Positions 1-64,000 of a stretch of 64,000 nucleotides of DNA are shown piece after piece; positions within the stretch are counted from its first letter, which is position 1, and every line of letters starts with the position of its first letter. The notes under the pieces were generated by a model. That model was not told the DNA's origin, made no database searches, and saw only the letters and a program-made list of their open reading frames with translations. This DNA is from Alphaproteobacteria bacterium (GTDB lineage Bacteria > Pseudomonadota > Alphaproteobacteria > RF32 > CAG-239). The stretch spans positions 210,995-274,994 of the forward strand of contig JBKEEF010000012.1 of NCBI GenBank assembly GCA_047975765.1, written 5' to 3'. The translations under genes and the position numbers were made by a program.

Positions 1-5
1 GAAAG

Positions 6-1109
6 CTAAAACACAATAGCTTTCATAAACAAATATTTCTTCACATGGTGCGGCATTTTGGCTTTGCCATATTTTTCAGTAATGAAATTTTCTAACTTTT
101 TCTTTTCGACAATTTCTTTACTTTTTAACTCTGGAATTATCCAAATATTTTTATCTGCAAATATAATTTCACAATCTGCTAAAGTTCTGCTTTTAAACGC
201 TCCATTCTTCAGAGAATCGCAAATTCTCTGAACTTGTTCAGACTCGGGAATATAGTCCCTACTTGCAATATCTTTCAAAAGCTTTGCAAAAGTTCTGAAT
301 AAAATTTCTTCATGCAGATTTTGGAGTTGATGAATTGAAATTTTTAAAGCTTTTTCATCATAAAATTTTACATTATTTTTTATAAAATTATCAGTTTGTT
401 TTTCTAAATAATCTCTAGTTCGACTTAAAATATTTGATGTTTTAGCAAGCCTATCAATTGTTAAACCAATTTTTTGCTCTAACTCTGGTAAAAACTTTCG
501 AACTCGAACACGCAGAAAATCTTCGTTTTCATTTAGATAGTCTTCTTTCCACTCAATTTTATTTGAACCAAGATAGTTTTTTAACTCTTCTGGCATAAAA
601 TCTAAGAGTGGGCGAATCAACTTGAGTTTTCCTAATTCCGAAACTTCCGCTATTCCACTCAAACCATCAACACCACTTCCTCTTTGCAGACGCATCAAAA
701 ATGTTTCCGCTTGATCTTTTTTGTGATGTGCGATGAGTAAATTTTCAACTTGATTTTGTTCGCAAAAATTTTGAAGCAAACCGTATCTAATTTTCCTCGC
801 AATTTCTTCAATACCTGTTTTAGGTTTCTCACCTTCCCAAATCAAGATGTGATGTTCAATTGAATTTTGTTTCATCAATTTTGCAACATATTTTGCCTCT
901 TCTGCAGAATCTTCTCTAAGTTTATGGTCAACTGTCAGGGCTACAAATTTGATATTTTGTTCTTCAGAAAATTTTTTCAATAAAAAAATGAGAGCCAAAG
1001 AATCTGCTCCACCGGAAACCCCGACTGCAAATTTTTGGTTCTCAATTCTTTCTCTGTTAAGAAGAGCCGAAAATTTTTCAAAAAATTTTCTTTCTAGATT
1101 TTGAGGCAT
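6..1109 (-). CDS. tilS: tRNA(Ile)-lysidine synthase
   Basis: VGVSGGADS PP-loop, TVDHKLR, AHHKKDQAETFLMRLQRGSG, RPLL, DxxN..R..RVR motifs; follows pal-cpoB as usual in Alphaproteobacteria. Confidence 0.96.
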   Translation of the reverse strand: MPQNLERKFFEKFSALLNRERIENQKFAVGVSGGADSLALIFLLKKFSEEQNIKFVALTVDHKLREDSAEEAKYVAKLMKQNSIEHHILIWEGEKPKTGIEEIARKIRYGLLQNFCEQNQVENLLIAHHKKDQAETFLMRLQRGSGVDGLSGIAEVSELGKLKLIRPLLDFMPEELKNYLGSNKIEWKEDYLNENEDFLRVRVRKFLPELEQKIGLTIDRLAKTSNILSRTRDYLEKQTDNFIKNNVKFYDEKALKISIHQLQNLHEEILFRTFAKLLKDIASRDYIPESEQVQRICDSLKNGAFKSRTLADCEIIFADKNIWIIPELKSKEIVEKKKLENFITEKYGKAKMPHHVKKYLFMKAIVF

Positions 1110-1111
1110 TT

Positions 1112-1843
1112 TTATTTACAAGAATATTTCTTAGCCAATTCTGTGGCTTTAGACTTCAAAGAATCCGAAGTCTTTGGAAATTCTTTTGGCAAACTTTTGA
1201 ATGCTGCACAAGCTTCAGCTGTCTTATTAAGTCCTGCCATAGACATTCCTAATTTTAGCAAACTGTCAGCACCTTTAGGTCCGCTCTTATAATTTTCGTA
1301 ACCCTTAGCAAAAGCAACGGCTGCTCTTTGATAGTCTTTATCTGCATAATATGCTTCACCCATCCAATATTGTGCATTTCCTGCCAATTTATGAGATGAG
1401 TAACTTGTGAGAATTTTATTAAAATATTGAACAGCATCTTTGTTTCTTGAAGAAGTGATAGAATCCATCCCTTTCTTATAAAGATCATCGACTGTACCAC
1501 TCAAATTAAGATCTGACGGAGGGACAGAAAGTCCGCCAGAATTTGAGGAAGAAACAGAATTTGCTGTTGCTGCCGCTGGACTTCTTTCAATTGCAGAAAA
1601 ACGAAGTTCAAAGTCTTTCTTCATCATTTCCATTTGGCTTTCCAAATTTCTAATTTTATTTTCAAGTTCTTCGACCTTACCTTGAGAAGAACGGACTGTT
1701 TCGTCCATTTGACCCATTCTTACCAATATATCAGAAGAACCTGATGAAGAAGAAGGATACATATCTTGTTGAGTAATTTGTGCTTGCAAATTTGAAGAAG
1801 CAAGAACGGTGCCAACAATGAGAAGATACTTAAAAACTTTCAT
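1112..1843 (-). CDS. cpoB: Tol-Pal system protein CpoB/YbgF (coiled coil + TPR)
   Basis: Signal peptide, coiled coil, TPR with LAGNAQYWMGEAYY and KGADSLLKLGMS; directly downstream of pal. Confidence 0.92.
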   Translation of the reverse strand: MKVFKYLLIVGTVLASSNLQAQITQQDMYPSSSSGSSDILVRMGQMDETVRSSQGKVEELENKIRNLESQMEMMKKDFELRFSAIERSPAAATANSVSSSNSGGLSVPPSDLNLSGTVDDLYKKGMDSITSSRNKDAVQYFNKILTSYSSHKLAGNAQYWMGEAYYADKDYQRAAVAFAKGYENYKSGPKGADSLLKLGMSMAGLNKTAEACAAFKSLPKEFPKTSDSLKSKATELAKKYSCK

Positions 1844-1929
1844 ATTAACCTCTTATAAAAAACAATGATTTATAAGATATATATATTAAATTCCCTACAA
1901 TCTCAAGAGTAAAAAGGAACATTTAAACC

Positions 1930-1967
1930 AAAAAAAAGCGTATCTCAATTAAGATACGCTAATTTTT
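1930..1967 (-). terminator. Intrinsic terminator after pal
   Basis: Stem agcgtatct/agatacgct flanked by A and T tracts. Confidence 0.75.
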
Positions 1968-1984
1968 GTACTTTTAGTGGCTAA

Positions 1985-2446
1985 TTAGTTAGCTTTAACT
2001 ACAGTAACTGCACGACGGTTTTGAGCCCATGCTGCATCGTTGTCGCCAACAACAGCTGGTCTTTCTTTACCGTAAGAAATAGTAGAAATTCTGTCAGCAG
2101 CAATACCTTGAGATACTAAGTATTGTTTAACAGCATTTGCACGACGTTCACCCAATGCCAAGTTGTATTCTCTAGTACCTCTGTCATCTGTGTGACCTTC
2201 TACTACAACGTTAACATTTGAATGTTCGCTTAACCATTTTGATTGTGTTTTGATTGCTTCAGCAGCATCAGCAGAAATAGCTGAGCTATCAAATGCAAAG
2301 AATACTCTGTCTTCAGCGTTTGCGATAAAGCTACGTGCTTCCAAAGAATCACATTCGCTTCCACCGAAAATACCGCCAGAAGAATCAGAAGTTGAACAAG
2401 CTGACAAGAGCATTACTGCACTTAACAAACCCAAAAGTTTTTTCAT
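1985..2446 (-). CDS. pal: Peptidoglycan-associated lipoprotein Pal
   Basis: Lipobox LLSAC; OmpA C-domain VFFAFDS, EGHTDDRGTREYNLALGERRA, SYGKERP, NRRA; SD ggag. Confidence 0.97.
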   Translation of the reverse strand: MKKLLGLLSAVMLLSACSTSDSSGGIFGGSECDSLEARSFIANAEDRVFFAFDSSAISADAAEAIKTQSKWLSEHSNVNVVVEGHTDDRGTREYNLALGERRANAVKQYLVSQGIAADRISTISYGKERPAVVGDNDAAWAQNRRAVTVVKAN

Positions 2447-2494
2447 TTTATTTTCTCCATATAGGTTATTTATATCTTTTTCAATACAATGCCT

Positions 2495-2523
2495 AGATTA
2501 CGAAATAAAAGTAAATTTTGCAA
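2495..2523 (-). promoter_or_regulatory. Candidate sigma70 promoter of pal
   Basis: TTGCAA-17-TAATCT on minus strand. Confidence 0.5.
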
Positions 2524-2583
2524 TAAGAAATATTAAATATTTGCAATATTTTTTTATAAGCTTTTGGTAATATATTTTAGGGC

Positions 2584-2616
2584 AAAAAAAAAGGGGAACA
2601 AAGCTGTTCCCTTTTT
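2584..2616 (-). terminator. Intrinsic terminator after orphan 2636-3394
   Basis: Stem ggggaaca/tgttccc with A/T tracts on both sides. Confidence 0.7.
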
Positions 2617-2635
2617 AATTTTTATGCATGTTTTC

Positions 2636-3394
2636 CTAGGAAATCCGAGGAATTTGAGGTTCAGCATTATCTGATTTATCTCCCAAATCGTAAAGTCCAA
2701 ATACTCTATTCTTTCCTTCACAAAGCATTTTATAACGAGCAAACTCACTGTGGACAACATCATTTTTCCGTCCATTTTCAATTTTCATCTCGCTAACTTC
2801 TCGAGAATCCGCTTCAAAAATGTAGCCCGAATCAAACAAACAGTATAGTTTTTTCGATTTTGACGTTTCAAATGACCACGCAAGGTGTTTTATTGAACCT
2901 CTTGGTGTAGAAAGTTCAAGCTCCACAATGTTTGGAACCTTAGAAAAACTGTTCTTGCGAATCCATAAAACCTTTTCCACTGCAGCCACTACATTAGACT
3001 CTTTCAACCAATCTCCACTCTCTTTAAAAAGAGGGATAAGATTGTTTTCATGAAAAAGAAAAACATGAGACCTGTTTGCTTTTATAGGATATTTGGTTTT
3101 CTGATACCCTGGAGCAAATTTCAAACAAGTAGAAAGACGAGCTATCTTTTCGACCTTCTTAGAAGCAAATAAACCTTCACATTCAGGAAATTTTTCCAGA
3201 TATGTTTGGTTCATATGATTAGAAGGGCTAGAAATGAGAAGAACATCCCCATCGTTTAAATTGAACTCACTTTTTGCAACAGATATATGTTTTACGATAT
3301 TTTCAATTTTCTCAATAAAGCTAGGTTCTGTTGACTTTGTTGTTCCAGGATTCCAATTAGGGATAATATATCCGCTACCTGCATAATTTTCCAT
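2636..3394 (-). CDS. Hypothetical protein, paralog of 3523-4227
   Basis: 252-aa ORF with own promoter and terminator; shares NWN, EPSF..KIE, EGLF, HLA, YCL..SGYIFEADS with its neighbour. Confidence 0.85.
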   Translation of the reverse strand: MENYAGSGYIIPNWNPGTTKSTEPSFIEKIENIVKHISVAKSEFNLNDGDVLLISSPSNHMNQTYLEKFPECEGLFASKKVEKIARLSTCLKFAPGYQKTKYPIKANRSHVFLFHENNLIPLFKESGDWLKESNVVAAVEKVLWIRKNSFSKVPNIVELELSTPRGSIKHLAWSFETSKSKKLYCLFDSGYIFEADSREVSEMKIENGRKNDVVHSEFARYKMLCEGKNRVFGLYDLGDKSDNAEPQIPRIS

Positions 3395-3434
3395 GTTTAA
3401 TAATTTAAATGTAAATAATATTTTAATTGTGTTT

Positions 3435-3463
3435 ATCGTACCTACTCACGCCTTATTTGTCAA
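3435..3463 (-). promoter_or_regulatory. Candidate sigma70 promoter
   Basis: TTGACA-17-TACGAT upstream of 3394. Confidence 0.65.
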
Positions 3464-3474
3464 ATATTTTGTCG

Positions 3475-3510
3475 AAAAAAATAAGAGAGATAGTTTCCTA
3501 TCCCTCTTAT
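3475..3510 (-). terminator. Intrinsic terminator after 3523-4227
   Basis: aagagagatag/ctatccctctt hairpin followed by U tract on minus strand. Confidence 0.6.
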
Positions 3511-3522
3511 AAAATCTTTGCC

Positions 3523-4227
3523 TTATTTATTTTCAATAAATCTCAAAGATTTAGAATTTCCTCCAATATTCTTATACTGTGCAAAGTCATCAGAATATGT
3601 TGTGGATTTTTTTTCGTAATTGATTTCGACTTCACTCTCTTCAACCAGTTCAGAATCCGCCTCAAAAATGTAGCCCGATGCAAGCAAACAATAATAACTT
3701 TTTCCAGAATATGCTTTTTGAACAAAAGCAAGGTGTTCAATTGTATGAAGTGCAGATTGTATCTTAATCTTCACGCATTTTGGACCTTCATAGTGACCAA
3801 AGTCATTTCTGGTAATCTTCCTGATGGCTTGATAAGCTTTTTCAGCGGTCAACCATTCCTGATTTTCGGCATAGAGTGGAACAAAAACATTGTTTTGAAA
3901 CAACAGAACTTGTGAACCAACAAGCCTTAACGGACGTTTGAATTTTTTAAAGTTACATCTCAAATTTTCACAAACAACCAAGCGTGAAATTTTTTTCAAC
4001 TTCGCCGTCACAAAAAGACCTTCAAGTTTTTCGATAGGGCTGTGAAAGGTTTGATTGGTTCGATCGGCCAAAGCACCAACATGGAGCAAATCACCTTCTT
4101 CCATTGCTTCAATAAAAGCTAAGTCGGATGATTTTTTCAAAATAGCTTCAATCTTATCTTCAAAACTTGGCTCATTAAATGCTGTTGAACCACCAAAATT
4201 CCAATTTATTAGCGGTGTATTTTCCAT
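3523..4227 (-). CDS. Hypothetical protein, paralog of 2636-3394
   Basis: 234-aa ORF alignable by eye over nearly full length with 2636-3394. Confidence 0.85.
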   Translation of the reverse strand: MENTPLINWNFGGSTAFNEPSFEDKIEAILKKSSDLAFIEAMEEGDLLHVGALADRTNQTFHSPIEKLEGLFVTAKLKKISRLVVCENLRCNFKKFKRPLRLVGSQVLLFQNNVFVPLYAENQEWLTAEKAYQAIRKITRNDFGHYEGPKCVKIKIQSALHTIEHLAFVQKAYSGKSYYCLLASGYIFEADSELVEESEVEINYEKKSTTYSDDFAQYKNIGGNSKSLRFIENK

Positions 4228-4274
4228 AATTCAATAAATTTTAGAATAACTATTAATAATATATTTCAATCAAT

Positions 4275-4302
4275 AGATTAGTCTTAATTTTTATTTTGTC
4301 AA
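4275..4302 (-). promoter_or_regulatory. Candidate sigma70 promoter
   Basis: TTGACA-16-TAATCT upstream of 4227. Confidence 0.55.
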
Positions 4303-4316
4303 ATATTTTTGTCAAA

Positions 4317-4345
4317 ATAAGGAGTGCAAAAATTGCACTCCTTAT
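4317..4345 (-). terminator. Terminator overlapping stop of 4342-4830
   Basis: Perfect 13-bp stem ataaggagtgcaa/ttgcactccttat. Confidence 0.7.
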
Positions 4346-4830
4346 AATTTTTTCTTAAATTTTTCAGGAAACTTCAATGTTGGATATTTTTGATATATCT
4401 CCGATAAAGCAGACATTCCAAGTCCAATCATACAGTTTTTTGTTTTTTCTACAAATTTTTCTAGGCAACTTAATGCTTTTTCCTCTTCATTTTTAGGAAG
4501 ATTTTTAAAGTATTGTGTGAAATTTTTAAAAAAGAGAGCAACATCATCTGAGGTTAGCTTGTCTTTTTCTGCAAAATAATTCACAATAATCAAGTTATTC
4601 TTTTCAGAAAAAATTCTTGGATAAGTAATCAAAATTGAAGCGACCATATTATCAAAATATATAACTTCGACTTCATTTTTCAAACAACTTATAAAGTCTT
4701 CTTCTAGTGCATCTCTCAGCTCAATATATTTTTTTGCTGTGTCTTCAGGGATTCCTTCAATACTTCTATCAAGAGAATTCATCACGGAAAACCATTGATG
4801 CAAATTGAGTAAATCAACTTCTTTTTTCAT
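4342..4830 (-). CDS. Hypothetical alpha-helical protein
   Basis: 162-aa ORF between promoter-like TTGCAA-16-TATAAT and a terminator; no recognised motif. Confidence 0.75.
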   Translation of the reverse strand: MKKEVDLLNLHQWFSVMNSLDRSIEGIPEDTAKKYIELRDALEEDFISCLKNEVEVIYFDNMVASILITYPRIFSEKNNLIIVNYFAEKDKLTSDDVALFFKNFTQYFKNLPKNEEEKALSCLEKFVEKTKNCMIGLGMSALSEIYQKYPTLKFPEKFKKKL

Positions 4831-4898
4831 ATAATTATAATTTAAATTAGTAATAAAATATTGCTTGAATTATATCTTTTTTGAACAAATTTGCAAAT

Positions 4899-4928
4899 AA
4901 AAAAGAGGTGCATTTCTGCACCTCTTTT
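4899..4928 (-). terminator. Terminator after ppdK
   Basis: aaaagaggtgca/tgcacctctttt hairpin. Confidence 0.8.
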
Positions 4929-4943
4929 CTTTTTAGCTATTGA

Positions 4944-7610
4944 TTAAGCTGCTTTTTTAGAAGAAGCTTTAGCCTTTACAGCAGCTTGAGCTGCAGCAAG
5001 TCTAGCAATAGGTACGCGGAATGGAGAACAAGAAACGTAGTTCATTCCACATGTTTGGAAGAAGTTGATTGATTCTGGATCACCACCATGCTCACCACAA
5101 ACACCAAGTTTGATTTTCGCACGAGTTGCACGACCTTTATCACAACCTTCTTTAACCAAAGCACCAACACCAGCAACATCAATTGTTGCAAATGGATCAG
5201 CTACATAAACACCTTTTGAACGGTATTCGTCAAGAATCGCACCAGTATCGTCACGGCTCATACCCAAAGTTGTTTGAGTTAAGTCATTTGTACCGAAGCC
5301 GAAGAATTCTGCTGATTCAGCAATTTCGTCAGCAAGAATTGCAGCTCTTGGAAGTTCAATCATTGTACCAACCATATATTTGATTTCTTTGCCTTTTTCA
5401 GCGAAGATTTTTTTAGCTGTTGCATCGATAACTTCTTTAACGATATCCAATTCTCTCTTAGAACCAACCAATGGAACTTCAATTTCAGGAGTTACTTGAA
5501 CACCTTCTGCTGAAAGTTCAAGAGCTGCTTCAAGAATTGCACGTGTTTGCATTTCGCAAATTTCAGGATATGTAACTGCGAGACGGCAACCACGGTGACC
5601 CAACATTGGGTTAAATTCGTGAAGAGATTCAGATTTTTCTTTAATTTTTTCAAAAGTCACACCCATTTCTTTTGCCAATTCTTTCATTTCAGCATCAGTA
5701 TGAGGCAAGAATTCGTGCAAAGGTGGGTCAAGCAAACGAATTGTTACTGGAAGACCATCCATCACTTTATACAAGTCTTTAAAGTCTTGTTTTTGGTATG
5801 GGAGAAGTTTAGCCAAAGCTTTTCTACGGCCAGCTTCATCTTCAGAAAGAATCATTTGACGCATATCTTGAATTCTGTGTGCATCAAAGAACATATGTTC
5901 TGTACGAGCCAAACCAATACCTTCTGCACCGAAATCACGAGCTTGTTTTGCATCTCTTGCTGTTTCAGCATTTGCGCGAACACTCATTGTACGAAGTTCG
6001 TCAACCCATGCCATGAACACACCAAAGTCACCTGTCATTTCAACTTGAACAGTTGGAACTTTTCCTTCAATGATTTGACCTTTAGCACCGTCGATAGATA
6101 CCCAGTCACCTTCTTTGATTGTCACACCAGCAGTTGTTGTGAATTGTTTTTTAGCATAGTCAATTTTGATGTCGTTTGAACCTGAAACGCAAGGACGACC
6201 CATACCACGAGCAACAACGGCTGCGTGAGAAGTCATACCACCACGAGCTGTGATGATACCTTGTGCTGCGTCCATACCACCGATATCTTCAGGAGAAGTT
6301 TCGATACGAACCAACATAACTTTTTCGCCTTTTTTAACCCAAGCTTCTGCATCTTCAGCATTAAATACTGCACGACCAACAGCCGCACCAGGAGATGCAG
6401 GCAAGCCAGTTCCGATAACATTTTTAGGAGCTTTAGGGTCCAACATTGGGTGAAGCAATTGGTCTAATTGTTCAGCACCAACTTTCATGATAGCTTCTTC
6501 TTTAGTGATTAAACCTTCGTTGAACATATCAACAGCAATTTTCACAGCTGCTTTAGCAGTTCTTTTACCATTACGGCATTGAAGCATCCAAAGTTTTCCG
6601 TGTTGGATTGTAAATTCCATGTCTTGCATGTCTTTGTAGTGTTTTTCCAACTTGTGGCGAACATCGTCAAGTTCTTTATAAAGAGTTGGCATAATGTCTT
6701 CAAGAGAGTCATTTCTACCAGCAACTTTTGCCATTGGAAGAGGTGTTCTGATACCAGCAACAACGTCTTCACCTTGTGCATTTGTCAAATATTCACCATA
6801 ATATACGTTTTCGCCTGTTGAAGGGTCACGAGAGAAGCAAACACCAGTTGCACAATCGTCACCAGCATTACCAAACACCATAGCTTGTACGTTAACAGCA
6901 GTTCCCCAATTACCAGGAATGTTGTTCAATTTACGGTAAGTTACAGCTTTCTTAACTTCCCAAGAGTTGAACACAGCGCCGATACCAGCCATCAATTGTT
7001 CCCAAGGATCTTGAGGGAACATTTTGCCAATTTTTTTGCTGATTGCTTTATATTCTTCAACCAATTCTTTCAAATCTGCAGCTGTCAAATCTGTATCTTG
7101 TTTGCAGCCTTTTTTGTGTTTCATATCTTCAAGAGCGTGTTCGTAGAGATCAATGTCTGCTTCCAAAACCACGTCTGAGAACATCATGATAAAACGACGG
7201 TAAGAGTCATAAGCGAATCTTTCGTCATTAGATGCTTTAGCCAAAGCCTTAACTGTTTCGTCGTTCAAACCAAGGTTGAGAACTGTGTTCATCATACCAG
7301 GCATTGAAACTCTTGCGCCAGAACGAACAGAGAAAAGGAGTGGATTTGTTGCATCACCGAATTTTTTGCCCATAATTTTTTCAACTTTAGAAACACCTTC
7401 TTTAACTTGTGCTTCTAATTCTGAAGGATAAACTTTTCCGTTTGCATAGTAGTGTGTGCAAACTTCAGTTGTTACTGTAAATCCTGGAGGTACTGGCAAT
7501 CCAACTCTGTTCATTTCTGCCAAGTTCGCGCCTTTACCACCAAGAAGATTTTTCATGCTAGCATCGCCTTCAGCATGTCCATCTCCAAATGTATATACCC
7601 ATTTACTCAT
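4944..7610 (-). CDS. ppdK: Pyruvate, phosphate dikinase
   Basis: LLGGKGANLAEM, VSVRSGARVSMPGMM, GGMTSHAAVVARG (phospho-His), EFNPMLGHRGCR, GTNDLTQ, GVCGEHGG; SD aggag. Confidence 0.99.
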   Translation of the reverse strand: MSKWVYTFGDGHAEGDASMKNLLGGKGANLAEMNRVGLPVPPGFTVTTEVCTHYYANGKVYPSELEAQVKEGVSKVEKIMGKKFGDATNPLLFSVRSGARVSMPGMMNTVLNLGLNDETVKALAKASNDERFAYDSYRRFIMMFSDVVLEADIDLYEHALEDMKHKKGCKQDTDLTAADLKELVEEYKAISKKIGKMFPQDPWEQLMAGIGAVFNSWEVKKAVTYRKLNNIPGNWGTAVNVQAMVFGNAGDDCATGVCFSRDPSTGENVYYGEYLTNAQGEDVVAGIRTPLPMAKVAGRNDSLEDIMPTLYKELDDVRHKLEKHYKDMQDMEFTIQHGKLWMLQCRNGKRTAKAAVKIAVDMFNEGLITKEEAIMKVGAEQLDQLLHPMLDPKAPKNVIGTGLPASPGAAVGRAVFNAEDAEAWVKKGEKVMLVRIETSPEDIGGMDAAQGIITARGGMTSHAAVVARGMGRPCVSGSNDIKIDYAKKQFTTTAGVTIKEGDWVSIDGAKGQIIEGKVPTVQVEMTGDFGVFMAWVDELRTMSVRANAETARDAKQARDFGAEGIGLARTEHMFFDAHRIQDMRQMILSEDEAGRRKALAKLLPYQKQDFKDLYKVMDGLPVTIRLLDPPLHEFLPHTDAEMKELAKEMGVTFEKIKEKSESLHEFNPMLGHRGCRLAVTYPEICEMQTRAILEAALELSAEGVQVTPEIEVPLVGSKRELDIVKEVIDATAKKIFAEKGKEIKYMVGTMIELPRAAILADEIAESAEFFGFGTNDLTQTTLGMSRDDTGAILDEYRSKGVYVADPFATIDVAGVGALVKEGCDKGRATRAKIKLGVCGEHGGDPESINFFQTCGMNYVSCSPFRVPIARLAAAQAAVKAKASSKKAA

Positions 7611-7766
7611 GGTCTATCTTGCTCCTAAATTAATATATGCCACAAAAAAAGAATCCCTTTTATGGCGGGTTAAATTAAAACTCGAGCAAAGACTATAACA
7701 GTTGACAGCAATCTTCAAGAAGAATCTTTAGAATCAATCGACTTATCCATAAAGATAAATTTCTTT

Positions 7767-7802
7767 AAAAAAAGAAGGCGAGAAGAAAAATCTTCTCGCC
7801 TT
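7767..7802 (-). terminator. Terminator after beta-barrel gene
   Basis: 12-bp stem aaggcgagaaga/tcttctcgcctt with U tract on minus strand. Confidence 0.8.
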
Positions 7803-7823
7803 AAATCTATTATGTGTTTTTCA

Positions 7824-8585
7824 TCAGAGTTTAACATTAATGTTAAACTTCAGCGAAACACCAACTGAGAAATCGTTAAATTGCAATTTATCGGTTGATA
7901 CTGTTTTCGCTGTAAAATTCTCTCTGTCATTACTTACTTTGTATGTGGAGTAACGCGCAAAAGCTCCAACGCTGAAACTTTCTGTTACTTTATATTCCAC
8001 ATTCGCAGCACCTCCCAAAGTCATTGCAAAACCTTTATAGACATCTCTATATCTATAGTCGCCTATAGCTGTTTCAACTTTATAAGAAACATTGTTTGCT
8101 CCGAATTCAGGTCCTACAGCAGCTTGCCAACGAGAATGTCCAAAAAACAATGAAACAAACTCTAGTTGTACACCACCACCAAACTGCATAGCAGTTGGGT
8201 CAAGGTTATAGCCTTCTTTGGTATATTTCATTTGCTTCCCTCCAACATAGGCATAAAGATTAACTCCACGCATATGTCTTCCGAAAACGGCTCTCATATC
8301 ATAAGCAGAGTTAGTTGTTATACCTGCCTGAGCCTCAAGATACCAATAGTGGTTACGGTAGCTTTCTTTGTTATAGTTGATGACAGTATATTCACCTGTT
8401 TTTTCATCATACTTAAACGTTCCTTGGTATTTGTCGGTTACGTCCTCGTTTGTCGCCCCTTTCATCTTCAAAATATTATCAAGAGCTTTTGAGCCTCTTT
8501 TAGTCGTTTGAGATTGAGCAGATGCGTTGAAAACGAAGAACAAAGAAATTATAATTGCGATTGTTAGATTTACTATATTTTTCAT
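7824..8585 (-). CDS. Outer-membrane beta-barrel protein (OmpA/porin-family-like)
   Basis: Signal peptide ending ASA-Q; alternating strands (YWYLEAQAG, LGGAANVEYKV, FSVGAFARY, FSVGVSLKFN). Confidence 0.75.
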   Translation of the reverse strand: MKNIVNLTIAIIISLFFVFNASAQSQTTKRGSKALDNILKMKGATNEDVTDKYQGTFKYDEKTGEYTVINYNKESYRNHYWYLEAQAGITTNSAYDMRAVFGRHMRGVNLYAYVGGKQMKYTKEGYNLDPTAMQFGGGVQLEFVSLFFGHSRWQAAVGPEFGANNVSYKVETAIGDYRYRDVYKGFAMTLGGAANVEYKVTESFSVGAFARYSTYKVSNDRENFTAKTVSTDKLQFNDFSVGVSLKFNINVKL

Positions 8586-8633
8586 AATCTTTTTTTTAAA
8601 TTGTGTCTTTTTTCATTTTACTGTTTCAAAAAC

Positions 8634-8664
8634 CCTTCCCCAGCATTTAAGATACTGCGGAAGG
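8634..8664 (-). terminator. Imperfect hairpin between lipoprotein and beta-barrel genes
   Basis: ccttccgcagta-tcttaaa-tgctggggaagg followed by gttttt on minus strand. Confidence 0.5.
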
Positions 8665-8689
8665 TATAAGTGTCGTTTAGTTGCCTTTA

Positions 8690-11689
8690 TTATTTTGACT
8701 GGTGAATAACGCTACCATTACTGTCATAAACAGTAACAACAGTGTATCCATCAGAATCTATTGATTTGGTATAATTGGTATGACCAGCTTGGTTCCAGTC
8801 TGCTTCTTTAAGACTAAGTCCTAAAAGAGAAGCATTGATTTGCCAACTCCAGTTAAACCTTTCACCTGCGTTATCAGTATATCTCCACCAACCTGTTGAA
8901 GGGATGGAAACCGTTGCAGGTGCCCATGACCAGCTTGAACCATTTCTGCTACACAATACAGATTGAAACGTTTTGCTTGCGTCAGGATTAGCTACTGTTT
9001 TGTAGTAAGATCCATCAACAATCATATCAATTTGTTTTTCCCAAGCAATAACGATAGCTCTGTGAAGTTGGTTGTCCAATGAAGGTGTATAAGTTTCATA
9101 GAAATACTTAAACTCACCTTTATCTGGATTAACTTGTTGCTTCACTTCAACATCGACAGTTACGGTAGTTTCGCGATTAATGGTTTTTCCATCAATCGTT
9201 GCTGTTGCAGTCACTTTATAAGTCGTACGTTTGTAAACGTTTGACCCTTCTTCAACTGTTGTAACATTACCAACTTGTTCGATATTGCTATAAGCCGATG
9301 CTAATGCCGGAGTACTGTATGTATAGTTTTTACCTCTAACACTCACCGTTCCTGTTGTATAAAACCCAGGGAAAGTAAGCGTAGAAGTCGTTCCATCTCC
9401 AAATTGTAAAACAACATTCAAATCAACTTTGTTTGTTGTTTTTGTTCCTACTACAGATGTAGATTTAGAAACACTTGAAGATGAATAGTTCAAACTTGCT
9501 GAAGTTTTTTTGAAAGATTTTGCCGCTGCAGCATCAAATCCAAATTGGAAAAGATCTGTTGCGATTGAATCTTTGGAAGTTGTGTTTCCGTCATAAAGTG
9601 TAGAAATACTAAAGTTAATCCAGCTCTTCACGTCAGACGTTTGAACTGTATAATCCTTAGAAACTTCTGTAACTGTTACAACTGCTGCATCAGGTTCAGC
9701 AACAAAATATTTATTATATCTTGTTTCCAATGTTCTTACTTCACTTCCGTAAGTTGCTTTAAATACCAAAGTTTCAGTATATAAAGTTCCTTTTTTACTG
9801 TTGTGTGTGTAAGAAGCACCTGAATTAACTGTTGCGGTTACTTCCACTTTACTCCAAGACCCTACCGCCATCGCTAGCTTATTGCTTCCTGCCATATAAG
9901 ACACATATTCTTCTACTGTTGAGACTTTACGAACAACGCCCGTAGAACCACTCCAAGTAAAAGCCCATGTCTTTGGCTGAGTTTCAATAAAATAGCTACC
10001 CTCAGTACGGTTTGTTTTGGTGCCGTCAGTTTCTTTCAAACTAGGTTTTCCTATATTCTCTTTTGAAGGAAGAACAATGATATTTCCATCAGCATCAACA
10101 CTTGCTGTAACAGCATAGTCTTTGCTCAATTTCGAATCTAAAGTTTTTGTATCATCACTAAAGATTTTATACAAATCTCCGTAAGTGTTATAAAAACTAT
10201 TGTCAACTTTCTTATAAGCAGAATTGAAAATTTCCCAGCCAGTTTGTTGAGCAGTTTCGTCTGCTTCAACAAAAAACTTATTTTCACCAGTGAAGGTTCT
10301 TGTTTCATTGTAGTAAACTGCTTCAAACACAACAGTTTGTGTATAAAGCTTACCACTTTTTCCATTGTAAGTGTAATCCACACCATTATTCATTGTTGCA
10401 CTCTTTAGAGTGACGGTCCAATTTGAAGAAAGCATCTTAACTTTTTTGCTTCCGTCAATGATGTAAGGATACTCCTCAATGGTTGAAACAGTTCTCGTTA
10501 CAGAACCAGTACCATAACTCCAAGTAGCCACCCAAGATATTGGTTGTTTTTCAATGTAAAACTCTCCAATTGTCTTGTTTGTCTTAGTTCCAGCAGTTTT
10601 CTTAAATGTTGATGTTCCAACACTTGTGATACTTGCTTTTCCTAAGTTGATGATGCTTGGGTCAGAATCAAACAAAGCGGCAATATTGATATCAAGCGAA
10701 AATGATTTTTCCAAAACTTGCGTTCCGTTATCATAATTCTTATACTTATCATTCGAAGAAGTATAATACTCGTTATCTTTTTTCACCAATTTGTCATTTT
10801 CATAGGTAGATTCTTTTTCTTCCGGTTCTTTTCCATCAGCAGGAACAATCAAAACAACAGTCACTTTTAGAGGTTCTGTCAAGGCATCAGCTTTATTATA
10901 AAAAATACCGCTTGATACTTCAACTTCTTCTCCAGCAACCATTGCTCTAGTTTTCATTGTACTTCCCCAGTCATAACGACTTCCAGCAAAAAACTTTGCT
11001 TGACGAACGTCATTGAAGTAGAAAGAATAAAATGCTTTTTGTTCCTCACTATTAATTGTTTTCAACGAATCAAGAGTATATTTAGCATACTCAAAACTTT
11101 TGAATTCAATATAAGGAATTTCAGCAACTCTGTTGTTCTTACCATCCAAGAAACTTTCGAATCTTTGGTTGATAACTTCTGCAGAGATGACAACATCTGT
11201 TTCTGATGCTGTTTTCACACCTATTGAAAAAGCTCTTTTCATTTCGTAAACGAAACTAGAATCGCCTTTGATCACTTGTAATCTAGGTGTTCCTTCTGAA
11301 ACTTCACCAATGGCAAAAGTTGAAAGCTCAAGAACCTTTGAAGGAACTTTCACGCCATCTCCACTAACGGTCAAAGTATGAACGTTTTTGTATGGAGAAA
11401 GATATGTTTTTGTTTCTTCAACATCACCTGTTTTCTTTTCAACTTTTTCATACTGCGAAGCAACAAAGCCTTCAGTATAAAAAGCCGTAACCGAACCGTT
11501 AAATTTTACATAAGAACTATCTACAGTACCATCTGCAAGCAGTTTATATGTATAGTCCGTTGGTGTTGGTGTCGGTGTCGGTTCAACTTCCCATTCAGCA
11601 AGGGAGTTTTCTGAACTGCAAGAGCTCAGAAATAATACCACGATCAATAAATTCGCAACTGCGAAAATTGTGTTTTTTAACTTTTTCAT
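8690..11689 (-). CDS. Large (~1000 aa) beta-rich surface lipoprotein with internal duplication
   Basis: Lipobox FLSSC, EPTPTPTPT linker, Thr/Ser/Val/Tyr-rich; ATG at 11689 preferred over the TTG at 11695. Confidence 0.85.
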   Translation of the reverse strand: MKKLKNTIFAVANLLIVVLFLSSCSSENSLAEWEVEPTPTPTPTDYTYKLLADGTVDSSYVKFNGSVTAFYTEGFVASQYEKVEKKTGDVEETKTYLSPYKNVHTLTVSGDGVKVPSKVLELSTFAIGEVSEGTPRLQVIKGDSSFVYEMKRAFSIGVKTASETDVVISAEVINQRFESFLDGKNNRVAEIPYIEFKSFEYAKYTLDSLKTINSEEQKAFYSFYFNDVRQAKFFAGSRYDWGSTMKTRAMVAGEEVEVSSGIFYNKADALTEPLKVTVVLIVPADGKEPEEKESTYENDKLVKKDNEYYTSSNDKYKNYDNGTQVLEKSFSLDINIAALFDSDPSIINLGKASITSVGTSTFKKTAGTKTNKTIGEFYIEKQPISWVATWSYGTGSVTRTVSTIEEYPYIIDGSKKVKMLSSNWTVTLKSATMNNGVDYTYNGKSGKLYTQTVVFEAVYYNETRTFTGENKFFVEADETAQQTGWEIFNSAYKKVDNSFYNTYGDLYKIFSDDTKTLDSKLSKDYAVTASVDADGNIIVLPSKENIGKPSLKETDGTKTNRTEGSYFIETQPKTWAFTWSGSTGVVRKVSTVEEYVSYMAGSNKLAMAVGSWSKVEVTATVNSGASYTHNSKKGTLYTETLVFKATYGSEVRTLETRYNKYFVAEPDAAVVTVTEVSKDYTVQTSDVKSWINFSISTLYDGNTTSKDSIATDLFQFGFDAAAAKSFKKTSASLNYSSSSVSKSTSVVGTKTTNKVDLNVVLQFGDGTTSTLTFPGFYTTGTVSVRGKNYTYSTPALASAYSNIEQVGNVTTVEEGSNVYKRTTYKVTATATIDGKTINRETTVTVDVEVKQQVNPDKGEFKYFYETYTPSLDNQLHRAIVIAWEKQIDMIVDGSYYKTVANPDASKTFQSVLCSRNGSSWSWAPATVSIPSTGWWRYTDNAGERFNWSWQINASLLGLSLKEADWNQAGHTNYTKSIDSDGYTVVTVYDSNGSVIHQSK

Positions 11690-12140
11690 AATCAATTTTT
11701 TTAGAAGTTGTTTTATATTATTGTTTTGTCTTATGAATTTTTTTCGCTTGGAGGCGACATTTATATTGATTCAGTAAAATGTGTTTAGACGTAATAAAAA
11801 AATAAGAGAAGAGAAACATAATAAAGTGACAATAGAGAAGCAAGCCACATTAATGTATTTCTGATATCTAAATAAACACACATACCTAATTATAACTATA
11901 TTAATAAATAAAATAATTTTTTACTCTCTTAATATACCATAAAATTCAAAAAAGTCTAATATTAACTTTAGTATTAGACAAAATATTTCCAATTTCACAT
12001 TTTTGTAACAATAAATCTCATTTTTATATTATTTGTTATATATATTAATGGATTAAACCTTATCTGTTTTTTTAGCAGACACCTATGAAAAGTTAGAAAT
12101 ATTCTCAACGAATAGACAAAAGAATAGAATCTTTATATAA

Positions 12141-12171
12141 AAAAATGCTCCATTTTTAAAATGGAGCATTT
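12141..12171 (-). terminator. Terminator after 12187-12681
   Basis: aaatgctccatttt/aaaatggagcattt hairpin. Confidence 0.75.
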
Positions 12172-12186
12172 CGGATATTAGATTCC

Positions 12187-12681
12187 TTACTTGAGTTCTT
12201 TCACATCAGGCTTGGTGTTTTTCGCCCAGTAGAACAAATCTTCTCCTGGTGTGTACCAAACACGATATTTATTGGCTTGCAACGGATTCGCATAAAAAAT
12301 GAGCCATTTTGTTTGACCAGAAACTTTGACCGTTACCAACATTGAAGACGCATTACCATCAGGACCTCGCACTGAACCAAGAACAACAACGCCATCGGGT
12401 AAAGAAAATTCTTTTTTATTCACCTTGCCGGAAAAAACAATTTTTTTCCCTTGCAAACTGACTTTGTCGAATTGCTTGTCAGGAGCATAGTATGTTGCCT
12501 TTTTCGAAAAATCGGCGACAGAGATTCCTCTTTCTTTTGGCAGTTGCGGTTTTTGAACTTCTTGAGTAACAGGTTTTTTGTCAACAACCGGAGCAGGAGC
12601 TTCTTCTTTTGAACCACAAGAACTAACTGTGAATGCAAGTGCTATCGCAATTGACATTCCAAAAACTAAAATCTTTTTCAT
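12187..12681 (-). CDS. Lipoprotein of unknown function
   Basis: MKK signal, lipobox TVSSC followed by GSKEE. Confidence 0.85.
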   Translation of the reverse strand: MKKILVFGMSIAIALAFTVSSCGSKEEAPAPVVDKKPVTQEVQKPQLPKERGISVADFSKKATYYAPDKQFDKVSLQGKKIVFSGKVNKKEFSLPDGVVVLGSVRGPDGNASSMLVTVKVSGQTKWLIFYANPLQANKYRVWYTPGEDLFYWAKNTKPDVKELK

Positions 12682-12798
12682 AATTAAAAAATTTTAAGTA
12701 AAACAATAAGTAAACACAATTATAAATTCGTGAAGTAATTATGTTTGCCAAATGTTTTTTTGTCTACTACCCTACGGTTGCAAAGTTCCTTTAAACAG

Positions 12799-12833
12799 AA
12801 AAAACCCTTAATCAAAATGATTAAGGGTTTTTT
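12799..12833 (-). terminator. Terminator after 12851-13345
   Basis: aaaacccttaatca/tgattaagggtttt hairpin. Confidence 0.8.
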
Positions 12834-12850
12834 GCATCACTTTAAGAACA

Positions 12851-13345
12851 CTACTTTTTCGGTTCAGGTTTTGGTGCAGGCGGCACAGGAGTTTTCTCCG
12901 GAGCCTTCACCTTGATAACGGCAGTCTTGTTTTTAAGCACTGCTTTGGCACCGGTAGGCGAAACATCTTTGATCTCAGCACCTTTGTCTTTGAATTTCAC
13001 AACGTAAATGGTCGCTTTTTTGTCGGTGACTTTTTCCTCGGGAGTATCGAGCGAAACACCAACTTCTTTGACCTTTCCGGTAAAATAAATTTCGGACTTG
13101 CTGGCAGTTGCAGAATCAATGGCATCGTCAATGGTCACAACATAATCTTTCGATTTTTTGGCTTTGACATCGGCAAAATTGACAGTTTCAACAACAACAG
13201 TGTCAGAAGGCAAAACTTTGTCCGTAAGTTTCTGAACAACCGGAGGAGCCTCAGCCTTGAAATACCGTTGATAACCGATAAATCCAAACAATAGTGCTAA
13301 AATTCCAGCAAAAAATGCGACGACAATAAGATTTTCTTTTCTCAT
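12851..13345 (-). CDS. N-terminally membrane-anchored hypothetical protein
   Basis: One N-terminal TM helix, Lys/Val-rich beta region, Pro-rich C-terminus. Confidence 0.8.
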   Translation of the reverse strand: MRKENLIVVAFFAGILALLFGFIGYQRYFKAEAPPVVQKLTDKVLPSDTVVVETVNFADVKAKKSKDYVVTIDDAIDSATASKSEIYFTGKVKEVGVSLDTPEEKVTDKKATIYVVKFKDKGAEIKDVSPTGAKAVLKNKTAVIKVKAPEKTPVPPAPKPEPKK

Positions 13346-13522
13346 GACAATAAAATTTTAAGTGAAACAATAAATAATAAAAAAATAAACAGTTCAATCT
13401 TTGTACAATATTTTTATTTTTTTGTCTATCATTTTTTTAATTTTGAGAGATTTTTTAACTTTATTTTTATTTTTCAAATAGATAAATCAACCCGAGGTTG
13501 TTTGAAGTTTTCGAAAATATAT

Positions 13523-13550
13523 AAAAAAGCGGAGCATTAGCTCCGCTTTT
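13523..13550 (-). terminator. Terminator after fba
   Basis: aaaagcggagc/gctccgctttt hairpin. Confidence 0.8.
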
Positions 13551-13571
13551 AATTTCTAAAACGAATCCGAC

Positions 13572-14621
13572 TTAAAGTTCGCCAGCTGCGTAACGTTTTG
13601 CCATATCTGCCAAACCAATTACTTTCATTTTTGAAGCTTGACCAGCTGCACCAAAATCAATGTAACGTGCTTCACATTCTTTTTGAACAGCATCCATCGC
13701 AGGTTTCAAATATTTTCGAGGGTCAAATTCTTTTGGATTTTCAGCAAAAACTTGGCGAATCGCACCTGTTAAAGCTAAGCGAAGATCTGTATCAACGTTA
13801 ACTTTTCTTACACCAGACTTAATACCGCGTACGATTTCAGCAACTGGAACACCATAAGTTTCAGGAATTGCACCACCAAAAGAGTTAATCATATCAATCA
13901 ATTCTTTAGGAACAGATGATGAACCGTGCATTACAAGGTGAGTATTAGGTAATTTTGCGTGAATTTTTTCAATCACATCAATTGCCAAAATGTCACCGGT
14001 TGGAGGACGTGTAAATTTGTATGCACCATGAGATGTTCCCACAGCAACAGCCAATGCGTCAACACCAGTTTCAGCTACAAATCTAACAGCTTCATCAGGG
14101 TCTGTTACCAATTTTTTCTTGTCAATTTTACCTTCTGCGCCATGACCATCTTCTTTATCACCCATACCAGTTTCAAGAGAACCAATCACACCAAGTTCGC
14201 CTTCAACAGAAGCACCAACTGCATGAGCTCTTTTCACAACTTCTTTAGTTACATTTGCATTATATTCGAAAGAAGCAGGTGTTTTTCCATCAGCTTGTAA
14301 AGAACCATCCATCATTACAGAAGAATAACCGTTTACGATTGCTGATTGACAAACATCAACAGAAGCACCGTGGTCTTGGTGAAGACAGATTGGAAGTTCA
14401 GGATACATTTCAAGAGCAGCTTGAAACATATGACGAATCATTGGGTCTCCAGAGAATTTGCGTGCACCTGTCGATGTTTGCAAAATAACTGGAGCATTAA
14501 CTTTTCTTGCTGCATTCAAAACAGCAAGCATTTGTTCCATGTCGTTAAAGTTAAACGCAGGAACGCCATAATTGTTTTCTGCAGCATGGTCAAGAATTTG
14601 ACGCATAGATACTATAGGCAT
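13572..14621 (-). CDS. fba: Class II fructose-bisphosphate aldolase
   Basis: LHQDHG, MMDGS, VEGELG, AVGTSHGAYKF, VMHGSS, KVNVDTD; SD aggag. Confidence 0.98.
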   Translation of the reverse strand: MPIVSMRQILDHAAENNYGVPAFNFNDMEQMLAVLNAARKVNAPVILQTSTGARKFSGDPMIRHMFQAALEMYPELPICLHQDHGASVDVCQSAIVNGYSSVMMDGSLQADGKTPASFEYNANVTKEVVKRAHAVGASVEGELGVIGSLETGMGDKEDGHGAEGKIDKKKLVTDPDEAVRFVAETGVDALAVAVGTSHGAYKFTRPPTGDILAIDVIEKIHAKLPNTHLVMHGSSSVPKELIDMINSFGGAIPETYGVPVAEIVRGIKSGVRKVNVDTDLRLALTGAIRQVFAENPKEFDPRKYLKPAMDAVQKECEARYIDFGAAGQASKMKVIGLADMAKRYAAGEL

Positions 14622-14696
14622 TTTTTTCTCCTAATTTAGTTTTATTTTTCTTCGATAAAATATAGTCGCTTATGAATTTTAAGCAAGTTTTTTATT

Positions 14697-14957
14697 CTAC
14701 TTCTTATATCTTTTTATCATTATCATAATAATCACAGAGCTTAAGAAACTGATTGCATTGAAAATTATCATTTGATAAGAATTGAGATAAGTCCCATAGA
14801 CGAGCCAACACAAAGCACCTAATGCCCAAACAAAAAAAGTATAAAAAGAAAGCCCTTCAACATTTTTTGTTTTATATGTTTGATAAAGCTGAGGCATTGA
14901 AGCCAGCATTACCAAAACACCAGCAAGAACACCAACCATTTCATAAAATATATTCAT
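14697..14957 (-). CDS. SemiSWEET (PQ-loop/MtN3) sugar transporter
   Basis: 86 aa, 3 TM helices, PQ motif, conserved W (LCWLVYG) and N (FNAI). Confidence 0.9.
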   Translation of the reverse strand: MNIFYEMVGVLAGVLVMLASMPQLYQTYKTKNVEGLSFYTFFVWALGALCWLVYGTYLNSYQMIIFNAISFLSSVIIMIMIKRYKK

Positions 14958-15065
14958 TGTTTTTTCCTAAATTTAGACAAATTTTTATTGTGTCTTCTCA
15001 AATCTATGGTAGAATAGGTTCATTATCAAGACCTTTTTTTATACAACCTTAGTAGAGAGAAAAAG

Positions 15066-16454
15066 ATGTCTGGCAAAAGTTTGAAAGATAAAATCAAAAG
15101 CATCAAAATTGCAAAAATAAACAAATACAAAGCTTTGTTTATTGCTAGTGCGATTGGCGTTATTCCTTCGCTTTTTCGTGAGAATAAAAAAATTTCTTTT
15201 CAACTTCCAAGCCCTATAACTGCTGAGATTGTTGTTATTGGAAATGATACTATTTCTGCTGCAGAATTTTATAAAAACATCACATATAATGTTCCATGTG
15301 ATGAATGGTTTTATAGAAAAGAAAACAAAAGATATCCTCTCAACATCCTTTTCAACTATGGACTCCTTAATGAAGTCAGAGCTAACAAACTTGAAAAAAG
15401 TGAGTTGACACATCATCACCAGATTTCCTCTATTACCTATAAAGAAAAGATTGTAGATGTTAGTCTCACAGAATCTAATCCAGCATCAATCTCTTATAAC
15501 ATTAGTGAGTTAGAGAAAAATAATTCATACGAAACTTTTCTATTGAAAAGAAATCAACCTAAAGAAAAAACTCAAGTCCAAATGCAAGAGCAAGAAACGA
15601 CACCTTCTCCTCTTCTTAAAAAACCGATTAGAGTCTTTTATAACAAAACTCAAAAGAAGGAAGGACTCGGAGCTATGGCTTTTTATATGGAACACAACAA
15701 TTCCATTACAATGACTCGTCTTGAAGCGGATGAAAGTATTCCTGAAGAAGAAAGAAAAGCACTTCAAAAAACTTTTGATGAAAGATATAATCGTGAAGAT
15801 CTAATGTATAATTATGACCATGAATATCATCACTATCTCAATGCTCAAAAAGGAATTAATAAATATGGAATGTCACCTGAGCAAATGTATTTGAGAAAAT
15901 GCCATGATGAGCTTTCTGCAAACTTAAAACAATTTTGGAAACAAAGAGAAGCATATTTAAAAAGCGGAAATGATCCAAAAAAACTAATTACAAAGACAAC
16001 TTTTTATGATGACCTCGTTAAATCTGGAAAGATATCTCCCGTTTATGGAGGAAAAATCTCTGAAAAAGAAATGAAATATATTGCAGAAGGTATGCAAAAA
16101 GTTTGGATTGAATATTCTTTGCCTTTTTATAGAAAAGCTCATGTGAGATATGTGGAAAACAGAATCAAAACAAATCCGGCTTATAAAACACCAGAAGGTA
16201 CAAAAGAATATTACAGAATTTTGAATGAAATTTATAAATATAATGTCAATGGGCAAGAATTGAACCTTTACCCGTACATCAAAGAATTTAGTATTCCTTA
16301 TGATGATATGAAGGAAATTAATAAAATGAAAACTGATAGAGGTTTCATTGAAAATGATGCTATTTCTTATGTGAGAGATACAAAGGATAAAAAATCCTTA
16401 AATGAATATATTGCATTACAGAAGGTAAAATATGCAAAAAAAGAGAGAAGATAA
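15066..16454 (+). CDS. Orphan protein with HEXXH zinc-metallopeptidase-like motif
   Basis: HEYHH at 15819-15833, downstream DELSA; N-terminal hydrophobic patch; basic C-terminus. Confidence 0.7.
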   Translation: MSGKSLKDKIKSIKIAKINKYKALFIASAIGVIPSLFRENKKISFQLPSPITAEIVVIGNDTISAAEFYKNITYNVPCDEWFYRKENKRYPLNILFNYGLLNEVRANKLEKSELTHHHQISSITYKEKIVDVSLTESNPASISYNISELEKNNSYETFLLKRNQPKEKTQVQMQEQETTPSPLLKKPIRVFYNKTQKKEGLGAMAFYMEHNNSITMTRLEADESIPEEERKALQKTFDERYNREDLMYNYDHEYHHYLNAQKGINKYGMSPEQMYLRKCHDELSANLKQFWKQREAYLKSGNDPKKLITKTTFYDDLVKSGKISPVYGGKISEKEMKYIAEGMQKVWIEYSLPFYRKAHVRYVENRIKTNPAYKTPEGTKEYYRILNEIYKYNVNGQELNLYPYIKEFSIPYDDMKEINKMKTDRGFIENDAISYVRDTKDKKSLNEYIALQKVKYAKKERR

Positions 16455-18260
16455 CTAGAAATGATATCCTAAGCCCAGATTTATCTCTTTGTCATCAGAA
16501 GTTTTTGTGGCTGCATATTTATTATATTCTAAATTCACCCCCCAATTTTGAGTTAGGTCATAGCTGAGTGTTGTTGAGAATTTTTCATTGTATCCACGAT
16601 TGTTTCTTTTTGAATTATAGAATTTATCATAAGATGTAATGAGTTTTACATCTTCCCAAGGTGTGAAGATTATTCCTACTTCAGGGGAGGCATAAAAATT
16701 ATTGACGTCATCATAACGATAACCAACCTTTGGTAAAAAATATGGTTTGAGTTTATAATTAAAAAAGCTATATGCAACACCCCACCCGCCTTCTAAAACG
16801 GGTTTCAACCTGAAACCTTTCTCTCCTAACGCATTTTCAAATGAAACCTTGGCATATTTCGAAAAAATATCATTTGAAACAGAAGCATCAACAATTGAAC
16901 GCATTTTGATAATGTCAAATTCATTTAAATAAAACTTGTGGTCATAGATGAAATCTAGGCTCAAAATCTTTGTTTCATAATCATCAAAATATGCAGGAGA
17001 AACATCTGAAATCTCTTGATAAACAGGTGTATATTTCAATCGAAACCCATCTTTATCAAAATGTCTATATCCCATATAAATCTTTGAAGAAGCTTTTGTT
17101 TTCAAGGCATCCCTTTTTTCCTCAACAAGTTCAATTTCATCATTTTTGCCACGATAAAGTTTGATATAATCTTCTTCTGATATTTTTTCTTTACTATATT
17201 CATAATTCAAAATGACATCAGTTAAATATTGTTGTTTTTCTGAAAGTTTTTCTTCTTTTCCTTCTGAAATATATTTTCTTGCTTGATAAAAATCTAGCAA
17301 ACTATAATTATTTCGTATCATCTTGAGTTCATACTCAGGACTTGGTACAAAGACAACATCATCAACTTTATCTTTCTCTTTCAGATATAAAATATAGTCT
17401 ATTGGTGTTTTGAAAGGTTTTGAGGTGGAAAAATCCAAGTCTTCATAAGGAACTTTGAGTAGATTATCTAAAGCTGTTCCACAATTGTGAAAAACAAAGG
17501 AATAGCCTACCAATTTTTCTTTTAACTCCCAGATATGCTTATGCATAAATTGTTTTTGGTCATCTGTCATCTTTAAATTAACTTCCCAAAGAGACCGCTG
17601 TTCCTCGTAGAGATACCCCCTCTTTTTGTTGACATAAGGCGAAAGAATGTACATTCCGTCAACAGAGGAGAAAAGAACATCATAATAAAATTCAGGAGAA
17701 GTTGTGTCGACATCAACTGCAAAATAGCTGAAAGCATGTTCCCTCAACTGCTTGCTAGAAGTTTCACCAGAAAACTTCAAAAAGAGATGTCCCATAATTG
17801 AAGTTGGAACCATATTATTTTCGGAAGCAAAAACAATGGAAACAGTATCCATTGGAACTTTTTGTTGAAATTCTTTATAGCCAAAGCAGTGCTGTTTGGG
17901 AAACGCTTTAGGAGAAATGTTTGTTTTCTTGACTAGAAAATCAAATCTTGCTGGAAACATACAAACTGCATGTTCATCATCATATCTGTCTTTAAAGAAA
18001 AAAGCCTCAATTGTTGCTTTCATCTCAGCTTTGGGATTTTTATATCCTGAAGTTCGATCAAGAAAAAACGGGCTGTGAGAGTCAATAACACTTGTTTTTC
18101 CTTCATAGTGTAACAAATCTAACCAAGCCCGCTCTTTGTATAGTTCTTTTTCATCAGCAATTCTAATCATTTTTTGTGCGGCTGTTTCCTTTGCAAACAC
18201 TGTACAAGGAAGCAACATCGCTAAAAAAACAATTGCTGATAATAAAAACCTATTCGTCAT
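16455..18260 (-). CDS. DUF4105 (Lnb N-terminal-like) domain protein with C-terminal beta-barrel
   Basis: Signal peptide from ATG 18260; WLDLLHY, VCMFPARF, MGHLFLK, YSFVFHNCGT; ends LGYHF (OMP signature). Confidence 0.8.
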   Translation of the reverse strand: MTNRFLLSAIVFLAMLLPCTVFAKETAAQKMIRIADEKELYKERAWLDLLHYEGKTSVIDSHSPFFLDRTSGYKNPKAEMKATIEAFFFKDRYDDEHAVCMFPARFDFLVKKTNISPKAFPKQHCFGYKEFQQKVPMDTVSIVFASENNMVPTSIMGHLFLKFSGETSSKQLREHAFSYFAVDVDTTSPEFYYDVLFSSVDGMYILSPYVNKKRGYLYEEQRSLWEVNLKMTDDQKQFMHKHIWELKEKLVGYSFVFHNCGTALDNLLKVPYEDLDFSTSKPFKTPIDYILYLKEKDKVDDVVFVPSPEYELKMIRNNYSLLDFYQARKYISEGKEEKLSEKQQYLTDVILNYEYSKEKISEEDYIKLYRGKNDEIELVEEKRDALKTKASSKIYMGYRHFDKDGFRLKYTPVYQEISDVSPAYFDDYETKILSLDFIYDHKFYLNEFDIIKMRSIVDASVSNDIFSKYAKVSFENALGEKGFRLKPVLEGGWGVAYSFFNYKLKPYFLPKVGYRYDDVNNFYASPEVGIIFTPWEDVKLITSYDKFYNSKRNNRGYNEKFSTTLSYDLTQNWGVNLEYNKYAATKTSDDKEINLGLGYHF

Positions 18261-18432
18261 ATTCCCAATTTTTACCCTTATCATCTGTTGATGATTTTGT
18301 TGTATTTGTTGTAGCTTTAACTGTTGAAGAAACTGTATCGCCAGTTGTTGTGAAAGCATCTTTAGTGGTCATAATTTCTGAACAACCCGAGAGAAAGAAA
18401 GCTCCAACCAACAATAAAAACATCTTTTTCAT
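18250..18432 (-). CDS. Small Thr-rich lipoprotein (60 aa)
   Basis: SD aaggag, MKKM, lipobox FLSGC; stop overlaps start of DUF4105 gene. Confidence 0.75.
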   Translation of the reverse strand: MKKMFLLLVGAFFLSGCSEIMTTKDAFTTTGDTVSSTVKATTNTTKSSTDDKGKNWEYDE

Positions 18433-18586
18433 AAGATTACACTCCTTACGTCTTATTAAAAATGAGATTTTAACAAAAGAAAAAATGAAATCAACATCAC
18501 TTTCCAACTTATGCAAAAAAGACAATTCAGGTTGATTGTTCAGAAAAGATATAATAAACAAATAGAATATATAATTTTATAAAGCA

Positions 18587-19477
18587 ATGAACATGACTTA
18601 TTTTCTTCTTTCTCTCGCTTCAATTTTTTGGGGTGGAAATTATGTGGTTGGCAGTGTATTGGTCAAAACTGCAAATCCACTTCTGCTATCTTTTCTGAGA
18701 TGGCTTTTAACATCAGCACTTTTGCTAGGACTATATCGCAAATTTATTCCTGGAAATCTTCCAAAAATCAGAAAAAACTTTGGTGTTATCTTCATTCTTG
18801 CACTACTTGGACAAGTTATGTTTCCAACAACGCTTTATGTTGGTTTGCAATATACTTCAGCACTCAATGCAGCGATATATCTTTCTGCCACCCCTGCTGT
18901 TGTCCTGCTTATCAATAAATTATTCTTCAAAGAAAAAATAACAAAATCTAATATTTTGGGGGTTTCTCTAAGTACTTTTGGTGTCCTTTTTTTATTATTA
19001 AAAGGGAACATCCTTGATCTTTCGAAGTTTAAAAACATTAACAGTGGAGAAGTCTGGACAATTATATCCGCTCTCAGCTGGGCTTTTTATTGTTCTTTTC
19101 TACGATTAAAAGATAAAACAATTAATGGCAAAGCCTTTCTGACAACTTGTTCTGTAATTGGTACAATTATCCTGCTTCCTCTGACTATTGTATACTGTCA
19201 TTATTATAATCCAGTCGAAAGCTTCTCAGGATATTTTGAAATTGGCTTTCTATCAGGTTTAATATATTTGGTTCTCTTTCCTTCTTGGCTTGCCTATTTG
19301 TTCTGGAATAAAGGAATTTTAGAAATTGGTTCAACCAGAGGAGAGATATATACACATCTTATTCCACTTTCAGGTGGATTGTTCAGTGTTTTATTTTTGG
19401 GCGTTTCTTTAGAGAGCTTTCATGCCATTAGCTCTATCTTCATTCTTCTTGGAATTTATTTTTGTTCAAAAAAATGA
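18587..19477 (+). CDS. DMT/EamA family permease
   Basis: 10 TM helices, FWGGNY, GLQYTSALNA, LAYLFWNKG. Confidence 0.92.
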   Translation: MNMTYFLLSLASIFWGGNYVVGSVLVKTANPLLLSFLRWLLTSALLLGLYRKFIPGNLPKIRKNFGVIFILALLGQVMFPTTLYVGLQYTSALNAAIYLSATPAVVLLINKLFFKEKITKSNILGVSLSTFGVLFLLLKGNILDLSKFKNINSGEVWTIISALSWAFYCSFLRLKDKTINGKAFLTTCSVIGTIILLPLTIVYCHYYNPVESFSGYFEIGFLSGLIYLVLFPSWLAYLFWNKGILEIGSTRGEIYTHLIPLSGGLFSVLFLGVSLESFHAISSIFILLGIYFCSKK

Positions 19478-19593
19478 ACTTTTTCATTTTTCAATCGTTA
19501 TAATTGATATTGGGGCTTTATGACTAAAATATAGATGATTATTTAAACTTTATATTTTATCATATCTCTCAAATTTTGATGATTAAGGATTAG

Positions 19594-20778
19594 ATGATGA
19601 ACAAGAAGAAGACAGGAAAAAAAATATTTTTGGTTTTAATTTTATTTGCCATTGCTTTAGGTGGATATTTTTACTTCCATGACGGTGAAGAAAAGTTCAC
19701 TTATATTACTGAAAATGTTCACAAACAAGACATTCAAAAAACAGTTAATGCAACGGGTGAAGTTCGTGCCGTTGACTTAGTCACTGTTGGTGCTCAAGCC
19801 TCTGGTAAAATTGAAAAGCTATATATTGCCATTGGTCAAGACGTCAAAAAAGGCGATTTAATTGCTCAAATTGACTCAACAACACAACAAAATGAAGTGG
19901 ATAAAATCAAGGCAAAACTAAATAGTTATGAAGCCCAACTCATTGCTGCAAATGTTTCTTATAAAGTTGCTGAGAAAAAATATAATCGCCAAAAGAAGCT
20001 ATATCAGCAAAAAGCAACATCTCAAGAAGATATGGAAAATGCTGAGGAAACCTATGAAAACGCAAAAGCTCAAATGGAACAAATTATCGCCTCTCTCAAA
20101 GAAAATAGAATTTCCCTCAGCACTGCTGAAACAAATTTAGGCTATACAAAAATCACTTCTCCACTTGATGGAACGATTGTTTCTGTTCCAGTCAAAGAAG
20201 GACAAACAGTTAATGCGGCAATGAACACACCAACAATTGTTCAAATTGCCAATCTTGATAAGATGGAAATTGTCATCGAAATTTCAGAAGGTGATATTCT
20301 CAATATCAAACCTGAAGATAAAGTGACTTATTCGATTTTAGCAAACCTAGATAAGACTTATGAAACGACACTCAAATCTATTGATCCAGGCTTAACTTCC
20401 CTCAGCAATGGAGAATATACAGAAGTCGTTTCTTCCAGTGAAGCAATTTATTATTACGGAAGACTTATTGTTGACAACCTCGATGGCGAACTCCGCATTG
20501 GTATGACCACACAAAATGTGATTTTTGTTGAAGCAGCAAAAGATGTTTTGACAATTCCAGCGACAGCAATCAAAGGCAATGGTAGTGGGAAATATGTTAA
20601 CATTCTTCTTCCAAATGGAAAAACAGAGGAAAGAAAAATCGTCACTGGTGTTTCCGATGGTTTTAATGTTGAAGTCACTGAAGGCTTAACTGAAGGTCAA
20701 AAAGTTATTGTAGCTCAACTTTCTTCTGAACAAATTTCTGAAAAAGCGACTGTTAAAAGAGGTCCAAGAGGGTTTTAG
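19594..20778 (+). CDS. macA: MacA-family membrane fusion protein
   Basis: ATGEV, VGAQASGKI, VKKGDLIAQID, NLGYTKITSPLDGT, GQTVNAAMNTP. Confidence 0.9.
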   Translation: MMNKKKTGKKIFLVLILFAIALGGYFYFHDGEEKFTYITENVHKQDIQKTVNATGEVRAVDLVTVGAQASGKIEKLYIAIGQDVKKGDLIAQIDSTTQQNEVDKIKAKLNSYEAQLIAANVSYKVAEKKYNRQKKLYQQKATSQEDMENAEETYENAKAQMEQIIASLKENRISLSTAETNLGYTKITSPLDGTIVSVPVKEGQTVNAAMNTPTIVQIANLDKMEIVIEISEGDILNIKPEDKVTYSILANLDKTYETTLKSIDPGLTSLSNGEYTEVVSSSEAIYYYGRLIVDNLDGELRIGMTTQNVIFVEAAKDVLTIPATAIKGNGSGKYVNILLPNGKTEERKIVTGVSDGFNVEVTEGLTEGQKVIVAQLSSEQISEKATVKRGPRGF

Positions 20779-20781
20779 AAA

Positions 20782-22722
20782 ATGAATATTATTGAAATCA
20801 AAAACATCAATAAGATTTTTGGAAATGAAGGTAACCAAGTTCATGCCCTTAAAAATGTCAATTTCTCAGTAGAAAAAGGGGATTTTGTTGCCATTATTGG
20901 ACAATCCGGCTCAGGAAAATCAACATTAATGAATATTATTGGCTGTTTAGATGTGCCAACTTCTGGTGAATATAAAATCAACGGTGTTGAAGTGAGCAAG
21001 ATGAATTCTGACCAATTAGCAGAACTCAGATGCCAAACCTTTGGATTTATTTTTCAAAGATATAACCTTCTTACAAACCTTAAAGCAACTGACAATGCAG
21101 CTCTTCCAGCTATTTATGCTGGTGTCGATGCTGATGAAAGAAACCATAGAGCAGAGAAAATTCTGAGTACGCTTGATTTGGCAGATAAATATAATAGTCG
21201 TCCCAATGAACTTTCTGGTGGGCAACAACAAAGAGTGAGTATTGCACGAGCTTTGATGAATGGTGGAGATATCATTTTGGCTGATGAGCCAACTGGTGCA
21301 CTGGATTCAAAAAGCGGTGAAAACGTGATGGAAATCATCAAAGAACTTCACAAAAAGGGACATACTGTCATTTTAGTAACCCACGATAAAAGCATTGCTG
21401 CGCAAGCTAGTCGAACAATTGAAATCAAAGATGGTGAAATTATTGCAGATATCAGAAGAGCAGATGATATTTATGAGATGAAAGATAAACTTAAACAAGT
21501 TGAAAGAGGAAAACTTGCACATTTCAAGTATAGCCTTATGGAAGCTTTCAATATGTCTGTTCATGCTATTATTTCTAATAAAATGCGTTCACTTTTAACG
21601 ATGCTTGGCATTATTATTGGAATTGCTTCTGTTGTCTCTGTGGTCGCTCTGGGAAATGCTTCTCAAGCAAAAATTATGGAACGAATTAATTCTATGGGCA
21701 CGAATACCATTGATATCCTTCCTGGAAAAGGGTTTGGGGATATGCGTTCTGGAAGAGTTAAATCACTAAAAGTGAGCGATTCAGATTATCTCTCCAAACA
21801 AAACTTCATTGAAAATGCAACGCCTAATGTGAATGCAAATGGCACATTGGTTTATGAAAATAGTTCTGTAACTGCACAGTTGACAGGGGTTGGAGCAGAG
21901 TTTTTTGATGTGAAAGGGAAAAAGATTTCAGAAGGAAGAATTTTCACGCAAGATGAAGCTAGAAACATGGCATCTGTTGTTGTCATTGATGACAACACAC
22001 TAAAAGAAATTTTTCCAAACAATCCAAACCCTGTCGGGGAAGTTATCATTTTCAACAAAAAACCTTTAGTGATTATTGGTGTAACTGAAAAAGATAATAG
22101 CCCTGGTCCAATGGCAGATTCAATGAAACTTTGGACACCATATACAACTGCGATGTATAAAATCAATGGCAGTAATGACATTAATACAATCACTGTTAAA
22201 ATTTCTGACAACATCAATTCCCAAGTTGCGGAAGAAAGTATTGATGAAATTCTTACGGCTCTTCATGGAAAAAAAGATTTTTTTATGATTAATACGGATA
22301 GCATTAAGCAAACGGTTGAAAGTACAACAAACACAATGAAGCTTCTCATTTCAAGCATTGCTGTTATTTCGCTTATTGTTGGTGGAATTGGTGTAATGAA
22401 TATCATGTTAGTTTCCGTCACAGAAAGAACCAGAGAAATTGGAATCCGTATGGCAATTGGAGCCAAACAAAGAGATATTTTGCAACAATTTCTCATTGAA
22501 GCAATTTTAATCTGCGTAATTGGTGGTTTTTTAGGTGTAAGTCTTTCTATTGCTTTGGGAACAGCTCTCAACAGCTTCTCTGAAAATTTTGGAATGGATT
22601 TCTCAACAGCCTCAATTATCTTAGCCCTAACTTGTTCAACAGCAATTGGTATAATCTTTGGATATATGCCAGCGAAAAATGCTTCTGAACTCAACCCTAT
22701 CGATGCTTTAGCGAGTGAATAA
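20782..22722 (+). CDS. macB: MacB-family ABC transporter (ATPase-permease fusion)
   Basis: GQSGSGKST, LSGGQQQR, ADEPTGALD, MRSLLTMLGIIIGIASV, VSVTERTREIGIRMAIGA. Confidence 0.95.
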   Translation: MNIIEIKNINKIFGNEGNQVHALKNVNFSVEKGDFVAIIGQSGSGKSTLMNIIGCLDVPTSGEYKINGVEVSKMNSDQLAELRCQTFGFIFQRYNLLTNLKATDNAALPAIYAGVDADERNHRAEKILSTLDLADKYNSRPNELSGGQQQRVSIARALMNGGDIILADEPTGALDSKSGENVMEIIKELHKKGHTVILVTHDKSIAAQASRTIEIKDGEIIADIRRADDIYEMKDKLKQVERGKLAHFKYSLMEAFNMSVHAIISNKMRSLLTMLGIIIGIASVVSVVALGNASQAKIMERINSMGTNTIDILPGKGFGDMRSGRVKSLKVSDSDYLSKQNFIENATPNVNANGTLVYENSSVTAQLTGVGAEFFDVKGKKISEGRIFTQDEARNMASVVVIDDNTLKEIFPNNPNPVGEVIIFNKKPLVIIGVTEKDNSPGPMADSMKLWTPYTTAMYKINGSNDINTITVKISDNINSQVAEESIDEILTALHGKKDFFMINTDSIKQTVESTTNTMKLLISSIAVISLIVGGIGVMNIMLVSVTERTREIGIRMAIGAKQRDILQQFLIEAILICVIGGFLGVSLSIALGTALNSFSENFGMDFSTASIILALTCSTAIGIIFGYMPAKNASELNPIDALASE

Positions 22723-24089
22723 TGATGAAAAATATTTTTATAAAATGTCTCTTAATATGTTTGCTTTTGAGCAGTTGCTCAAGTGCTAAATATGACAAAC
22801 CAACTTTATCTGAAGAACTTGGTCATGACGAAAATATTTCTCAAAATTTTAACATTCAAAAAGACTGGTGGAAAGGATACAACAATAAGGAACTTAATAA
22901 CCTTATCGAACTTGCATTGAAGAACAATCCTGATAATTTGAAGGCAGCACTCCAAATTGAGAAAGAGCTTTATAATTTGAATTTAGCAACCACAGACTTA
23001 TTTCCAACACTTGGTGGAAACCTCTCAACCTCTTCTCAAAGAAGAATTGATAAGCATGACAATGCTTCAAAGAACTTTTCAGGAGAAGCAAGCTTGAACT
23101 ATGAACTCGATTTGTATGGGAAAATAAGAGATGCAAAGGCGGCTCAAGAATTTGAATATGAGGCCACAATTTTGGATAAAGAAGCAGCAGAACTCGCTCT
23201 TGTTAATAACGTAGTTGATTTATATTTTAACCTCTCATATCTCAACGATTCAATCCAAATAAGCAAACAAAATGTTGAAAACTATACCAAAATTTATAAG
23301 ATTGTGAATGCTAAATTTCAATCAGGTCAAATTGATGAACTTGACGTCACAAAAGCCAGACAAAGCTTGGTTTCTGAAAAAATTAAACTTCTTGATTTGG
23401 AAACACAATTCAGTGACCTTGAAAGAAGTTTGAAAAACATTGTAAACCTCAAACCAAATGAACCTCTCAACTTGAGTTATATTCCTGTTCTCAAACAAGA
23501 AACCCTCGTTGTTGATTTGAATGTTCCTCTTGCTGTTTTGTCTGAAAGACCAGACTTAAAAGCAAGCCAACTTCGCTTAGAAAAAGCTTTCAAAAATATG
23601 GAAATCCAAGACAAGAACTGGTATCCAAATGTTTCGCTTAGAGGGGTTCTTGGATCAAGTTCCAATAAAGCAAGAACTACATTCGATTTTCCATATATCT
23701 TAGGAAGTGTTGGGGTCGATTTACCTTTTCTCGATTGGAATAGAGTAAAAAATAACATCAAAATTTCTGAAGCTGATTATCAAATTGAGTTAGTTAACTT
23801 CAAAGATACCTTCACACAAGCACTGAATGAAACAGCATATTATTCTTATGCTTATGACAAAACGTCTGACTCTTTAAGTTTTGTTGAACAAAAATATCAA
23901 GACAGTCAAAAACAGACCAAATATTATCAAGAAAGATACGACACTGGCAAAATTGAACTCAAAGATTTATTAGATGCAATAAACAGTGAAAATTCAGCAC
24001 AAATTGAACTCATCAAGCAGAAATATATGGTTGTCAAATATGAAGGCTATGTCTACAAATCCCTCGCTGGAAAATATAGCAAAATTTAA
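22722..24089 (+). CDS. TolC/NodT-family outer-membrane efflux lipoprotein
   Basis: Lipobox LSSC, WWKGYNNKELNNLI, YELDLYG, ERPDL; translationally coupled to macB. Confidence 0.9.
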   Translation: MMKNIFIKCLLICLLLSSCSSAKYDKPTLSEELGHDENISQNFNIQKDWWKGYNNKELNNLIELALKNNPDNLKAALQIEKELYNLNLATTDLFPTLGGNLSTSSQRRIDKHDNASKNFSGEASLNYELDLYGKIRDAKAAQEFEYEATILDKEAAELALVNNVVDLYFNLSYLNDSIQISKQNVENYTKIYKIVNAKFQSGQIDELDVTKARQSLVSEKIKLLDLETQFSDLERSLKNIVNLKPNEPLNLSYIPVLKQETLVVDLNVPLAVLSERPDLKASQLRLEKAFKNMEIQDKNWYPNVSLRGVLGSSSNKARTTFDFPYILGSVGVDLPFLDWNRVKNNIKISEADYQIELVNFKDTFTQALNETAYYSYAYDKTSDSLSFVEQKYQDSQKQTKYYQERYDTGKIELKDLLDAINSENSAQIELIKQKYMVVKYEGYVYKSLAGKYSKI

Positions 24090-24598
24090 TTGTTAATCTC
24101 AGAAGCTTCATAATAAGAACCTAAAAAGACAAGGATGATAGCCAAAATGAACAATAAAATTGCCCAATTATTGACTCCTCCTAGTTTTGCCATCTTTTCT
24201 TTGACTTCCTCAAAATTGCTCTGTCCATAACCAGATTTTTCTGCATCTTTGAAAAACTTTTCAGTGTAAAAAGGGAAAGCCGTGACAGCACAAAAAGCAG
24301 AAAAAGCAATATTCACATATTTAGGAGGAAGAGGAATGTATTCGAAAAAAAACGTTGCTACAAAAATTGCGAGTGCAATAAAATACATTTTTCTATATAT
24401 AAAATAGAACATTCCACCAAAAAATGCCCAAACATTAAAAAGACCACTCATAACTTTTCCATTTTTATAATTGTTTTTTATGGCTTTGAAATGCTTTTCA
24501 ACTTGTTTTGGTTTTCCAAGATGAACTTCCAAAAGCTGTCTTAGTTCATCGTCATTAGAAATTAATTGTTCTCTCACCTTATTTGTCGCATTAATCAT
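24086..24598 (-). CDS. DUF2628 family membrane protein
   Basis: FNVWAFFGGMFYFIYRKMY motif; C-terminal GG..W TM helix. Confidence 0.8.
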   Translation of the reverse strand: MINATNKVREQLISNDDELRQLLEVHLGKPKQVEKHFKAIKNNYKNGKVMSGLFNVWAFFGGMFYFIYRKMYFIALAIFVATFFFEYIPLPPKYVNIAFSAFCAVTAFPFYTEKFFKDAEKSGYGQSNFEEVKEKMAKLGGVNNWAILLFILAIILVFLGSYYEASEINN

Positions 24599-24736
24599 TT
24601 ACAAAGCTCCCTTAAAACGTTTTATTTATTTTTAGTAGTATTTTATATTAAAATCAATTTTTTTATTAAGATTATCCTATTTACTCTTATGAAATAGATT
24701 GATATAAGAAAACTTATCAAAAAACAAGAGGTAGAT

Positions 24737-26557
24737 ATGATAGATATTAATGACATCACAGTTCGTATTGGCACAAAAGTTTTGCTCGAGAAGGCAACTG
24801 CTCACATTTCTGACGGGCAAAAGCTTGGTATTGTTGGGGCAAATGGTTGTGGTAAATCTACCCTTTTCAAAGTGTTGAAAAACGAACTTGAAACTGAAAC
24901 AGGTTCTGTTTTCATGACCCCTGCCCACAAAATTGCTTTTGTTGAGCAAGAATTTGCAGATTTTGGTGTCAGACTTATCGATTTTGTTTTGAACAAAGAT
25001 GTTGAGCGAAAAGAACTCTTGGAACAACTTGAGACCGCATCAGATATGGAACTTTCAGCCATTTATGAAAGACTGAATATGATTGAGGCTTCTTCTGCCG
25101 AAGCAAGAGCAGCATCTATTCTAAATGGTTTAGGTTTTAGCAATTCTGACCTTCAAAAACCAATCAAAGAATTTTCTGGTGGGTGGCAAATGAGAATGGC
25201 TCTTGCTGCAACACTTTTCCAGCCTTCAGACATTTTGCTCCTTGATGAACCAACAAATCACTTAGACTTAGAAGCGAGTATTTGGCTTGAAAGCCATTTG
25301 CAAAGATATACAGGAACACTCCTTCTCATCAGCCATGATAGACATATTTTAAATGCAATTTGTAACTATATCATCCATTTTGACAACCAAAAACTTGTCA
25401 CTTATTCTGGCGATTATGACACCTTCAAAAAAACAAGAGATATGCAGAAGATTTTGCTCCAGAAACAAGCTGTGAAGCAAGAAAAAAAGAAGGAACATTT
25501 GCAGTCTTTCGTAGATAGATTTAGATATAAAGCTTCCAAGGCTAAACAAGCACAAAGTCGTATCAAAATGCTAGAAAAGATGGATGATATTGCACTCATT
25601 GAAGACAGTGCTGCAACCAGATTTTCATTTCCTAATCCGCCAGAACTTTCGCCTCCACTCATTAATGTTGAAGATGGTGTGATAGGCTATGGTGAAAAGG
25701 TAGTACTCAGAAATCTAAATTTCAGCATTGGTGAAGAAGACAGAATTGCCCTTCTTGGAGCAAACGGAAACGGAAAATCAACACTCGCAAAACTCATTGC
25801 TGACCGTCTCAAATTAATGGAAGGAAAAATCCACCGCAATAGCAAGCTAAAAGTTGGATATTTTGCACAACACCAAGCTGAAGAACTTCCGCTTGATCAA
25901 ACCCCAACAGAATTTATGTCTCGTTTGATGAATGAAAATTCTGAAAGCAAAGTACGTTCCCATTTGGCAGGTTTTGGTTTGGAAAAAGAAAAAGCACTTA
26001 CGATTATTGAAAAACTTTCTGGTGGTGAAAAAGCAAAGCTTTTATTTGCTGCAATGAGCTATGATGCACCTTCTCTTCTCATTTTAGACGAACCTAACAA
26101 CCACTTGGATATGGAAGCAAGAGATGCTTTGGTCACAGCCGTCAACAATTATAGTGGTGCAGTCATTCTCATCACCCATGATTTGCACCTCATTGAGTTG
26201 ATTGCTGATGACCTATGGCTGGTTAAAGATGGAAGATGCAAAAGTTTTGATGGTGATCTGCAAGACTATCGTAACATTTTACTCAACACAGATTCAGATA
26301 AAAAACAAAATGCAAAAAAAGAAAAAGTTGAAAAGAAAAAAGTGGATTATAATGAGGCTAAACTCATCACTTCTCAAATCAAAAGACTAGAACGTGAACT
26401 TGATAAACTTCACCTCAAAAAAGAAGAAATTGAGCTCAAATTTGCCGAACTTTCTGACCCACAAGAAATTGTTTCGCTTCAAAAAGACTTAGCTTATGTT
26501 CAAAATCAAATGAATAGTGTTGAACAAGAATGGCTTGACTTAAGTGAGAAAATATAA
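24737..26557 (+). CDS. ABC-F family ATPase (YheS-like)
   Basis: Two NBDs ([27 protein letters not shown]; GANGNGKST, LSGGEK), no TM, C-terminal coiled coil. Confidence 0.95.
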   Translation: MIDINDITVRIGTKVLLEKATAHISDGQKLGIVGANGCGKSTLFKVLKNELETETGSVFMTPAHKIAFVEQEFADFGVRLIDFVLNKDVERKELLEQLETASDMELSAIYERLNMIEASSAEARAASILNGLGFSNSDLQKPIKEFSGGWQMRMALAATLFQPSDILLLDEPTNHLDLEASIWLESHLQRYTGTLLLISHDRHILNAICNYIIHFDNQKLVTYSGDYDTFKKTRDMQKILLQKQAVKQEKKKEHLQSFVDRFRYKASKAKQAQSRIKMLEKMDDIALIEDSAATRFSFPNPPELSPPLINVEDGVIGYGEKVVLRNLNFSIGEEDRIALLGANGNGKSTLAKLIADRLKLMEGKIHRNSKLKVGYFAQHQAEELPLDQTPTEFMSRLMNENSESKVRSHLAGFGLEKEKALTIIEKLSGGEKAKLLFAAMSYDAPSLLILDEPNNHLDMEARDALVTAVNNYSGAVILITHDLHLIELIADDLWLVKDGRCKSFDGDLQDYRNILLNTDSDKKQNAKKEKVEKKKVDYNEAKLITSQIKRLERELDKLHLKKEEIELKFAELSDPQEIVSLQKDLAYVQNQMNSVEQEWLDLSEKI

Positions 26558-27009
26558 TGGTTGAAATTTATATTGATGCAGACTCCTGCCCTGTTAAAAA
26601 TGAAGTAATCAAGGTTGCGGAAAGACATAAAATTAACATTAATGTCGCCAGTAATTCTTGGCTCAGATTTGGGGAGACCCTCATTGAAATCAAACAAGTT
26701 ATACTTCCCAAAACACCTGATGCAGCAGATAACTGGATTGCTGAAAATATCAAAAAAAATGACATTGTCATCACCAATGATATTCCACTTGCCAGCAGAT
26801 GTTTAGAAGTTGGTGCTTTTGCCATTCGTGCGAATGGAACGGAATTTACACCAGATAATATTGGTATGTCTCTTGGCATGAGAGAGCTAAATAATTTCCT
26901 CAGAGAAGTTGGTGAAAAATCAAATTCTCACGCAAGCTTCTCCCCAAAAGACCGTTCAAATTTCCTCAGTGGACTAGAAGTCCTCGTCCAAAAAGCCAAA
27001 AGAGGATAA
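26557..27009 (+). CDS. YaiI/YqxD (DUF188) family protein
   Basis: IYIDADSCPVK, DAADNWI, ITNDIPLA; TAATG coupling to ABC-F gene. Confidence 0.93.
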   Translation: MVEIYIDADSCPVKNEVIKVAERHKININVASNSWLRFGETLIEIKQVILPKTPDAADNWIAENIKKNDIVITNDIPLASRCLEVGAFAIRANGTEFTPDNIGMSLGMRELNNFLREVGEKSNSHASFSPKDRSNFLSGLEVLVQKAKRG

Positions 27010-27098
27010 TTAAATTTAATTAATAATAGATATTTAATTTTTTTGATTAAAACGCTATTTTTATGAATATATTATAAGGTTGAAAAAAGGATATTTAT

Positions 27099-27281
27099 AT
27101 GAACTTATTAAGCAAATTAAAAGAAATCAATAAATATCTTGATAAGCTTCATAATAACAAAGTTTACATTGGTGATGTTATTCCTAATACATGGAAAAAA
27201 ATAGGAAAAGCCTTTCTTATTTTTGCACTAATTATTTTAGGTTTAGTCGTTTTCACAATTATTTTATCTTTTTTCTTTTAA
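27099..27281 (+). CDS. Small membrane protein (60 aa)
   Basis: SD aagga, C-terminal TM helix, converges on terminator at 27298. Confidence 0.55.
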   Translation: MNLLSKLKEINKYLDKLHNNKVYIGDVIPNTWKKIGKAFLIFALIILGLVVFTIILSFFF

Positions 27282-27297
27282 GTATCTTTATTAAGAT

Positions 27298-27333
27298 AAA
27301 ACCCCAGCCAAATCAAAACTAGGGTTGTTTTTA
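27298..27333. terminator. Bidirectional terminator candidate
   Basis: aaaccccag/ctagggttgttttt imperfect hairpin between convergent genes. Confidence 0.5.
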
Positions 27334-27339
27334 TATATT

Positions 27340-27633
27340 CTAACTCAGAAAGTCTTTGATAATTTCACCATAAATATCCCAATGTTGCCATATGAGAATT
27401 AAAGAAATTAATAAAATAGGTAGAGTAGAGATAAAAGAATAAAAGTCCTCATGCTTATAAATTTTATTCCACACTCCTAGTGATACAACAAAAGGAATCA
27501 AAAGAACAGTAGCTATAACAACGTAAAACAAAATAAAAGTTTTTGTAATCGCAATTTCATTTTGGACACTTAATATAAGTGCTACCACAAAAAAAACTAT
27601 AATATAATGTATAAAAAGTAGTATTCTTCTCAT
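27340..27633 (-). CDS. Small 3-TM membrane protein (candidate immunity protein)
   Basis: ATG at 27633 one base after the upstream stop; three hydrophobic segments. Confidence 0.65.
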   Translation of the reverse strand: MRRILLFIHYIIVFFVVALILSVQNEIAITKTFILFYVVIATVLLIPFVVSLGVWNKIYKHEDFYSFISTLPILLISLILIWQHWDIYGEIIKDFLS

Positions 27634-27634
27634 T

Positions 27635-27976
27635 TTATTTATCATTGCAAAATTTATCAAAATTACAACTTGAAGAAAGCATCACACCTCCAGATTTTTC
27701 ACAATATTCCTTGCTGATAGTCAAAATATTAAAATTACATATTTTATATTCTTCATTCCACAAAGCACCAACTTTTTGACAAAGCTCCTTTGTAACAACA
27801 CAAGGCTCTTTCCAACACGGAGGGCAAAATGGAAGTTCCGTTCCTTCTTTACAAATTGTATCCTCAGCACAATCATCTATTGGATTTAAATATCCATAAA
27901 TGAATAATCCAGAAAAAAATAAGAACACAAATAAAAAGAAAATATTTTCTTTATTCACTACAATCTCTTTTTTCAT
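27635..27976 (-). CDS. Membrane-anchored Cys-rich protein (candidate immunity protein)
   Basis: N-terminal TM, then 10 Cys; repeat TKELCQKVG / SKEYCEKSG. Confidence 0.75.
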   Translation of the reverse strand: MKKEIVVNKENIFFLFVFLFFSGLFIYGYLNPIDDCAEDTICKEGTELPFCPPCWKEPCVVTKELCQKVGALWNEEYKICNFNILTISKEYCEKSGGVMLSSSCNFDKFCNDK

Positions 27977-28008
27977 TATTAACCTTTCTGTGTTTATTTT
28001 TGTGATAT

Positions 28009-28611
28009 CTAATCAATAGGCTTTTTTAATAAATCTAAACAATTAGTATCTTTTTTATGTCCATACATAGCTCCTTTAGCATTATTAGACATATCTTTTA
28101 TACTATCAATATAAATATTTCTCCTTCCTCCATATTTTTTAGGGGTTATATTTTTTCTTCCTAAATCAAGAGCTTCTTTTCCTAAAGCAGCAAAAGCTCC
28201 AGTAAATTTCATTTTTCCATCTCCTTTTGCTGGAAGGCAACTTATATATTGATGTTTATTTACGTCAGATACACCTTTCAAAGCATTCACTCTCTTGACC
28301 TCATCATACCAATCTTTAACATTTTCTTTATAGGGTTTTTCTTTAGATACTATTGCATTATTCTTCCTCACTTCATTAATTTTTTTCTCCGTTTCTCCAC
28401 CTGGTTTAATTACTTCATCTACCTTAAGCTTATTGTCTTTTTGAAAACTATTAATTCCTTTGAACAAACCTTCATCCGTGAACTTATTCATTCCAACTTT
28501 TTCATCTACTTTATAATATCCCATATTATTTAGTTCTTTTTTTGTATTCAGAACGTCATCTCCGTCAATATCATCTGTCGTTCTTGAAATCTCTTTTTTC
28601 AACGTTAACAT
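28009..28611 (-). CDS. Peptidoglycan-binding (PG_binding_1-like) protein with SAA-like C-terminal domain; candidate polymorphic toxin
   Basis: DDVLNTKKELNNMGYY, GINSFQKDNKLKVDEVIKPGGET; C-terminal SD...H, KE..D, DS.KD..NN..G; SD ggag. Confidence 0.75.
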   Translation of the reverse strand: MLTLKKEISRTTDDIDGDDVLNTKKELNNMGYYKVDEKVGMNKFTDEGLFKGINSFQKDNKLKVDEVIKPGGETEKKINEVRKNNAIVSKEKPYKENVKDWYDEVKRVNALKGVSDVNKHQYISCLPAKGDGKMKFTGAFAALGKEALDLGRKNITPKKYGGRRNIYIDSIKDMSNNAKGAMYGHKKDTNCLDLLKKPID

Positions 28612-28642
28612 TTTATTTTCTCCATTTTAAATATTTAAAACT

Positions 28643-28738
28643 AAAAAAGAGACACTAGCAGAACCAGTGACTCTCAAATTAAATTTGTTATAACAAAAAA
28701 AGAAGCGTATCTCACAGATGCACTTCTCCCTAGTAACT
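28643..28738 (-). ncRNA. Putative small RNA / leader with two U-tailed hairpins
   Basis: Downstream of TTGACA-17-TATATA; hairpin 28701-28727, AU-rich linker, hairpin 28649-28675; no ORF. Confidence 0.45.
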
Positions 28739-28743
28739 TTCCC

Positions 28744-28772
28744 TATATACACCAAGCCATACAAATTGTCAA
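28744..28772 (-). promoter_or_regulatory. Near-consensus sigma70 promoter
   Basis: TTGACA (28772-28767)-17-TATATA (28749-28744). Confidence 0.7.
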
Positions 28773-28817
28773 GGATTTTATTCCTACTAAAATACATAAT
28801 ATATCTTGTAGATAAAC

Positions 28818-28844
28818 AAAAAAGCCTTGAAAAACAAGGCTTTT
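28818..28844 (-). terminator. Terminator after tRNA-His
   Basis: aaaagccttg/caaggctttt hairpin 5 nt after CCA. Confidence 0.8.
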
Positions 28845-28848
28845 AAAA

Positions 28849-28925
28849 TGGGGCGAAAGACGGGGCTCGAACCCGCGACAACCGGTACCACAAACCGGGG
28901 CTCTACCAACTGAGCTACTTCCGCC
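28849..28925 (-). tRNA. tRNA-His (GTG) with G-1, C73 and encoded CCA
   Basis: Reverse complement GGCGGAAG TAGCTCAGTTGGTAGAGC...CCGGT TTGTGGT ACCGG...GGTTCGAGCCC CTTTCGC C CCA; all stems pair. Confidence 0.98.
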
Positions 28926-29194
28926 ATAATCTTATGACTAAGAGGTCTTTTACTATAATCGCCAATAAAGTCAAGAAAAAATTTTCTTTGCGTAACTTTT
29001 TTTACTTTATTTTTACTTTGCAACTAAAATCTACTTTTTAGAAATATATATGAAATTATTTCTTAATCACTAAATCAATAAGATACACTCTTTAGTGGAG
29101 AACAAACATAGAACAGCCTTCAGTAGCCCAGTTTTATTAACTTTTTATTTTCTTTTCTCAACTAAAATGAGAGATAGGTTTGGGGAATTTTTTA

Positions 29195-30460
29195 ATGCTT
29201 AAAATTTTTAATTCATATTTAAAATTTATTCTATTTTTTGTGTTCTGCTGCACTGCTACTGATAGCTATGCCAGAAAGACAGCTTCTATTGTCTTAGATG
29301 TTGAGACAGGAAAGACTCTATCTGCAAAGAATTCTGAAGATCTTATGTATCCAGCTTCCCTCACCAAGGTTATGACCTTATATATCACTTTTGATGCACT
29401 TGATAAAGGGCTTATCAAAATGGATGATAAACTCCCTGTTTCCAGAAATGCAACACTTGTTTCACCTTCAAAACTTGGTCTTCGCAAAGGCGAAACAATC
29501 ACTGTTGAAAATGCGATTAAAGCATTGATTGTTAAATCTGCAAATGATTGTGCAGTTGTGTTAGCAGAGGCTCTTGGTCATAGTGAAGGTAGATTTGCCG
29601 AAGCTATGACAGATGTTGCACATGGACTTGGAATGAAACAAACAACTTTTAAAAATGCGTCTGGTTTGCCTAATAAACAACAAAAAACAACGGCTAAGGA
29701 CATGGCTATTCTTGCAGCCGCCATGTATCACCATTTCCCACAATACTACGACCTATTTTCTCTTAAAAAATTCAAATATCATAATGTCACTTACCTAACC
29801 CATAATCACCTTCTTGGAAGATTCAGAGGAGCTGATGGCTTAAAAACAGGTTACACAGCAGCAGCTGGTTTTAATATTGTAACATCTGCAGAAAGAAATG
29901 GAAAAAGAATCATCGCTGTGACAATGGGACATAGAACCTTGCGCGAAAGAGATAATTTTATTGCTCAGCAAATGGAAATAAACCTCAAGAAACTTGGTGG
30001 AATCAAAGAAAGAAAAACACTTCTTGCTGAAATTGAAATTTCTAGAAAACCATTCCATGGACCTTCTTCAATTTTAGAAAAAAAAGAAGAAGTTATCATT
30101 TCTAAGAACGACATAAAACAAGAAACCAAAGAAGAAATCAAAAAAGAACTTAAAGAAGAATTAAAGGAAGAAACTGAAGAGCTTTCTAATAAAAACGACT
30201 GGGGCATTTTTGTAGGCACTTTCTCAAATTATACCAAAGCACAAAACTATGCGAAAAAGTTTAGAGAAAAAGAGAAGCTTGTAGATAAATCCATTGAAAT
30301 TGAAATTGAAGAAGTTCGTGCAGCAATTATTTACAAATCTAAAATTGTAGGCTTTTCTAAAGAAGATGCTGATAAGTTGTGTAATAATTTGAAAAAAACT
30401 CAAAAATCTTGTAGTGTTATCGCAGGCAAAGAAATTCATCTTGCCTATCATAACAAATAA
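29195..30460 (+). CDS. dacA: D-alanyl-D-alanine carboxypeptidase (peptidase S11) with C-terminal SPOR-like domain
   Basis: YPASLTKVMT (SxxK), KSANDCA (SxN), GLKTGYT (KTG); C-terminal WGIFVGTFS...ADKLCNNLK. Confidence 0.93.
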   Translation: MLKIFNSYLKFILFFVFCCTATDSYARKTASIVLDVETGKTLSAKNSEDLMYPASLTKVMTLYITFDALDKGLIKMDDKLPVSRNATLVSPSKLGLRKGETITVENAIKALIVKSANDCAVVLAEALGHSEGRFAEAMTDVAHGLGMKQTTFKNASGLPNKQQKTTAKDMAILAAAMYHHFPQYYDLFSLKKFKYHNVTYLTHNHLLGRFRGADGLKTGYTAAAGFNIVTSAERNGKRIIAVTMGHRTLRERDNFIAQQMEINLKKLGGIKERKTLLAEIEISRKPFHGPSSILEKKEEVIISKNDIKQETKEEIKKELKEELKEETEELSNKNDWGIFVGTFSNYTKAQNYAKKFREKEKLVDKSIEIEIEEVRAAIIYKSKIVGFSKEDADKLCNNLKKTQKSCSVIAGKEIHLAYHNK

Positions 30461-30474
30461 AACAGGTTAGAACA

Positions 30475-31260
30475 TTGGCTAAAAAATCTCACATCATTGT
30501 CATTAGTAACGAAAAAGGTGGCACAGGGAAATCTACACTTTCGATGCACTTAGCTGTTCTTCTTTTGAATGAGGGCTTTTCTGTTGCAACCATTGATGTT
30601 GACGGCAGGCAAGGCACTCTTTCGAAATATATTGAAAATCGCAAAAGATATATTCATAAAAATGAACTTTCTTTGCCAATGCCAGAGCATGTTTCTTTTT
30701 CAATTGACAATGATGCGTCAGAAAATATGAAAAAACTAGAACAAACGATTGAAAAGCTTTCCGAAAAATTTGATGCGATTATCATTGATACACCAGGAAG
30801 TAAAAACTATCTTTTTGATGAAGCACACAAATATACTGACACTCTCATCACTCCAATTTCAGATAGTTTTCTTGACCTCACCGTTATTGCGGACATCGAT
30901 TTTGAAACTCAAAAAATTATGAATCCTAGTCATTATGCAACACATATTTGGGAAGTGAAAAAACAGCTTGCTGCTCAGGGAAAAGCATATTTGAATTGGA
31001 TTGTTGTTGGTAACAAAATCTCTCCATTCCAGTCTAATAATCAAAAGCAAGTTTTTGAATATCTAACACAACTTGAAAAACTTTATGGATTTAGAAGTCT
31101 TATAGGTGTTAAAGACCGCGCTATTTATAAAGAAATGTTCTTAGAAGGTCTGACTGTTCTTGATATGCAAAACGACATGCTCAAGATGAAAATGAGTATG
31201 TCTCATTTAGCTGCAAAAAGAGAAATTTTCAAACTTGCTGAATTCATTTCTCCTAAATAA
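30475..31260 (+). CDS. mipZ: Division-plane positioning ATPase MipZ
   Basis: ISNEKGGTGKST, IDVDGRQGTL..YIENR, IDTPG, TLITPISDSFLDL, DRAIYKEMFLEGLT, AKREI. Confidence 0.9.
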   Translation: MAKKSHIIVISNEKGGTGKSTLSMHLAVLLLNEGFSVATIDVDGRQGTLSKYIENRKRYIHKNELSLPMPEHVSFSIDNDASENMKKLEQTIEKLSEKFDAIIIDTPGSKNYLFDEAHKYTDTLITPISDSFLDLTVIADIDFETQKIMNPSHYATHIWEVKKQLAAQGKAYLNWIVVGNKISPFQSNNQKQVFEYLTQLEKLYGFRSLIGVKDRAIYKEMFLEGLTVLDMQNDMLKMKMSMSHLAAKREIFKLAEFISPK

Positions 31261-31361
31261 ATTTATCAGTCAATAACCTTGCTTTTGACTTGTCTTTATA
31301 ATCAAAAGTGCTAAAATTCCGACATCAATTTACAAAATTACAATTATTGAGAGGAAGATAT

Positions 31362-32981
31362 ATGTTTAAAACTGTTGCTACAACGCCATACGGCGACCAA
31401 AAAATGGGAACCGCCGGTCTTCGCAAAAAATCTAAAGTCTGGATGCAGCCAAACTATGTTGAAAACTTTGTTCAAAGCATTTTCAATAGCATTGGCGGTG
31501 TTGAAGGTCACACTTATATCGTTGGGGGTGACGGTCGTTTTTATAATAAAGTTATGGTTCAAAAAATTATCAAACTTGCTGCTGGTAATGGTGTTAAAAA
31601 ACTTATCATTGGTCAAAATGGTTTGATGTCTACACCAATTTCTTCTAAACTCATTATCACACACAAGACTGACGGAAGTTTGGTCTTGACAGCTTCTCAC
31701 AATCCTGGTGGTGAAAATGGCGATGCTGGCATCAAATATGCAACAGCATCTGGTGGCCAAGCTCCAAAACAAATCACTGATGCAATTTATAAAAACACCA
31801 AGGAAATTACGGAATATAAAATTTATGATGAAGGCGACATTGACCTTTCAAAGCTTGGTCATGTGAAATATGGCAAAATGGAAATTGAAATTGTCGATAC
31901 AATTGATGACTATGTTGCAATGTGTAAAGAATTATTTGATTTTGCCTCTTTGAAAAAACTTTTCCAAAGCGGTTTCAGAATCAAATTTGACTCTATGAAT
32001 GCCGTGACTGGTCCATATGCTGTTAAGATTTTTGAAGAAATTTTAGGGGCGGAAAAAGGTAGTGTAATGAATGCTGTTCCTCAACCAGACTTTGGTGGAC
32101 TTCATCCAGACCCAAATCTTAAATATGCGAAAGAACTGATTGAGATTTTGAATGGCAAAAATGCACCTGATTTTGGTGCGGCAACTGACGGAGACGGTGA
32201 CCGTTATATGATTTTGGGTCAAAACTTTTTTGTAACCCCAAGCGACAGCCTTGCGATCATCACAGACAATTACAAACTCATTCCTGCTTATGAAAAAGGG
32301 ATTTTCGGAGTTGCTAAATCTGCGGCGACATCAACAGCTGTAGCTCGTGTTGCAAAGGCTCATAACATTGGTTATTACGAAACGCCAACAGGTTGGAAGT
32401 TCTTTGTGAACTTGATGGATTCAAACAGAATCACTTTTTGTGGTGAAGAAAGCTTCGGCGCTGGTTCAAGTCATATCAGAGAAAAAGACGGCATTTGGGC
32501 AATTCTTTTCTGGCTTAGCATTATTGCAAAGACAGGCAAATCTGTTGAAGAAATTGTGGTTGACCACTGGAAAAAATATGGTCGTAGCTACTATATGCGT
32601 TTTGACTTTGAAGAAATAGATTCTGAAATTGCCAACAAATTGATGCAAGATTTAGAAACAACACTTGCTGGTTTGAAGGGTAAAACTTTCGGGAGTTATG
32701 AAGTTGAAAGCGCTGGTGCTTTTGTTTATGACGATCCTGTTGACGGAAGTTCGACTAAAGACGGTTTTGTTATTCACCTCACCGATGGTTCAAGAATTGT
32801 ATATCGTCTTTCTGGAACAGGTTCAGTTGGTGCAACACTCCGTGTTTATATTGAAAAACTGGAAACAAAGAAAATCGAAGAAGATGCACGTCAAATGGTT
32901 GATGAGCTTTATAAATTGGCAGCGCAAATTGCTGAAGTTGAGAAAAGAACAGGAAAAAAAGAAGCAGATGTTACAACTTAA
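31362..32981 (+). CDS. pgm: Phosphoglucomutase
   Basis: DQKMGTAGLRKK, LTASHNPGG (phospho-Ser), ATDGDGDR, CGEESFG; ATG at 31362 with SD gagga. Confidence 0.97.
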   Translation: MFKTVATTPYGDQKMGTAGLRKKSKVWMQPNYVENFVQSIFNSIGGVEGHTYIVGGDGRFYNKVMVQKIIKLAAGNGVKKLIIGQNGLMSTPISSKLIITHKTDGSLVLTASHNPGGENGDAGIKYATASGGQAPKQITDAIYKNTKEITEYKIYDEGDIDLSKLGHVKYGKMEIEIVDTIDDYVAMCKELFDFASLKKLFQSGFRIKFDSMNAVTGPYAVKIFEEILGAEKGSVMNAVPQPDFGGLHPDPNLKYAKELIEILNGKNAPDFGAATDGDGDRYMILGQNFFVTPSDSLAIITDNYKLIPAYEKGIFGVAKSAATSTAVARVAKAHNIGYYETPTGWKFFVNLMDSNRITFCGEESFGAGSSHIREKDGIWAILFWLSIIAKTGKSVEEIVVDHWKKYGRSYYMRFDFEEIDSEIANKLMQDLETTLAGLKGKTFGSYEVESAGAFVYDDPVDGSSTKDGFVIHLTDGSRIVYRLSGTGSVGATLRVYIEKLETKKIEEDARQMVDELYKLAAQIAEVEKRTGKKEADVTT

Positions 32982-34020
32982 GAAGACATTTCTCTATTCA
33001 CTTGTTTTAGCATTGCTACTTTGTGGCAATGCTAAAGCTGGTTTATATGGCGTAGATAGTGTTAATCCTTATTTGCCAGAAGAAACCCCTCAAACGACAG
33101 GATTTTCTCCAAAGCATATTGCAAATTATAGAAGTTTGATGAGAGATAATATCAACTTTCTTTCTCGATATGCCAAAGCAAAAAGCCCTCAATTTCAAAT
33201 TATTCTTCATGGAGACGACACTCTTTTTAATATTGGAGAAGTTGAATATTTGACATCTCAATATAATAACATCAAAAACAAAACAATGAATAATGAGAAG
33301 ACTTCATTGTTGGCTTCTGAAAATATCGATGCCATTTCTGTAGTTGGCGTTTCTTGCGACAACAAAGAAATTCCACAAATCATCAAAGATAAAAAACAAA
33401 CTCCAATTTATATTGAACATTGCTCAAACGAAAAAGAAATTGATAGAGCAATAGAATTTTCCATTGAAAACAATGCACCAGCTTATCTTTTTTCAAATCG
33501 TGAAAATGCTTTCAAAAACATTAAAGGCGAGCTTATCATTAAGGAAAATTCAAGAAATATTTTCACAACGAAAGATGCTAAAAACATTTCCTTCTTACTT
33601 GATGATGGACAATTTGCAAGCAAGTATGAAATGATAGAAGACATGAGCAAAACAAACTATGACATCATTGTGATAAAGCCTCTTTTTCACAATAAAACAC
33701 GCTTTACAAAAGCTGAAATTGAGAGTATGAAATTCAAGAAAAATGGAGCAAAAAGACTTATCATTGCTGAGATGAACCTAACAGAAGCTAACCCTATTGA
33801 CTATTTCTGGCAAGAAGACTGGCAATTAGGAAGTCCAAGTTGGTTGAAGAGAAAGTCTTTTGTTGAAGAAAATTCTGTTATCACAGAATATTGGCAACCT
33901 CAATGGAGAGAAGTTTTATCAAAACATTTCAACAGCATTATGAATTCTGGCTTTGATGGTGTGTGGTTCACTGGAACAGAAAACTATCAATATTTTGAAA
34001 AACAAACCCCTGTGATTTAG
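32968..34020 (+). CDS. GH114/TM1410-MJ1477-like (polygalactosaminidase-like) protein, probably degenerate
   Basis: Signal peptide from ATG 32968; YDIIVI, KRLIIA, YFWQEDW, P.WL, EYWQPQW, GFDGVW. Confidence 0.7.
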   Translation: MLQLKKTFLYSLVLALLLCGNAKAGLYGVDSVNPYLPEETPQTTGFSPKHIANYRSLMRDNINFLSRYAKAKSPQFQIILHGDDTLFNIGEVEYLTSQYNNIKNKTMNNEKTSLLASENIDAISVVGVSCDNKEIPQIIKDKKQTPIYIEHCSNEKEIDRAIEFSIENNAPAYLFSNRENAFKNIKGELIIKENSRNIFTTKDAKNISFLLDDGQFASKYEMIEDMSKTNYDIIVIKPLFHNKTRFTKAEIESMKFKKNGAKRLIIAEMNLTEANPIDYFWQEDWQLGSPSWLKRKSFVEENSVITEYWQPQWREVLSKHFNSIMNSGFDGVWFTGTENYQYFEKQTPVI

Positions 34021-34029
34021 AGAAGAAAA

Positions 34030-34299
34030 ATGACCGAAGTTGAATTTTTAGACATTACCAGAGACGCTATCATCACCCTTCTCAAAGTTGTTTCCCCTGT
34101 GCTTTTTGTGGCGCTTGCGATTGGTTTGATTATTGGTATTTTTCAGGCTTTGACACAAATTCAAGAAATGACACTTGCTTTTGTTCCAAAAATCATTGGT
34201 GTTTTCGTTGCCATAATTATTCTTTTGCCATTTATGTTCAATCAACTTAAAGGCTTAAGTGATATGCTTTTTGACAGAATTGTCAGTGGTGGTGGATGA
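34030..34299 (+). CDS. fliQ: Flagellar-type export gate protein FliQ
   Basis: GLIIGIFQALTQIQEMTLAFVPKI. Confidence 0.95.
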   Translation: MTEVEFLDITRDAIITLLKVVSPVLFVALAIGLIIGIFQALTQIQEMTLAFVPKIIGVFVAIIILLPFMFNQLKGLSDMLFDRIVSGGG

Positions 34300-34305
34300 T
34301 AAAAG

Positions 34306-35064
34306 ATGAGCACGCTTCTTTCATTTGAAATATATAGCTTTTTATTTGTGTTTTTTCGTTTAGGTTCGGCGATTATGTTTATGCCGGCCTTTATGACGTC
34401 TTATGTTCCAACAAAATATCGCCTAGCAATTGCACTTTCAATTAGCCTTGTGCTCACGCCTCTCCTACAAACAAAGATGAATATTCCCGTCGATAACCTT
34501 GCAGAATTTATGAAAATCTCTATGTTTGAGATTCTCTATGGTGTTTTTCTTGGATTGTTTATGCAATTTCTTTTTTTAGCACTCAGTCTGCTTGGAACGA
34601 TTGCCGGAACAGCAATTGGCTTTGCAAATGCGATGTTTTTTAACCCAACGACACAAACTCAGACGATTGTTATTGAATCCTTTTTCAGTATTTTAGCGGT
34701 TACACTTGTATTTGTTTTAGATATTCACCATTTGATGATTTCAGCGGTGTCTGATAGTTATGAAGTTTTTCCATTTGGAAGTCCTCCTCCAATGGATGAT
34801 ATTGTCGACTTTTTGAGTCAAACCTTAAATAAGAGTTTTGTTATGGGCTTCAAAATCTCTGCACCATTTGTGGCTTTTACGCTCGTCTTTTATTCCGGAA
34901 TGGGACTTTTTTCAAGGTTAATGCCACAATTGAATATCTTTTTTCTTTCAATTCCTTTACAAATATATTTGGGATTAGGACTCCTTTTTTTAACAATTCC
35001 CGTCATTATAATGCTCTTCTTAGATTATTATGAAGAAGGCATTTTACAATTTGTGAAACAGTGA
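34306..35064 (+). CDS. fliR: Flagellar-type export gate protein FliR
   Basis: FFRLGSAIMFMP, EILYG, IAGTAIGF, LDIHHLMI, SRLMPQLNIF. Confidence 0.93.
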   Translation: MSTLLSFEIYSFLFVFFRLGSAIMFMPAFMTSYVPTKYRLAIALSISLVLTPLLQTKMNIPVDNLAEFMKISMFEILYGVFLGLFMQFLFLALSLLGTIAGTAIGFANAMFFNPTTQTQTIVIESFFSILAVTLVFVLDIHHLMISAVSDSYEVFPFGSPPPMDDIVDFLSQTLNKSFVMGFKISAPFVAFTLVFYSGMGLFSRLMPQLNIFFLSIPLQIYLGLGLLFLTIPVIIMLFLDYYEEGILQFVKQ

Positions 35065-35072
35065 GGTAGTAC

Positions 35073-36146
35073 ATGGTTGCTGAAGACGACGACGAGTCCT
35101 CAAAAACAGAAGACCCCTCCGAGAGGAAGCTCGAAAAAGCGAAGGAAGAAGGCGACGTTGCCATATCGCAGGAGGCGAAGAATTTCGTCATGCTTCTTGG
35201 TATCCTTTTTGTAGTTTGGCTCATTATTCCAATGCTCTTAAGATGGTTTTACAACTTGAATATTAAATTTATTGAGGCTCCAGAAAGTTACACAATCAAC
35301 TTAAAGACCTTCCATTTGTTGTTCAAAAATGCTGTCATAAATTTTTTCAAAATTATGGCTATTCCTTTTGGAATTTTTATTATTTTTGGGGTTTTTGCAA
35401 GTGTAATGCAAACAGGTTTCATTTTTGCCCCGAAAAAGATTGAATTTAAATGGGAAAAACTAAACTTTATCAAAGAACTTCCCAAACTGATTACAATGCG
35501 TAAAATTGTTGAGAGTATCAAGGGAATTCTTAAAATTATAGTGGTAGCTTTTATTGGCATTCACGTCATTCGTCCATATCTTGGAAAAGCAGAACTTTTA
35601 CCAACAATGGAAACAATGGGAATTTTAAGTTTTATTCATAAAATTGTGGTATTGTTAATTTTCACAATGGCAATTGCGGTTTTTGTGTTAGCAATTGCCG
35701 ACTTCTTGTATCAGAAATTTTCACATTTGAAGAAAATGCGTATGACCAAACAAGAAGTTAAAGAAGAATATAAACAAAGTGAAGGTGACCCGCTCGTCAA
35801 GTCTAAAATCAGACAGATTCGACATGAAAGAGCTCGTCAAAGAATGATGGACAATGTTCCAAAAGCAAGTGTCATTATCACCAACCCGACACACTATGCT
35901 ATTGCTTTGGAATATAATATGGATACAATGGAAGCGCCAAAAGTTGTGGCAAAAGGTGTGGATCACTTGGCTCTTAGAATTAGAGCCGTTGCAGAAGAAA
36001 ATGATGTACCTATCGTTGAAAATCCACCACTTGCCAGAGCGTTGTTTGCTTCCGTGGATATTGACGAATATGTTCCTTCAGAACATTTTAAAGCCGTTGC
36101 AGAGGTAATTGGATATGTTATGCAGCTTAACAAAGAAAAGACCTGA
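35073..36146 (+). CDS. flhB: Flagellar-type export switch protein FlhB
   Basis: SKTEDPSERKL, MTKQEVKEEYKQSEGDP, ITNPTHYA autocleavage site, ENPPLARALF. Confidence 0.96.
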   Translation: MVAEDDDESSKTEDPSERKLEKAKEEGDVAISQEAKNFVMLLGILFVVWLIIPMLLRWFYNLNIKFIEAPESYTINLKTFHLLFKNAVINFFKIMAIPFGIFIIFGVFASVMQTGFIFAPKKIEFKWEKLNFIKELPKLITMRKIVESIKGILKIIVVAFIGIHVIRPYLGKAELLPTMETMGILSFIHKIVVLLIFTMAIAVFVLAIADFLYQKFSHLKKMRMTKQEVKEEYKQSEGDPLVKSKIRQIRHERARQRMMDNVPKASVIITNPTHYAIALEYNMDTMEAPKVVAKGVDHLALRIRAVAEENDVPIVENPPLARALFASVDIDEYVPSEHFKAVAEVIGYVMQLNKEKT

Positions 36147-38706
36147 TAAGTTCTTGAACCGAACACTTATTACAATGGCATATGCGCTTATGGCACTTGC
36201 TGTTTCTATTGCTGTGTTTTTCATATATCCCGAATACCATTCGCATAGCATCATTTTTGTAATCATCTTTTTAACTCTTTGTGTTTATTTAAATATTAAA
36301 ATCATTTCAGCTGCAGAAGAGGCTATTTCCTACGGTGGATTTGCAAATGAAATCATCCGAAACAATTCAAGCATCAGAAGAGTTGATAATGCTTCTGGAG
36401 AGCCTGTTATCCAGAACAATTTAGCAGAAGATTTTTTCAAAAATGAAAATATTCTGAAGTTTATTGAAGAATCACTTTCTTCTAATTCAAATAACAAAAT
36501 AGAGTTTCATCGTCTGAAAGATGGATTGCAAAACCTAATTAAAACAAAAGTAACTCTTTCCTTAAATCTCAATCAAAATAGTGATAGAATTTTTGAAAAA
36601 GAAGAATGGTTTGATATTGAAATTGCACCCATTTTTTTGAAAAAAACAAATATTTTTGAAAAACCTTTCTCTGTCGAAAAAATTAAAAATGAGACATACA
36701 TTTTATGGAGCATAAATAACATCACTGCTCAAACGAATATGGATAGCATTTTCAAAGATGAAAGAAATTTTCTTCACGACTTTTTGGACTATTTGCCTGT
36801 TGGTTTATATACTTGTAACAGTAAATATGAACTGGAATATTGCAATCATGTTTTTGCAAAAATGCTGGGAAATGATAGAGAAGCTATTATTGGTCAAAAC
36901 TTACAAAATATTCTTAGTGAAAACTCTAATCTTCCGCCTAAGACATCCGCTTGGCAAGGTCGTTTATTCTTCAATGCGGGAGAAGGTAAAATTATTGATG
37001 CTTACCTTGCACAAGAGAATTTCAGAGAAAAAGGGCAAATTAAAATCCGCACAGTTGTCTTTAGCAACTTACCAAATGAAAAGAAAATTCAAGAAGAATT
37101 CAACCAAGCATTAAACAAACTTAGTTGGCTTTTCGGAGCATCTCCTATTGGAATCTTTTTTGCAAACAAAGACTTTGAATTTATTGAGGCAAATGAAACT
37201 GCAAGAACATTTTTTGATTTAAAAGATAATGATAAGAAATCACTTATCAGCTATATTAAGAACGAAGAACTGGATAAATTCTATCAAGAAATAAACCTTG
37301 ATAGCTATCCTAAAAAAATTGATATTGGTGTAAGGATTAATCAATTTGAAAAGATGATTACGCTTTATGTTACAAAAATGAAGAATCTCTATTCTTCAAC
37401 AGAAAACAATGTTGAAGGTTGGGTTTTCTATGTTTCTGACGCAACAGAACAAAAAAATCTTGAATTACAATTTGCTCAAGCTCAGAAAATGCAAGCTATG
37501 GGACAACTTGCTGGTGGAGTTGCTCACGACTTTAACAACTTATTGACAGCGATGATTGGCTTTTGTGATTTGCTTCTTCAAAGACATGGCGTCGGTGACC
37601 CTTCTTTTGCGGATCTTATCCAAATTAAGCAAAATGCTAACCGAGCAGCAGGTCTTGTTCGTCAACTTTTGGCCTTCTCAAGAAAGCAACCTCTTAAACC
37701 AAAACTTCTTGATGTAGCTGATAACTTCCTTGAACTTAAACATATGCTCAATCGCATTTTGGGTGAGAATATCAGCATCACTTTCCATCATGGTGAAAAC
37801 TTGGGCTACATCAAAGTTGACCCTGTTCAGTTTTCTCAGGTTATCTTGAACTTGGCCGTCAACGCCAAAGATGCCATGGAAGGCAAAGGAGAACTCAAAG
37901 TCGAAACAAGAGTGGAACATATCAAAGAACCATATAAATTTGGTGAAGACATCATCAACCCTGGTGAGTTTATGGTTCTTGCAGTAAGTGATACGGGCTG
38001 TGGGATTGCTCCAGAAAACTTGACCAGAATTTTTGAACCTTTCTTTTCAACTAAAGAAAATATTGTCGGTTCTGGAACGGGTCTGGGATTGGCTATGGTT
38101 TATGGTATTGTGCGTCAAACTGGTGGTTTTATCAAGGTGATGAGCGAACTTGGGAAAGGTACAACTTTCGCAATTTATCTCCCTCGCTATGAAGCAGATG
38201 AAGAACAAACAGAAGAAATTGAAGCAAGCAAGGAAAAGAAAGAAAATGCTATTTCAGTTGCCTACAATCAAAAACTTATTCTAGGGCTTAATGTTTCTAC
38301 AATTGACCAAAAAATCGAAGAGAAATTTTTTGACACTTCAAAAATTAGAATTTTGTTTGTTGAAGATGAAGATTCAGTTAGGGCTTTTGCAGTTCGTGCC
38401 TTGAAGAAAAAAGGCTATGATGTTGTAGGTTGTAATTGCGCAGAAAATGCTTTGGAACAACTTGATGCTGATGAAAATTTCAATCTAATGATTACGGATA
38501 TGGTGATGCCAGGAATAAGTGGTAGCGAGTTAGCAAAAATTGTCAAAGAAAGAATTCCAAGCATTAAAATTATTCTTGCTTCTGGCTATTCTGAAGAAAT
38601 TGCAAAAAAAGACTTGTCTAATAGTGATAATTTTGATTTTATGGCAAAACCGTTCAGCTTGGGTGACTTAACCAAAAAAGTTTTTGATGTTCTTAATAAG
38701 GCTTAA
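36115..38706 (+). CDS. cckA: Hybrid PAS histidine kinase CckA
   Basis: 2 TM, PAS regions, GQLAGGVAHDFNNLLT, NLAVNAKDAM, GTGLGL, receiver VEDE..ITDMVMPG; follows flhB; exact start uncertain. Confidence 0.9.
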   Translation: MLCSLTKKRPDKFLNRTLITMAYALMALAVSIAVFFIYPEYHSHSIIFVIIFLTLCVYLNIKIISAAEEAISYGGFANEIIRNNSSIRRVDNASGEPVIQNNLAEDFFKNENILKFIEESLSSNSNNKIEFHRLKDGLQNLIKTKVTLSLNLNQNSDRIFEKEEWFDIEIAPIFLKKTNIFEKPFSVEKIKNETYILWSINNITAQTNMDSIFKDERNFLHDFLDYLPVGLYTCNSKYELEYCNHVFAKMLGNDREAIIGQNLQNILSENSNLPPKTSAWQGRLFFNAGEGKIIDAYLAQENFREKGQIKIRTVVFSNLPNEKKIQEEFNQALNKLSWLFGASPIGIFFANKDFEFIEANETARTFFDLKDNDKKSLISYIKNEELDKFYQEINLDSYPKKIDIGVRINQFEKMITLYVTKMKNLYSSTENNVEGWVFYVSDATEQKNLELQFAQAQKMQAMGQLAGGVAHDFNNLLTAMIGFCDLLLQRHGVGDPSFADLIQIKQNANRAAGLVRQLLAFSRKQPLKPKLLDVADNFLELKHMLNRILGENISITFHHGENLGYIKVDPVQFSQVILNLAVNAKDAMEGKGELKVETRVEHIKEPYKFGEDIINPGEFMVLAVSDTGCGIAPENLTRIFEPFFSTKENIVGSGTGLGLAMVYGIVRQTGGFIKVMSELGKGTTFAIYLPRYEADEEQTEEIEASKEKKENAISVAYNQKLILGLNVSTIDQKIEEKFFDTSKIRILFVEDEDSVRAFAVRALKKKGYDVVGCNCAENALEQLDADENFNLMITDMVMPGISGSELAKIVKERIPSIKIILASGYSEEIAKKDLSNSDNFDFMAKPFSLGDLTKKVFDVLNKA

Positions 38707-38714
38707 AGGATAAA

Positions 38715-39428
38715 ATGGCGAAACAACTTCCTATCGAATTTGAATATAAACCATACTATGATCGTGAAGATTTTATTGTTTCAGACAATAACCACGAAGC
38801 TATTACTTTTATTGATTCTTGGCCAAACTGGCAAAGTTTTGCAGTTTGTATTTATGGTCCTAGAGGCTCTGGAAAGACTCACCTTGCCAATATTTTTGTT
38901 GAAACAATATACAAACACACAACCTATGCTCAAAAGATTCCATTTATTAATGCGCAAGATGTCAAACTAGAAACACCGCACCGCCTTTTTGAGGAAAGTA
39001 AATTTCTTGTTGTTGAAAATCTTTCTGAAAACGTCAATAAAGAAGCTTTGTTTCATCTCTATAATCTATATAGAAATGAAGGGGGCAATATTTTATTCAC
39101 GAGTGAAAAAGCACCTGCTAGAATGAGCTTTGGATTGGCAGATTTACAATCTCGTCTCAACTCCATCCCTTCCATTGAAATCAAAGAACCAAATGATGAA
39201 CTTTTATCAATGCTCATTATCAAACTTTTCGCAGACAGGCAAATCAACACAACTCCAGAAGTTGTAAGCTATCTCATCAATAATGCTCAGCGCTCTTTTG
39301 CCTATATCAAAGAACTTATTAAAGAAATTGATAATATTTCTATTGCAAAAAAAAGAGCAGTCACAATAAATATTGCAAAAGAAGCAATAGCATATCTTGA
39401 AAATAATTCTCAGATAGAACTTTTCTAG
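38715..39428 (+). CDS. hdaA: DnaA regulatory inactivator HdaA
   Basis: N-terminal clamp-binding QLPIEF, REDFIVS, YGPRGSGKTHL, LFHLYN, DLQSRL. Confidence 0.9.
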   Translation: MAKQLPIEFEYKPYYDREDFIVSDNNHEAITFIDSWPNWQSFAVCIYGPRGSGKTHLANIFVETIYKHTTYAQKIPFINAQDVKLETPHRLFEESKFLVVENLSENVNKEALFHLYNLYRNEGGNILFTSEKAPARMSFGLADLQSRLNSIPSIEIKEPNDELLSMLIIKLFADRQINTTPEVVSYLINNAQRSFAYIKELIKEIDNISIAKKRAVTINIAKEAIAYLENNSQIELF

Positions 39429-39446
39429 TTGATATTCTATAAACCG

Positions 39447-39481
39447 TTGATTATATCTTTTAAAGTAATATTATGTTACTT
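39447..39481 (+). promoter_or_regulatory. Candidate RND-operon promoter with inverted repeat over the -10
   Basis: TTGATT-16-TATTAT; aagtaa-N7-ttactt at 39463-39481. Confidence 0.35.
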
Positions 39482-39557
39482 GTTTATCTCCATTTTTTGT
39501 GGTTTATATTCAGTTTGGAGAAGATTTTTTATCTATTACTAATATTGGGAAAGACAC

Positions 39558-40718
39558 ATGAAGTTAGCACACGTTAAAAAAAGAACAATTGTTTTCAAAG
39601 TTATTATATATGTTTTGTTAATTGCTGTTGGTTGGTATCTGAAAAGTCGATTGACAATGCAACTCCCTCCAATGGGTGCGAAGGGTGGAACACCTTATGT
39701 TATCACAACAACCGTTGAAGAGCAGAATGTGACCCCAACAATGAATTATGTTGGTAAGGTTGAAGCTGTTGAAAGCGTTGACGTGAAACCTCGTGTCACA
39801 GGAAGAATTGAAAAAGTTCTTTTTGATGAAGGTGGTCAAGTTAAAAAAGGCGAAGTTTTGTTTGTTATTGAACAAGACCAATATATCGCAACTTTTAAGC
39901 TTAGAGAAGCTGAACTTGCTAAAGCTGAAGCTGTTCTCAAACAAGTGACTAGAGATTATGAACGTCAAAAATCTTTGAACAAACAAAAATTTGCGTCTGA
40001 AGCAGCACTTGATAATGCGCTCAGTAATTTCCTCCAAGCTAAAGCTTCTGTAAAACAAGCTAAAGCAAGCCTTGATCTTGCTAAAATTGATTTAGAATAT
40101 ACTGAAGTCAAATCTCCAATTGACGGAACAATCGGTAAAGCTTTAGTAACTCAAGGAAACGTTGTTAATGCCACCTCCCAAATTTTGGCAAGAATTGTTA
40201 AGCTTAATCCTATCCGCGTGACTTTTTCCATTACAGATAAAGACTTTATCCGTTACAAAAGAGCAGATTTAGAAAATAAATTAGACAATTTCAAAACAGA
40301 TCTCATTCTTGCAGATAGTTCGACTATTCAAACTCAAAGACTTTCAATGTTTGTAAACAATGAAGTTGAACTGCAAACATCTACGATTGCTGTGTTCAGT
40401 GAATATGACAACACTAAAGGTCTTTTGATGCCAGGAAGTTATATTAAAGTTGCAATCAAAGAATCTGCAGATAAAAGATCTATTTTGGTTCCACAAATGG
40501 CTCTTTCACAAGATGAAATCGGAACTTATGCATTTATTGTTAACAAAGATAATATTGTTGAAGAAAAACGCTTGGTTCTTGGCGATATCATTGGTGACAA
40601 ACAAGTAGTTAAATCTGGTCTTCAATCTGGTGACCGTGTAATTATCCAAGGTATCCAAAAAGTTGCCAATGGTGCAAAAGTTGAAGTTACTGAAGTTGAC
40701 TTAAATAAAGGTAAATAA
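39558..40718 (+). CDS. RND efflux periplasmic adaptor (AcrA family)
   Basis: [47 protein letters not shown]. Confidence 0.93.
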
Positions 40719-40720
40719 AT

Positions 40721-43700
40721 ATGTTTTCAAAGTTTTTTATTGATAGACCTCGTTTTGCGATAGTCATCGCTCTTGTCATGACTTTGGCAGGTGCAATTTC
40801 AATGACATCTATGCCTATTGCTCTTTATCCAACAATCACTCCTCCAGAAGTTGTTGTTTCTGCTGTATATCCAGGAGCAAGCTCAGAAGTGATTTCTAAA
40901 ACTGTGGCAATTCCTATTGAACAACAAGTTAATGGTGTTGAAAACATGCTTTATATGTCTTCATCTTCAGATAACTCTGGACAATATCAACTGACTGTTA
41001 CTTTTGCTGTAGGAACAGACCCTGACTTAGCACAAGTTAAAGTTCAAAACCGTGTTCAACAAGCAATTTCATCTCTTCCTAGTGAAGTACAAAGACAAGG
41101 TGTTAGTGTTGTTAGAAAATCTTCAGACACACTCGGCTTTTTGACTGCAACTTCTCCAAATGGTACACATGATAATCTTTTCATTATGGACTATGTTGAA
41201 AATAACATCAAAAATGAACTAGCTCGTGTTGGCGGTGTTGGTGGGGTGAATGTGTTTGCTTCTAACTTGAGTATGCGTGTTTGGTTAGATGCAGATAAAA
41301 TCACTGGTTTGAACTTGACTGTTGCAGATATTACAAGCGCGATTTCAAGCCAAAACTTCCAACCTTCAATGGGTAAAGTTGGTGGACTTCCTGATGATAA
41401 GAAACAACAAATCGTATATTCTATCCAAACACAAGGTCGTATCAACTCAGTTGAAGAATTTGAAAATATCATTATCAAAACAGATGCAAATGGTGGTCTT
41501 CTTAAGCTCAAAGATGTTGCTAAAGTTGATATTGGACAAGAGACTTATTCATCTTCATCTTTCTTTGATGGAAAACCAGCCGTAGCCATGGGTGTAAGCC
41601 TGCTTTCAGGTGCAAATGCACTTGATACAATGACAGGTATTTACAAAGAAATTGACAGATTGAAACAATATTTCCCTGAAGACTTAGTGATTAAAGTGGC
41701 TTATGACTCAACAAACTACATTAAAGCCTCTATTCATGAAGTTATCTTCACAATTGCCTTCACATTCTTACTCGTGGTTGGTGTTTGTTATATCTTCCTT
41801 CAAGACTGGCGTGCAACTTTGGTACCGTCCCTCACCATCCCAGTTTCGTTGATTGCAACATTTGCTGTCTTAAGTGGTATGGGTTTCAGTATCAACATTC
41901 TCACACTCTTTGCCATGGTTCTAGCCATTGCTCTGGTGGTGGATGATGCGATTTTGGTTGTGGAAAGGGTTTTGTTCTTGTTAGAAACTGAAAAAGATAT
42001 GACTCCACGCAAAGCAAGTATTTTAGCAATGCAGCAAATCACTAGTGCGATTGTAGCGACAACAGCTGTTTTGATGGCTATTTTCGTGCCTATTGCTTTC
42101 ATGGGTGGAATTACTGGTAAAATTTATCAACAATTTGCGGTGACAATTGCTACATCCATTTTCTTCTCTGGTATTAATGCGATTACGCTTTCACCAGCGC
42201 TTTGTGCTACAATTTTGAAACCTTTCCATGAAAAGACAACTGGTCCTTTGGCTTGGTTTAATAGAATGTTGGCAGCAACTTGTAAAAAATATGTTGTTAT
42301 CATTGCAGTTATTGCACGTCGTGTAAGCGTGATTGCCTTGATGATGCTTCTTTTGGTTGGCATGGTTGTTATTCTTCTTAAGTTTAACAGTTCAAGCTTT
42401 ATCCCACAAGAAGACCAAGGTGTTGTGTTTGTCGATTTTCAACTTCCTGAAGGTGCAACAAATAACAGAACGACTGCTTTACTCCAAGAAGCTTTCCCAA
42501 CAATTAAAGACGTTCCAGGTGTTGACCATGTGATGTTCATTAGTGGTTATAGTTTCTTGAGTGGTTCAAGTGATAACGTGGCTATGGGTGTTGTAATTTT
42601 GAAACCTTGGGATAAACGTGATTCAAAAGCTGAACATTCAACTGCAATTGCAAACACTCTTAAAGGGAAATTAGCGCCTATTCCTGGTGCAACAATTAAC
42701 GTTTTTGAACCACCAGCAATCTCTGGTCTTGGTATGACAAGTGGTATCGACTTTAGACTTCAGTCTACTGTTTCGAGTGACCCAATTCAACTTGATACAA
42801 CTTTGCAAGCTTTCTTGAGAAAACTTAATACTTCTCCTGAAATTATGTATGCTTTCACAACATATACTGCAAAAACACCTAACCTCTTTGTTGAAATTGA
42901 CAGAGAAAAAGCAGAAGTTTTGAACATTCCTGTGTTGAACGTATTTAATGTGTTCCAAAACTATCTTGGTTCAACTTATGTCAATGACGTCAACTTTGGA
43001 ACTCAAGTAAATAAGGTTATTGTTCAATCTGAATGGGATTATCGTAAAAATACGGATAGTATTTATGACTTATATGTTCCAAGCTCAGTTGGTGCAAAAG
43101 TTCCTCTTGCTTCTGTCATTAATATCAACAAGATATTAGCACCTCGTATAGTAACTAGATATAACCAATATCCAAGTGCTAGTATTAATGCTATTCCGAT
43201 GATTGGTGTGAGTAGTGGTGATGCGATGAGAGCTATGGCCTCTATGGCAAACAAAGACCTTCCAAGTGGATATACTTTCTCTTGGTCTGGAATGACCTTC
43301 CAAGAAGCATCAACACAAGGTGAAATTGGTGGTTTGATTTTGCTTGCTCTCACATTCGTTTACCTGTTCTTGGTGGCACAATATGAAAGCTGGACCATTC
43401 CATTCCCGGTTTTGACCTCTGTTACAGTGGCAATGATTGGTGCTTTGGCCGGACTATTCGTTTATAAGATGCCGCTTAGTATCTATGCACAACTTGGTCT
43501 GGTTCTTTTGATTGGTTTGGCAGCGAAAAACGCAATTTTGATTGTAGAATTCTCTAAAGAAGAAAGAGAAAAAGGACTTTCAATTGTCAAAGCTGCACTG
43601 AATGGAACAAGCGAAAGATATCGTGCTTTGTGGATGACAGCTTTGGTGTTCGTACTTGGTGTGTTCCCGCTCATTATTGGTACGGGTGCAGGTGCAGAAA

Positions 43701-43903
43701 GCCGAAGAGCAATTGGTGTGACCGTGGTTTATGGTATGCTTATTGCAACATTATTCGGCGTGATTGTCATTCCTCTGTTCTATGTTCTCTTTGAAACACT
43801 TCGTGAGAAATTTTCAGGAACGCTTAATGCATCAAATCCTGATTTGACAGTGGCTCAAATTGAAGATCAAAAAGCTTTGGAAACCAAAGACAATATTGAT
43901 TAA
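40721..43903 (+). CDS. RND efflux permease (AcrB/HAE1 family)
   Basis: [45 protein letters not shown]; 1060 aa. Confidence 0.97.
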
Positions 43904-43916
43904 TAAATCAAGTCCT

Positions 43917-43948
43917 AAAAAAGCTCCTCCAATTGAGGAGCTTTTTTT
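43917..43948. terminator. Bidirectional terminator
   Basis: aaaagctcctc/gaggagctttt between convergent genes. Confidence 0.8.
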
Positions 43949-43961
43949 ATTAACATAAATT

Positions 43962-44357
43962 TTATTTCCAAAGTTCTTTTACAAAACCTTTTTTATCAAA
44001 TTCAACCAAGTCTAAATCTGGCCAAGCATTGATGTTATCATTCTCTTGCCTTGGTAAAATATGAAAATGGAAATGGAATACAGACTGCCCTGTATCTTTT
44101 CCACTAGCGTGTAGAATGTTAATACCACTAAATCCAAATTGGAGCTTGAGTTTTGTTGAAAGAAATTTAATAACACTCATTAGGTTCAAAAGATCTTCAC
44201 TACAAATATCGAAAATCGTTTCATGGTGTTTTTTAGGTACAACAAGAATGTGTCCATAGGCTTCTGGTTCAATTGGGAAGAAGCAAATAACATTTTCATC
44301 TTCATAAACGATATCGGCGGGAGATGTATGGTTGGCAATATCACAAAAAATGCACAT
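43962..44357 (-). CDS. HIT family nucleotide hydrolase
   Basis: CIFCDI, GHILVVPKKH, QSVFHFHFHILPR. Confidence 0.95.
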   Translation of the reverse strand: MCIFCDIANHTSPADIVYEDENVICFFPIEPEAYGHILVVPKKHHETIFDICSEDLLNLMSVIKFLSTKLKLQFGFSGINILHASGKDTGQSVFHFHFHILPRQENDNINAWPDLDLVEFDKKGFVKELWK

Positions 44358-44369
44358 AAGTTTTCTCCA

Positions 44370-45614
44370 TTATTCTTGATAGTAAACACGGTTATTATAT
44401 ATCTCAGCTTTCTCTAAAGGGCTTTCAATCTTTTTATTAATCAAAACACTAATTTCTTCGCCTGTTGCAGAATTAAACTTTGAGATAGAAGAAAAATTCT
44501 TCACAACATCTTTTGCACTAGGCTTAATTCTTTTATTGGTATTTTCAAAAGCAACAACCAACATTTTAACAGCATCATACACATTCGGAGCACATGGAGG
44601 AATAGGAAGAATACTTGAGCGTCTGAAATTTTCTCTAAACATAATGTCTCCTCTTGAGGAAGTGACATAAACTGCCCCGTTCATCAAGTTCTTATTTATC
44701 TCATTCATCATATCAATTGCAGTATATCTGAAAGGCATTTTGCTACGATTGAGTTTTGATGCAATTAGTCCTGCATCTCTACTATCCATTAGGAACAAAA
44801 CTGCTTCAGGAGTTTCCTCCTCTATTTCTTTTATTTCATTTGAAAATTTTACAGCACCTTTTTTTATGACTGCTTTAGAAGCCACAATGAAGTTTTCTTT
44901 TCTTGCCTGTTTCAAAAGCTCTGACATAATATCCATATAAAATGTGTCTTCTTCTGCAATAACTGAAAAAATTCGAATATTATTATCTTCAAGATTTTTC
45001 AAAAAATCTTTAACTTGCTTTTTGTGACTTGGAAAATGATTAAATGAATATTTGCTATCCTTCAAAAAGTTTTCATCCCAAGAGCAAGAGATATGTGGAA
45101 TTTTCTTTTTTTCAGCGATTGGAGCAACCGTTACTGCATCTTTATAAACGGAAAGGAGGGCATCTACTTTTTTAATGTCCACCAAAGTATAAGTACTCAT
45201 AAATGTCTTTTCTTTTCCACTATCTTCGATAACAATTTCATATCTAAATTTTGTATTATTTGGAATTTCATTATATGCCATCAAAATAGCAGAACGCAAA
45301 GCATCCCCCGAAATTTCATCTGGACCTGAAAGCGGAAGGCTTATCCCAATTCGTACAGTTTGTTTTTCTTTAAGAGACTTTCCAATATCTGGCAATTGCT
45401 TGTTTTTCTTTGCCAAATTCTTAACATGTTGCTTTGCTTTGCTTGCAGGTTTTCTTAAAACTTTTTGACCTTCTTTTTTGTTTCCAAGTGCAATTTTATT
45501 TGGAGAACGATTACTATGCTTGATGAAACTTTCAGAATTTATCAAATATGTAATGATTGAAATGACAATAATTGTCATGAGAAGAATTATTCGACTTGTT
45601 GTTTTACTAATCAT
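44370..45614 (-). CDS. Type 1 periplasmic-binding (LivK-like) protein, membrane-anchored
   Basis: N-terminal TM, RIGISLPLSG, YEIVIEDS, NVYDAVKML. Confidence 0.8.
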   Translation of the reverse strand: MISKTTSRIILLMTIIVISIITYLINSESFIKHSNRSPNKIALGNKKEGQKVLRKPASKAKQHVKNLAKKNKQLPDIGKSLKEKQTVRIGISLPLSGPDEISGDALRSAILMAYNEIPNNTKFRYEIVIEDSGKEKTFMSTYTLVDIKKVDALLSVYKDAVTVAPIAEKKKIPHISCSWDENFLKDSKYSFNHFPSHKKQVKDFLKNLEDNNIRIFSVIAEEDTFYMDIMSELLKQARKENFIVASKAVIKKGAVKFSNEIKEIEEETPEAVLFLMDSRDAGLIASKLNRSKMPFRYTAIDMMNEINKNLMNGAVYVTSSRGDIMFRENFRRSSILPIPPCAPNVYDAVKMLVVAFENTNKRIKPSAKDVVKNFSSISKFNSATGEEISVLINKKIESPLEKAEIYNNRVYYQE

Positions 45615-45765
45615 AAAGCACCTTGTTCAAAAAATAGAATGTGAGCATGATATACCTAAGTTATTAATAAATATTTATTATCATAATATAGGTTGATTTT
45701 GTCTAAATTAAGTGTTATCAGTCTAGCATGTATTTTATTATTGTATCATTTAAAATTATTTACCT

Positions 45766-46101
45766 ATGAAAAAGATTACGGAAACACAAGTTAGAAAAAA
45801 AGTACTTTTCTTATTTTGCAAAAATTTTCTTACCAGAGACGTCGAAGGACAATACCTATCAATTGCCGATGTTGAAGTCAAAGCGGTCAAAGGCCTTGAG
45901 AAATATATCGAGAAGAAGAAAGGCTCTAGCGAGGTGGGATTGGATAGTTATATCGCAAGGTATTCCCTTTCAGCACAAACGCTAAATGCCCTATATGATG
46001 CTGGATATGACTTTATTGTCAGAGCCTCATATCGGTTTCACGGAAAATTCTACAATACCGAGCATCATGCGACACTGAACGAAAAGCTAGGAATTGCATA
46101 A
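45766..46101 (+). CDS. Hypothetical protein
   Basis: 111-aa ORF ending at a bidirectional terminator; SD-less leader. Confidence 0.65.
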   Translation: MKKITETQVRKKVLFLFCKNFLTRDVEGQYLSIADVEVKAVKGLEKYIEKKKGSSEVGLDSYIARYSLSAQTLNALYDAGYDFIVRASYRFHGKFYNTEHHATLNEKLGIA

Positions 46102-46113
46102 TCATTTTTTCAC

Positions 46114-46144
46114 AAAAAAAGGACACAAAACGTGTCCTTTTTTT
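46114..46144. terminator. Bidirectional terminator
   Basis: aaaaggacac/gtgtcctttt. Confidence 0.8.
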
Positions 46145-46157
46145 GTTTTTATATCTC

Positions 46158-47963
46158 TTAATTATCTCCCAAACGCAATGCTTCAATAAAGGCACTTTGA
46201 GGAATTTCCACTTTACCAAACTGGCGCATTCTCTTCTTACCTTTCTTTTGCTTATCAAGAAGTTTACGTTTACGAGTAATATCACCTCCATAACATTTAG
46301 CTGTTACGTCCTTTCTCATTGCAGAGATTGTTTCGCGTGCAATTACCTTTCCACCAATTGCTGCTTGAATTGGAATCTTGAACAAATGTCTTGGAATAAG
46401 GTCTTTCAATCTCTCACAGATAAGTCTTCCTCTGAATTCTGCTTGACTTCTATGACACAAAAATGCCAACGCATCAACAGGTTCTTCATTAATCAAAATT
46501 TGAACTCTCACCAAATCAGATACAACATAGTTCGTAATTTCGTAGTCAAAACTTGCATAACCGCTCGTAATAGATTTTAATCTGTCATAAAAGTCAAAGA
46601 CAATTTCATTGAGAGGAATGTTGTAGACAACCATTGCACGGTTGCCGACATAAGTCAATTCAACTTGCTCGCCTCTTCTTTCTGTACAAAGCTTCAAAAC
46701 AGCTCCTAAATAACTATCCGGAACCATAATTGTTGCCTTTACCATTGGCTCTTCAATCGTTGCAATTGTTGATGGATCTGGCATATCTGCAGGATTATGT
46801 AAATCTAGTTTTGTACCGTTACTTAAATTGATTTTATATGCCACAGAAGGGGCTGTTGTAATAAGATCTAAATCAAACTCTCTTTCAAGTCTTTCTTGGA
46901 TAATTTCCATATGAAGAAGCCCCAAGAAACCGCATCTGAAACCGAGCCCAAGAGCTGCGGAATTTTCATTTTGATATTCAATGCTAGCATCATTTAATTT
47001 AAGTTTTGCCATAGCATCTTTCAGAGCTTCATAGTCACTGCTATCAACTGGGAAAATGGAACTGAAGACAACTGAAACCGAAGGTTTAAACCCTGGCAAA
47101 GCATGAGCTGTTGGAATTTTACTATCTGTTATTGTATCCCCAATATGGCAATCTGAAACAGATTTAATGCTTGCAGAAATGAAACCAACTTCACCTGGAT
47201 AAAGTGCGTCAACATATTGCATTTTCGGTGTAAAATAGCCTAGATTGTCAACTTGATATGTCGCTCCATTGGACATCATTTTAATTTGTTGTTTCTTTCG
47301 CAAAACACCGTCTTTGATACGAACCAAAATAATAACACCAAGATAAGTATCGTACCAACTATCAATCAAAAGCGCTTTGAGAGGAGCATTTTCATCTCCT
47401 TGAGGTGCAGGAAGTTTTTTCACAATTTCTTCCAAAAGCAAGTCAACACCCAAGCCAGTTTTTCCTGAAACTTCAACAGATTCAGAAGTATCTAAACCAA
47501 TCACATCTTCAATCTGCATTTTAACTTTTTCTGGTTCAGCAGAAGGTAAATCTACTTTATTCAACACAGGGATAACTTCATTATTTGTATCAAGCGCTAA
47601 ATATACATTCGCCAAAGTTTGAGCCTCAACACCTTGTGTTGCATCAACAACAAGCACAGCACCTTCGCAAGCAGATAAGCAACGGCTTACTTCATAAGAA
47701 AAGTCAACGTGTCCTGGAGTATCCATCAAATTAAATTCATAAGTCTTTCCGTCTTTTGCTTTGTATGAAAGACGAACAGCTTGTGCTTTGATGGTAATTC
47801 CTCTTTCTCGTTCAATGTCCATACTATCAAGAATCTGCTCTTGCATTTCTCTTTTTTCCACACCACCCGTCATCTCAATAATTCTATCGGATAGGGTAGA
47901 TTTTCCGTGGTCAATATGGGCAATAATTGAAAAATTTCGAATCAAACTAATATCATGTGCCAT
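46158..47963 (-). CDS. lepA: Elongation factor 4
   Basis: [43 protein letters not shown]; ATG at 47963. Confidence 0.99.
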
Positions 47964-48183
47964 CTTAAAAAACTCTGTCCTTAAATCTATAAATTGTAAA
48001 CTTGCTCTATAGATAATTGAAATTTGGGCATTTAGCAACAAAAAACTCTTTTTCGTCCCTGTCCTTTTGTACTTAGATGTTTTTAGAGCACCCTTTTATT
48101 CATAAATTGTTATTGTACAATCTGAGAAAATATGATTTAATTAGAGAATAATGTATTATAATTTTGTCTTTGTGGGAGCAGAT

Positions 48184-48621
48184 ATGAAAAAATTTTTAGA
48201 TATTGAGTTTAACTCCACCAGATACGATGAACTTGTTGAACTTCGCTACAAGGTTCTTCTTGAACCTTTGGGCTTGAAGTTTCTTGATATGCACCGCGAA
48301 AAAGAAGCAACCTACCTTCATGTCGGGTGTGTTGAAACACTTGATGACAAACTTGTTGGCGGACTTATTCTTGCCCCTCTTAATGATAAAGAAATCAGAT
48401 TGATGCAAGTTGCAATTTCCCCTAGAAGCCAAGGCGAAGGCATTGGAAAAGACCTTGTTAAATATGCTGAAAAAAGAGCTAAAGAAACAGGATATAGCAA
48501 AATCATTATGCATGCTATGCTTTCTGTCGTGAATTTTTATGAAAGACTTGGATACCATCAAGAAGGCGATGTCTTCGAAGAAAAAGGCATTACTTTTGTG
48601 AGAATGGTTAAAAACTTATAA
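48184..48621 (+). CDS. GNAT family N-acetyltransferase
   Basis: LRYKVL, RLMQVAISPRSQGEGIGKDL, FYERLGY, GDVFEE. Confidence 0.92.
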   Translation: MKKFLDIEFNSTRYDELVELRYKVLLEPLGLKFLDMHREKEATYLHVGCVETLDDKLVGGLILAPLNDKEIRLMQVAISPRSQGEGIGKDLVKYAEKRAKETGYSKIIMHAMLSVVNFYERLGYHQEGDVFEEKGITFVRMVKNL

Positions 48622-48641
48622 TCAATCAAGGGGGTTTGTAC

Positions 48642-49001
48642 ATGGATGAAGAAGACAGCATGTATGAAAAAAGTGATGAATCATTTGAACTCTACGGAAA
48701 ATATAAAGATGCACCTTCTTTTAATAAAATTCGCATAGGACTTTTAGAAAAAGAACTCGGCGATTTAGAAACTAAAGCAAGCGAAGAAAACAAGCAAATT
48801 CGCCTAGAAAAAATGCGAGATCTCTATAAGCTCTATAAAGCAGAAGGAATGAAAAAAGAAGAAAATGCCATTATAAAAAGAGGAAAAGTTCTTGCGGGAA
48901 TTACAAAAGATAAAAAGGAAAAAAGACCTTCTTCTAGAAAGAAACCTTTGAGTGATGCTCAAAGACAGTGGCTTGCTAAACAGGCTTACCTATATAAATA
49001 A
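48642..49001 (+). CDS. Hypothetical charged helical protein
   Basis: SD aagggg; ORF ends at hairpin 49021-49053. Confidence 0.65.
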   Translation: MDEEDSMYEKSDESFELYGKYKDAPSFNKIRIGLLEKELGDLETKASEENKQIRLEKMRDLYKLYKAEGMKKEENAIIKRGKVLAGITKDKKEKRPSSRKKPLSDAQRQWLAKQAYLYK

Positions 49002-49020
49002 TTATCTCTGTACAGACTAC

Positions 49021-49053
49021 AAAAAAGACATTTCCAAGGAAATGTCTTTTTTT
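49021..49053 (+). terminator. Terminator
   Basis: aaaaagacatttcc/ggaaatgtcttttt. Confidence 0.8.
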
Positions 49054-49155
49054 AAGGTCACAATATTTTATTTAAGCCTTGATTTTTTTATGCAAAAGTC
49101 ATAAATAAGAAGCAAGTTAAATAAAGCCGAATAAGAAATTAAGAGACTGAAAAAT

Positions 49156-50307
49156 ATGAATATGGAAATGGACTATTACCAAGCATTGGAAGTCGACAGA
49201 AATGCCGACGGAGAAACCATCAAAAAATCTTACCGCAAACTTGCAATGAAATATCATCCTGATAGGAATGCAGGAGATAAAGAAGCTGAAGAAAAGTTTA
49301 AATATATCAATGAAGCTTATGATGTTTTGAAAGATGAACAGAAAAAAGCAGCCTATGACCGCTATGGACATAAAGCTTACAAACAAAGTGGTGGTTCAGG
49401 TGGTGGAAACCCTTTTGGTGGTGGGTTTGAATTCAACTTTGGTACAGGCGGTTTTTCAGATATTTTTTCTGACATTTTCTCAGAATTTATGGGTAATGGT
49501 CAAAGAGGCAGAAGTTCAGCTCAAAGAGGTGATGACTTACACCAGGGCGTTTCTATCTCTCTTGAAGAAGCATATCTTGGCGTTGAAAAAGAAATTAAAA
49601 TCAACAAAACAGAAACCTGTTCAGATTGTCATGGACATGGCACTAAAGATGGCAAAGAAGCTCCTGTTTGTGAACATTGCCACGGCAATGGAAAAATTCG
49701 TGTACAACGAGGTTTTTTCGTTATGGAAGAAGTTTGTCCTCACTGTAAAGGTTCTGGCAAAAATATCAAAGAAGCTTGCCCAAAATGTCGAGGCAAAGGA
49801 ACAACCAACATTCAAAAGACACTTAAAATTAAAATTCCTGCCGGCATTGATAATGGTTCGAGAATCCGCATCACTGATGAAGGTAATGCTGGTACCAGAG
49901 GTGGTTCAAATGGGGATTTCTATGTTTTTGTTGATGTAAAAAAACATAAACTCTATGAAAGAGAAAACAAAAATCTATATACCGAAATGCCTGTTTCTAT
50001 GGCACATGCTGCTTTGGGACAAGAAATTGAACTTCCTGGGATTGATGGTGAGAAAATTTCGATCGAAATTCCAACGGGTTCTCAACATGGCTCACAAATC
50101 AGAATCAAAAATAAAGGTATGCCTCAACTACAATCACAAAACCGTGGTGATTTATATATCATTCTCAAAGTTGAAGTTCCTAAAAAGATGACAGTACGGC
50201 AAAAAGAACTTTTAGAAGAGTTCCAATCAATTAGTGATGAAAACTCTCACCCGCAAGAAAAAAGTTTTATGGATAAAGTCAAAGAGATCTTTGCTAAAGT
50301 TTCATAA
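49156..50307 (+). CDS. dnaJ: Molecular chaperone DnaJ
   Basis: J domain with HPD, G/F region, four CxxCxGxG motifs. Confidence 0.98.
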   Translation: MNMEMDYYQALEVDRNADGETIKKSYRKLAMKYHPDRNAGDKEAEEKFKYINEAYDVLKDEQKKAAYDRYGHKAYKQSGGSGGGNPFGGGFEFNFGTGGFSDIFSDIFSEFMGNGQRGRSSAQRGDDLHQGVSISLEEAYLGVEKEIKINKTETCSDCHGHGTKDGKEAPVCEHCHGNGKIRVQRGFFVMEEVCPHCKGSGKNIKEACPKCRGKGTTNIQKTLKIKIPAGIDNGSRIRITDEGNAGTRGGSNGDFYVFVDVKKHKLYERENKNLYTEMPVSMAHAALGQEIELPGIDGEKISIEIPTGSQHGSQIRIKNKGMPQLQSQNRGDLYIILKVEVPKKMTVRQKELLEEFQSISDENSHPQEKSFMDKVKEIFAKVS

Positions 50308-50319
50308 ATTTTTCAAATT

Positions 50320-50347
50320 AAAAGCCTCTAAATTTAGAGGCTTTTTT
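50320..50347. terminator. Bidirectional terminator
   Basis: aaaagcctcta/tagaggctttt. Confidence 0.8.
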
Positions 50348-50350
50348 GTT

Positions 50351-51967
50351 TTATGAGTTTGTTTTTCCTTTTATATTGAAAGCCGCAAATGTTCTTGACC
50401 CTAAATCTCCATTGCCTACAATTTTTTCAGCATGATCAATAGAAATAGCTTGTTTCAAACTTTTATCTGATTTGAATTCCCCAATATAATTTTCAGCGCG
50501 CGTGATGATTCCTTTGAATTTATCCACTCTTCCATCATTCATAAATGCTAGTCTTTCTTCAGCAAATTTATCATAAAAACTTTTCAGTTCAGAATTTGTG
50601 CAAGCATTGAGATAATCTGCTTTTTTTTCCCATGACTTAAGACTTTTATTAGAAGTTTTTTGAGTTCTATTTTTCTCAACTTCCTTAATCCCTGCTTCAA
50701 AGAACTTTTTAAATGTTTTAGGCTTATGATTATAAGATGCATCAAAAAGCATTTTGGCAACGGATTCATTTTCAATTTTATGAGATGAAAATTCTTCATA
50801 AAAATATTCAACAACTTTCACACTTTGCGCTTCTGTCAGATGTTTAACATCGCTTGGGAATTTTCCATATTTTTCAGGAAATCTTTTCTTTAAACTCTTC
50901 AAAAGTGGATTGGTTACCCCAAAATTGGTTGCTTGATCAATTACAGCAACTTTTTCGCCTTTTGCTCTTAGAGCTGCTGCTTCTTTTGCTGTTGTGCCAT
51001 AACCGCCTTCTTTGGCAAAAGTTTCTTGAACTATTTTTTCAAATCTTTCTTGTTTATTGACTTCAAGATGTGCCGAAATGTTTTGAAGCTTGATATCAGA
51101 CAGATTCAAAGGAGAAACTTTAAGCATCTCAATTTTTGGTGTCTCAATTTTTGCAATTGTTGGATTTTGAACTTCTGCTTTCTGTTCTTTTTTCTCAGCT
51201 AATTTTGCGCGAACTTCTTGTTTCTTCTTCGCAACTTCAACTTTAGGAGAAACAGCCATTTTTTTGGCTTCCTCAAAAGAAACTACAATTTCTGGCTTCA
51301 GTTTTTTTTCAGTCTTCGCCTGAACAGTTTCAACTCTGTTCTCATTTTGAGAAACAACTTCCGTTTTTGCAGACTTTCCTCCAAATGCAAGGAAACCGAG
51401 AATTGTTAAGCCTGCTGCCACACCTGCTAATTCTTTTTTTCTTTTTTGATAAAAATCTGCCTTAATCTTTTTAACCTCAGCCACTTCTTTTTCAGGACTT
51501 TTTTCTTTACGAATTCCTTTATCAATCAAACTTTGTTCAATAATTTCATAAAGTTCAAGTGCATCTTCAATGATTTGATCTACTTGTTTTTCATAGGGTA
51601 AGTTTCTATTTTTATAAAGTACGGGAATTTGAATTCCAGTCACGTCGACTGTTCTCATTCTTTCGCCATGTGCTTTATATTCATTTTCAATTGATTTTTT
51701 ATAGCCCTCGTCATAATCAAAAATATCTGATACAAAATTATCGAAAGCCACATCAATGGTTTTTGCATTTTTGACATATCTGTATGGAAGAACAATATAT
51801 TCTGCAAATTCACGAGTCTCATCCAAAGAAACTTCTTCATTTGTCATGTCTTTATAGATATAGGAACTGCCTAAAGTTGCTTCGCAAACAACAGCCACTT
51901 CATTCACCCAAGGCTGATTATTTTGCTTATATTCATCAATAAGGTGTTTTTGAATGTCTTCGAGCAT
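50351..51967 (-). CDS. Membrane-anchored protein with C-terminal glycoside hydrolase 108 (lysozyme-like) domain
   Basis: TM at aa ~180-197; FAKEGGY, D..TNFGVT, DVKHLT, LFDASYNH, RLAF, GIITR. Confidence 0.75.
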   Translation of the reverse strand: MLEDIQKHLIDEYKQNNQPWVNEVAVVCEATLGSSYIYKDMTNEEVSLDETREFAEYIVLPYRYVKNAKTIDVAFDNFVSDIFDYDEGYKKSIENEYKAHGERMRTVDVTGIQIPVLYKNRNLPYEKQVDQIIEDALELYEIIEQSLIDKGIRKEKSPEKEVAEVKKIKADFYQKRKKELAGVAAGLTILGFLAFGGKSAKTEVVSQNENRVETVQAKTEKKLKPEIVVSFEEAKKMAVSPKVEVAKKKQEVRAKLAEKKEQKAEVQNPTIAKIETPKIEMLKVSPLNLSDIKLQNISAHLEVNKQERFEKIVQETFAKEGGYGTTAKEAAALRAKGEKVAVIDQATNFGVTNPLLKSLKKRFPEKYGKFPSDVKHLTEAQSVKVVEYFYEEFSSHKIENESVAKMLFDASYNHKPKTFKKFFEAGIKEVEKNRTQKTSNKSLKSWEKKADYLNACTNSELKSFYDKFAEERLAFMNDGRVDKFKGIITRAENYIGEFKSDKSLKQAISIDHAEKIVGNGDLGSRTFAAFNIKGKTNS

Positions 51968-52001
51968 TTCTATTTCCTAAATGAATTTTTCTATAACACA
52001 A

Positions 52002-52030
52002 ATCATACTGTTTTTTTGTTTATTTGTCTA
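52002..52030 (-). promoter_or_regulatory. Candidate promoter of GH108 gene
   Basis: TAGACA-17-TATGAT. Confidence 0.5.
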
Positions 52031-52127
52031 TATTTTAATTATTAAGGTTCTTAGCCAAATATCAGTATTGATATTTTTTTAATATTAATTATCTAGAATA
52101 GAAATAAAGATATCAGGAGACTATGAA

Positions 52128-52439
52128 ATGAAAAAAGCTTTTCTAATTTTATCAATGACAATTCTTTGTGCTTGTAGCACAATTGACAACTTCAAAGGAA
52201 AAAACAAATTTGAGTATCAATGTGGCACACAGGAGGCTCAATTTGTGACTTCTAGAGGTGAAGAGGCTCTTCTCATCTTTAATGAAAACAAATATCTCCT
52301 CAAACAAACCATTTCTGCTTCTGGTGCAAAGTACATTAATGAAGATGAAAATGTGATTTTTTGGAGCAAAGGAAATGAAGCTTCTCTTGAAATAAATAAT
52401 GTTATCTTGCCAAAATGTATTGAAGAAACAATCTCATAA
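52128..52439 (+). CDS. mliC: MliC family lysozyme-inhibitor lipoprotein
   Basis: Lipobox LCAC; YQC...SASGAKY...FWSKGNEA...C signature; SD aggag. Confidence 0.9.
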   Translation: MKKAFLILSMTILCACSTIDNFKGKNKFEYQCGTQEAQFVTSRGEEALLIFNENKYLLKQTISASGAKYINEDENVIFWSKGNEASLEINNVILPKCIEETIS

Positions 52440-52451
52440 ACTTATATTTAT

Positions 52452-52480
52452 TTGACAAAAAAATGAATTGATGATAGATT
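52452..52480 (+). promoter_or_regulatory. Candidate sigma70 promoter
   Basis: TTGACA-17-TAGATT upstream of 52513. Confidence 0.6.
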
Positions 52481-52512
52481 GAAAGTCTAAATCAATTATT
52501 ATATAAATTTTT

Positions 52513-53025
52513 ATGAATATGAAAAATATAAAATCAATTCTTTTGTTTTTATGCGTTGCTTTTGCTTTTTGCTCTTGCAAGTCAACTCAGAATCCAGAAA
52601 AATCCGTTGACACATTGTCTGCAACAACTGTTTCTTCCTCGGGAGAATATACTGTTGAAGATTTTAAAAAGATGGATAATGTTCTTGACGTTGATTTTCG
52701 TGGAAACGACCTTTTTGCTGTCAACAAATATTCGGAAGGATGGCAGTTGTACAACAAAAAAGGGCAAGTTGTTCTTCCTGCTGGTTACTATTCTAATAAT
52801 TTTTGCGACTTAGTGAAGATTAAAGGAGGTATCTATATCAGGGTTAATACTTTCAACAAAGAAGCAAACACGACAACTTATCTTTACTTCCAAGATGGAA
52901 AAGAAATTAAAGAAGTCGGTGGCAAAGCAATTGACAAGATGAATGAAGATGAAATTGTCTTCTTTGACCGGATATCCGATCGCGAAGAAGATCTTGATTG
53001 CGATACCGAAGATGTATATCTTTAG
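52513..53025 (+). CDS. Lipoprotein with WG-repeat-like segment
   Basis: Lipobox FCSC; GWQLYNKKGQVVLP; second ATG at 52519 possible. Confidence 0.75.
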   Translation: MNMKNIKSILLFLCVAFAFCSCKSTQNPEKSVDTLSATTVSSSGEYTVEDFKKMDNVLDVDFRGNDLFAVNKYSEGWQLYNKKGQVVLPAGYYSNNFCDLVKIKGGIYIRVNTFNKEANTTTYLYFQDGKEIKEVGGKAIDKMNEDEIVFFDRISDREEDLDCDTEDVYL

Positions 53026-53028
53026 TAT

Positions 53029-53067
53029 AAAAAACAGTTTTCCTTACATAAGGGAGGCTGTTTTTTT
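53029..53067 (+). terminator. Terminator
   Basis: aaacagttttcctta/taagggaggctgttttttt with G-U pairs. Confidence 0.7.
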
Positions 53068-53105
53068 GTTTTAAAAGGATTATATTTGTGCAAAGGAGAA
53101 AAAAT

Positions 53106-53495
53106 ATGAAACATCAAATTTTGGGCTTTTTAACTTTTTTTCTGTTCAGCTCTTTTGCTTATGCTGATACAATCCAGTGTGATGGTTATGGTGAATGTCT
53201 TGGATATACAACCGAAGGGCAAAGAATTATCATCCACAAAGAAGATGGCTTGATAACAGGATATATTGGTGATGAACGTGTTGATGTCTATCAAGATAGT
53301 GAAGGCAATGTTACCGGAACTGTTGGAGGCAGATCTGTAAATGCTCACATAGATGCCAATGGAAACATCACAGGTTTATCGGGATCAAACACCATTAACA
53401 TTCAAAATGGTGGCGACGGTTTAGCCCATGGGACAATCGGAAATGCCCCAATCAATGCCTATGAAAATGGTGACACAGTTACAACTGCCGAATAG
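53106..53495 (+). CDS. Secreted Gly-rich beta-hairpin repeat protein
   Basis: Signal peptide ending AYA; ~19-aa repeats GxxG...D..G.IT; SD aggag. Confidence 0.75.
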   Translation: MKHQILGFLTFFLFSSFAYADTIQCDGYGECLGYTTEGQRIIIHKEDGLITGYIGDERVDVYQDSEGNVTGTVGGRSVNAHIDANGNITGLSGSNTINIQNGGDGLAHGTIGNAPINAYENGDTVTTAE

Positions 53496-53507
53496 CCAGT
53501 TATCTAA

Positions 53508-54863
53508 TTATTTTTCTTCTAAAGCAGCAACGACCTGTTCTGTCACCTTTTTTGCGTCACCATAGAGCATTGTCGTATTATCCATATAAAACAATGGATT
53601 ATCTACACCCGAATAGCCTGAATTAAGAGACCTTTTTACAAAGAAAACCGTTTTAGCTTTTTCAACTTCAAGAATTGGCATTCCAAAAATTGGAGAACTC
53701 GAATCTGTTTTAGCTAAAGGGTTTGTTACGTCATTTGCACCAATCACATAAGCTACATCTGCTGTTGAAAATTCACGATTGATATCTTCCAATTCATAAA
53801 CTTGTTCATAAGGCACATTTGCTTCCGCCAAAAGGACATTCATATGTCCTGGCATTCTTCCCGCAACAGGGTGGATGGCAAACTTAATTTCAACACCATT
53901 CTTGGATAAAATTTCAGACATATCTTCAACAATGTGCTGAGCCTGTGCTACCGCCATTCCATACCCTGGTACAATAATAACTTTTGAAGCATTTTTCATA
54001 ATGAAAGCTGCATCTTCAGGACTTCCCGTTTGAGCATATTTTTCTTCTTCATCTTTTTGTGAAGATTTTTTTCCACTTCCCATTCCGCCAAATAGAATAT
54101 TTAAAAGAGAACGATTCATGGCTTTGCTCATGATGTAAGATAAAATTGCTCCACTCGCTCCAATAATGGCACCCACAATAATCAATAAAACACTATTGAG
54201 TGAGAAACCAATTGCAACAGCAGCCCAACCTGTATATGAGTTAAGAATAGAAATAATTACTGGCATATCTGCGCCACCAATTGGAAGAAAGACCAACAAA
54301 CCAAGAAGTAAAGCAAGTCCTGTCACAATATAAAAAAGTTTTATATCCCCACTAAGTGCAAAGCGTGTTGTTAGAAAAATTATACCTAACAGCAAGCAAA
54401 GATTTATCGTTTTTTGGAAATAAAATTTGACGGCTTTAGGAGAAACCAATCCTTGTAATTTTGCAAAAGCCATAGCAGAACCAGAAGCTGCAACACCCCC
54501 TATAATCAAACCAAGAGAAGAGGAAATATAAGTGCTTGCTCCTGCTCTCATTTCTGAAATAGAAACCAAAATTGCAACAGCACTTCCAATTCCGTGCAAA
54601 GCTGCAACCATCTGCGGCAAAGCAGTCATTTTCACTTTCATTGCCATATAAATACCAACGAGACCACCTGCAATAAGAGCAACAATGACCCATAAATACT
54701 CTCTATTCTCAGACAAACTCATTGTTGTTACAATTGTGAGTATCATAGCAAGCATACCAAAGATATTTCCTCTTCTGGCAGTTTTAGGAGAAGAAAGACC
54801 TCTAATTGAGAGAATAAATAAAATGCTAGCAAAAAGATAAGAAAAAGAAGAAATATTTATCAT
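53508..54863 (-). CDS. pntB: NAD(P) transhydrogenase beta subunit
   Basis: [62 protein letters not shown]. Confidence 0.97.
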
Positions 54864-55156
54864 TTCTTTTCTCCTGATTTTTTCTTAAACATCAGGAGCA
54901 TTCTGTGTGTAACAACAAATCCGCCGAATATGTTAATTGCCGCTAAGAAAATTGAAATCAAACCCAACAGTCTATTTTCTGGTGTAATTTCCTTTGCCCC
55001 AATGACAATTAAAGCACCCACGATGACAATTCCAGAAATAGCATTTGTCACACTCATCAAAGGTGAGTGCAAAGCAGGTGTCACACCCCAAACAACAAAA
55101 TAGCCTACGAAACAAGCCAACATCAAGATGGTAAGCAAAGTCCATATATCGACCAT
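54860..55156 (-). CDS. pntAB: NAD(P) transhydrogenase alpha subunit, part 2
   Basis: [31 protein letters not shown]. Confidence 0.96.
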
Positions 55157-56251
55157 TTATTTTTCTCCTTTACAGCAAAGACACGTTTTTTCAACAATTT
55201 CATCAGAAAAATTAAATTGAAATGTTTTGCTTTCTTTCTGATACATTGGAATTAAAAAATTTAATACATTTTGGGCGAAAAGTTTGCTTGCAGAAGCTGA
55301 AAGTTTTGAAGCTAAATTACTTTCTCCAAAAACTTTAATACCTCCAAATTTAACACATTTTCCGTTAACTGAACCTTCAATATTTCCACCAAACTCTGCC
55401 GCCATATCCATAGCAATGCTTCCAGACGGCATAAGTGTCAGCATTTCTTTTGTGACAAGGACAGGAGCTTTTTTATTTGGAATAAGTGCCGTTGTGATAA
55501 GCACATCTGTTTTTTTCAATTGTTCTGCTACTGCTTCATTTTGTTTCTTTTGATAATCCGCTGACGTTTCTTTGGCATATCCACCTGTTGTTTCCAAAAC
55601 CTCATCACTTTTGACTTCAACAAATTTTCCGCCCAAAGATTCAACTTGCTCTTTGACTTGGGGACGAACATCTGAAGCAAACACAATACCGCCCAATCGT
55701 TTAGCTGTTGCAATTGCTTGAAGACCAGCAACCCCTGCTCCTAAGATTAGGAATCGGATTGGCGCGACTGTTCCAGCAGCAGTCATCATTAAAGGAACAG
55801 CTTTGTTTAGTTCTGCGACAGCATCTATGACAGCTCTATATCCCGCCAAATTACTTTGCGACGAAAGAATATCCATAGACTGCGCTCGTGAAATTCTTGG
55901 CACCAAATTGAGTGCAAAACAAGTTATATTTTTCTTTTTCAAAACTTCAATTTTATCTGTGTCAAAGGTATAATCAAAATTTGCAATAATCACACTATCT
56001 TTTTTGATTTTAGAGATTTCTTCATCCAGAGGTGCCCAAATTTTGAGAATAATATCACCATATTCATATACATCTTCAACAACCTGCACCCCAATTTCTG
56101 AAAATTGTTCATCTTCAATACCAGAAAGAACACCAGCCTTTTTTTCAACATAAACTTCAAAGCCCATTTTTATATATTTTTGAGCTGTTTCTAAACTGAG
56201 CGCAATTCTTTGCTCATCTTTTCTTCTTTCTCGAGGTATGGCAATTTTCAT
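55157..56251 (-). CDS. pntAA: NAD(P) transhydrogenase alpha subunit, part 1
   Basis: PRISRAQSMDILSSQ, GAGVAGLQAIA, DVR, GGYAKE, TTALIP, GGN. Confidence 0.96.
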   Translation of the reverse strand: MKIAIPRERRKDEQRIALSLETAQKYIKMGFEVYVEKKAGVLSGIEDEQFSEIGVQVVEDVYEYGDIILKIWAPLDEEISKIKKDSVIIANFDYTFDTDKIEVLKKKNITCFALNLVPRISRAQSMDILSSQSNLAGYRAVIDAVAELNKAVPLMMTAAGTVAPIRFLILGAGVAGLQAIATAKRLGGIVFASDVRPQVKEQVESLGGKFVEVKSDEVLETTGGYAKETSADYQKKQNEAVAEQLKKTDVLITTALIPNKKAPVLVTKEMLTLMPSGSIAMDMAAEFGGNIEGSVNGKCVKFGGIKVFGESNLASKLSASASKLFAQNVLNFLIPMYQKESKTFQFNFSDEIVEKTCLCCKGEK

Positions 56252-56436
56252 TTTTCATCCCTTATTATTATTTATTTATCTAATATAATTTTTTTCACTA
56301 GAGATAACAACTCCTTTCTCATAAAAATGAGAATAATTCCTTCTTTACTAAATATAATCAGAATATTGATTGATTTTTGCTCCTATATGGGATTAATATG
56401 TCTTTGTTTAATAAATAATGTGAAAATTAGGAAAAA

Positions 56437-56988
56437 ATGAAGCTTCTTTTTGAAATTTTTTGGTCTTTTTTTAAAGTGACCATATCAAGCTTTGGTGGAG
56501 GGTATGTTCTGATCCCTCTTCTTCAAGAAGAAATTGTCCGCAAAAGAAAGTGGATTAATGAAGATGATCTCATCAATTATTACGCCTTAGGACAATGCAC
56601 CCCTGGTATCATCAGTATGAACGTTGCAATGTTCACAGGTTATAAAGTTAAAGGAATGTCTGGCTCTCTTGTAGGTGCTTTTGCAGTGAGTTGCCCATGT
56701 ATAATTTTCATAAGCCTCGTATTTCTGCTTCTTAAAGACTATTTTGACAATGAATATGTTAAATATGCAATTAATGGCGTGAAAGTTTTTATGATTGCCC
56801 TTATTTTTCACACGATCATTGATTTATATAAAAAAGCAGTGAAAGGTAAAAGAGGAATCACAATTTTCTTGTTTGCCTGCGCTTTAATATATCTTCTCAA
56901 TTTAGATGTTGCATGGGTTATTGTTGTTTCAGGTTTTGCCGGCTATCTCATTAATCTGAAAAAAATTGCAGAGTTGATGAACAAATGA
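56437..56988 (+). CDS. Short-chain chromate transporter (CHR), half 1
   Basis: SFGGGY, QCTPG, FTGYK. Confidence 0.92.
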   Translation: MKLLFEIFWSFFKVTISSFGGGYVLIPLLQEEIVRKRKWINEDDLINYYALGQCTPGIISMNVAMFTGYKVKGMSGSLVGAFAVSCPCIIFISLVFLLLKDYFDNEYVKYAINGVKVFMIALIFHTIIDLYKKAVKGKRGITIFLFACALIYLLNLDVAWVIVVSGFAGYLINLKKIAELMNK

Positions 56989-57506
56989 ATATATATTTTT
57001 TGATATTTTTAGAATTTTGTAAAATTGGCATCTTAGCTTTCGGCGGCGGTTTAGTGACTATTCCCTTTTTGTTGGATTTAAGCGAAACATATCAGTGGTT
57101 TAGTGGCGAACAACTGGCAGAGATGATTGCTATTTCTCAATCCATCCCAGGACCGATTGGAAATAATGTGGCGATGTTTGCCGGTTATACAACAGCCGGA
57201 TTCTGGGGAGGCGTCCTCGCTATTGCTGGATTAACTGTTCCTGCTTACATCATTGTTGCAGTCTTTTCAAAATATATTGAAAAATATTATAACCATAAAA
57301 TAGTACAAGATTCATTATTTGGTATGAGAGCTGCAAGTGTTGCCCTAATTCTTGCGGCGGGAATCGATATTGCTAAGATTTCTATTCTGGATATAAAATC
57401 TCTGATTATGCTCATTGCCTCTTTTATCTTTATTCATTTTGTTAAGGCTAATATCTTCATCTATATCATAGGCTCTGCTATTATAGGTATTCTTTTTAAG
57501 CTATGA
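56985..57506 (+). CDS. Short-chain chromate transporter (CHR), half 2
   Basis: AFGGGL, SQSIPGPIG, FAGY; ATGA overlap with half 1. Confidence 0.92.
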   Translation: MNIYFLIFLEFCKIGILAFGGGLVTIPFLLDLSETYQWFSGEQLAEMIAISQSIPGPIGNNVAMFAGYTTAGFWGGVLAIAGLTVPAYIIVAVFSKYIEKYYNHKIVQDSLFGMRAASVALILAAGIDIAKISILDIKSLIMLIASFIFIHFVKANIFIYIIGSAIIGILFKL

Positions 57507-57509
57507 TAG

Positions 57510-57538
57510 AAAAACCTCTCTTTTCAGAGAGGCTTTTT
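57510..57538. terminator. Bidirectional terminator
   Basis: aaaacctctc/gagaggcttttt. Confidence 0.7.
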
Positions 57539-57545
57539 GTTATAA

Positions 57546-57800
57546 CTATACATCTAATGCTTTGCGATATGTATCAAGCAAGAACTCTTGTTCGTCTCTA
57601 TCCGCTGCATTCATTTTGCGAAGTTTCAAAATCATTCGCATAATTTTCACATCAAAGCCAGCTGATTTAGCTTCAGCAAAGATATCTCTAACATCAGAAC
57701 TTAAAGCTTTCTTTTCTTCTTCGAGTCTTTCCACTCTTTCAATCAAAGATTTCAATCTATCAACGGCAATTCCGCCAACTTCAGCAGTTGTCTCAGTCAT
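57546..57800 (-). CDS. gapR: Nucleoid-associated protein GapR (DUF2312)
   Basis: DRLKSLIERVERLEEEKKAL..D..DIFAEAKSAGFDVK..R.ILKLRK; SD aaggag. Confidence 0.93.
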   Translation of the reverse strand: MTETTAEVGGIAVDRLKSLIERVERLEEEKKALSSDVRDIFAEAKSAGFDVKIMRMILKLRKMNAADRDEQEFLLDTYRKALDV

Positions 57801-57968
57801 TCTATTTCTCCTTAAATTTTGCTAAAAAGAAAATATCAAAGCCTTGTCTTTTTTACAAGTGCAAAATGGAAATATTTTTTTCTATGATTATATTTAAAAG
57901 AAATTCCTTTTTAATCTTTTATCTGCTATAATTCGCAACGAATTTATTTTATATTTAAGGATATCATA

Positions 57969-59393
57969 ATGGCTAAAAAAACACATACGAATATTCTCGC
58001 AACAATTGGACCTGCTTCCGGAACTAAAGAACTTTTGGAAAAACTCCTTGATGCGGGTGCGGATGCTTTCCGCATGAACTTCAGCCACGGAACCCATGCT
58101 GAACACAAAGAAAGATTTCAAACAATTAGAAAACTTGAAAAAGAAAAAGGAAAATACATTTCTATTCTTGCAGACATGCAAGGACCAAAGCTTCGTGTTG
58201 GCAAATTCAGAAATGACAAAGTTCTTCTTAAGGAAGGTCAAGTTTTTACACTTGATATGAATCCTGCCCTTGGTGATGAGATTCGTGTTTGCCTTCCACA
58301 TAAAGAAATCTTCCAAGCACTCCGTGTTGGCGAAGAACTTTTGGTCAATGATGGAAACATTGTTTTGACTGTTGATGAATGCGATGCAAACCATGCAAAA
58401 ACAATTGTCAAAGTTGGTGGATATATTTCAAGTAATAAAGGTGTTAACCTTCCTGACACTCAACTCAATATTTCTGCAATCACTCCAAAAGATGAAGAAG
58501 ATTTGAAATTTGCTCTCAAACTTGGTGTTGATTGGATTGGTCTTTCATTTGTTCAGTCTGCTCAAGATGTTATTGAAGCAAAAAAACTTGTTGATGGGAA
58601 AGCTTCTATCATCTCTAAAATTGAAAAGCCTAGTGCAATTGAAGATTTGGACGGTATTGTTCAAAATTCCGATGCAATTATGATTGCCCGTGGAGATCTA
58701 GGTGTTGAATGTCCAATTCAACAAGTTCCAATGCTTCAAAGAAAAATCATTGCAACTTGCCGCAAATATGGAAAACCAGTCATCGTTGCAACTCAAATGC
58801 TCGAATCGATGATTAATAGCCCAATGCCGACTCGCGCAGAAGTTTCTGACGTTGCTAATGCTGTTTATGAAGGTGTTGACGTGGTTATGCTTTCTGCTGA
58901 AACAGCAGCAGGTAAATATCCAATTGAAGCAGTTCAAATGATGAAAAAAGTTATTTGTGAAGCTGAAGGAGACCCTATGTACTACTCTCACATTGAAGCA
59001 AGCATCAAACGTCCAAGATGTGTTGAAATGGCAGAAGCAATTACTTTTGCAGCAAGCGAAATTGCAAATGTTTTGAACAATGTTGCAGCTATCGTAACTT
59101 ATACAACATCAGGCAAAACAACTTTGGCAACAGCAAGAGAAAGACCTTATCATCCAATCGTTGCAATTACACCTGAAGTGAGTGTTGCACGTAAGATGGC
59201 TCTTGTTTGGGGCACAACTTGTTTTGTTAACAAAGATCCTTTCAAAAGCTTTGATAAGGTCCAAAGCACAGCGATTAAAGTGACAACAGAAAACAACATT
59301 GCGAAATCTGGTGAACATTTAATTATGACAGCAGGAATTCCTTTCAACAAAGCTGGTGTTACAAATATGGTTCAAACAGTTCTCGTACCATAA
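57969..59393 (+). CDS. pyk: Pyruvate kinase
   Basis: ATIGPAS, RMNFSHG, DMQGPKLR, KIEK, IARGDLGVE, ATQMLESM, MLSAETA. Confidence 0.98.
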   Translation: MAKKTHTNILATIGPASGTKELLEKLLDAGADAFRMNFSHGTHAEHKERFQTIRKLEKEKGKYISILADMQGPKLRVGKFRNDKVLLKEGQVFTLDMNPALGDEIRVCLPHKEIFQALRVGEELLVNDGNIVLTVDECDANHAKTIVKVGGYISSNKGVNLPDTQLNISAITPKDEEDLKFALKLGVDWIGLSFVQSAQDVIEAKKLVDGKASIISKIEKPSAIEDLDGIVQNSDAIMIARGDLGVECPIQQVPMLQRKIIATCRKYGKPVIVATQMLESMINSPMPTRAEVSDVANAVYEGVDVVMLSAETAAGKYPIEAVQMMKKVICEAEGDPMYYSHIEASIKRPRCVEMAEAITFAASEIANVLNNVAAIVTYTTSGKTTLATARERPYHPIVAITPEVSVARKMALVWGTTCFVNKDPFKSFDKVQSTAIKVTTENNIAKSGEHLIMTAGIPFNKAGVTNMVQTVLVP

Positions 59394-59407
59394 ATTTTAG
59401 CGAATCG

Positions 59408-59440
59408 AAAAAAGGAACATTGAAAAATGTTCCTTTTTTT
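59408..59440 (+). terminator. Terminator after pyk
   Basis: aaaaggaacatt/aatgttcctttt. Confidence 0.8.
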
Positions 59441-59462
59441 ATGTCTTAAAAAAATAAACAAC

Positions 59463-59494
59463 AAAAAACCCGCTCAAATTAGGCGGGCTTTTTA
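59463..59494 (-). terminator. Terminator after rpmJ
   Basis: aaaaaacccgc/gcgggcttttt. Confidence 0.7.
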
Positions 59495-59522
59495 GTTTTC
59501 TAAATTCATGATATTCAAAAAA

Positions 59523-59648
59523 TTAACCTTGACGAGCTTTAAGCTTAGGGTTCTTTTTGTTGATTACATATACACGACCTTTACGGCGGATAACTTTGCA
59601 ATCTTTATCGCGAACTTTTTTAGATTTCAATGAGCTATAAACTTTCAT
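59523..59648 (-). CDS. rpmJ: 50S ribosomal protein L36, type B (zinc-independent)
   Basis: Hand translation [41 protein letters not shown]; absent from ORF track. Confidence 0.97.
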
Positions 59649-59779
59649 TTTCTTTTCCTTTTTTAATCTTTGCTCGGAAATTATGATAAATATCTCAATT
59701 TGTCAACCCTAATTTTACTTTTATTGAGTAAAAATGTTATATTAGTTTGAAGTATATAATTTATATAAGGTGTAACAAT

Positions 59780-60388
59780 ATGAAAAAAAGGTTTTTGCTC
59801 CTCAGTTTTTTAACTGTTTTTGCGGGTTCTGAAGCACAAGCACAAACAGCTGTTTCCTATATGGACGAAGTTAAGGCCTTGGGCGCAGTTGCTGGACAAG
59901 GCTTGGCTTGTGGTTCCTCAAAGTATGATACCTTTGAAATGCTAGCTCGTGCCATTATGATTACAAAAGCAGCATCCAATTCTGTTCAAGAAAAAGCAAT
60001 GTACACCTATAATGAAGAAAAGGCCAATGCTTATATGTCAAAACAATTTGACGGTTTTTATGGTTGTGATGATATCAACAGCAGATTTAATAGCCAAGAG
60101 ATTTTTCAAGCGACTCTTTATCGTGATGGTACAATCAAAATGCCAGACGGAAAAATTTTCACCCCTCGCCAACCCTATGATGTAACACTTGTTTATGCAA
60201 AAAATGATGCCCAAAAACAGCAAGCTCAAGCAATATATGATGGAAAAAAGGGACAACAAGCGAAAGATGCACAGATTTCTGTTGAAGGAATCGATGCAAA
60301 GAGAACTACTCAGCCGCAAGTATCATCACAAAAAGTTGAACCAGTTTATCAAGAAACTGTTGGGAGAATCAGTAGAAAGAAAAGATAG
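59780..60388 (+). CDS. Secreted hypothetical protein
   Basis: Signal peptide MKKRFLL...AQA from ATG 59780; two Cys. Confidence 0.75.
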   Translation: MKKRFLLLSFLTVFAGSEAQAQTAVSYMDEVKALGAVAGQGLACGSSKYDTFEMLARAIMITKAASNSVQEKAMYTYNEEKANAYMSKQFDGFYGCDDINSRFNSQEIFQATLYRDGTIKMPDGKIFTPRQPYDVTLVYAKNDAQKQQAQAIYDGKKGQQAKDAQISVEGIDAKRTTQPQVSSQKVEPVYQETVGRISRKKR

Positions 60389-60391
60389 TTC

Positions 60392-61144
60392 CTATCTTCT
60401 TTTCTGTATGAAATGTGCTGACAAGAATTGTTGACGGTCTAAATTTTTATCAAGTGCTGAATATATTTTTTCAAAGCTCGCCTTACTTGGACACCAATTG
60501 AGAAAAACACCACCTTTTTCTAGCCTTTTTGTCAATTCGGGTACATCTTTAGAATTATTAGGTTTGCCCTTTTGTTTGATTAATTCCTTAATTTTGTGAG
60601 AATATTCTTTTCTCATATAATTAAGATGCTCACATTTCTCTTGATCATCATTTCTGATATAATCACAAAATTCAGTAATATCTTCAATTGGAAAACCAGA
60701 ACAAACCCCAGAAAGAATTGCCACATAATTATGAATTGTTTTCTTATTTGGAATTTCTTTTAATTCAGGATTGAGCTTTGCCAATTCATCAAAAGCACTT
60801 TCAGCAAATTTGAGGGCTTCTTTTTTTTGAGGAAGAATAAAACTCATAGCCTCTTTTTCTGGAAAAGGAAGATATCCTTTTTCTTCAATTTCAAAAATAC
60901 GGAGAGGTTTAAGATAAGATTCAAACTCAAGCGGTTCAATATCCTGCGGAAACTTATATTGCTGCTGAACTCCTGAAACACCAAGTATATCTTCAACTCT
61001 TTTCACTGGAGAATAGTTTTCATAGCTCACTGACTTTAAAAGACTTTTCAAACCAGACTCAGCAATACTATCACCCGAAACAGCTTCTTGCATTTGAGTG
61101 AGCAAGTTATTACTCGTGTCTTTCAGATAACTTTTATAGGTCAT
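60392..61144 (-). CDS. Hypothetical protein with basic C-terminal tail
   Basis: 250-aa ORF, no signal peptide; SGFPIEDITEF and LNWCPS segments; ends FIQKRR. Confidence 0.75.
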   Translation of the reverse strand: MTYKSYLKDTSNNLLTQMQEAVSGDSIAESGLKSLLKSVSYENYSPVKRVEDILGVSGVQQQYKFPQDIEPLEFESYLKPLRIFEIEEKGYLPFPEKEAMSFILPQKKEALKFAESAFDELAKLNPELKEIPNKKTIHNYVAILSGVCSGFPIEDITEFCDYIRNDDQEKCEHLNYMRKEYSHKIKELIKQKGKPNNSKDVPELTKRLEKGGVFLNWCPSKASFEKIYSALDKNLDRQQFLSAHFIQKRR

Positions 61145-61272
61145 TTGAGGTTCCCGTTGCTAGATATATCAACATTTTATTGTAAAAATTAAAAGATTGC
61201 AAGTTCTAAATTTTTCGCTATACTCCGCAATAGTTCTATTTATTTGTTATTTTATCAGGAGTTTAAAAGAGT

Positions 61273-62952
61273 ATGGCTTCATATCAATATATCTATGTGA
61301 TGCAAAATTTGAGTAAATCTTTCCCAGGAGGAAAAGAGCTTTTTAAGGGGATTACCCTTTCCTTCTTCCCTGGCGCAAAAATTGGTGTACTTGGTGCAAA
61401 CGGTGCTGGTAAATCCACTTTGCTCAAAATTATGGCTGGCGTTGATAAAGAATTCAATGGTGAAGCTTGGCCTGCAGACGGCGTAAAAATGGGCTATTTG
61501 GAACAAGAACCTCAACTAGACCCTACTAAAAACGTCATGGAAAATATTATGGACGGTTTGGGCGAAACAAGAGATTTGCTCAAGAAATTTGAAGAAGTTT
61601 CTATGAAATTTGCTGAACCAATGACTGATGACGAAATGGATGCTCTTTTAAACGAACAAGCTGACCTTCAAGAAAAAATTGATGCGTGCAATGGCTGGGA
61701 TTTGGAAAGAACAATCCAAATCGCTATGGATGCACTTCGTTGCCCTCCTGCTGATGCCGATGTAACAAAACTTTCTGGTGGTGAAAAGAGACGTGTTGCA
61801 CTTTGTCGTTTACTCTTACAAAAACCAGATATGCTCCTTCTTGACGAACCAACAAACCACTTGGACGCAGAATCTGTGGCTTGGCTTGAAAAATATCTAA
61901 AAGATTATTCTGGAACTGTGGTTATGGTTACACACGATAGATATTTCTTGGATAATGTTACAGGCTGGATTTTGGAACTCGACCGTGGGCAAGGTATTCC
62001 TTATGAAGGAAACTATTCTGCTTGGTTGGAACAAAAACAAAAAAGACTAGAACAAGAATCTAGAGAAGAAACTCAACGTCAAAGAACACTCTCAAACGAG
62101 TTGGAATGGATTAGAAAAAACCCTAAAGGACGTCAGGCAAAATCTAAGGCTCGTATCAATGCTTATGATGAATTATTACAAGCTTCAACCAAAGACAAAC
62201 TTGACCATGCTGTGATTAATATCCCGATGACAGAACGTTTGGGTGATTTAGTTATTGAAGCTAAAAACCTCAGCAAAGGTTATGGCGACAAACTTCTCAT
62301 CGACGACCTTTCTTTCAAAGTTCCAAAGGGAGCGATTGTTGGTATTATTGGTCCGAACGGTGCTGGTAAAACAACTTTGTTTAGATTGATTACAGGGCAA
62401 GAACAACCAGATTCTGGTGAAATTGCTATCGGTGATACTGTTGACCTTGGTTATGTTGACCAATCTCGTGATGCTCTCAATGGTGATAAAAATGTTTGGG
62501 AAGAAATTTCTGATGGTTTAGATATTATCAAATTGGGTAAAAAGGAAATGGCTTCTCGTGCCTATGTTGGACAATTTAACTTCCGTGGTGGAGACCAACA
62601 AAAGAAAGTTGGCAACCTCTCTGGTGGTGAAAGAAACCGTGTTCACTTGGCTAAGATGCTCAAAAAGGGTGCAAATGTTATCCTACTCGATGAACCTACA
62701 AACGATTTAGACGTTGATACATTACGTTCTCTTGAAGAAGGTATTATGGAATTTCCAGGTTGCGTTTTCGTAACATCCCACGACCGTTGGTTCTTGGACA
62801 GACTTGCAACACATATTCTTGCCTATGAGGGTGACAGCCAAGTTGTTTGGTTTGAAGGAAACTTTGAAGAATATGAAAAAGATAAAGTTCGTAGACTTGG
62901 AGCAGATGCGGCAAATCCTCATCAAATTAAATATAAAAAACTTGAAAGATAA
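61273..62952 (+). CDS. ettA: Energy-dependent translational throttle protein EttA
   Basis: [59 protein letters not shown]. Confidence 0.96.
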
Positions 62953-62956
62953 TCAT

Positions 62957-62989
62957 AAAAAAGCTCTTGTTCAAAACAAGAGCTTTTTT
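62957..62989. terminator. Bidirectional terminator
   Basis: aaaaaagctcttgtt/aacaagagctttttt. Confidence 0.8.
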
Positions 62990-63547
62990 CTAAATTGCTA
63001 AAATTGCAAAGCAGAGTAAGCAGATATACATCACCACACCGCTAAAATATTTACTAGCAACTTTGAAGTCTTGTCCTGAAGGAATAGCATTTTCAATGAT
63101 GATGGTTTGGAGCAAAATATACAAAACATAATTCAATGTTGATGGCGTAATTGTTGGCAAAAAATATCTATTCAGATAAAAAGCAATTGGCAAAAGCAGT
63201 AAAGGAGCCATTGCAGCAGGAACAGCATTATAAAAAGCAATATTTCTGAAACCAACACTGCCCATCACATAGTCACCATTAATATTTTGACGAGGAATAA
63301 CTGTGAAATTACAAGGCTGTGCATTGAACATTCCACCGACCAGAAAGTGCATTAACTCGTGCAAAAAAGTTCCTGGAATATTAACCAACGCACTCATCCA
63401 CATACTGCTATAAGTACTATATTTTAAGCGAACTAAAAAAACGACCAAAAGAATCATCCAAAAACGATTATTGATGAGGATTGAAGCAAACTCTGGTGTG
63501 TTGATATAGTTGATAATTTTATCGTATAATGCCCAGATGATATCCAT
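62990..63547 (-). CDS. Membrane protein with HEXXH motif (M50/zincin-like)
   Basis: PGTFLHELMHFLVG, MGSV, AMAPL, PSGQD. Confidence 0.7.
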   Translation of the reverse strand: MDIIWALYDKIINYINTPEFASILINNRFWMILLVVFLVRLKYSTYSSMWMSALVNIPGTFLHELMHFLVGGMFNAQPCNFTVIPRQNINGDYVMGSVGFRNIAFYNAVPAAMAPLLLLPIAFYLNRYFLPTITPSTLNYVLYILLQTIIIENAIPSGQDFKVASKYFSGVVMYICLLCFAILAI

Positions 63548-63548
63548 T

Positions 63549-63974
63549 TCATAAATCTCCGTTTAGTGTTGAAATTCCTGCTAGATATGTGTTCAATAAA
63601 ATTTTGCAAGCGGTGTTTTTTTTGACATCTCTAAATTTTTCAAATAAATCATCCGTCAAGAATGGACTCATTGAGAACAATGCAAGCCACAAAACCTTTT
63701 TCAAAACTTTTTGTTCTCTCACTTTAACACGTCCACAAATGAGGGAAAAATCTTCAAAAAACAGTTTCATTAATTTCACAATTTTGCGAACATACTCATC
63801 TGGCAAGCGATCTGTTCTTTTCTTCAAATGAAAATCATAGAATAAAAACCAAAGGTTGGCATTTTCACCGACAAATTCAACAAACTTTTCCATATATCTA
63901 TTGATATTTTCATAAGGATTTAAGTTTTTTTCAACTCTGGAAAGAAATAGGAACACATCATCAAGAGTCAACAT
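63549..63974 (-). CDS. Hypothetical protein
   Basis: 141-aa ORF ending one base before the next ATG. Confidence 0.6.
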   Translation of the reverse strand: MLTLDDVFLFLSRVEKNLNPYENINRYMEKFVEFVGENANLWFLFYDFHLKKRTDRLPDEYVRKIVKLMKLFFEDFSLICGRVKVREQKVLKKVLWLALFSMSPFLTDDLFEKFRDVKKNTACKILLNTYLAGISTLNGDL

Positions 63975-64000
63975 ATTTTGAACAATGATATAATTGTCCA

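Follow-up and report, generated by a model that had tools for sequence, protein, structure and literature searches.

A PGBD-led protein with a predicted SAA-like C-terminal domain and its Cys-rich membrane partner in a probable toxin-immunity cassette next to an alphaproteobacterial tRNA-His gene

An AT-rich island downstream of tRNA-His carries three closely coupled genes

The window, i.e., the whole stretch of 64,000 nucleotides analysed here, has its lowest-GC 1.5 kb at positions 27099-28611 (GC 0.277 vs. 0.347 window-wide), and no other non-overlapping segment of the same size had a GC content as low. This island is located 3' of tRNA-His (Table 1). A sequence-only reading of the same DNA had described an AT-richer block beside this tRNA gene, in which a 200-aa protein is followed by two small membrane proteins in a tight operon, a terminator and a convergent 60-aa membrane ORF, and all of these elements were found where they had been placed.

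Table 1. Features of the island and its tRNA landmark
Feature	Position	Strand	Evidence and description
Putative toxin gene, 200 aa	28009-28611	-	ORF with SD; PGBD leader, short linker, predicted SAA-like Lipocone tip
PGBD leader, aa 1-85	28357-28611	-	PG_binding_1-like three-helix domain; signature FQKDNKLKVDxxxKPGGETE
Tip domain, aa ~94-200	28009-28332	-	Four helices and a short fifth; predicted SAA-like; no Pfam model
Candidate cognate immunity protein, 113 aa	27635-27976	-	Imm-SAA-like; TM anchor and predicted Cys-rich periplasmic domain
3-TM membrane protein	27340-27645 (ATG, 101 aa) or to 27660 (TTG, 106 aa)	-	TM at ~aa 9, 35 and 72
Terminator-like hairpin	27300-27326	-	10-bp stem, 4 G-C pairs, T-rich tail; closes the three-gene operon
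Convergent 60-aa ORF	27099-27281	+	C-terminal TM; called gene P0110, singleton; GC 0.224
tRNA-His (GTG)	28849-28924	-	ARAGORN and Rfam; landmark at the island's upstream edge

The ATG of the 200-aa ORF is preceded by GGAG about 9 nt further 5', the gene for the 113-aa protein starts 33 nt 3' of the putative toxin gene, and the start of the 3-TM gene overlaps the stop of the 113-aa gene (ATGATAAATAA). All three genes are intact, with an SD in front and the terminator behind. The four proteins of the island (200, 113, 3-TM and 60 aa) are each singleton clusters in a collection of 15 billion proteins, and none of them matched any of the PADLOC defence families. The three-gene organisation is retained in two related loci with 42-53% toxin identity, and the sites concerned are unrelated on the chromosome, as the cassette of the window lies between YaiI and tRNA-His, that of L001 at RNR/SecB and that of L052 at RNase T/Nth. 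No relatives of the convergent 60-aa ORF were found in any related locus, and the idea that it is part of the system is unsupported.

The island is flanked by housekeeping genes (ABC-F, YaiI, a PBP5-type carboxypeptidase and MipZ) and by no phage genes, and no att-like or direct repeat of the tRNA-His 3' end was found at its far edge. Secretion-system genes were not identified among the annotated neighbours (19.6-34 kb of the window), nor were Hcp, VgrG, PAAR or other type VI markers among these genes or in the Pfam-annotated related loci. Export through a MacAB-TolC-like pump encoded nearby was considered and rejected, as nothing ties the pump to the cassette and it is missing from the related loci.

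The 200-aa protein consists of a PGBD leader and a predicted SAA-like tip

The N-terminus of the 200-aa protein is hydrophilic and lacks a signal peptide, and no TM segments were identified by a hydropathy scan. PG_binding_1 (PF01471) matched aa 17-65 with 20.7 bits (E=4.9e-4), which is below the Pfam gathering threshold of 23 bits; relatives with the same leader clear this cut-off (P0005, 31.8 bits; P0006, 33.4 bits; L027, 48.8 bits). In the AF2 model of the protein, which was built without classical SAA sequences and reached a pLDDT of 94.1, helices 17-29, 47-59 and 73-85 form a three-helix bundle (pLDDT >90), and Foldseek matched this leader to the N-domain of SleB (6tci; TMt 0.83, rmsd 2.4), CtpB, 1lbu, 5tv7 and phiKZ gp144. 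The alignments of the leader (A1/A2) contain 21 invariant positions. Matches of the protein in BFVD occurred through the PGBD alone, and those to PHROG were restricted to endolysin families, again through the PGBD. No recognised secretion, trafficking or processing domain was found in the protein, the PGBD being all that precedes the tip. Thus, the PG_binding_1-like N-terminus, the lack of a signal peptide and the distinct C-terminal domain noted by the sequence-only reading were all confirmed, the first by a sub-threshold match and by its fold.

The tip is a soluble domain with helices at positions 94-110, 116-128, 132-155 and 163-185 and a short helix at 193-196 in the AF2 model, and it has no TM segment. 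A word-indexed homology search yielded no relatives when only the C-terminal domain was used. An exhaustive search of representatives identified a tip family of 98 representative clusters at E<=1e-3, and the tip was located C-terminally in all of them. The family is characterised by the signature sD.nKHqy.SC ... KE..D ... YGG ... DS.KD..NN..G ... C, the conserved positions being D116, K119, H120, C125, K145, E146, D149, D169, D173, N177, G180 and C191; the protein of the window retains every family-invariant catalytic and Cys position.

A deep profile of the tip family aligned with classical prok-SAA over 97 columns (hhalign 93.3%, E=2.8e-7), pairing D-x3-H, (K/R)E-x2-D, D-S-x2-D-x3-N-x2-G and the C-terminal Cys, while a two-sequence profile reached 11%. 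The classical prok-SAA set in turn matched vertebrate SAA structures with E~1e-21. The pocket of prok-SAA has been described as a His in H2, a Glu and, close to the helix end, an acidic residue in H3, and the Asp/Asn of an sNxxGR motif in H4 (PMC12419801). H120, E146, D149, D173 and N177-x2-G180 align with the prok-SAA positions and show little or no variation in the tip family, and the final Arg of sNxxGR is replaced by Ala in the tip of the window (NNAKGA in H4). MAFFT and a shallow hhalign comparison had paired the Cys residues and set Ser124 opposite the His, as if the catalytic His had been lost; this alignment was rejected because in the deep profile His120 is paired with the His of SAA and all spacings are maintained. 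By structure, mouse SAA3 and human SAA1 were the only compact helical-bundle matches of the tip (TMt 0.40-0.53), all Foldseek E-values being >0.1. Pfam SAA did not match the protein of the window and matched one of 42 members of the tip family (E=0.013), SAA was not found when PDB sequences were searched with the deep profile (hmmsearch), and nothing significant came out of comparing the sequences of the window family and SAA directly. No glycosidase, amidase or peptidase match was obtained for the C-terminal domain. The profile alignment and the model suggest that the tip is most likely a divergent SAA-like (SAW-clade) Lipocone domain.

Leaders and tips are exchanged among related loci

The PGBD leader was found with at least seven differing C-termini. 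In P0003 (MFV0626127.1), the closest relative of the putative toxin, a leader 89% identical to that of the window is followed by a T4-lysozyme-like tip; an exact-sequence look-up of this protein returned no contig. The tips of other leader relatives comprise classical SAA, GH24, GH108, SLT and Cys4 zinc-ribbon-like domains, along with M15-like and ParB-like ones that were assigned by eye only, and the hosts include Magnetospirillum, Micavibrio, Terasakiella, Curvivirga and other Alphaproteobacteria. PG hydrolases (GH24, GH108, SLT) make up the majority of the identifiable tips. The genes adjoining these PG-hydrolase-tipped relatives are mutually unrelated and encode proteins with N-terminal signal peptides, in L031 with a lipobox, as would be expected of periplasmic immunity proteins.

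Conversely, the window-type tip is fused to a PGBD in 6 of 96 fetched clusters and also occurs on a MuF protein (P0009) and on several unannotated leaders. The idea that tip carriers are Microviridae DNA-pilot proteins was dropped, as the PHROG 'pilot' and 'head' matches all came from this one MuF-like protein. In L055, a gene with a window-type tip is followed by a gene for a Tlde1-domain protein, both sharing a 41-aa leader stretch (66% identity, E=3e-15); the latter gene is, as judged from this shared stretch, a typical alternative-tip cassette. L053 combines a differing leader with a window-type tip on a phage-like contig.

In podovirus-like prophages (L004, L019, L022, L027, L030), some of the leader relatives stand between genes for portal, scaffold and capsid, these labels being based on our reading of the sequences and one Phage_Bbp19 match. 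Two were found in IMG/VR contigs (L046, L047), and the leader is present in just 4 of 2.9 million viral contigs. Signs of decay occur in L014 and L032, which have truncated leaders, and in L002, which may be frameshifted.

The Cys-rich membrane protein accompanies the tip rather than the leader

The 113-aa protein has one N-terminal TM helix (aa 9-30) and 10 Cys, and its Cys-rich domain is composed of two 'helix + hairpin' units built on C-x3-G-x-W-x5-C. With moderate confidence (pLDDT 76), the AF2 model has short strands and two helix-hairpin units, the first with its helix at 63-68 and its hairpin at 72-81. Six Cys are conserved in the proteins of the window, L018 and L053, four in L001 and two in the shortest relatives. 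Imm-SAA has been described as one alpha-helix followed by a run of four beta-strands with four absolutely conserved cysteines, and it sits downstream of prok-SAA, often in tandem (PMC12419801). Compared by description only, the fold of the 113-aa model (pLDDT 76) does not match this cleanly.

Of the 12 loci whose tip is SAA-like, 10 are adjoined by a TM protein with C..G.W....C, as against 2 of the 26 loci whose tips are of other kinds (Fisher p=8e-6). Four tandem homologues of the 113-aa protein adjoin a classical prok-SAA toxin in L018, two Cys-rich copies are present in L023, and the tip gene of L053 is bracketed by two full-length homologues (E=3e-17 and 3e-14). The Cys-rich protein was also found next to a lysozyme-tipped gene in L027 and next to P0004 in L002, and in L050, a locus with a window-type tip, the sole partner is a 5-TM protein. 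That the 113-aa protein tracks the tip and not the leader is largely supported by these gene neighbourhoods.

The 3-TM gene is less readily placed. The cassettes of L001, L002 and L052 each contain a 3-TM gene encoding 90-118 aa, homology among these partners was not demonstrable (16-22% identity, E=0.88), and the partner proteins matched no holin or spanin family in PHROG. Its conserved position is consistent with either a second immunity factor or an export or holin-like accessory. The earlier proposal that both downstream proteins confer immunity is therefore backed at the family level for the 113-aa protein, whereas for the 3-TM protein it comes down to a conserved position without demonstrable homology.

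Relation to known toxins, lysis proteins and Lipocone enzymes

The sequence-only reading had considered the cassette to be undescribed. However, the combination of a PGBD fused to prok-SAA with a neighbouring TM+Imm-SAA protein in Pseudomonadota has already been catalogued among polymorphic and allied toxins by Burroughs, Nicastro & Aravind (eLife 2025, PMC12419801, Fig. 5-source data 1). As in the window, these toxins consist of an N-terminal PGBD and a soluble four-helix (+1) domain with His, Glu, Asp and Asn-x2-Gly, a membrane-anchored Cys-rich protein is encoded directly downstream and sometimes repeated, and the distribution in Pseudomonadota is sporadic. One prok-SAA of these lists, MCC6598473.1, matches the tip of L023. 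The tip of the window differs in that it belongs to a separate sequence cluster, its helix-2 Cys is one turn away, its H3-H4 loop has about 11 extra residues, it lacks the Arg of sNxxGR and Pfam SAA is blind to it; in addition, the window-type cassette has a conserved third gene (3-TM). The motifs of the window tip were not found in those parts of the supplementary sequence lists of PMC12419801 that were accessible. Thus, the kind of cassette has been known since the 2025 computational catalogue, while the window-type branch of the tip appears to be missing from Pfam and from the accessible part of these lists. The activity of prok-SAA on lipid head groups is a prediction in that study, in which no prok-SAA toxin was assayed (PMC12419801).

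Among characterised Lipocone toxins, TelC of Streptococcus intermedius cuts lipid II and acts only outside the cytoplasm, and its membrane or lipoprotein immunity protein TipC faces the same compartment (PMC12419801, summarising Whitney et al. 2017), an arrangement similar to that proposed for the window. TelC, however, belongs to another Lipocone clade and to a Gram-positive host and is delivered by a type VII system through an LXG domain, whereas the protein of the window has no recognisable secretion domain, and TipC is unrelated to the Cys-rich protein. YfiM cuts lipid-linked oligosaccharide pyrophosphates, requires K28, H31, E72 and D91 and is lytic upon overexpression, and VanZ has been reported to hydrolyse lipid II (doi 10.64898/2026.09.16.752124, the latter in its introduction). 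Both resemble the tip as Lipocone-superfamily members whose Lys/His, Glu and Asp are essential and whose substrates are of the lipid II type. They come from other clades and are integral-membrane enzymes with housekeeping or resistance roles, whereas the tip is soluble and part of a mobile toxin-type cassette.

Periplasmic type VI effectors are likewise signal-less, aimed at the wall or its precursors and encoded next to secreted or membrane-anchored immunity proteins. Tae/Tai, Tge/Tgi and Tlde1/Tldi1 are type VI effector-immunity pairs of this sort. A link to these systems is given by the Tlde1-domain cassette of L055, which has a leader stretch in common with a window-type tip, but the leader of the window is a PGBD and no type VI marker was seen among the annotated genes (19.6-34 kb) or in the Pfam-annotated related loci. 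Modular phage endolysins of Gram-negative hosts (phiKZ gp144, 3bkh) share with the window protein the PGBD-first, signal-less layout and small membrane proteins nearby, and with the leader relatives the lysozyme, GH108 or SLT domains, some of which are phage-borne. The cassette differs from these in lacking a muralytic domain, a phage context and holin or spanin matches, and in that its partner gene co-varies with the tip.

A toxin-immunity cassette as the favoured interpretation

Taken together, the island is probably a horizontally acquired interbacterial toxin-immunity cassette of a 'PGBD-led Lipocone' type with a TM-anchored antidote. The polymorphic-toxin architecture postulated by the sequence-only reading, a concept of Zhang et al. 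2012 that PMC12419801 defines, is consistent with the range of C-termini on one leader, with the tip on unrelated leaders and with the Cys-rich protein tracking the tip; for leader homologues, the C-termini vary and so do the neighbouring genes. Its proposal that the envelope is the target is likewise backed by the comparative evidence. In the most plausible scenario, the N-terminal PGBD would hold the 200-aa effector on the murein sacculus, and the tip would cut a phosphate-linked head group off a carrier lipid at the periplasmic face. By analogy with characterised Lipocone enzymes, the likeliest substrate would be lipid II or another undecaprenyl-PP-linked precursor, and its cleavage would starve cell-wall synthesis. 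The conserved cysteine pair C125 and C191 suggests that the tip may be active solely in an oxidising compartment, i.e., the periplasm. The 113-aa protein would be held by its anchor in the inner membrane and expose a disulfide-rich domain to the periplasm, binding and blocking the tip there, and the 3-TM protein may be a conserved accessory that either provides further immunity at the membrane or assists the release of the signal-less toxin. As in the 2025 catalogue, the locus is filed as an 'allied' toxin cassette since it has no recognisable secretion or trafficking module.

A different origin would be a phage-derived module for lysis or envelope breaching, in which an endolysin-like or virion-associated enzyme had its muralytic domain swapped for a lipid-II-cutting one, the 3-TM protein is the holin and the Cys-rich TM protein is an antiholin-like regulator or a protection factor of the lysogen. 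The module could now persist as a relic or, once domesticated, as an autolysis switch freeing vesicles, particles or cell contents. A signal-less N-terminal PGBD in front of a C-terminal catalytic domain is the standard modular layout of Gram-negative phage endolysins, as reflected in the phiKZ gp144 and PHROG endolysin matches of the leader, PG hydrolases are its most frequent identifiable tips, and about 100 aa with three TM segments corresponds to a class I holin in size and topology. Further points in favour are the leader relatives in podovirus-like prophage modules and IMG/VR contigs, the tips on the phage-like contig L053 and on the MuF protein, and the osmotic lysis caused by YfiM overexpression (doi 10.64898/2026.09.16.752124). 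We nevertheless regard this origin as rather unlikely, as the cassette has no flanking phage genes and the copies in L001 and L052 lie at unrelated housekeeping sites, no partner protein matches a holin or spanin family, and the leader is so rare among viral contigs. Moreover, the C-terminal domain is SAA-like without a muralytic match, the PG-hydrolase-tipped relatives are accompanied by signal-peptide proteins and not by holins, the Cys-rich protein follows one type of tip and not all tips and occurs in immunity-like arrays of two to four paralogs, and a tip shares its locus with a Tlde1 alternative-tip cassette. An unlikely variant of the toxin interpretation is an autonomous three-gene weapon, in which the 3-TM protein forms a holin-like gate that frees the toxin without a secretion system or phage particle and the tip represents a separate, unnamed family of lipid-II-cutting Lipocone proteins.

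The island might also be an orphan or decaying cassette, the remnant of a larger toxin or phage locus from which at most the immunity gene is kept against toxins of neighbours. It is an isolated stretch of 1.5 kb with no delivery machinery among the annotated genes (19.6-34 kb), its proteins are all singletons, and related loci show truncation or possible frameshifting. Decay is quite improbable, however, given three intact and closely coupled genes with SD and terminator, a toxin that keeps all family-invariant catalytic and Cys positions, and an organisation shared with L001 and L052 (toxin identity 42-53%). Finally, YfiM and VanZ take lipid II or lipid-linked oligosaccharides of their own cell as substrates, and a PGBD would position an enzyme at the wall, as would suit a self-directed, sacculus-bound phosphoesterase for lipid-linked oligosaccharides that serves carrier-lipid recycling or quality control together with membrane partners. 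Such a housekeeping role is highly improbable for a protein that has neither a signal peptide nor a TM segment to reach the periplasm, is encoded on an AT-rich island occurring sporadically at differing loci, and has its tip swapped on an 89%-identical leader; the soluble tip family, always C-terminal on variable leaders, and its links to toxin cassettes and phage modules also argue against it.

The cassette bears on the prediction that bacterial SAA-like toxins and animal SAA are lipid-head-group enzymes (PMC12419801). It provides a very small, soluble and confidently modelled (pLDDT 94) SAA-type example with the putative catalytic pattern H120, E146, D149, D173 and N177, and the small soluble tip, this pattern and the adjacent candidate inhibitor render the prediction directly testable. 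Should the autonomous three-gene reading be true, the pair of 200-aa and 113-aa proteins would be the simplest system in which SAA-type domains could be demonstrated to be enzymes, and by extension also vertebrate SAA. A confirmed activity would represent another protein route to block the supply of cell-wall precursors. To the published catalogue, the present analysis adds a tip family of 98 clusters that has no Pfam model and was not found in the accessible part of the published lists, as well as evidence for a link between the Cys-rich protein and the tip that persists across leaders, and it raises the question by which route PGBD-led, signal-less effectors exit the producer.

Vertebrate SAA is a secreted, lipoprotein-associated acute-phase protein and, unlike the protein of the window, has no PGBD, Cys pair or immunity partner. 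The structures 4ip8, 4ip9, 4q5g and 6pxz share the helical-bundle fold with the tip (88-99 Foldseek columns, rmsd 3.6-6.1, TMt 0.40-0.53), and in our reading of the alignment both have the spacing D-x3-H, (K/R)E 26 residues past the His and DS[LI].D...N..G in common.

A compact AT-rich cassette adjoins tRNA-His

The sequence-only reading had described four ORFs in an AT-rich block next to tRNA-His, and this observation was confirmed. The positions of all four ORFs and of the tRNA gene were recovered, and the GC content of the cassette block is 0.277 as compared to 0.347 for the whole window, in which no other stretch of the same size was found to be equally low. The flanks consist of ordinary chromosomal genes encoding a MacAB-TolC-type pump, ABC-F, YaiI, a PBP5-type carboxypeptidase, MipZ and phosphoglucomutase. 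MipZ and the name of the nearest relative suggest a low-GC alphaproteobacterium.

Features of the cassette and its surroundings (positions in the window)
Feature	Position	Strand	Remarks
tRNA-His (GTG)	28849-28924	-	
Imperfect direct repeat, 32 nt	28619-28703		between tRNA-His and toxin gene start
Second hairpin	28653-28669	-	with T-tail; between tRNA-His and toxin gene start
200-aa ORF (candidate toxin)	28009-28611	-	GGAG upstream
113-aa ORF (candidate immunity protein)	27635-27976	-	begins 33 nt past the 200-aa ORF
3-TM ORF	27340-27645	-	ATG overlapping the stop of the 113-aa ORF
Terminator-like hairpin	27326-27300		between the 3-TM ORF and the 60-aa ORF
60-aa ORF	27099-27281	+	convergent
Tripartite efflux operon, complete	19594-24089	+	HlyD-type adaptor, MacB-type ABC permease, OEP/TolC-type outer-membrane channel
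170-aa ORF	24086-24598	-	no Pfam match at E<=1e-5
440-aa ORF	32698-34020	+	no Pfam match at E<=1e-5

The second hairpin and the direct repeat could act as a barrier to read-through or have a regulatory role. No link to the toxin was found for the efflux operon, which lies about 3 kb away from the cassette and is absent at related loci. The 440-aa ORF shares about 280 nt with the end of the phosphoglucomutase ORF, and its true start is therefore probably located further downstream.

A conserved peptidoglycan-binding leader carries interchangeable tips

The N-terminal peptidoglycan-binding domain (PGBD) of the 200-aa protein, its leader, matches PG_binding_1 over residues 17-65 slightly below the Pfam threshold, which several of its relatives exceed. 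The first ~85 residues are strongly conserved in seven database relatives; 21 positions are invariant, and the signature reads FQKDN.LKVD...P.GET. In the AlphaFold2 model of the full protein (pLDDT 94.1) the leader forms a three-helix domain, for which Foldseek returned the PG-binding domains of SleB, CtpB, a Zn DD-peptidase and phiKZ gp144. A scan sampling one genome per species yielded 41 loci, and about 30 of these hold true relatives, in which the domain occupies the extreme N-terminus without a signal peptide. Almost all of them belong to Alphaproteobacteria, the hosts being Magnetospirillum (several per genome), Magnetovibrio, Terasakiella, Curvivirga, Micavibrio and Rickettsiales-like MAGs.

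Whether leader homologs differ in their C-termini had been raised as a check, and the outcome favors modularity. The relative P0003 (MFV0626127.1) shares 89% leader identity with the window protein and bears a tip with profile similarity to T4 gp5 and T4 lysozyme (E about 5e-5). Among the other relatives, the tip is a classical serum-amyloid-A (SAA) domain (Pfam SAA E=2.5e-17 in P0005), GH108 with PG_binding_3, SLT or a short ribbon-like Cys4 tail, and M15-like, ParB-like and proline-rich tails were assigned by eye only. A recurrent protein of ~115 aa joins the same leader to a zinc-ribbon-like tail (C-x2-C-G-A-x-H-G-G-V-[YF]-x5-C-x2-C). It is present at L006, L008, L009, L021, L046 and L004 (P0006/P0007), in Magnetospirillum, Curvivirga and phage-like contigs, and often adjoins a conserved ~136-aa protein and a ~260-aa P-loop ATPase-like protein.

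The tip of the window protein resembles a divergent SAA-like Lipocone

The C-terminal tip of the window protein alone had no match in Pfam, NCBIfam or PDB. An exhaustive HMMER search over 1.84 billion representatives recovered a family of 98 clusters at E<=1e-3 (51 at E<=1e-10) that is covered by no Pfam model and in which the domain is always C-terminal, with the consensus sD.nKHqy.SC.g..gG ... KE..D...K ... YgG..gi..Ds.KD..NN..G...G ... C..LL. A profile of 42 aligned members was compared with seven classical bacterial SAA tips (prok-SAA) of the related loci, whose own matches to vertebrate SAA structures reach E about 1e-21. The two families were aligned by hhalign at 93.3% probability (E=2.8e-7, 97 columns), pairing D116-x3-H120 of the tip with D-x3-H of SAA, K145-E146-x2-D149 with (K/R)E-x2-D, and D169-S-x2-D173-x3-N177-x2-G180 with DS.xD...N..G, and superposing the C-terminal Cys residues. 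The His/Glu/acidic/Asp-Asn positions have been defined as the Lipocone pocket and sNxxG(R) as a motif of the SAA-Wnt clade (Burroughs, Nicastro & Aravind, eLife 2025; PMC12419801), and the aligned tip residues correspond to both. The AlphaFold2 model of the tip, whose input alignment contained no classical SAA sequences, displays four helices and a short fifth, and within the PDB only mouse SAA3 and human SAA1 matched it as compact helical bundles (Foldseek, TMt 0.40-0.53, with E-values not significant alone). Based on the profile alignment, the pocket positions and the bundle matches, the tip may be read as a divergent SAA-like Lipocone. It differs from classical prok-SAA in three respects: a helix-2 Cys displaced by one turn, an H3-H4 loop extended by about 11 residues, and the lack of the Arg of the sNxxGR motif.

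The study that defined the Lipocone superfamily lists prok-SAA as a toxin tip in polymorphic and allied systems and describes the Imm-SAA domain as anchored by a TM segment, containing conserved cysteines and often occurring in tandem; one of its prok-SAA sequences matches the tip at L023 (PMC12419801). The cassette had been proposed to be undescribed, which does not hold, as this architecture was already catalogued there, by computation only. Within the 37 supplementary files of that paper the signature peptides of the tip are absent and DKYFHCKAN occurs 25 times, so that the window-type branch seems to be unlisted in these files, which may be incomplete. The sole polymorphic-toxin Lipocone characterized experimentally, TelC, cleaves lipid II outside the cytoplasm (PMC12419801), and in YfiM Lys, His, Glu and Asp are essential and overexpression is lytic (doi 10.64898/2026.09.16.752124). 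By analogy to these two proteins, the candidate toxin might act on a carrier lipid at the periplasmic face.

The same tip also occurs on other leaders. Among 96 fetched representatives of the tip family, six possess the PGBD leader, one carries the C-terminal portion of a MuF head-morphogenesis domain, the leader motif YGV[DN]H[SN]GF is common to ten and the motif 'EGIDYIL' to three, and the remaining ones have other or truncated N-termini. The tip behaves as a putative toxin module. At L055, an island (3203-6504) on an alphaproteobacterial chromosome (MAG), the window-type tip protein P0070 (MBR4106234.1) is followed by a 205-aa polytopic membrane protein, a 116-aa protein, a protein with a Tlde1 domain (L,D-transpeptidase effector) and a 116-aa membrane protein. 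The Tlde1-domain protein repeats 41 leader residues of the tip protein at 66% identity, and this leader (YGV[DN]H[SN]GF ... NYGFG ... NIENMQNNTTP) is unannotated and recurrent in about 10 tip-family clusters. By its layout, the familiar one of alternative tip cassettes, the locus would be a toxin island. Positions 1-5200 of L050, 5' of another PGBD-led gene with the window-type tip, encode Peptidase_M78, a resolvase, a Rep-like protein and fragments of a DNA methylase, a mobile-element patch that fits horizontal movement of the cassette.

The Cys-rich membrane protein follows the tip

The 113-aa protein is made up of one membrane-spanning helix and an ectodomain rich in Cys. It is clearly homologous to four tandem paralogs (92-101 aa; IKD08_02950/55/65 and one more) that enclose a single classical PGBD-SAA gene at L018 (5233-7202, sheep-colon alphaproteobacterial MAG JAFWAG010000032), an arrangement that looks like an immunity-gene array. 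A minimal form of its motif, a TM followed by C..G.W....C, is encoded immediately 3' of every other SAA-tipped gene with sufficient sequence (L001, L005, L007, L019, L022, L023 with two copies, and L052). On the phage-like contig L053, the window-type tip resides on an unrelated leader, and the genes on either side of it encode full-length homologs of the 113-aa protein. One of them shares 33% identity with it over 103 aa (E=3e-17) and the other 32% over 87 aa (E=3e-14), and all cysteines align. We regard this locus as the decisive case for the 113-aa protein tracking the tip and not the leader.

By our own count, a Cys-motif TM gene is present at 10 of 12 loci with SAA-like tips versus 2 of 26 loci whose tips are of other types (Fisher p=8e-6). 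L027 (lysozyme tip) and L002 are the two exceptions in the latter group, and those in the former are L050 and L055, where SAA-like tips have polytopic partners only. Neighbors of PG-hydrolase-tipped relatives are mutually unrelated and possess N-terminal signal peptides, in one case a lipobox, as would be expected of cognate periplasmic immunity proteins. The AlphaFold2 model of the 113-aa protein (pLDDT 76, moderate) predicts short strands followed by two helix-plus-hairpin units, an arrangement that would fit Imm-SAA as published without being clearly identical to it.

A 3-TM protein of 90-118 aa also accompanies toxin and Cys-rich gene at L001, L002 and L052, indicating that the three-gene organization recurs at unrelated chromosomal sites. 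Similarity among these proteins and that of the window is not significant, and the 3-TM protein matched no holin family. At L002, the PGBD-led gene (P0004, 258-1138) precedes a 3-TM gene and a Cys-motif gene as in the window; it appears to be split into two overlapping frames (174 and 158 aa), owing to either a frameshift or misassembly. The 60-aa ORF has been called as a gene but forms a singleton without relatives in any related locus; it was not counted as part of the system.

Toxin-immunity system or phage module

The cassette had been interpreted as a toxin-immunity system, and we regard this as probable. The interpretation was right in kind, given tip swapping and the tip-linked Cys-rich gene, but the system is not new in kind (PMC12419801). 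The cassette is predicted to add a new and divergent member to a class defined by computation, in which a PGBD-led Lipocone toxin of the SAA type is combined with a membrane immunity protein rich in Cys.

A serious alternative, albeit an unlikely one, is that the genes form a phage lysis or entry module. The layout is endolysin-like and PG hydrolases make up the majority of the tips on this leader; however, holin or spanin matches are absent and the hydrolase-tipped relatives are partnered with signal-peptide proteins. Several relatives are located in viral contigs or amid what we read as the portal, scaffold and capsid genes of podovirus-like prophages, whereas the window cassette lacks any surrounding phage gene. 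The window-type tip was found in a phage-like contig and on MuF, but also next to the Tlde1 cassette at L055, and the Cys-rich gene is tip-specific and multi-copy. The two readings overlap, since phage-borne toxins with lysogen immunity are a recognized theme, e.g., MuF. As a probable toxin-immunity system, the cassette is of value because its small size and tractability suit it to tests of the enzymology predicted for SAA-type domains.

At L019, L022, L027, L030 and L004, related prophages of podovirus-like type, PGBD-led genes lie amid genes that we interpret as encoding portal, scaffold, capsid and tail-tube-like proteins. Their tips are SAA, lysozyme, ParB-like or ribbon-like, suggesting that some members of the PGBD-led family are virion-associated or phage-carried.

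Follow-up and report, generated by a model that had tools for sequence, protein, structure and literature searches.

A divergent bacterial serum amyloid A domain in a putative three-gene toxin-immunity cassette adjacent to tRNA-His

The segment 27340-28611 of the minus strand is probably a three-gene cassette of the polymorphic toxin-immunity type, directed at envelope lipids and inserted 3' of a tRNA-His gene. Its putative toxin gene encodes a two-domain protein, the C-terminal domain of which belongs, as judged from profile comparisons, to the bacterial serum amyloid A (SAA) family, Prok-SAA. This reading builds on domain homology, residue conservation, predicted fold, gene order and module shuffling among relatives. 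Bacterial toxins of this kind were described in 2025 by Burroughs et al. in eLife (PMC12419801), and the gene is therefore to be seen as representing a new subfamily within a known kind and not a new kind. The tables of that study already contain the architecture "PGBD + Prok-SAA, TM + Imm-SAA, Pseudomonadota" (PMC12419801).

Organisation of the locus

The following features were located in the window, i.e. the whole 64-kb stretch of DNA that was analysed.

28849..28924 (-): tRNA-His, with the cassette directly 3' of it
28744..28772 (-): promoter-like element TTGACA-17-TATATA, from direct reading of the sequence
28009..28611 (-): putative toxin gene, 200-aa two-domain protein without signal peptide
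28357..28611 (-): PG_binding_1-like module, residues 1-85, a shared 'leader' (Pfam, Foldseek)
28012..28350 (-): divergent Prok-SAA domain (Lipocone, SAA-Wnt clade), residues 88-200, 113 aa (hhalign, HMM, AF2, Foldseek)
27635..27976 (-): candidate Imm-SAA-type immunity protein, 113 aa, one N-terminal transmembrane (TM) helix and a 10-Cys ectodomain
27340..27660 (-): small membrane protein with three TM helices and no Cys, perhaps a holin-like exporter or an additional immunity component
27300..27326 (-): terminator-like hairpin with T-run at the end of the three-gene operon

The start codon of the putative toxin gene is the ATG at 28611, with GGAG-N8 ahead of it. The leader of ~130 nt below the promoter-like element carries hairpin/T-run elements, one of them at 28653-28669, and matched no Rfam family. 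The GC content of the cassette block is 25-28% vs about 35% around it. The cassette forms a 1.3-kb islet, flanked by housekeeping genes, within which other phage genes are absent; PADLOC gave no match. A second copy of either module of the 200-aa protein was not found within the 64-kb window. The N-terminus of the protein is hydrophilic, and T6SS, T7SS or MuF domains, or any other secretion or trafficking domain, were not recognised in it with Pfam and NCBIfam.

Relationship of the C-terminal domain to bacterial SAA

The original prediction had read four SAA motifs by eye in the segment 28057-28311, which corresponds to residues 101-185 of the 200-aa protein. All the peptides that it quoted are present in the ORF 28009..28611 (-), namely YDEVKRVNALKGVSDVNKHQYISCLPAKG at residues 102-130, AFAALGKEALD at 139-149 and DSIKDMSNNAKG at 169-180. 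The register of the four motifs was likewise correct, as the alignment with the Prok-SAA HMM places Y102/E104/K106/N109, D116...H120, K145-E146..D149 and D169-S170..D173...N177..G180 on SAA consensus positions.

The profile-profile comparison that had been suggested as a check favours the bacterial branch of the family. With the bridging members left out, the core family of 20 sequences aligned by hhalign with a reference set of 50 Prok-SAA domains, sampled from PMC12419801, at 97.6% (E 3.2e-12, 98 columns). The decisive comparison needed this diverse reference set; against 10 near-identical prok-SAA sequences hhalign gave P 0.007, and 58% with the bridging members. With an HMM built from the same 50 domains, the score of the C-terminal domain was 26.7 bits (E 2.6e-10, taken as a single comparison), and 2000 shuffled versions of its residues did not exceed 8.8 bits; the HMM also matched the domains of all 27 family members, with E-values from 6e-24 to 1.6e-6.

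Direct searches gave a different picture. The Pfam SAA model (PF00277, gathering threshold 30.8 bits) did not match the 200-aa protein at E up to 10, and single-sequence searches of Pfam, NCBIfam and PDB with the protein returned no SAA, the output being PG_binding_1 below threshold and noise. No SAA chain was found when the family profiles were run against PDB sequences. By domain-only BLASTP, the C-terminal half matched the SAA domain of the canonical relative P0005 with an E-value of 0.094; the significant full-length match stems from the N-terminal module. Direct hhalign against metazoan SAA was not significant (P 0.35). The gap is bridged on the bacterial side: P0035, the one family member among 27 to match Pfam SAA, scores 29.6 bits on that model, under the 30.8 cutoff, and is given 36.7 bits by the profile of the core family, while the canonical relatives P0005 and P0028 reach 62-64 bits on Pfam SAA. 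The Prok-SAA and Met-SAA profiles match each other with E 2.8e-28. In the absence of a direct signal from single-sequence searches and from metazoan hhalign, the link to vertebrate SAA therefore passes through bacterial SAA.

The domain had originally been proposed to be an SAA/DUF6973-like helical domain. The SAA part of this proposal holds, whereas membership of DUF6973 does not: none of the 27 family members matches Pfam DUF6973 (PF22322), and hhalign against Min-Wnt, the sister family, remained at 40% (E 3e-4, 62 columns). The Pfam DUF6973 model recognises the Min-Wnt sequences of PMC12419801 at 96 bits, so that the expression 'SAA/DUF6973-like' comes down to the published SAA-Wnt clade.

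Predicted fold and active site

The AF2 model of the full-length 200-aa protein has a pLDDT of 92.6 and that of the domain alone a pLDDT of 95.1 and a pTM of 0.85. The expected helical bundle was predicted, with helices at residues 94-109, 116-128, 132-155 and 163-185 and a short fifth one at 193-196. In a Foldseek search with the domain alone, the top three PDB matches were SAA3 chains and SAA1 was also listed; these SAA matches have TM-scores of 0.42-0.56 over about 100 columns and E-values of 2-6, which are not significant. With the two-domain model, peptidoglycan-binding (PG-binding) and SAA matches were mixed. The structure 6py0 is among the fold matches of the domain model.

Three stretches of codons cover the predicted active site.

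28252..28254 (-): codon of H120, predicted active-site His of helix H2, with D116 four residues upstream; aligns to the H of DKYFH
28174..28176 (-): codon of E146, predicted active-site Glu of helix H3, followed by D149; aligns to Prok-SAA RE/KE..D
28072..28095 (-): codons of D173-G180 (D-M-S-N-N-A-K-G), with the H4 Asp, N177 and the capping Gly; sNxxG without the usual Arg

Conservation was assessed in two family alignments, one of 27 homologues and one, of the domain, of 22. Neither alignment shows any variation at H120 and E146; D173 is invariant in the smaller one and nearly so in the larger. In the domain alignment, G180 is likewise invariant and N176 nearly so, and the conservation of D149 and N177 is 90% or more. 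Each of H120, E146, D149, D173, N177 and G180 lies in the predicted helix in which it is expected, and polar residues recur at helical spacing, i.e. D116/H120 in H2, E146/D149 in H3 and D169/D173/N177/G180 in H4. Two Cys residues are conserved as well, namely C125 in H2 and C191 in the tail. The active site proposed for the Lipocone superfamily comprises a triad of His (H2), Glu (H3) and Asp (H4), complemented by a late acidic residue in H3, a polar residue after the Asp and a Gly cap (PMC12419801). The conserved residues of the subfamily correspond to this constellation, in agreement with the earlier suggestion that the conserved D/H/E/D/N residues could form a catalytic or metal site, and a catalytic role is thus predicted for them. 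For the SAA-Wnt clade, the H4 motif was given as sNxxGR (PMC12419801). The segment N176-N177-A-K-G180 fits sNxxG and is followed by A181; this position varies within the subfamily (consensus NNxxGxxYG), and the Arg of sNxxGR is therefore not conserved.

Peptidoglycan-binding module and its shuffling among relatives

The N-terminal module is, from its profile score and model, PG_binding_1-like and a putative peptidoglycan binder. The protein scores 20.7 bits on Pfam PF01471, for which the cutoff is 23, and homologues with the same module reach up to 35 bits. The model of the module has three helices and resembles the SleB N-domain (6tci, TMt 0.83) as well as CtpB and a Clostridioides difficile PG-binding protein (Foldseek). 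Matches to giant cadherins (P0010, P0016) were discarded as they derive from an Asp-rich segment, residues 11-49.

Leaders and tips are shuffled among the relatives as in polymorphic toxins. The PGBD leader carries various tips, i.e. a GH108 muramidase (P0009), a Pesticin-like lysozyme (P0018), canonical SAA, divergent SAA and Zn-ribbon-like tails. Conversely, the divergent SAA tip is found on at least four unrelated leaders, including phage MuF (P0061); apart from the PGBD and MuF, at least three leaders carry it that matched no Pfam or PHROG family.

Downstream partner genes

The gene for the 10-Cys protein begins 32 nt past the stop codon of the putative toxin gene. A homologue search with its product among 5.8 billion proteins returned the protein itself and no close homologue. 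A profile of seven Cys-rich ectodomains from other loci nevertheless scores it at 13.6 bits, a score reached by none of 2000 shuffles, and BLASTP connects it with the partners in two related loci, L001 (1e-5) and L002 (2.4e-4). Cys-rich ectodomain partners recur among the related loci, and the links reach the partners of a Pfam-positive prok-SAA. Imm-SAA was defined as a protein with a TM segment and a Cys-stabilised ectodomain, encoded downstream of Prok-SAA (PMC12419801); by this resemblance the 10-Cys protein is a candidate Imm-SAA-like immunity protein.

The third gene probably starts at the ATG at 27645 or at 27633, overlapping the previous stop codon or lying 1 nt past it. Of 34 related toxin genes, nearly all have a multi-TM partner gene 13-117 nt downstream, a small protein of 2-6 TM helices being the most constant neighbour of the subfamily; BLASTP detected no similarity in sequence between one such partner and another. 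The 3-TM protein may act in immunity, alongside the 10-Cys protein, or as a holin-like exporter.

Distribution and novelty of the subfamily

At least 36 species-level genomes carry the subfamily, which is confined to MAGs of gut and rumen Alphaproteobacteria. The distribution is patchy, with two copies on different contigs in several genomes, and all the members found carry the label 'hypothetical protein'. In a quick tree they form a clade of their own, with 23 sequences, a long stem and an SH-aLRT support of 98, into which none of the 50 sampled sequences of the published study falls. The placement of Min-Wnt inside Prok-SAA in the same tree looks like long-branch attraction and was set aside. 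The subfamily is marked by the signature SD[EV]NKHQYxSCLAGxGG; its H3-H4 linker is longer and contains YGG. A string search for the signature strings and for the accession HIU53213.1 in all 37 supplementary files of PMC12419801 found none of them, and the subfamily thus appears to be absent from the lists of that study.

Comparison with related systems

The domain shares with Prok-SAA the four-helix core with a short fifth helix, the motifs D-x3-H (H2), [KR]E-x2-D (H3) and D-x3-D-x3-N-x2-G (H4), and the Cys at H+5 together with a C-terminal Cys that most Prok-SAA possess. The likeness extends to the N-terminal PGBD fusion, the TM-anchored Cys-rich partner downstream and the existence of MuF-fused relatives. 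The nearest described members are those of the 'DKYKH' group (MBP3545615.1, MBE6453833.1, MBQ8630633.1 and MBR2136676.1). The divergent subfamily differs in having lost the Arg of sNxxGR and in that its most constant neighbour is the multi-TM protein and not Imm-SAA. With Min-Wnt (PF22322), which also serves as a polymorphic-toxin tip, it has in common D-x3-H in H2 and the H4 motif MDLxNNxxG(R); on H3, however, Min-Wnt has 'HE' in place of the KE..D of the subfamily.

Vertebrate SAA is a secreted, HDL-associated acute-phase protein, for which we know of no enzymatic activity. Metazoan SAA (PF00277; 4ip8, 4ip9, 4q5g, 6pxz, 6py0) and the bacterial domain are of the same fold class and have identical motif spacing, the bacterial domain being distinguished by two conserved Cys residues, the PGBD fusion and membrane-protein partners.

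Among characterised Lipocone proteins, TelC is an LXG toxin of Streptococcus intermedius acting as a lipid II phosphatase, with TipC as its immunity protein (PMC12419801). TelC belongs to another clade of the superfamily and is delivered by T7SS/LXG in Gram-positive bacteria. It could, by analogy, serve as a mechanistic model for the 200-aa protein: a soluble Lipocone toxin, an extracytoplasmic lipid-linked precursor as target and membrane or periplasmic immunity would, for the subfamily by proposal, be common to both.

Alternative interpretations

A chance resemblance, i.e. an unrelated small helical bundle with SAA motifs arisen by convergence, would be in line with the lack of a direct sequence match in Pfam, NCBIfam or PDB, with the non-significant Foldseek E-values and with the P of 0.35 against metazoan SAA. 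This explanation is close to refuted by the hhalign match to Prok-SAA (E 3.2e-12), which covers the whole domain with all motifs and both Cys residues in register, by the shuffle control (8.8 vs 26.7 bits), by the bridging sequences that score on both sides and by the leaders and the partner type held in common with canonical prok-SAA. If the homology is taken as given, the domain might still belong to a housekeeping envelope protein, either a murein-tethered binder of a lipid- or retinoid-like ligand or an enzyme recycling the lipid carrier of its own envelope, with the membrane proteins as functional partners. In its favour, lipids and retinol are ligands of vertebrate SAA (PDB 6py0 among the fold matches), the Lipocone superfamily includes many families of housekeeping lipid enzymes (PMC12419801), and the 200-aa protein lacks a secretion signal. 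Such a role is nevertheless quite improbable in view of the patchy distribution, the several copies per genome and the position in a low-GC islet at a tRNA, the shuffling with lysozyme tips and MuF, the fast-evolving partners and the invariant predicted catalytic constellation.

The cassette could also serve a mobile element as a module for lysis or release. An endolysin-like PGBD-enzyme would then bear a Lipocone domain instead of a muramidase, with the 3-TM protein as its holin, and the target would be the producer's own envelope, for lysis or for holin-dependent protein release. The layout with an N-terminal PGBD, a C-terminus directed at the envelope (catalysis being predicted here) and no signal peptide is that of Gram-negative phage endolysins of the phiKZ gp144 type, one of which ranks sixth in the Foldseek search with the two-domain model, and of the GH108 and Pesticin-like proteins P0009 and P0018, true lysozymes carried by the same leader. 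Also in favour are the weak PHROG endolysin matches, the small 2-6-TM protein as the neighbour that recurs most constantly, a relative with a fusion to phage MuF, and the ImmA/HTH, HNH, Rep and methylase genes that adjoin some relatives. Against these points, the PHROG matches are confined to the PG-binding module, the C-terminus is a Lipocone domain and not a glycosidase, and the 1.3-kb islet between housekeeping flanks is without any other phage gene, there being no phage context in the 64-kb window. In phage lysis cassettes, moreover, the holin more often comes first, whereas here the membrane-protein gene follows the enzyme gene. Several genomes have two copies on different contigs, and both the shuffling of tips and leaders and a Cys-rich partner in the periplasm are typical of toxin-immunity pairs. 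We thus regard a lysis module as unlikely and prefer the toxin-immunity cassette.

Proposed mode of action

Toxicity, substrate, compartment, immunity and export we infer as follows. The PG_binding_1-like module of the leaderless 200-aa effector would hold it at the murein layer, and the Prok-SAA domain would, by analogy with the Lipocone superfamily, most likely attack the phosphate-linked head group of an envelope lipid. As a best guess, again by analogy, it may cleave a cell-wall precursor linked to undecaprenyl-(pyro)phosphate, in the periplasm of competing bacteria. Precedents within the superfamily are TelC, which cleaves lipid II, and PTDSS1/2, which exchange phospholipid head groups (PMC12419801); the substrate proposal is extrapolated from these distant Lipocone families, and the activity of the SAA clade is itself a prediction (PMC12419801). 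The membrane-anchored 10-Cys ectodomain would neutralise the toxin in the periplasm of the producer, and the 3-TM protein would be a further immunity component or an exporter. A more specific version, which we consider doubtful, is a self-contained export, toxin and immunity unit in which the multi-TM protein, the sole partner at nearly every locus, is the dedicated holin-like exporter of a leaderless, murein-tethered SAA-type lipid-head-group hydrolase and the Cys-rich ectodomain provides the immunity. If this were true, the 113-residue domain would be the smallest tractable, catalytically intact SAA relative, fit for testing the SAA fold as an enzyme.

Implications for the SAA family

The molecular role of serum amyloid A is, to our knowledge, an old open question, and enzymatic assays of an SAA-clade protein are not known to us. 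SAA was proposed to descend from bacterial toxins cutting lipid head groups, and the conceptual advance concerning the ancestral function of SAA was thus already published in 2025 (PMC12419801). What the present subfamily indicates is that current annotation, including the Pfam SAA model, misses a part of the Prok-SAA family. With its intact predicted catalytic constellation, confident model, small size and linked partners, the subfamily would offer a convenient test system for toxicity, immunity and lipid cleavage.

Organization of the proposed toxin cassette

The putative toxin gene opens a set of three closely spaced genes on the minus strand, located directly 3' of a tRNA-His gene, and the GC content drops to 25–28% in this block, against about 35% around it. 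The elements of the cassette are:

28009-28611, minus strand: ORF of the window protein, 200 aa
27635-27976, minus strand: second gene, one TM helix plus a 10-Cys ectodomain
27340-27660, minus strand: third gene, 3-TM protein
27326-27300, minus strand: terminator-like hairpin

The toxin gene starts at ATG 28611, preceded by the Shine-Dalgarno sequence GGAG 8 nt ahead; since the N-terminus of the protein is hydrophilic, it has no signal peptide. The database copy comprises 197 aa, from TTG codon 4, with the ATG and its Shine-Dalgarno sequence lying 9 nt further upstream (28600-28611). For the related protein P0002 the gene call begins at an internal Met and yields 168 aa, while TTG at L001:3893 gives 204 aa including the whole PG-binding module (L001 3893-4507); both public gene calls look too short. 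In the leader region between tRNA-His and the toxin gene (28612-28772, minus strand), TTGACA (28772-28767) and TATATA (28749-28744) are separated by a 17-nt spacer and followed, ahead of the Shine-Dalgarno sequence and ATG, by two elements of a hairpin plus T-run, one at 28669-28653 (minus strand). This region, with no ORF and no Rfam match, may serve as an attenuator or encode a small RNA. A 60-aa unannotated ORF with a C-terminal hydrophobic helix (27099-27281, plus strand) converges on the cassette terminator. Past tRNA-His, the next gene (29180-30460, plus strand) encodes, as read from translation, a D-alanyl-D-alanine carboxypeptidase-like protein whose linker is rich in Lys and Glu and whose C-terminus is SPOR-like.

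Homology of the C-terminal domain to serum amyloid A

The original prediction placed a serum amyloid A (SAA)-like domain at 28057-28311, which corresponds to residues 101–185 of the window protein, and every peptide quoted was present there. In single-sequence searches, residues 17–65 matched Pfam PG_binding_1 with 20.7 bits, under the cutoff of 23, and the C-terminal half had no match in Pfam, NCBIfam or PDB sequences. The AlphaFold2 model of the N-terminal module resembles the SleB N-terminal domain (TMt 0.83), other PG-binding domains also being matched by Foldseek. The majority of the seven relatives found by word-indexed search have the N-terminal module alone in common. In one relative, P0005 (208 aa), the same module is followed by a true Pfam SAA domain (63.6 bits). 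Compared alone, the C-terminal halves of P0005 and the window protein are only marginally alike (E 0.094), so that this similarity counts as a lead rather than proof. When 1.84 billion representatives were searched exhaustively with HMMER, 870 matches were obtained; about 25 cover the C-terminal domain, in some cases with no N-terminal module, and aligning them delimits a family.

Bridging sequences, profile-profile comparison and structure agree on homology to SAA. For the C-terminal domain of the bridging relative P0035, Pfam SAA gives 29.6 bits (E 9.7e-7) and a profile of the 20 nearest family members 36.7 bits; for a second bridging relative, P0057, the latter profile gives 42.8 bits and a prok-SAA profile 19.3 bits. 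An hhalign comparison with only 10 near-identical prok-SAA sequences gave P 0.007, and 58% once bridging members were added. An independent Prok-SAA profile was built from 50 of the domain sequences given as supplement to Burroughs et al. (eLife 2025, PMC12419801). With bridging members left out, the core family aligned to it at 97.6% (E 3.2e-12, 98 columns), with all motifs and both cysteines in register. The Prok-SAA HMM scores 26.7 bits on the window domain, as compared with a peak of 8.8 bits among 2000 shuffles, and matches 27 of 27 family domains. From these profile-profile results, the window domain is a Prok-SAA domain. Compared directly with metazoan SAA, the core family gave only P 0.35, whereas Prok-SAA and metazoan SAA align at E 2.8e-28; kinship with vertebrate SAA is thus real but transitive. 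Against Min-Wnt the core family reached 40% (E 3e-4), and Prok-SAA 95%. Pfam DUF6973 corresponds to Min-Wnt, its model giving 96 bits on the Min-Wnt sequences of PMC12419801, and no family member matches it; the domain proposed as SAA/DUF6973-like falls on the SAA side.

In the AlphaFold2 model the C-terminal domain has four long helices plus a fifth, short one (pLDDT 95.1, pTM 0.85; whole protein, pLDDT 92.6). When this domain alone was searched against the whole PDB with Foldseek, the best three matches were SAA3 chains, followed by SAA1, over about 100 columns with TM 0.42–0.56. Since the E-values (2–6) are not significant, the structure backs the sequence result and is insufficient alone.

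Conserved residues

The alignment with vertebrate SAA originally made by eye was borne out, the HMM alignment placing Y102, E104, K106, N109, D116-x3-H120, K145-E146-x2-D149 and D169-S170-x2-D173-x3-N177-x2-G180 on SAA consensus positions, with the spacing seen in vertebrate SAA. In the alignment of 27 family sequences D116, H120 and E146 are invariant, and K119, C125, D149, D173, G180 and C191 nearly so. In a domain-only alignment of 22 sequences D116, H120, E146, D173 and G180 are invariant, and K119, C125, D149, D169, N176, N177, G184 and C191 are at least 90% conserved. PMC12419801 (section 7) proposes an ancestral Lipocone active site made up of the H2 His, H3 Glu and H4 Asp, together with an acidic residue late in H3, a polar residue downstream and a capping Gly; the window counterparts are H120, E146, D173, D149, N177 and G180, respectively. 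H120, E146 and D173, previously named as mutation targets, were thus well chosen; the observation is confirmed and its interpretation supported. At the SAA-clade motif sNxxGR the window domain has NNAKG, without the arginine.

Module shuffling and partner genes

The PG-binding (PGBD) leader, as the N-terminal module is termed, is up to 88% identical among proteins with distinct C-terminal domains (tips). Besides the present domain, these tips are canonical SAA (P0005, P0028, P0154, P0157), a GH108 muramidase (P0009, GH108 with PG_binding_3), a Pesticin-like lysozyme (P0018) and short Cys-rich Zn-ribbon-like tails (P0006, P0007); P0003 bears a further tip without identified family. All identifiable tips target the cell envelope. 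The PGBD-leader proteins would thus represent an entire family of murein-tethered effectors, all leaderless, in gut Alphaproteobacteria. Conversely, the present domain is borne by PGBD, by phage MuF (P0061) and by three or more unrelated leaders; two of the latter are also found on canonical prok-SAA. Recurrent leaders (loci L033, L037, L032, L042 and L008) read 'KYKSPLGYQ..IDSYGVDHSGF..RDEL', 'FGKRP..WYYLDPRG..FSDMK' and 'MNLIQYI.QADPE'; the three have no Pfam or PHROG match and bear the present tip or canonical prok-SAA.

Loci were compared using seven fetched by exact protein look-up and 36 from species-representative genomes. In nearly all of the 34 with an intact ORF, a small protein with 2–6 predicted TM segments is encoded 13–117 nt after the toxin gene, and about ten also have the Cys-rich ectodomain, as a separate gene or fused to TM helices. 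The second-gene protein has no close homologue by word-indexed search. Its ectodomain is linked by similarity to that of L001 (1e-5), that of L001 to L007 (3e-5), and that of L007 to the two partners (3e-7 and 8e-8) that accompany a Pfam-positive prok-SAA in L002. A profile of seven Cys-rich ectodomains from other loci scores 13.6 bits on it, a value reached by none of 2000 shuffles. The partner fits Imm-SAA, described as 'TM+[TM+TM+]Imm-SAA' with a helix and four strands held by conserved cysteines (PMC12419801). Genes for an ImmA-like peptidase M78 with HTH, HNH, Rep and DNA methylase adjoin relatives at L003 (693-2220), L004 (11-1494) and L005 (172-1916); these neighbourhoods are mobile-element or prophage-like.

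Proposed mode of action

In the main rival explanation, the cassette is a release module of endolysin type, in which the 3-TM protein would act as holin. The layout of the window protein is indeed endolysin-like, PHROG endolysins match it weakly, in the PG-binding part, and some relatives have mobile-element neighbours; the window locus, however, carries no phage genes, and the modules are shuffled in the manner of polymorphic toxins. The envelope-targeting tips, taken together with the paired conserved cysteines and the partners anchored in the membrane, point to action outside the cytoplasm. TelC, which cleaves lipid II (PMC12419801), would by homology be the best model. By this analogy, the window domain may strip a phosphate-linked head group off a lipid of the envelope, with an undecaprenyl-linked wall precursor as the likeliest substrate; PGBD would keep the protein at the murein layer, and in the producer the Cys-rich ectodomain would inhibit the toxin domain.

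Distribution and significance

The kind of system is already known, having been described in 2025; the new element is the divergent subfamily. A quick tree unites the subfamily as a 23-sequence clade with a long stem (SH-aLRT 98); none of 50 sampled PMC12419801 sequences falls within it, and that paper's 'DKYKH' group is nearest. The subfamily signature strings and HIU53213.1 are absent from all 37 supplementary files of PMC12419801; HIU52938.1, whose accession prefix suggests that it comes from the same Ca. Scatocola assembly, is present. The Pfam SAA model misses the subfamily, every named member of which is annotated 'hypothetical protein'. It is confined to Alphaproteobacteria MAGs from animal gut or rumen, except for two contigs labelled Bacteroidaceae; these toxin loci (L020, L042) could reflect mis-binning or horizontal transfer. 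To our knowledge, no SAA-clade protein has an assayed activity, and the compact window protein lends itself to a test of whether SAA-fold proteins have enzymatic activity.

Follow-up and report, generated by a model that had tools for sequence, protein, structure and literature searches.

A putative membrane-anchored GH108-type muramidase with an orphan N-terminal domain, encoded head to head with mliC in an uncultured alphaproteobacterium

In a 64,000-nucleotide stretch of an uncultured alphaproteobacterial genome (assembly GCA_047975765.1, contig JBKEEF010000012.1; hereafter the window), a gene for a GH108-type muramidase of 538 aa lies head to head with mliC, the gene for a c-type lysozyme inhibitor. 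The muramidase probably works as an autolysin that resides in the inner membrane, and not as an effector, and the ordinary mliC beside it is probably without a functional link to it. A first-pass annotation had described both open reading frames and the 160-bp gap between them, all of which are borne out by the ORF list (Table 1), and had proposed a muramidase effector or autolysin with an unexpected MliC partner for immunity or regulation. The autolysin part of that proposal is supported, as we are dealing with a GH108-type enzyme that stays anchored in the membrane, in which the Glu, Asp and Thr are kept and whose predicted fold is nearest to those of SagA and TtsA, and the alternative that it named for the pair, coincidental adjacency with an MliC acting against host lysozyme, fits best.

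Table 1. Features of the muramidase-mliC locus in window coordinates; residue numbers refer to the 538-aa protein.
Feature	Position	Strand	Basis
Hairpin with T-runs on either side	50320..50345	.	Terminator scan; 11-bp stem, 4 GC pairs
GH108-type muramidase gene, 538 aa, bitopic (predicted)	50351..51967, including stop codon	-	ORF list, Pfam GH108, orthologues
C-terminal tail of low confidence, residues 501-538	50354..50467	-	AF2 pLDDT
Helical C-terminal domain, residues 415-500	50468..50725	-	AF2 model aligned to SagA/2IKB/TtsA
GH108 catalytic domain, residues 306-414	50726..51052	-	Pfam PF05838, invariant residues, profile matches
T347 codon	50927-50929	-	Alignment
D344 codon	50936-50938	-	Alignment
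E320 codon (Glu of EGGY)	51008-51010	-	Invariant; corresponds to SagA Glu17 (PMC8334348)
Periplasmic stalk (predicted), Lys/Glu-rich, residues 198-305	51053..51376	-	Composition; gappy, unconserved alignment columns
Single transmembrane helix (predicted), residues 180-197, LAGVAAGLTILGFLAFGG	51377..51430	-	Hydropathy maximum and flanking charges
Cytoplasmic N-terminal domain (predicted), residues 1-178	51434..51967	-	Orphan alpha/beta fold
Divergent intergenic region, 160 bp	51968..52127	.	Promoter scan, alignment with the L001 intergenic region
mliC, 103-aa lipoprotein c-type lysozyme inhibitor	52128..52439	+	Pfam MliC, NCBIfam PRK11372

The nearest orthologues of the 538-aa protein are 52% and 46% identical to it. 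Its layout agrees with the first-pass description, since family searches, hydropathy and composition confirm an N-terminal domain of ~180 aa without a family (zero families in Pfam, NCBIfam and PHROG), a transmembrane helix and a Lys/Glu-rich stalk. The N-domain is modeled by AF2 with a mean pLDDT of 76, and a fold search with it against PDB and BFVD returned no match (all E > 0.4). TiaS_TCKD was considered as its identity and rejected, the Pfam match being insignificant (E 0.021). Residues L9, E12, Y13, P61, Y64, F78, Y97 and the PVxY motif at 115-118 of this domain are kept family-wide in the alignment. Lys and Glu make up 33% of the stalk, which differs in sequence and length from orthologue to orthologue, as seen in its alignment columns. 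Because KRKK stands before the transmembrane helix, the topology is predicted, following the positive-inside rule, to be N-in/C-out. At the other end of the protein, the pLDDT of the tail is below 50 at residues 503-516 and 518-538 and higher at residues 501-502. The hairpin that follows the gene sits between it and the convergent dnaJ.

The GH108 domain is recognized by Pfam Glyco_hydro_108 (PF05838) at residues 314-414 (50726-51028 in the window) with an E value of 1.7e-6 and a score of 28.9 bits (cut-off 21.2). The GH108 assignment of the first-pass annotation thus holds, although the range of ~50490-51043 that it gave also takes in the helical C-terminal domain of the SagA/TtsA-type fold. 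In a comparison with the PDB, the family profile matched the GH108 structures 2IS5 and 2IKB (E ~1e-15), SagA (7DNP, 1.5e-6) and TtsA (6V3Z, 0.008-0.01), while a direct sequence search of the PDB with the C-terminal half of the protein found nothing; the GH108 structures were reached via the family profile and via the fold search only. For the fold search, the GH108 module was modeled by AF2 (pLDDT 77.9, pTM 0.72); the top Foldseek match is SagA 7DNP with a probability of 1.00 and a TM score, taken on the target, of 0.61 in an alignment of 208 columns. NMB1012 (2IKB) and TtsA (6V40) come next, and the alignments with the whole of these structures extend over ~200 columns. What Foldseek matched is a two-domain clamp fold that consists of a catalytic domain and a helical peptidoglycan-binding counterpart. 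In this model residues 415-500 correspond to the domain with which SagA and TtsA bind peptidoglycan; Pfam PG_binding_3 was not detected in them.

Among 18 family members that are 21-52% identical, residues E320, T347, D409, N413, H414, R472 and R490 are invariant, as is G486 of the C-terminal domain, and D344 and Q345 are kept in at least 90%. E320 is the glutamate of the EGGY motif, which was correctly placed at 51010, where its codon begins, and D409-x3-N413-H414 is the substrate-groove motif of the GH108 domain. The insert of ~15 aa noted before the Asp is also real: 23 residues separate E320 from D344, compared to ~10 in most relatives, which corresponds to an insert of 14 aa. The loop between alpha1 and alpha2 reads I-D-Q-x-T in place of the canonical D-x-G-G-x-T, with the Asp two residues nearer to the Thr and the Gly-Gly lost, and HMMER places D344 one or two columns away from the canonical Asp. 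Since neither Glu320 nor Thr347 varies and Asp344 hardly does, the protein is probably an active enzyme; given the altered spacing of Asp and Thr and the 14-aa insert, its activity could be reduced or altered.

The closest known system is SagA of Brucella abortus (7DNP), an alphaproteobacterial two-domain muramidase of the GH108 type that is tethered, as is predicted for the window protein, to the inner membrane via a linker and one transmembrane helix, is the best structural match and has a Glu/Asp/Thr catalytic set (E17/D26/T31; PMC8334348). The proteins differ in that SagA, with ~245 aa, has its transmembrane helix at the C-terminus and no cytoplasmic domain, whereas the window protein carries a predicted cytoplasmic domain of 180 aa and its anchor on the N-terminal side. 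Their catalytic loops also differ (DxGGxT of the SagA type; DQxT with the 14-aa insert in the window protein), and SagA is tied to the VirB type IV secretion system, while no virB-like or other type IV secretion gene was found among the ~20 window genes annotated around the locus. TtsA of Salmonella Typhi (6V3Z/6V40) and NMB1012 of Neisseria (2IKB/2IS5) share the GH108 and helical peptidoglycan-binding fold, the EGGY glutamate and the D-x3-NH motif with the window protein, but they are soluble proteins of ~170-200 aa without membrane anchor or N-domain and are 14-16% identical to the model. A similar layout is that of MltG/MpgA of Streptococcus pneumoniae, a bitopic housekeeping enzyme with a cytoplasmic domain, one transmembrane helix and an extracytoplasmic domain that cleaves glycan strands. 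The catalytic fold of MltG/MpgA, however, is YceG and not GH108, and to the best of our knowledge there is no sequence relationship between it and the 538-aa protein.

The mliC gene, including its SASGAKY motif (residues 63-69; 52314-52334), was correctly named. Pfam MliC (PF09864) matches its product with an E value of 3.5e-14 and 53 bits (cut-off 22), and NCBIfam PRK11372 with 46.7 bits against an equivalog cut-off of 168 bits; by the latter it is a divergent MliC. Within the PDB it is closest in sequence to E. coli YdhA/MliC (2F09), P. aeruginosa MliC (3F6Z, with hen lysozyme) and Brucella PliC (4MIR). It is a lipoprotein equal in size to the E. coli and P. aeruginosa proteins. The two conserved regions by which E. 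coli MliC binds c-type lysozyme are both present in it, as seen in an alignment via ISASGA(K/R)Y and FWSKG(N/D)EA (FWSKGNEA in the window protein), and its Cys32 and Cys97 coincide with the conserved Cys pair of 2F09. The N-terminal lipoprotein signal, MKKAFLILSMTILCAC, has a lipobox-like LCAC in which Cys16 is probably lipidated, and the MliC orthologue P0005 carries a canonical LASC lipobox. From these features we infer that the window MliC most likely inhibits c-type lysozyme of an animal host. A homologue search with it as the query returned the query alone. Horizontal acquisition of mliC was considered and rejected, as its GC and GC3 are native-like. In the divergent intergenic region, the promoter scan revealed a promoter-like TAGACA-N17-TATGAT for the muramidase gene (52002-52030, minus strand), and a block of 22 nt is found upstream of mliC; both are kept in the syntenic relative L001.

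Among 15 orthologous loci, MliC adjoins the muramidase gene in only two, the window and its one fully syntenic relative, whose locus is represented by L001, L002 and L004 (all three from one genome), and both belong to one syntenic lineage. It was not found in the 5-8 kb around the gene at the other 13 loci (L003, L005-L010 and L016-L021) by tblastn and a SxSGxxY scan, nor by Pfam on the called genes of L003 and L016-L021 and on selected neighbours in L003 and L006; this absence refers to the flanks and not to whole genomes. L003, the next closest relative, has a different divergent neighbour. The linkage is hence not conserved, and MliC looks like a chance neighbour because it is absent from 13 of the 15 related neighbourhoods. 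The proposed role of MliC as immunity protein or regulator is countered by this result and by its retained c-type-lysozyme-binding regions; most likely, the MliC protects against lysozyme of the host and is unrelated to the resident autolysin beside it. The small lipoproteins encoded beside canonical GH108 genes in Ca. Enterousia (L013 and L014) were also considered as MliC-like and rejected, since neither MliC nor another inhibitor family was detected in them.

The family members are from uncultured Alphaproteobacteria, and several relatives are metagenome-assembled genomes from caecal or faecal samples; the source alphaproteobacterium probably dwells in the gut. The arrangement of N-domain, transmembrane helix, variable stalk and GH108 repeats across the family. 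A search of 1.84 billion proteins matched 98 representative clusters, in none of which the N-domain is found on another C-terminal fold, and a metagenome scan with the family alignment yielded one distant locus. The gene neighbourhood is of the housekeeping kind: dnaJ is at most one gene away in 11 of the 15 orthologous loci, and rpsB-tsf lies upstream of the muramidase gene in six. The neighbours in the window are lepA, a GNAT gene, dnaJ, genes for two small exported proteins, pntAB, chromate transporter genes and the gene for pyruvate kinase, and, as first noted for the adjacent genes, phage, holin and secretion genes are lacking within about 8 kb of the muramidase gene. In the two closest relatives the identity of the muramidase follows that of DnaJ (64% and 56% for the C-terminal module, 81% and 67% for DnaJ), and the base composition of the locus is native. 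These observations are best explained by vertical inheritance of the muramidase gene, which would belong to the core genes of a lineage of uncultured Alphaproteobacteria and evolve fast.

We propose that the stalk of ~105 aa may reach into the periplasm and bring the two-domain, T4-lysozyme-like GH108 module to the peptidoglycan. In analogy to SagA and T4 lysozyme, the part of the general acid would fall to Glu320, the attacking water would be placed by Asp344 and Thr347, both on the flexible alpha1-alpha2 loop, and the helical C-terminal domain would grip the glycan strand. Local cutting between MurNAc and GlcNAc might serve wall growth, cell separation or the insertion of envelope machines, and the tether and the cytoplasmic domain may limit where or when the muramidase acts. 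The product of mliC would be an ordinary inhibitor of c-type lysozyme from animals that is anchored in the outer membrane, its gene having been brought beside the muramidase gene by one rearrangement in a sub-lineage, and the two genes would use separate back-to-back promoters.

That the two proteins nevertheless act as a pair, with MliC binding the tethered GH108 module and restraining it for regulation or self-protection and with both genes co-regulated from the divergent region, we consider unlikely. The pairing itself is not as unexpected as first thought, given that PhiA (7DPY), a protein of the MliC/PliC fold, has been published as the proposed inhibitor of SagA, backed by cell-based assays that PMC8334348 relays from Del Giudice 2019. 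A functional link between GH108 and MliC is thus conceivable, as the Brucella genetic data tie a GH108 enzyme to an MliC-fold protein, but purified PhiA neither bound nor inhibited SagA in vitro (PMC8334348). Lytic transglycosylases are partially inhibited in vitro by Ivy and MliC, although E. coli MliC is weak on them and is without effect in vivo (PMC10139938). PhiA is moreover tetrameric and lacks SGxxY, whereas SASGAKY is kept in the window MliC, for which PhiA was not among the PDB matches; the window protein retains the exact loop for the cleft of GH22 c-type lysozymes, from which the T4-lysozyme-like GH108 fold differs. Both the muramidase module and MliC are predicted to be periplasmic, and the intergenic blocks conserved in both genomes with the head-to-head pair could include a shared regulatory site, but two separate promoters account for these blocks, and the linkage is confined to one syntenic lineage with a different divergent neighbour in L003. 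A regulatory role of the window MliC like that of PhiA is possible but unsupported. More speculative is a coupling in which the cytoplasmic domain docks to or senses a cytoplasmic partner, for instance from division or elongation, and licenses the GH108 module by way of the transmembrane helix and the stalk, with MliC recruited as a second, periplasmic brake in the sub-lineage of the window; this we hold to be distinctly improbable.

The GH108 module might instead have been co-opted as a non-lytic scaffold for peptidoglycan binding or localisation, with the cytoplasmic domain recruiting partners, for which the muramidase domain of Caulobacter SpmX, with little hydrolytic activity, is the model. 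The altered catalytic loop, with inserts of varying length across the family, the variable Tyr of EGGY (Y/F/L) in the three closest homologues and the bitopic layout with a conserved cytoplasmic domain, which suggests the linking of two compartments, are in its favor. The invariance of Glu320, Thr347 and D-x3-NH and the near invariance of Asp344 at such low identities, however, are expected under selection on catalysis, and a scaffold is in our view quite unlikely. That the protein is a muramidase effector against other bacteria to which MliC confers immunity, in a cassette of the polymorphic-toxin type, is very improbable indeed, even though an exported inhibitor-fold protein does adjoin the muramidase gene. 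The 538-aa protein has neither a signal peptide nor a secretion, phage or MuF-type delivery domain and matches no MuF or phage family, its internal anchor makes it a resident of the membrane, and its N-domain is not shared by swappable toxin domains but occurs with the GH108-like module alone. With the putative immunity gene also missing from most loci, and with conserved housekeeping synteny, native base composition and no secretion or phage context, the neighbourhood data largely refute the effector reading.

Returning to the resident autolysin, the outcome for a muramidase with MliC immunity is mostly negative, as the adjacency is that of one lineage and the concept is known from SagA/PhiA. 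What is new, if mildly so, is the architecture of the enzyme family: an undescribed GH108 sub-family, so far only from uncultured Alphaproteobacteria and in several cases from gut samples, with a predicted membrane topology that is reversed compared to SagA, an orphan cytoplasmic domain for which no relative could be detected by fold, and a catalytic loop that is prone to insertions. Should MliC prove to be a brake on it, a GH108 enzyme would for the first time be seen to be inhibited directly by MliC, an effect that the in vitro work on SagA/PhiA did not reveal. The family would be another case of trans-membrane regulation of wall cleavage if its cytoplasmic domain turned out to control the enzyme.

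The first-pass annotation had placed a GH108 muramidase gene head-to-head with a lysozyme-inhibitor gene, mliC, and this arrangement is confirmed by the ORF scan and Pfam matches. Nearby lie lepA, dnaJ, pntAB, a GNAT gene, chromate transporter genes and the pyruvate kinase gene, together with a 121-aa ORF and two genes for small exported proteins. The ORF scan and the family annotation of the neighbours show nothing of phage, holin or secretion type close to the pair, also as first described. The 538-aa product contains a Glyco_hydro_108 domain at residues 314–414 (Pfam, E 1.7e-6, 28.9 bits, cut-off 21.2), and its first ~180 residues match no family in Pfam, NCBIfam or PHROG. Its sole hydrophobic helix (residues 180–197) is preceded by KRKK, from which an N-in, C-out topology is predicted, and is followed by a stalk (residues 198–305) that is 33% Lys plus Glu. 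The N-domain without known family, the trans-membrane helix, the Lys/Glu-rich stalk and the position of the EGGY glutamate all agree with the earlier description.

Features of the gene pair, its surroundings and related loci (positions are those of the window unless a locus is named)
Feature	Position	Strand	Basis
Muramidase ORF, 538 aa	50351-51967	-	ORF scan
E320 codon (KEGGY), start	51010
Intergenic region, 160 bp	51968-52127		ORF scan
MliC ORF, 103 aa	52128-52439	+	ORF scan
Lipoprotein gene, 170 aa	52513-53025
Gly-rich repeat secreted protein gene, 135 aa	53088-53495
Intergenic region aligned with that of the window	L001:7867-8000
Secreted protein gene, 105 aa, divergent	L003:1979-2296
P0016, 292 aa	L005:5713-6591
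3'-abutting or overlapping ORF	L006:3788-4381
3'-abutting or overlapping ORF	L008:7179-7817
3'-abutting or overlapping ORF	L009:7227-7820
3'-abutting or overlapping ORF	L018:7153-7662

The AlphaFold2 model of residues 300–538 has a mean pLDDT of 77.9 and a pTM of 0.72. Its best Foldseek match is SagA, a GH108-type enzyme of Brucella abortus (probability 1.00, TM 0.61 on target, 208 aligned columns), followed by NMB1012 and TtsA, and all matches beyond these three are noise. In its model, with a mean pLDDT of 76, the N-domain is a fold of mixed alpha/beta type whose two long terminal helices run into the trans-membrane helix, and it has no fold relatives in PDB or BFVD (all E > 0.4, probabilities ≤ 0.16). 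Among 5.8 billion clustered proteins, only two close homologues are found: P0002, at 52% identity and from a MAG of Alphaproteobacteria, and P0003, at 46%. A profile run against 1.84 billion representatives hits no more than 98 clusters at E < 1e-3, and almost all of them match profile positions ~300–520 at the C-terminus of 380–560-aa proteins. The family profile matches structures of Neisseria NMB1012 (2IS5/2IKB; E about 1e-15), Brucella SagA (7DNP; 1.5e-6) and Salmonella TtsA (6V3Z/6V40; about 0.01). In the architecture that family members share, a conserved N-terminal domain with the pattern xxYLxxEY ... IPxxY ... F ... Y ... PVPY precedes a single trans-membrane helix, a variable linker and a catalytic part comprising EEGGYAxKxxIDQxTNxG(I/V), D-x3-NH and a helical C-domain. 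In P0016, P0013 and P0017 the cytoplasmic domain is missing, leaving a short Lys/Glu-rich N-terminal segment, the helix and the GH108 module, and thus the N-domain is dispensable in some lineages. In one sub-clade of the family (L006, L008, L009 and L018), the 3' end of the GH108-like gene adjoins, or shares a few bases with (ATGA-type), an ORF of ~170–210 aa that may be its co-translated partner; the L006 member, the one scanned, has no Pfam family, no evident signal peptide is seen at the N-termini in L006, L008 and L009, and the window has no equivalent.

Fifteen distinct orthologous loci were compared: the window, L001 (with L002 and L004 from the same genome), L003, L005–L010 from a scan of species-representative genomes and L016–L021 from contigs of family members. 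Their named sources are uncultured Alphaproteobacteria MAGs, including one from water-deer caecum and one "uncultured Azospirillum sp." MAG. L010 (JAISFX010000140.1) is labeled "MAG: Lactobacillus sp."; its family member adjoins a dnaK/dnaJ arrangement resembling the alphaproteobacterial loci, and the contig is probably a binning contaminant. dnaJ is convergent to the muramidase gene, or one gene off, in 11 of the 15 loci, and rpsB-tsf lies upstream in six, while the others have different housekeeping neighbours, such as cysS, rpmI-rplT-pheST or a MATE/MurJ-like gene. DnaJ and the muramidase C-terminal module are, respectively, 81 and 64% identical to those of the window in L001, 67 and 56% in L003, and 54–61 and 27–38% in all other loci, so that module identity tracks DnaJ identity for the two closest relatives. 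GC and GC3 of both muramidase gene and mliC resemble those of neighbouring genes. Together with the housekeeping synteny and this tracking, they fit a core gene that evolves fast and is inherited vertically, and do not fit a mobile effector.

The 103-aa neighbour is an MliC (Pfam, E 3.5e-14, 53 bits, cut-off 22) with a lipobox-like LCAC, SASGAKY (residues 63–69) and FWSKGNEA. In PDB it comes closest to E. coli MliC/YdhA (2F09, E 8e-7), P. aeruginosa MliC (3F6Z) and Brucella PliC (4MIR), and the alignments cover the two conserved inhibitory regions as well as the two cysteines, which upholds its initial identification. Animal guts, which contain c-type lysozyme, are the source of several relatives of the window organism. 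MliC was sought in all loci by tblastn with two MliC sequences and a six-frame SxSGxxY scan, and by Pfam for called genes of L001–L003 and L016–L021 and selected neighbours in L003, L006 and L011–L014. It is found near the muramidase gene only in the window and the L001 genome, and is missing from the other 13 loci by these searches; ordinary GH108+PG_binding_3 genes of Ca. Enterousia (L011–L014) also have no MliC neighbour. As one and the same run of genes, from pntAB through those for two small exported proteins, mliC, the muramidase gene, dnaJ and the GNAT gene to lepA, is present in both the window and L001, the linkage counts as one evolutionary event. In L003, the next closest relative, dnaJ is kept on one side and a secreted 105-aa protein replaces MliC on the other; its mature part is almost wholly Lys/Glu/Ala-rich, like the muramidase stalk. 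Between mliC and pntB lie the 170-aa lipoprotein and 135-aa secreted protein genes, and L001 has two genes of 202 and 130 aa, without Pfam family, at the same position. mliC and its two small neighbours form a small envelope-protein gene block, which sets the window clade apart from relatives in which rpsB-tsf precedes the muramidase gene. Although coding identity between the window and L001 is only about 50%, three intergenic blocks are kept: 14-nt TTTGTCTATATTTT, 8-nt CATCATAC and 22-nt TTATTGATAT[T/A]TTTTTAATATT. The two shorter blocks together make up a promoter-like TAGACA-N17-TATGAT element of the muramidase gene, and the 22-nt block is separate, upstream of mliC; from sequence, they are most simply read as two putative back-to-back promoters.

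In SagA, the catalytic set is Glu17, Asp26 and Thr31, equivalent to Glu11/Asp20/Thr26 of T4 lysozyme (PMC8334348), and the counterparts in the window protein are E320 and, probably, D344 and T347. Among 18 aligned sequences (21–52% identical to the window protein), E320, G321, T347, G350, D409, N413, H414, R472, G486 and R490 are invariant, and D344 and Q345 are kept in at least 90%. The canonical GH108 loop D-x-G-G-x-T is D-Q-x-T in this family. Unlike canonical GH108, the window protein, P0002 and P0003 carry an insert in the Glu-to-Asp loop, as had been noticed at the outset, with 23 residues between E320 and D344 versus about 10 in most relatives. P0012, P0018, P0019 and L010 have their own inserts at the same point, an insertion hot-spot (alignment columns ~496–545, window residues 324–343) where P0012, P0019 and L010 have about 35–50 residues. 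Such inserts could be lineage-specific regulatory or occluding elements. That the module is a largely non-catalytic scaffold, a reading favoured by the altered loop but opposed by the invariant residues, is improbable.

The idea of a GH108 muramidase under MliC-fold control is already published for B. abortus, where SagA is a trans-membrane-tethered GH108-type autolysin supporting the VirB type IV secretion system, and its inhibition by PhiA, an MliC/PliC-fold protein, was proposed from cell-based assays (PMC8334348). PhiA, once purified, is tetrameric, has no SGxxY loop and shows neither binding to nor inhibition of SagA or hen lysozyme (PMC8334348). For the lytic transglycosylases MltA and MltB, E. 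coli Ivy and MliC bring about only partial inhibition in vitro, without detectable binding or any effect in vivo (PMC10139938). Judged by its motifs, the window MliC belongs with the canonical lysozyme binders rather than with PhiA, and a PhiA-like regulatory role in the window sub-lineage is unlikely, if somewhat less so than the scaffold. The partnership advanced in the first-pass annotation is not supported: linkage occurs in two of the 15 loci through one syntenic event, and a lack of conserved linkage was among the outcomes which that annotation had named as refuting it. Its "effector or autolysin" stands for the autolysin, which is the best explanation. A cassette of GH108 effector and MliC immunity protein is very improbable: in the 98 clusters, no other toxin fold is attached to the N-domain, Pfam and PHROG searches reveal no delivery context, and 13 of the 15 loci lack the "immunity" gene.

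The gene pair is not a new system. What is new is the architecture of the muramidase family, a variant of GH108. We propose that the muramidase is probably a conserved, resident inner-membrane autolysin with an orphan cytoplasmic domain, whose long stalk would let the catalytic module reach the cell wall, and that the ordinary MliC beside it would be directed at host c-type lysozyme, the two genes being adjacent by coincidence.
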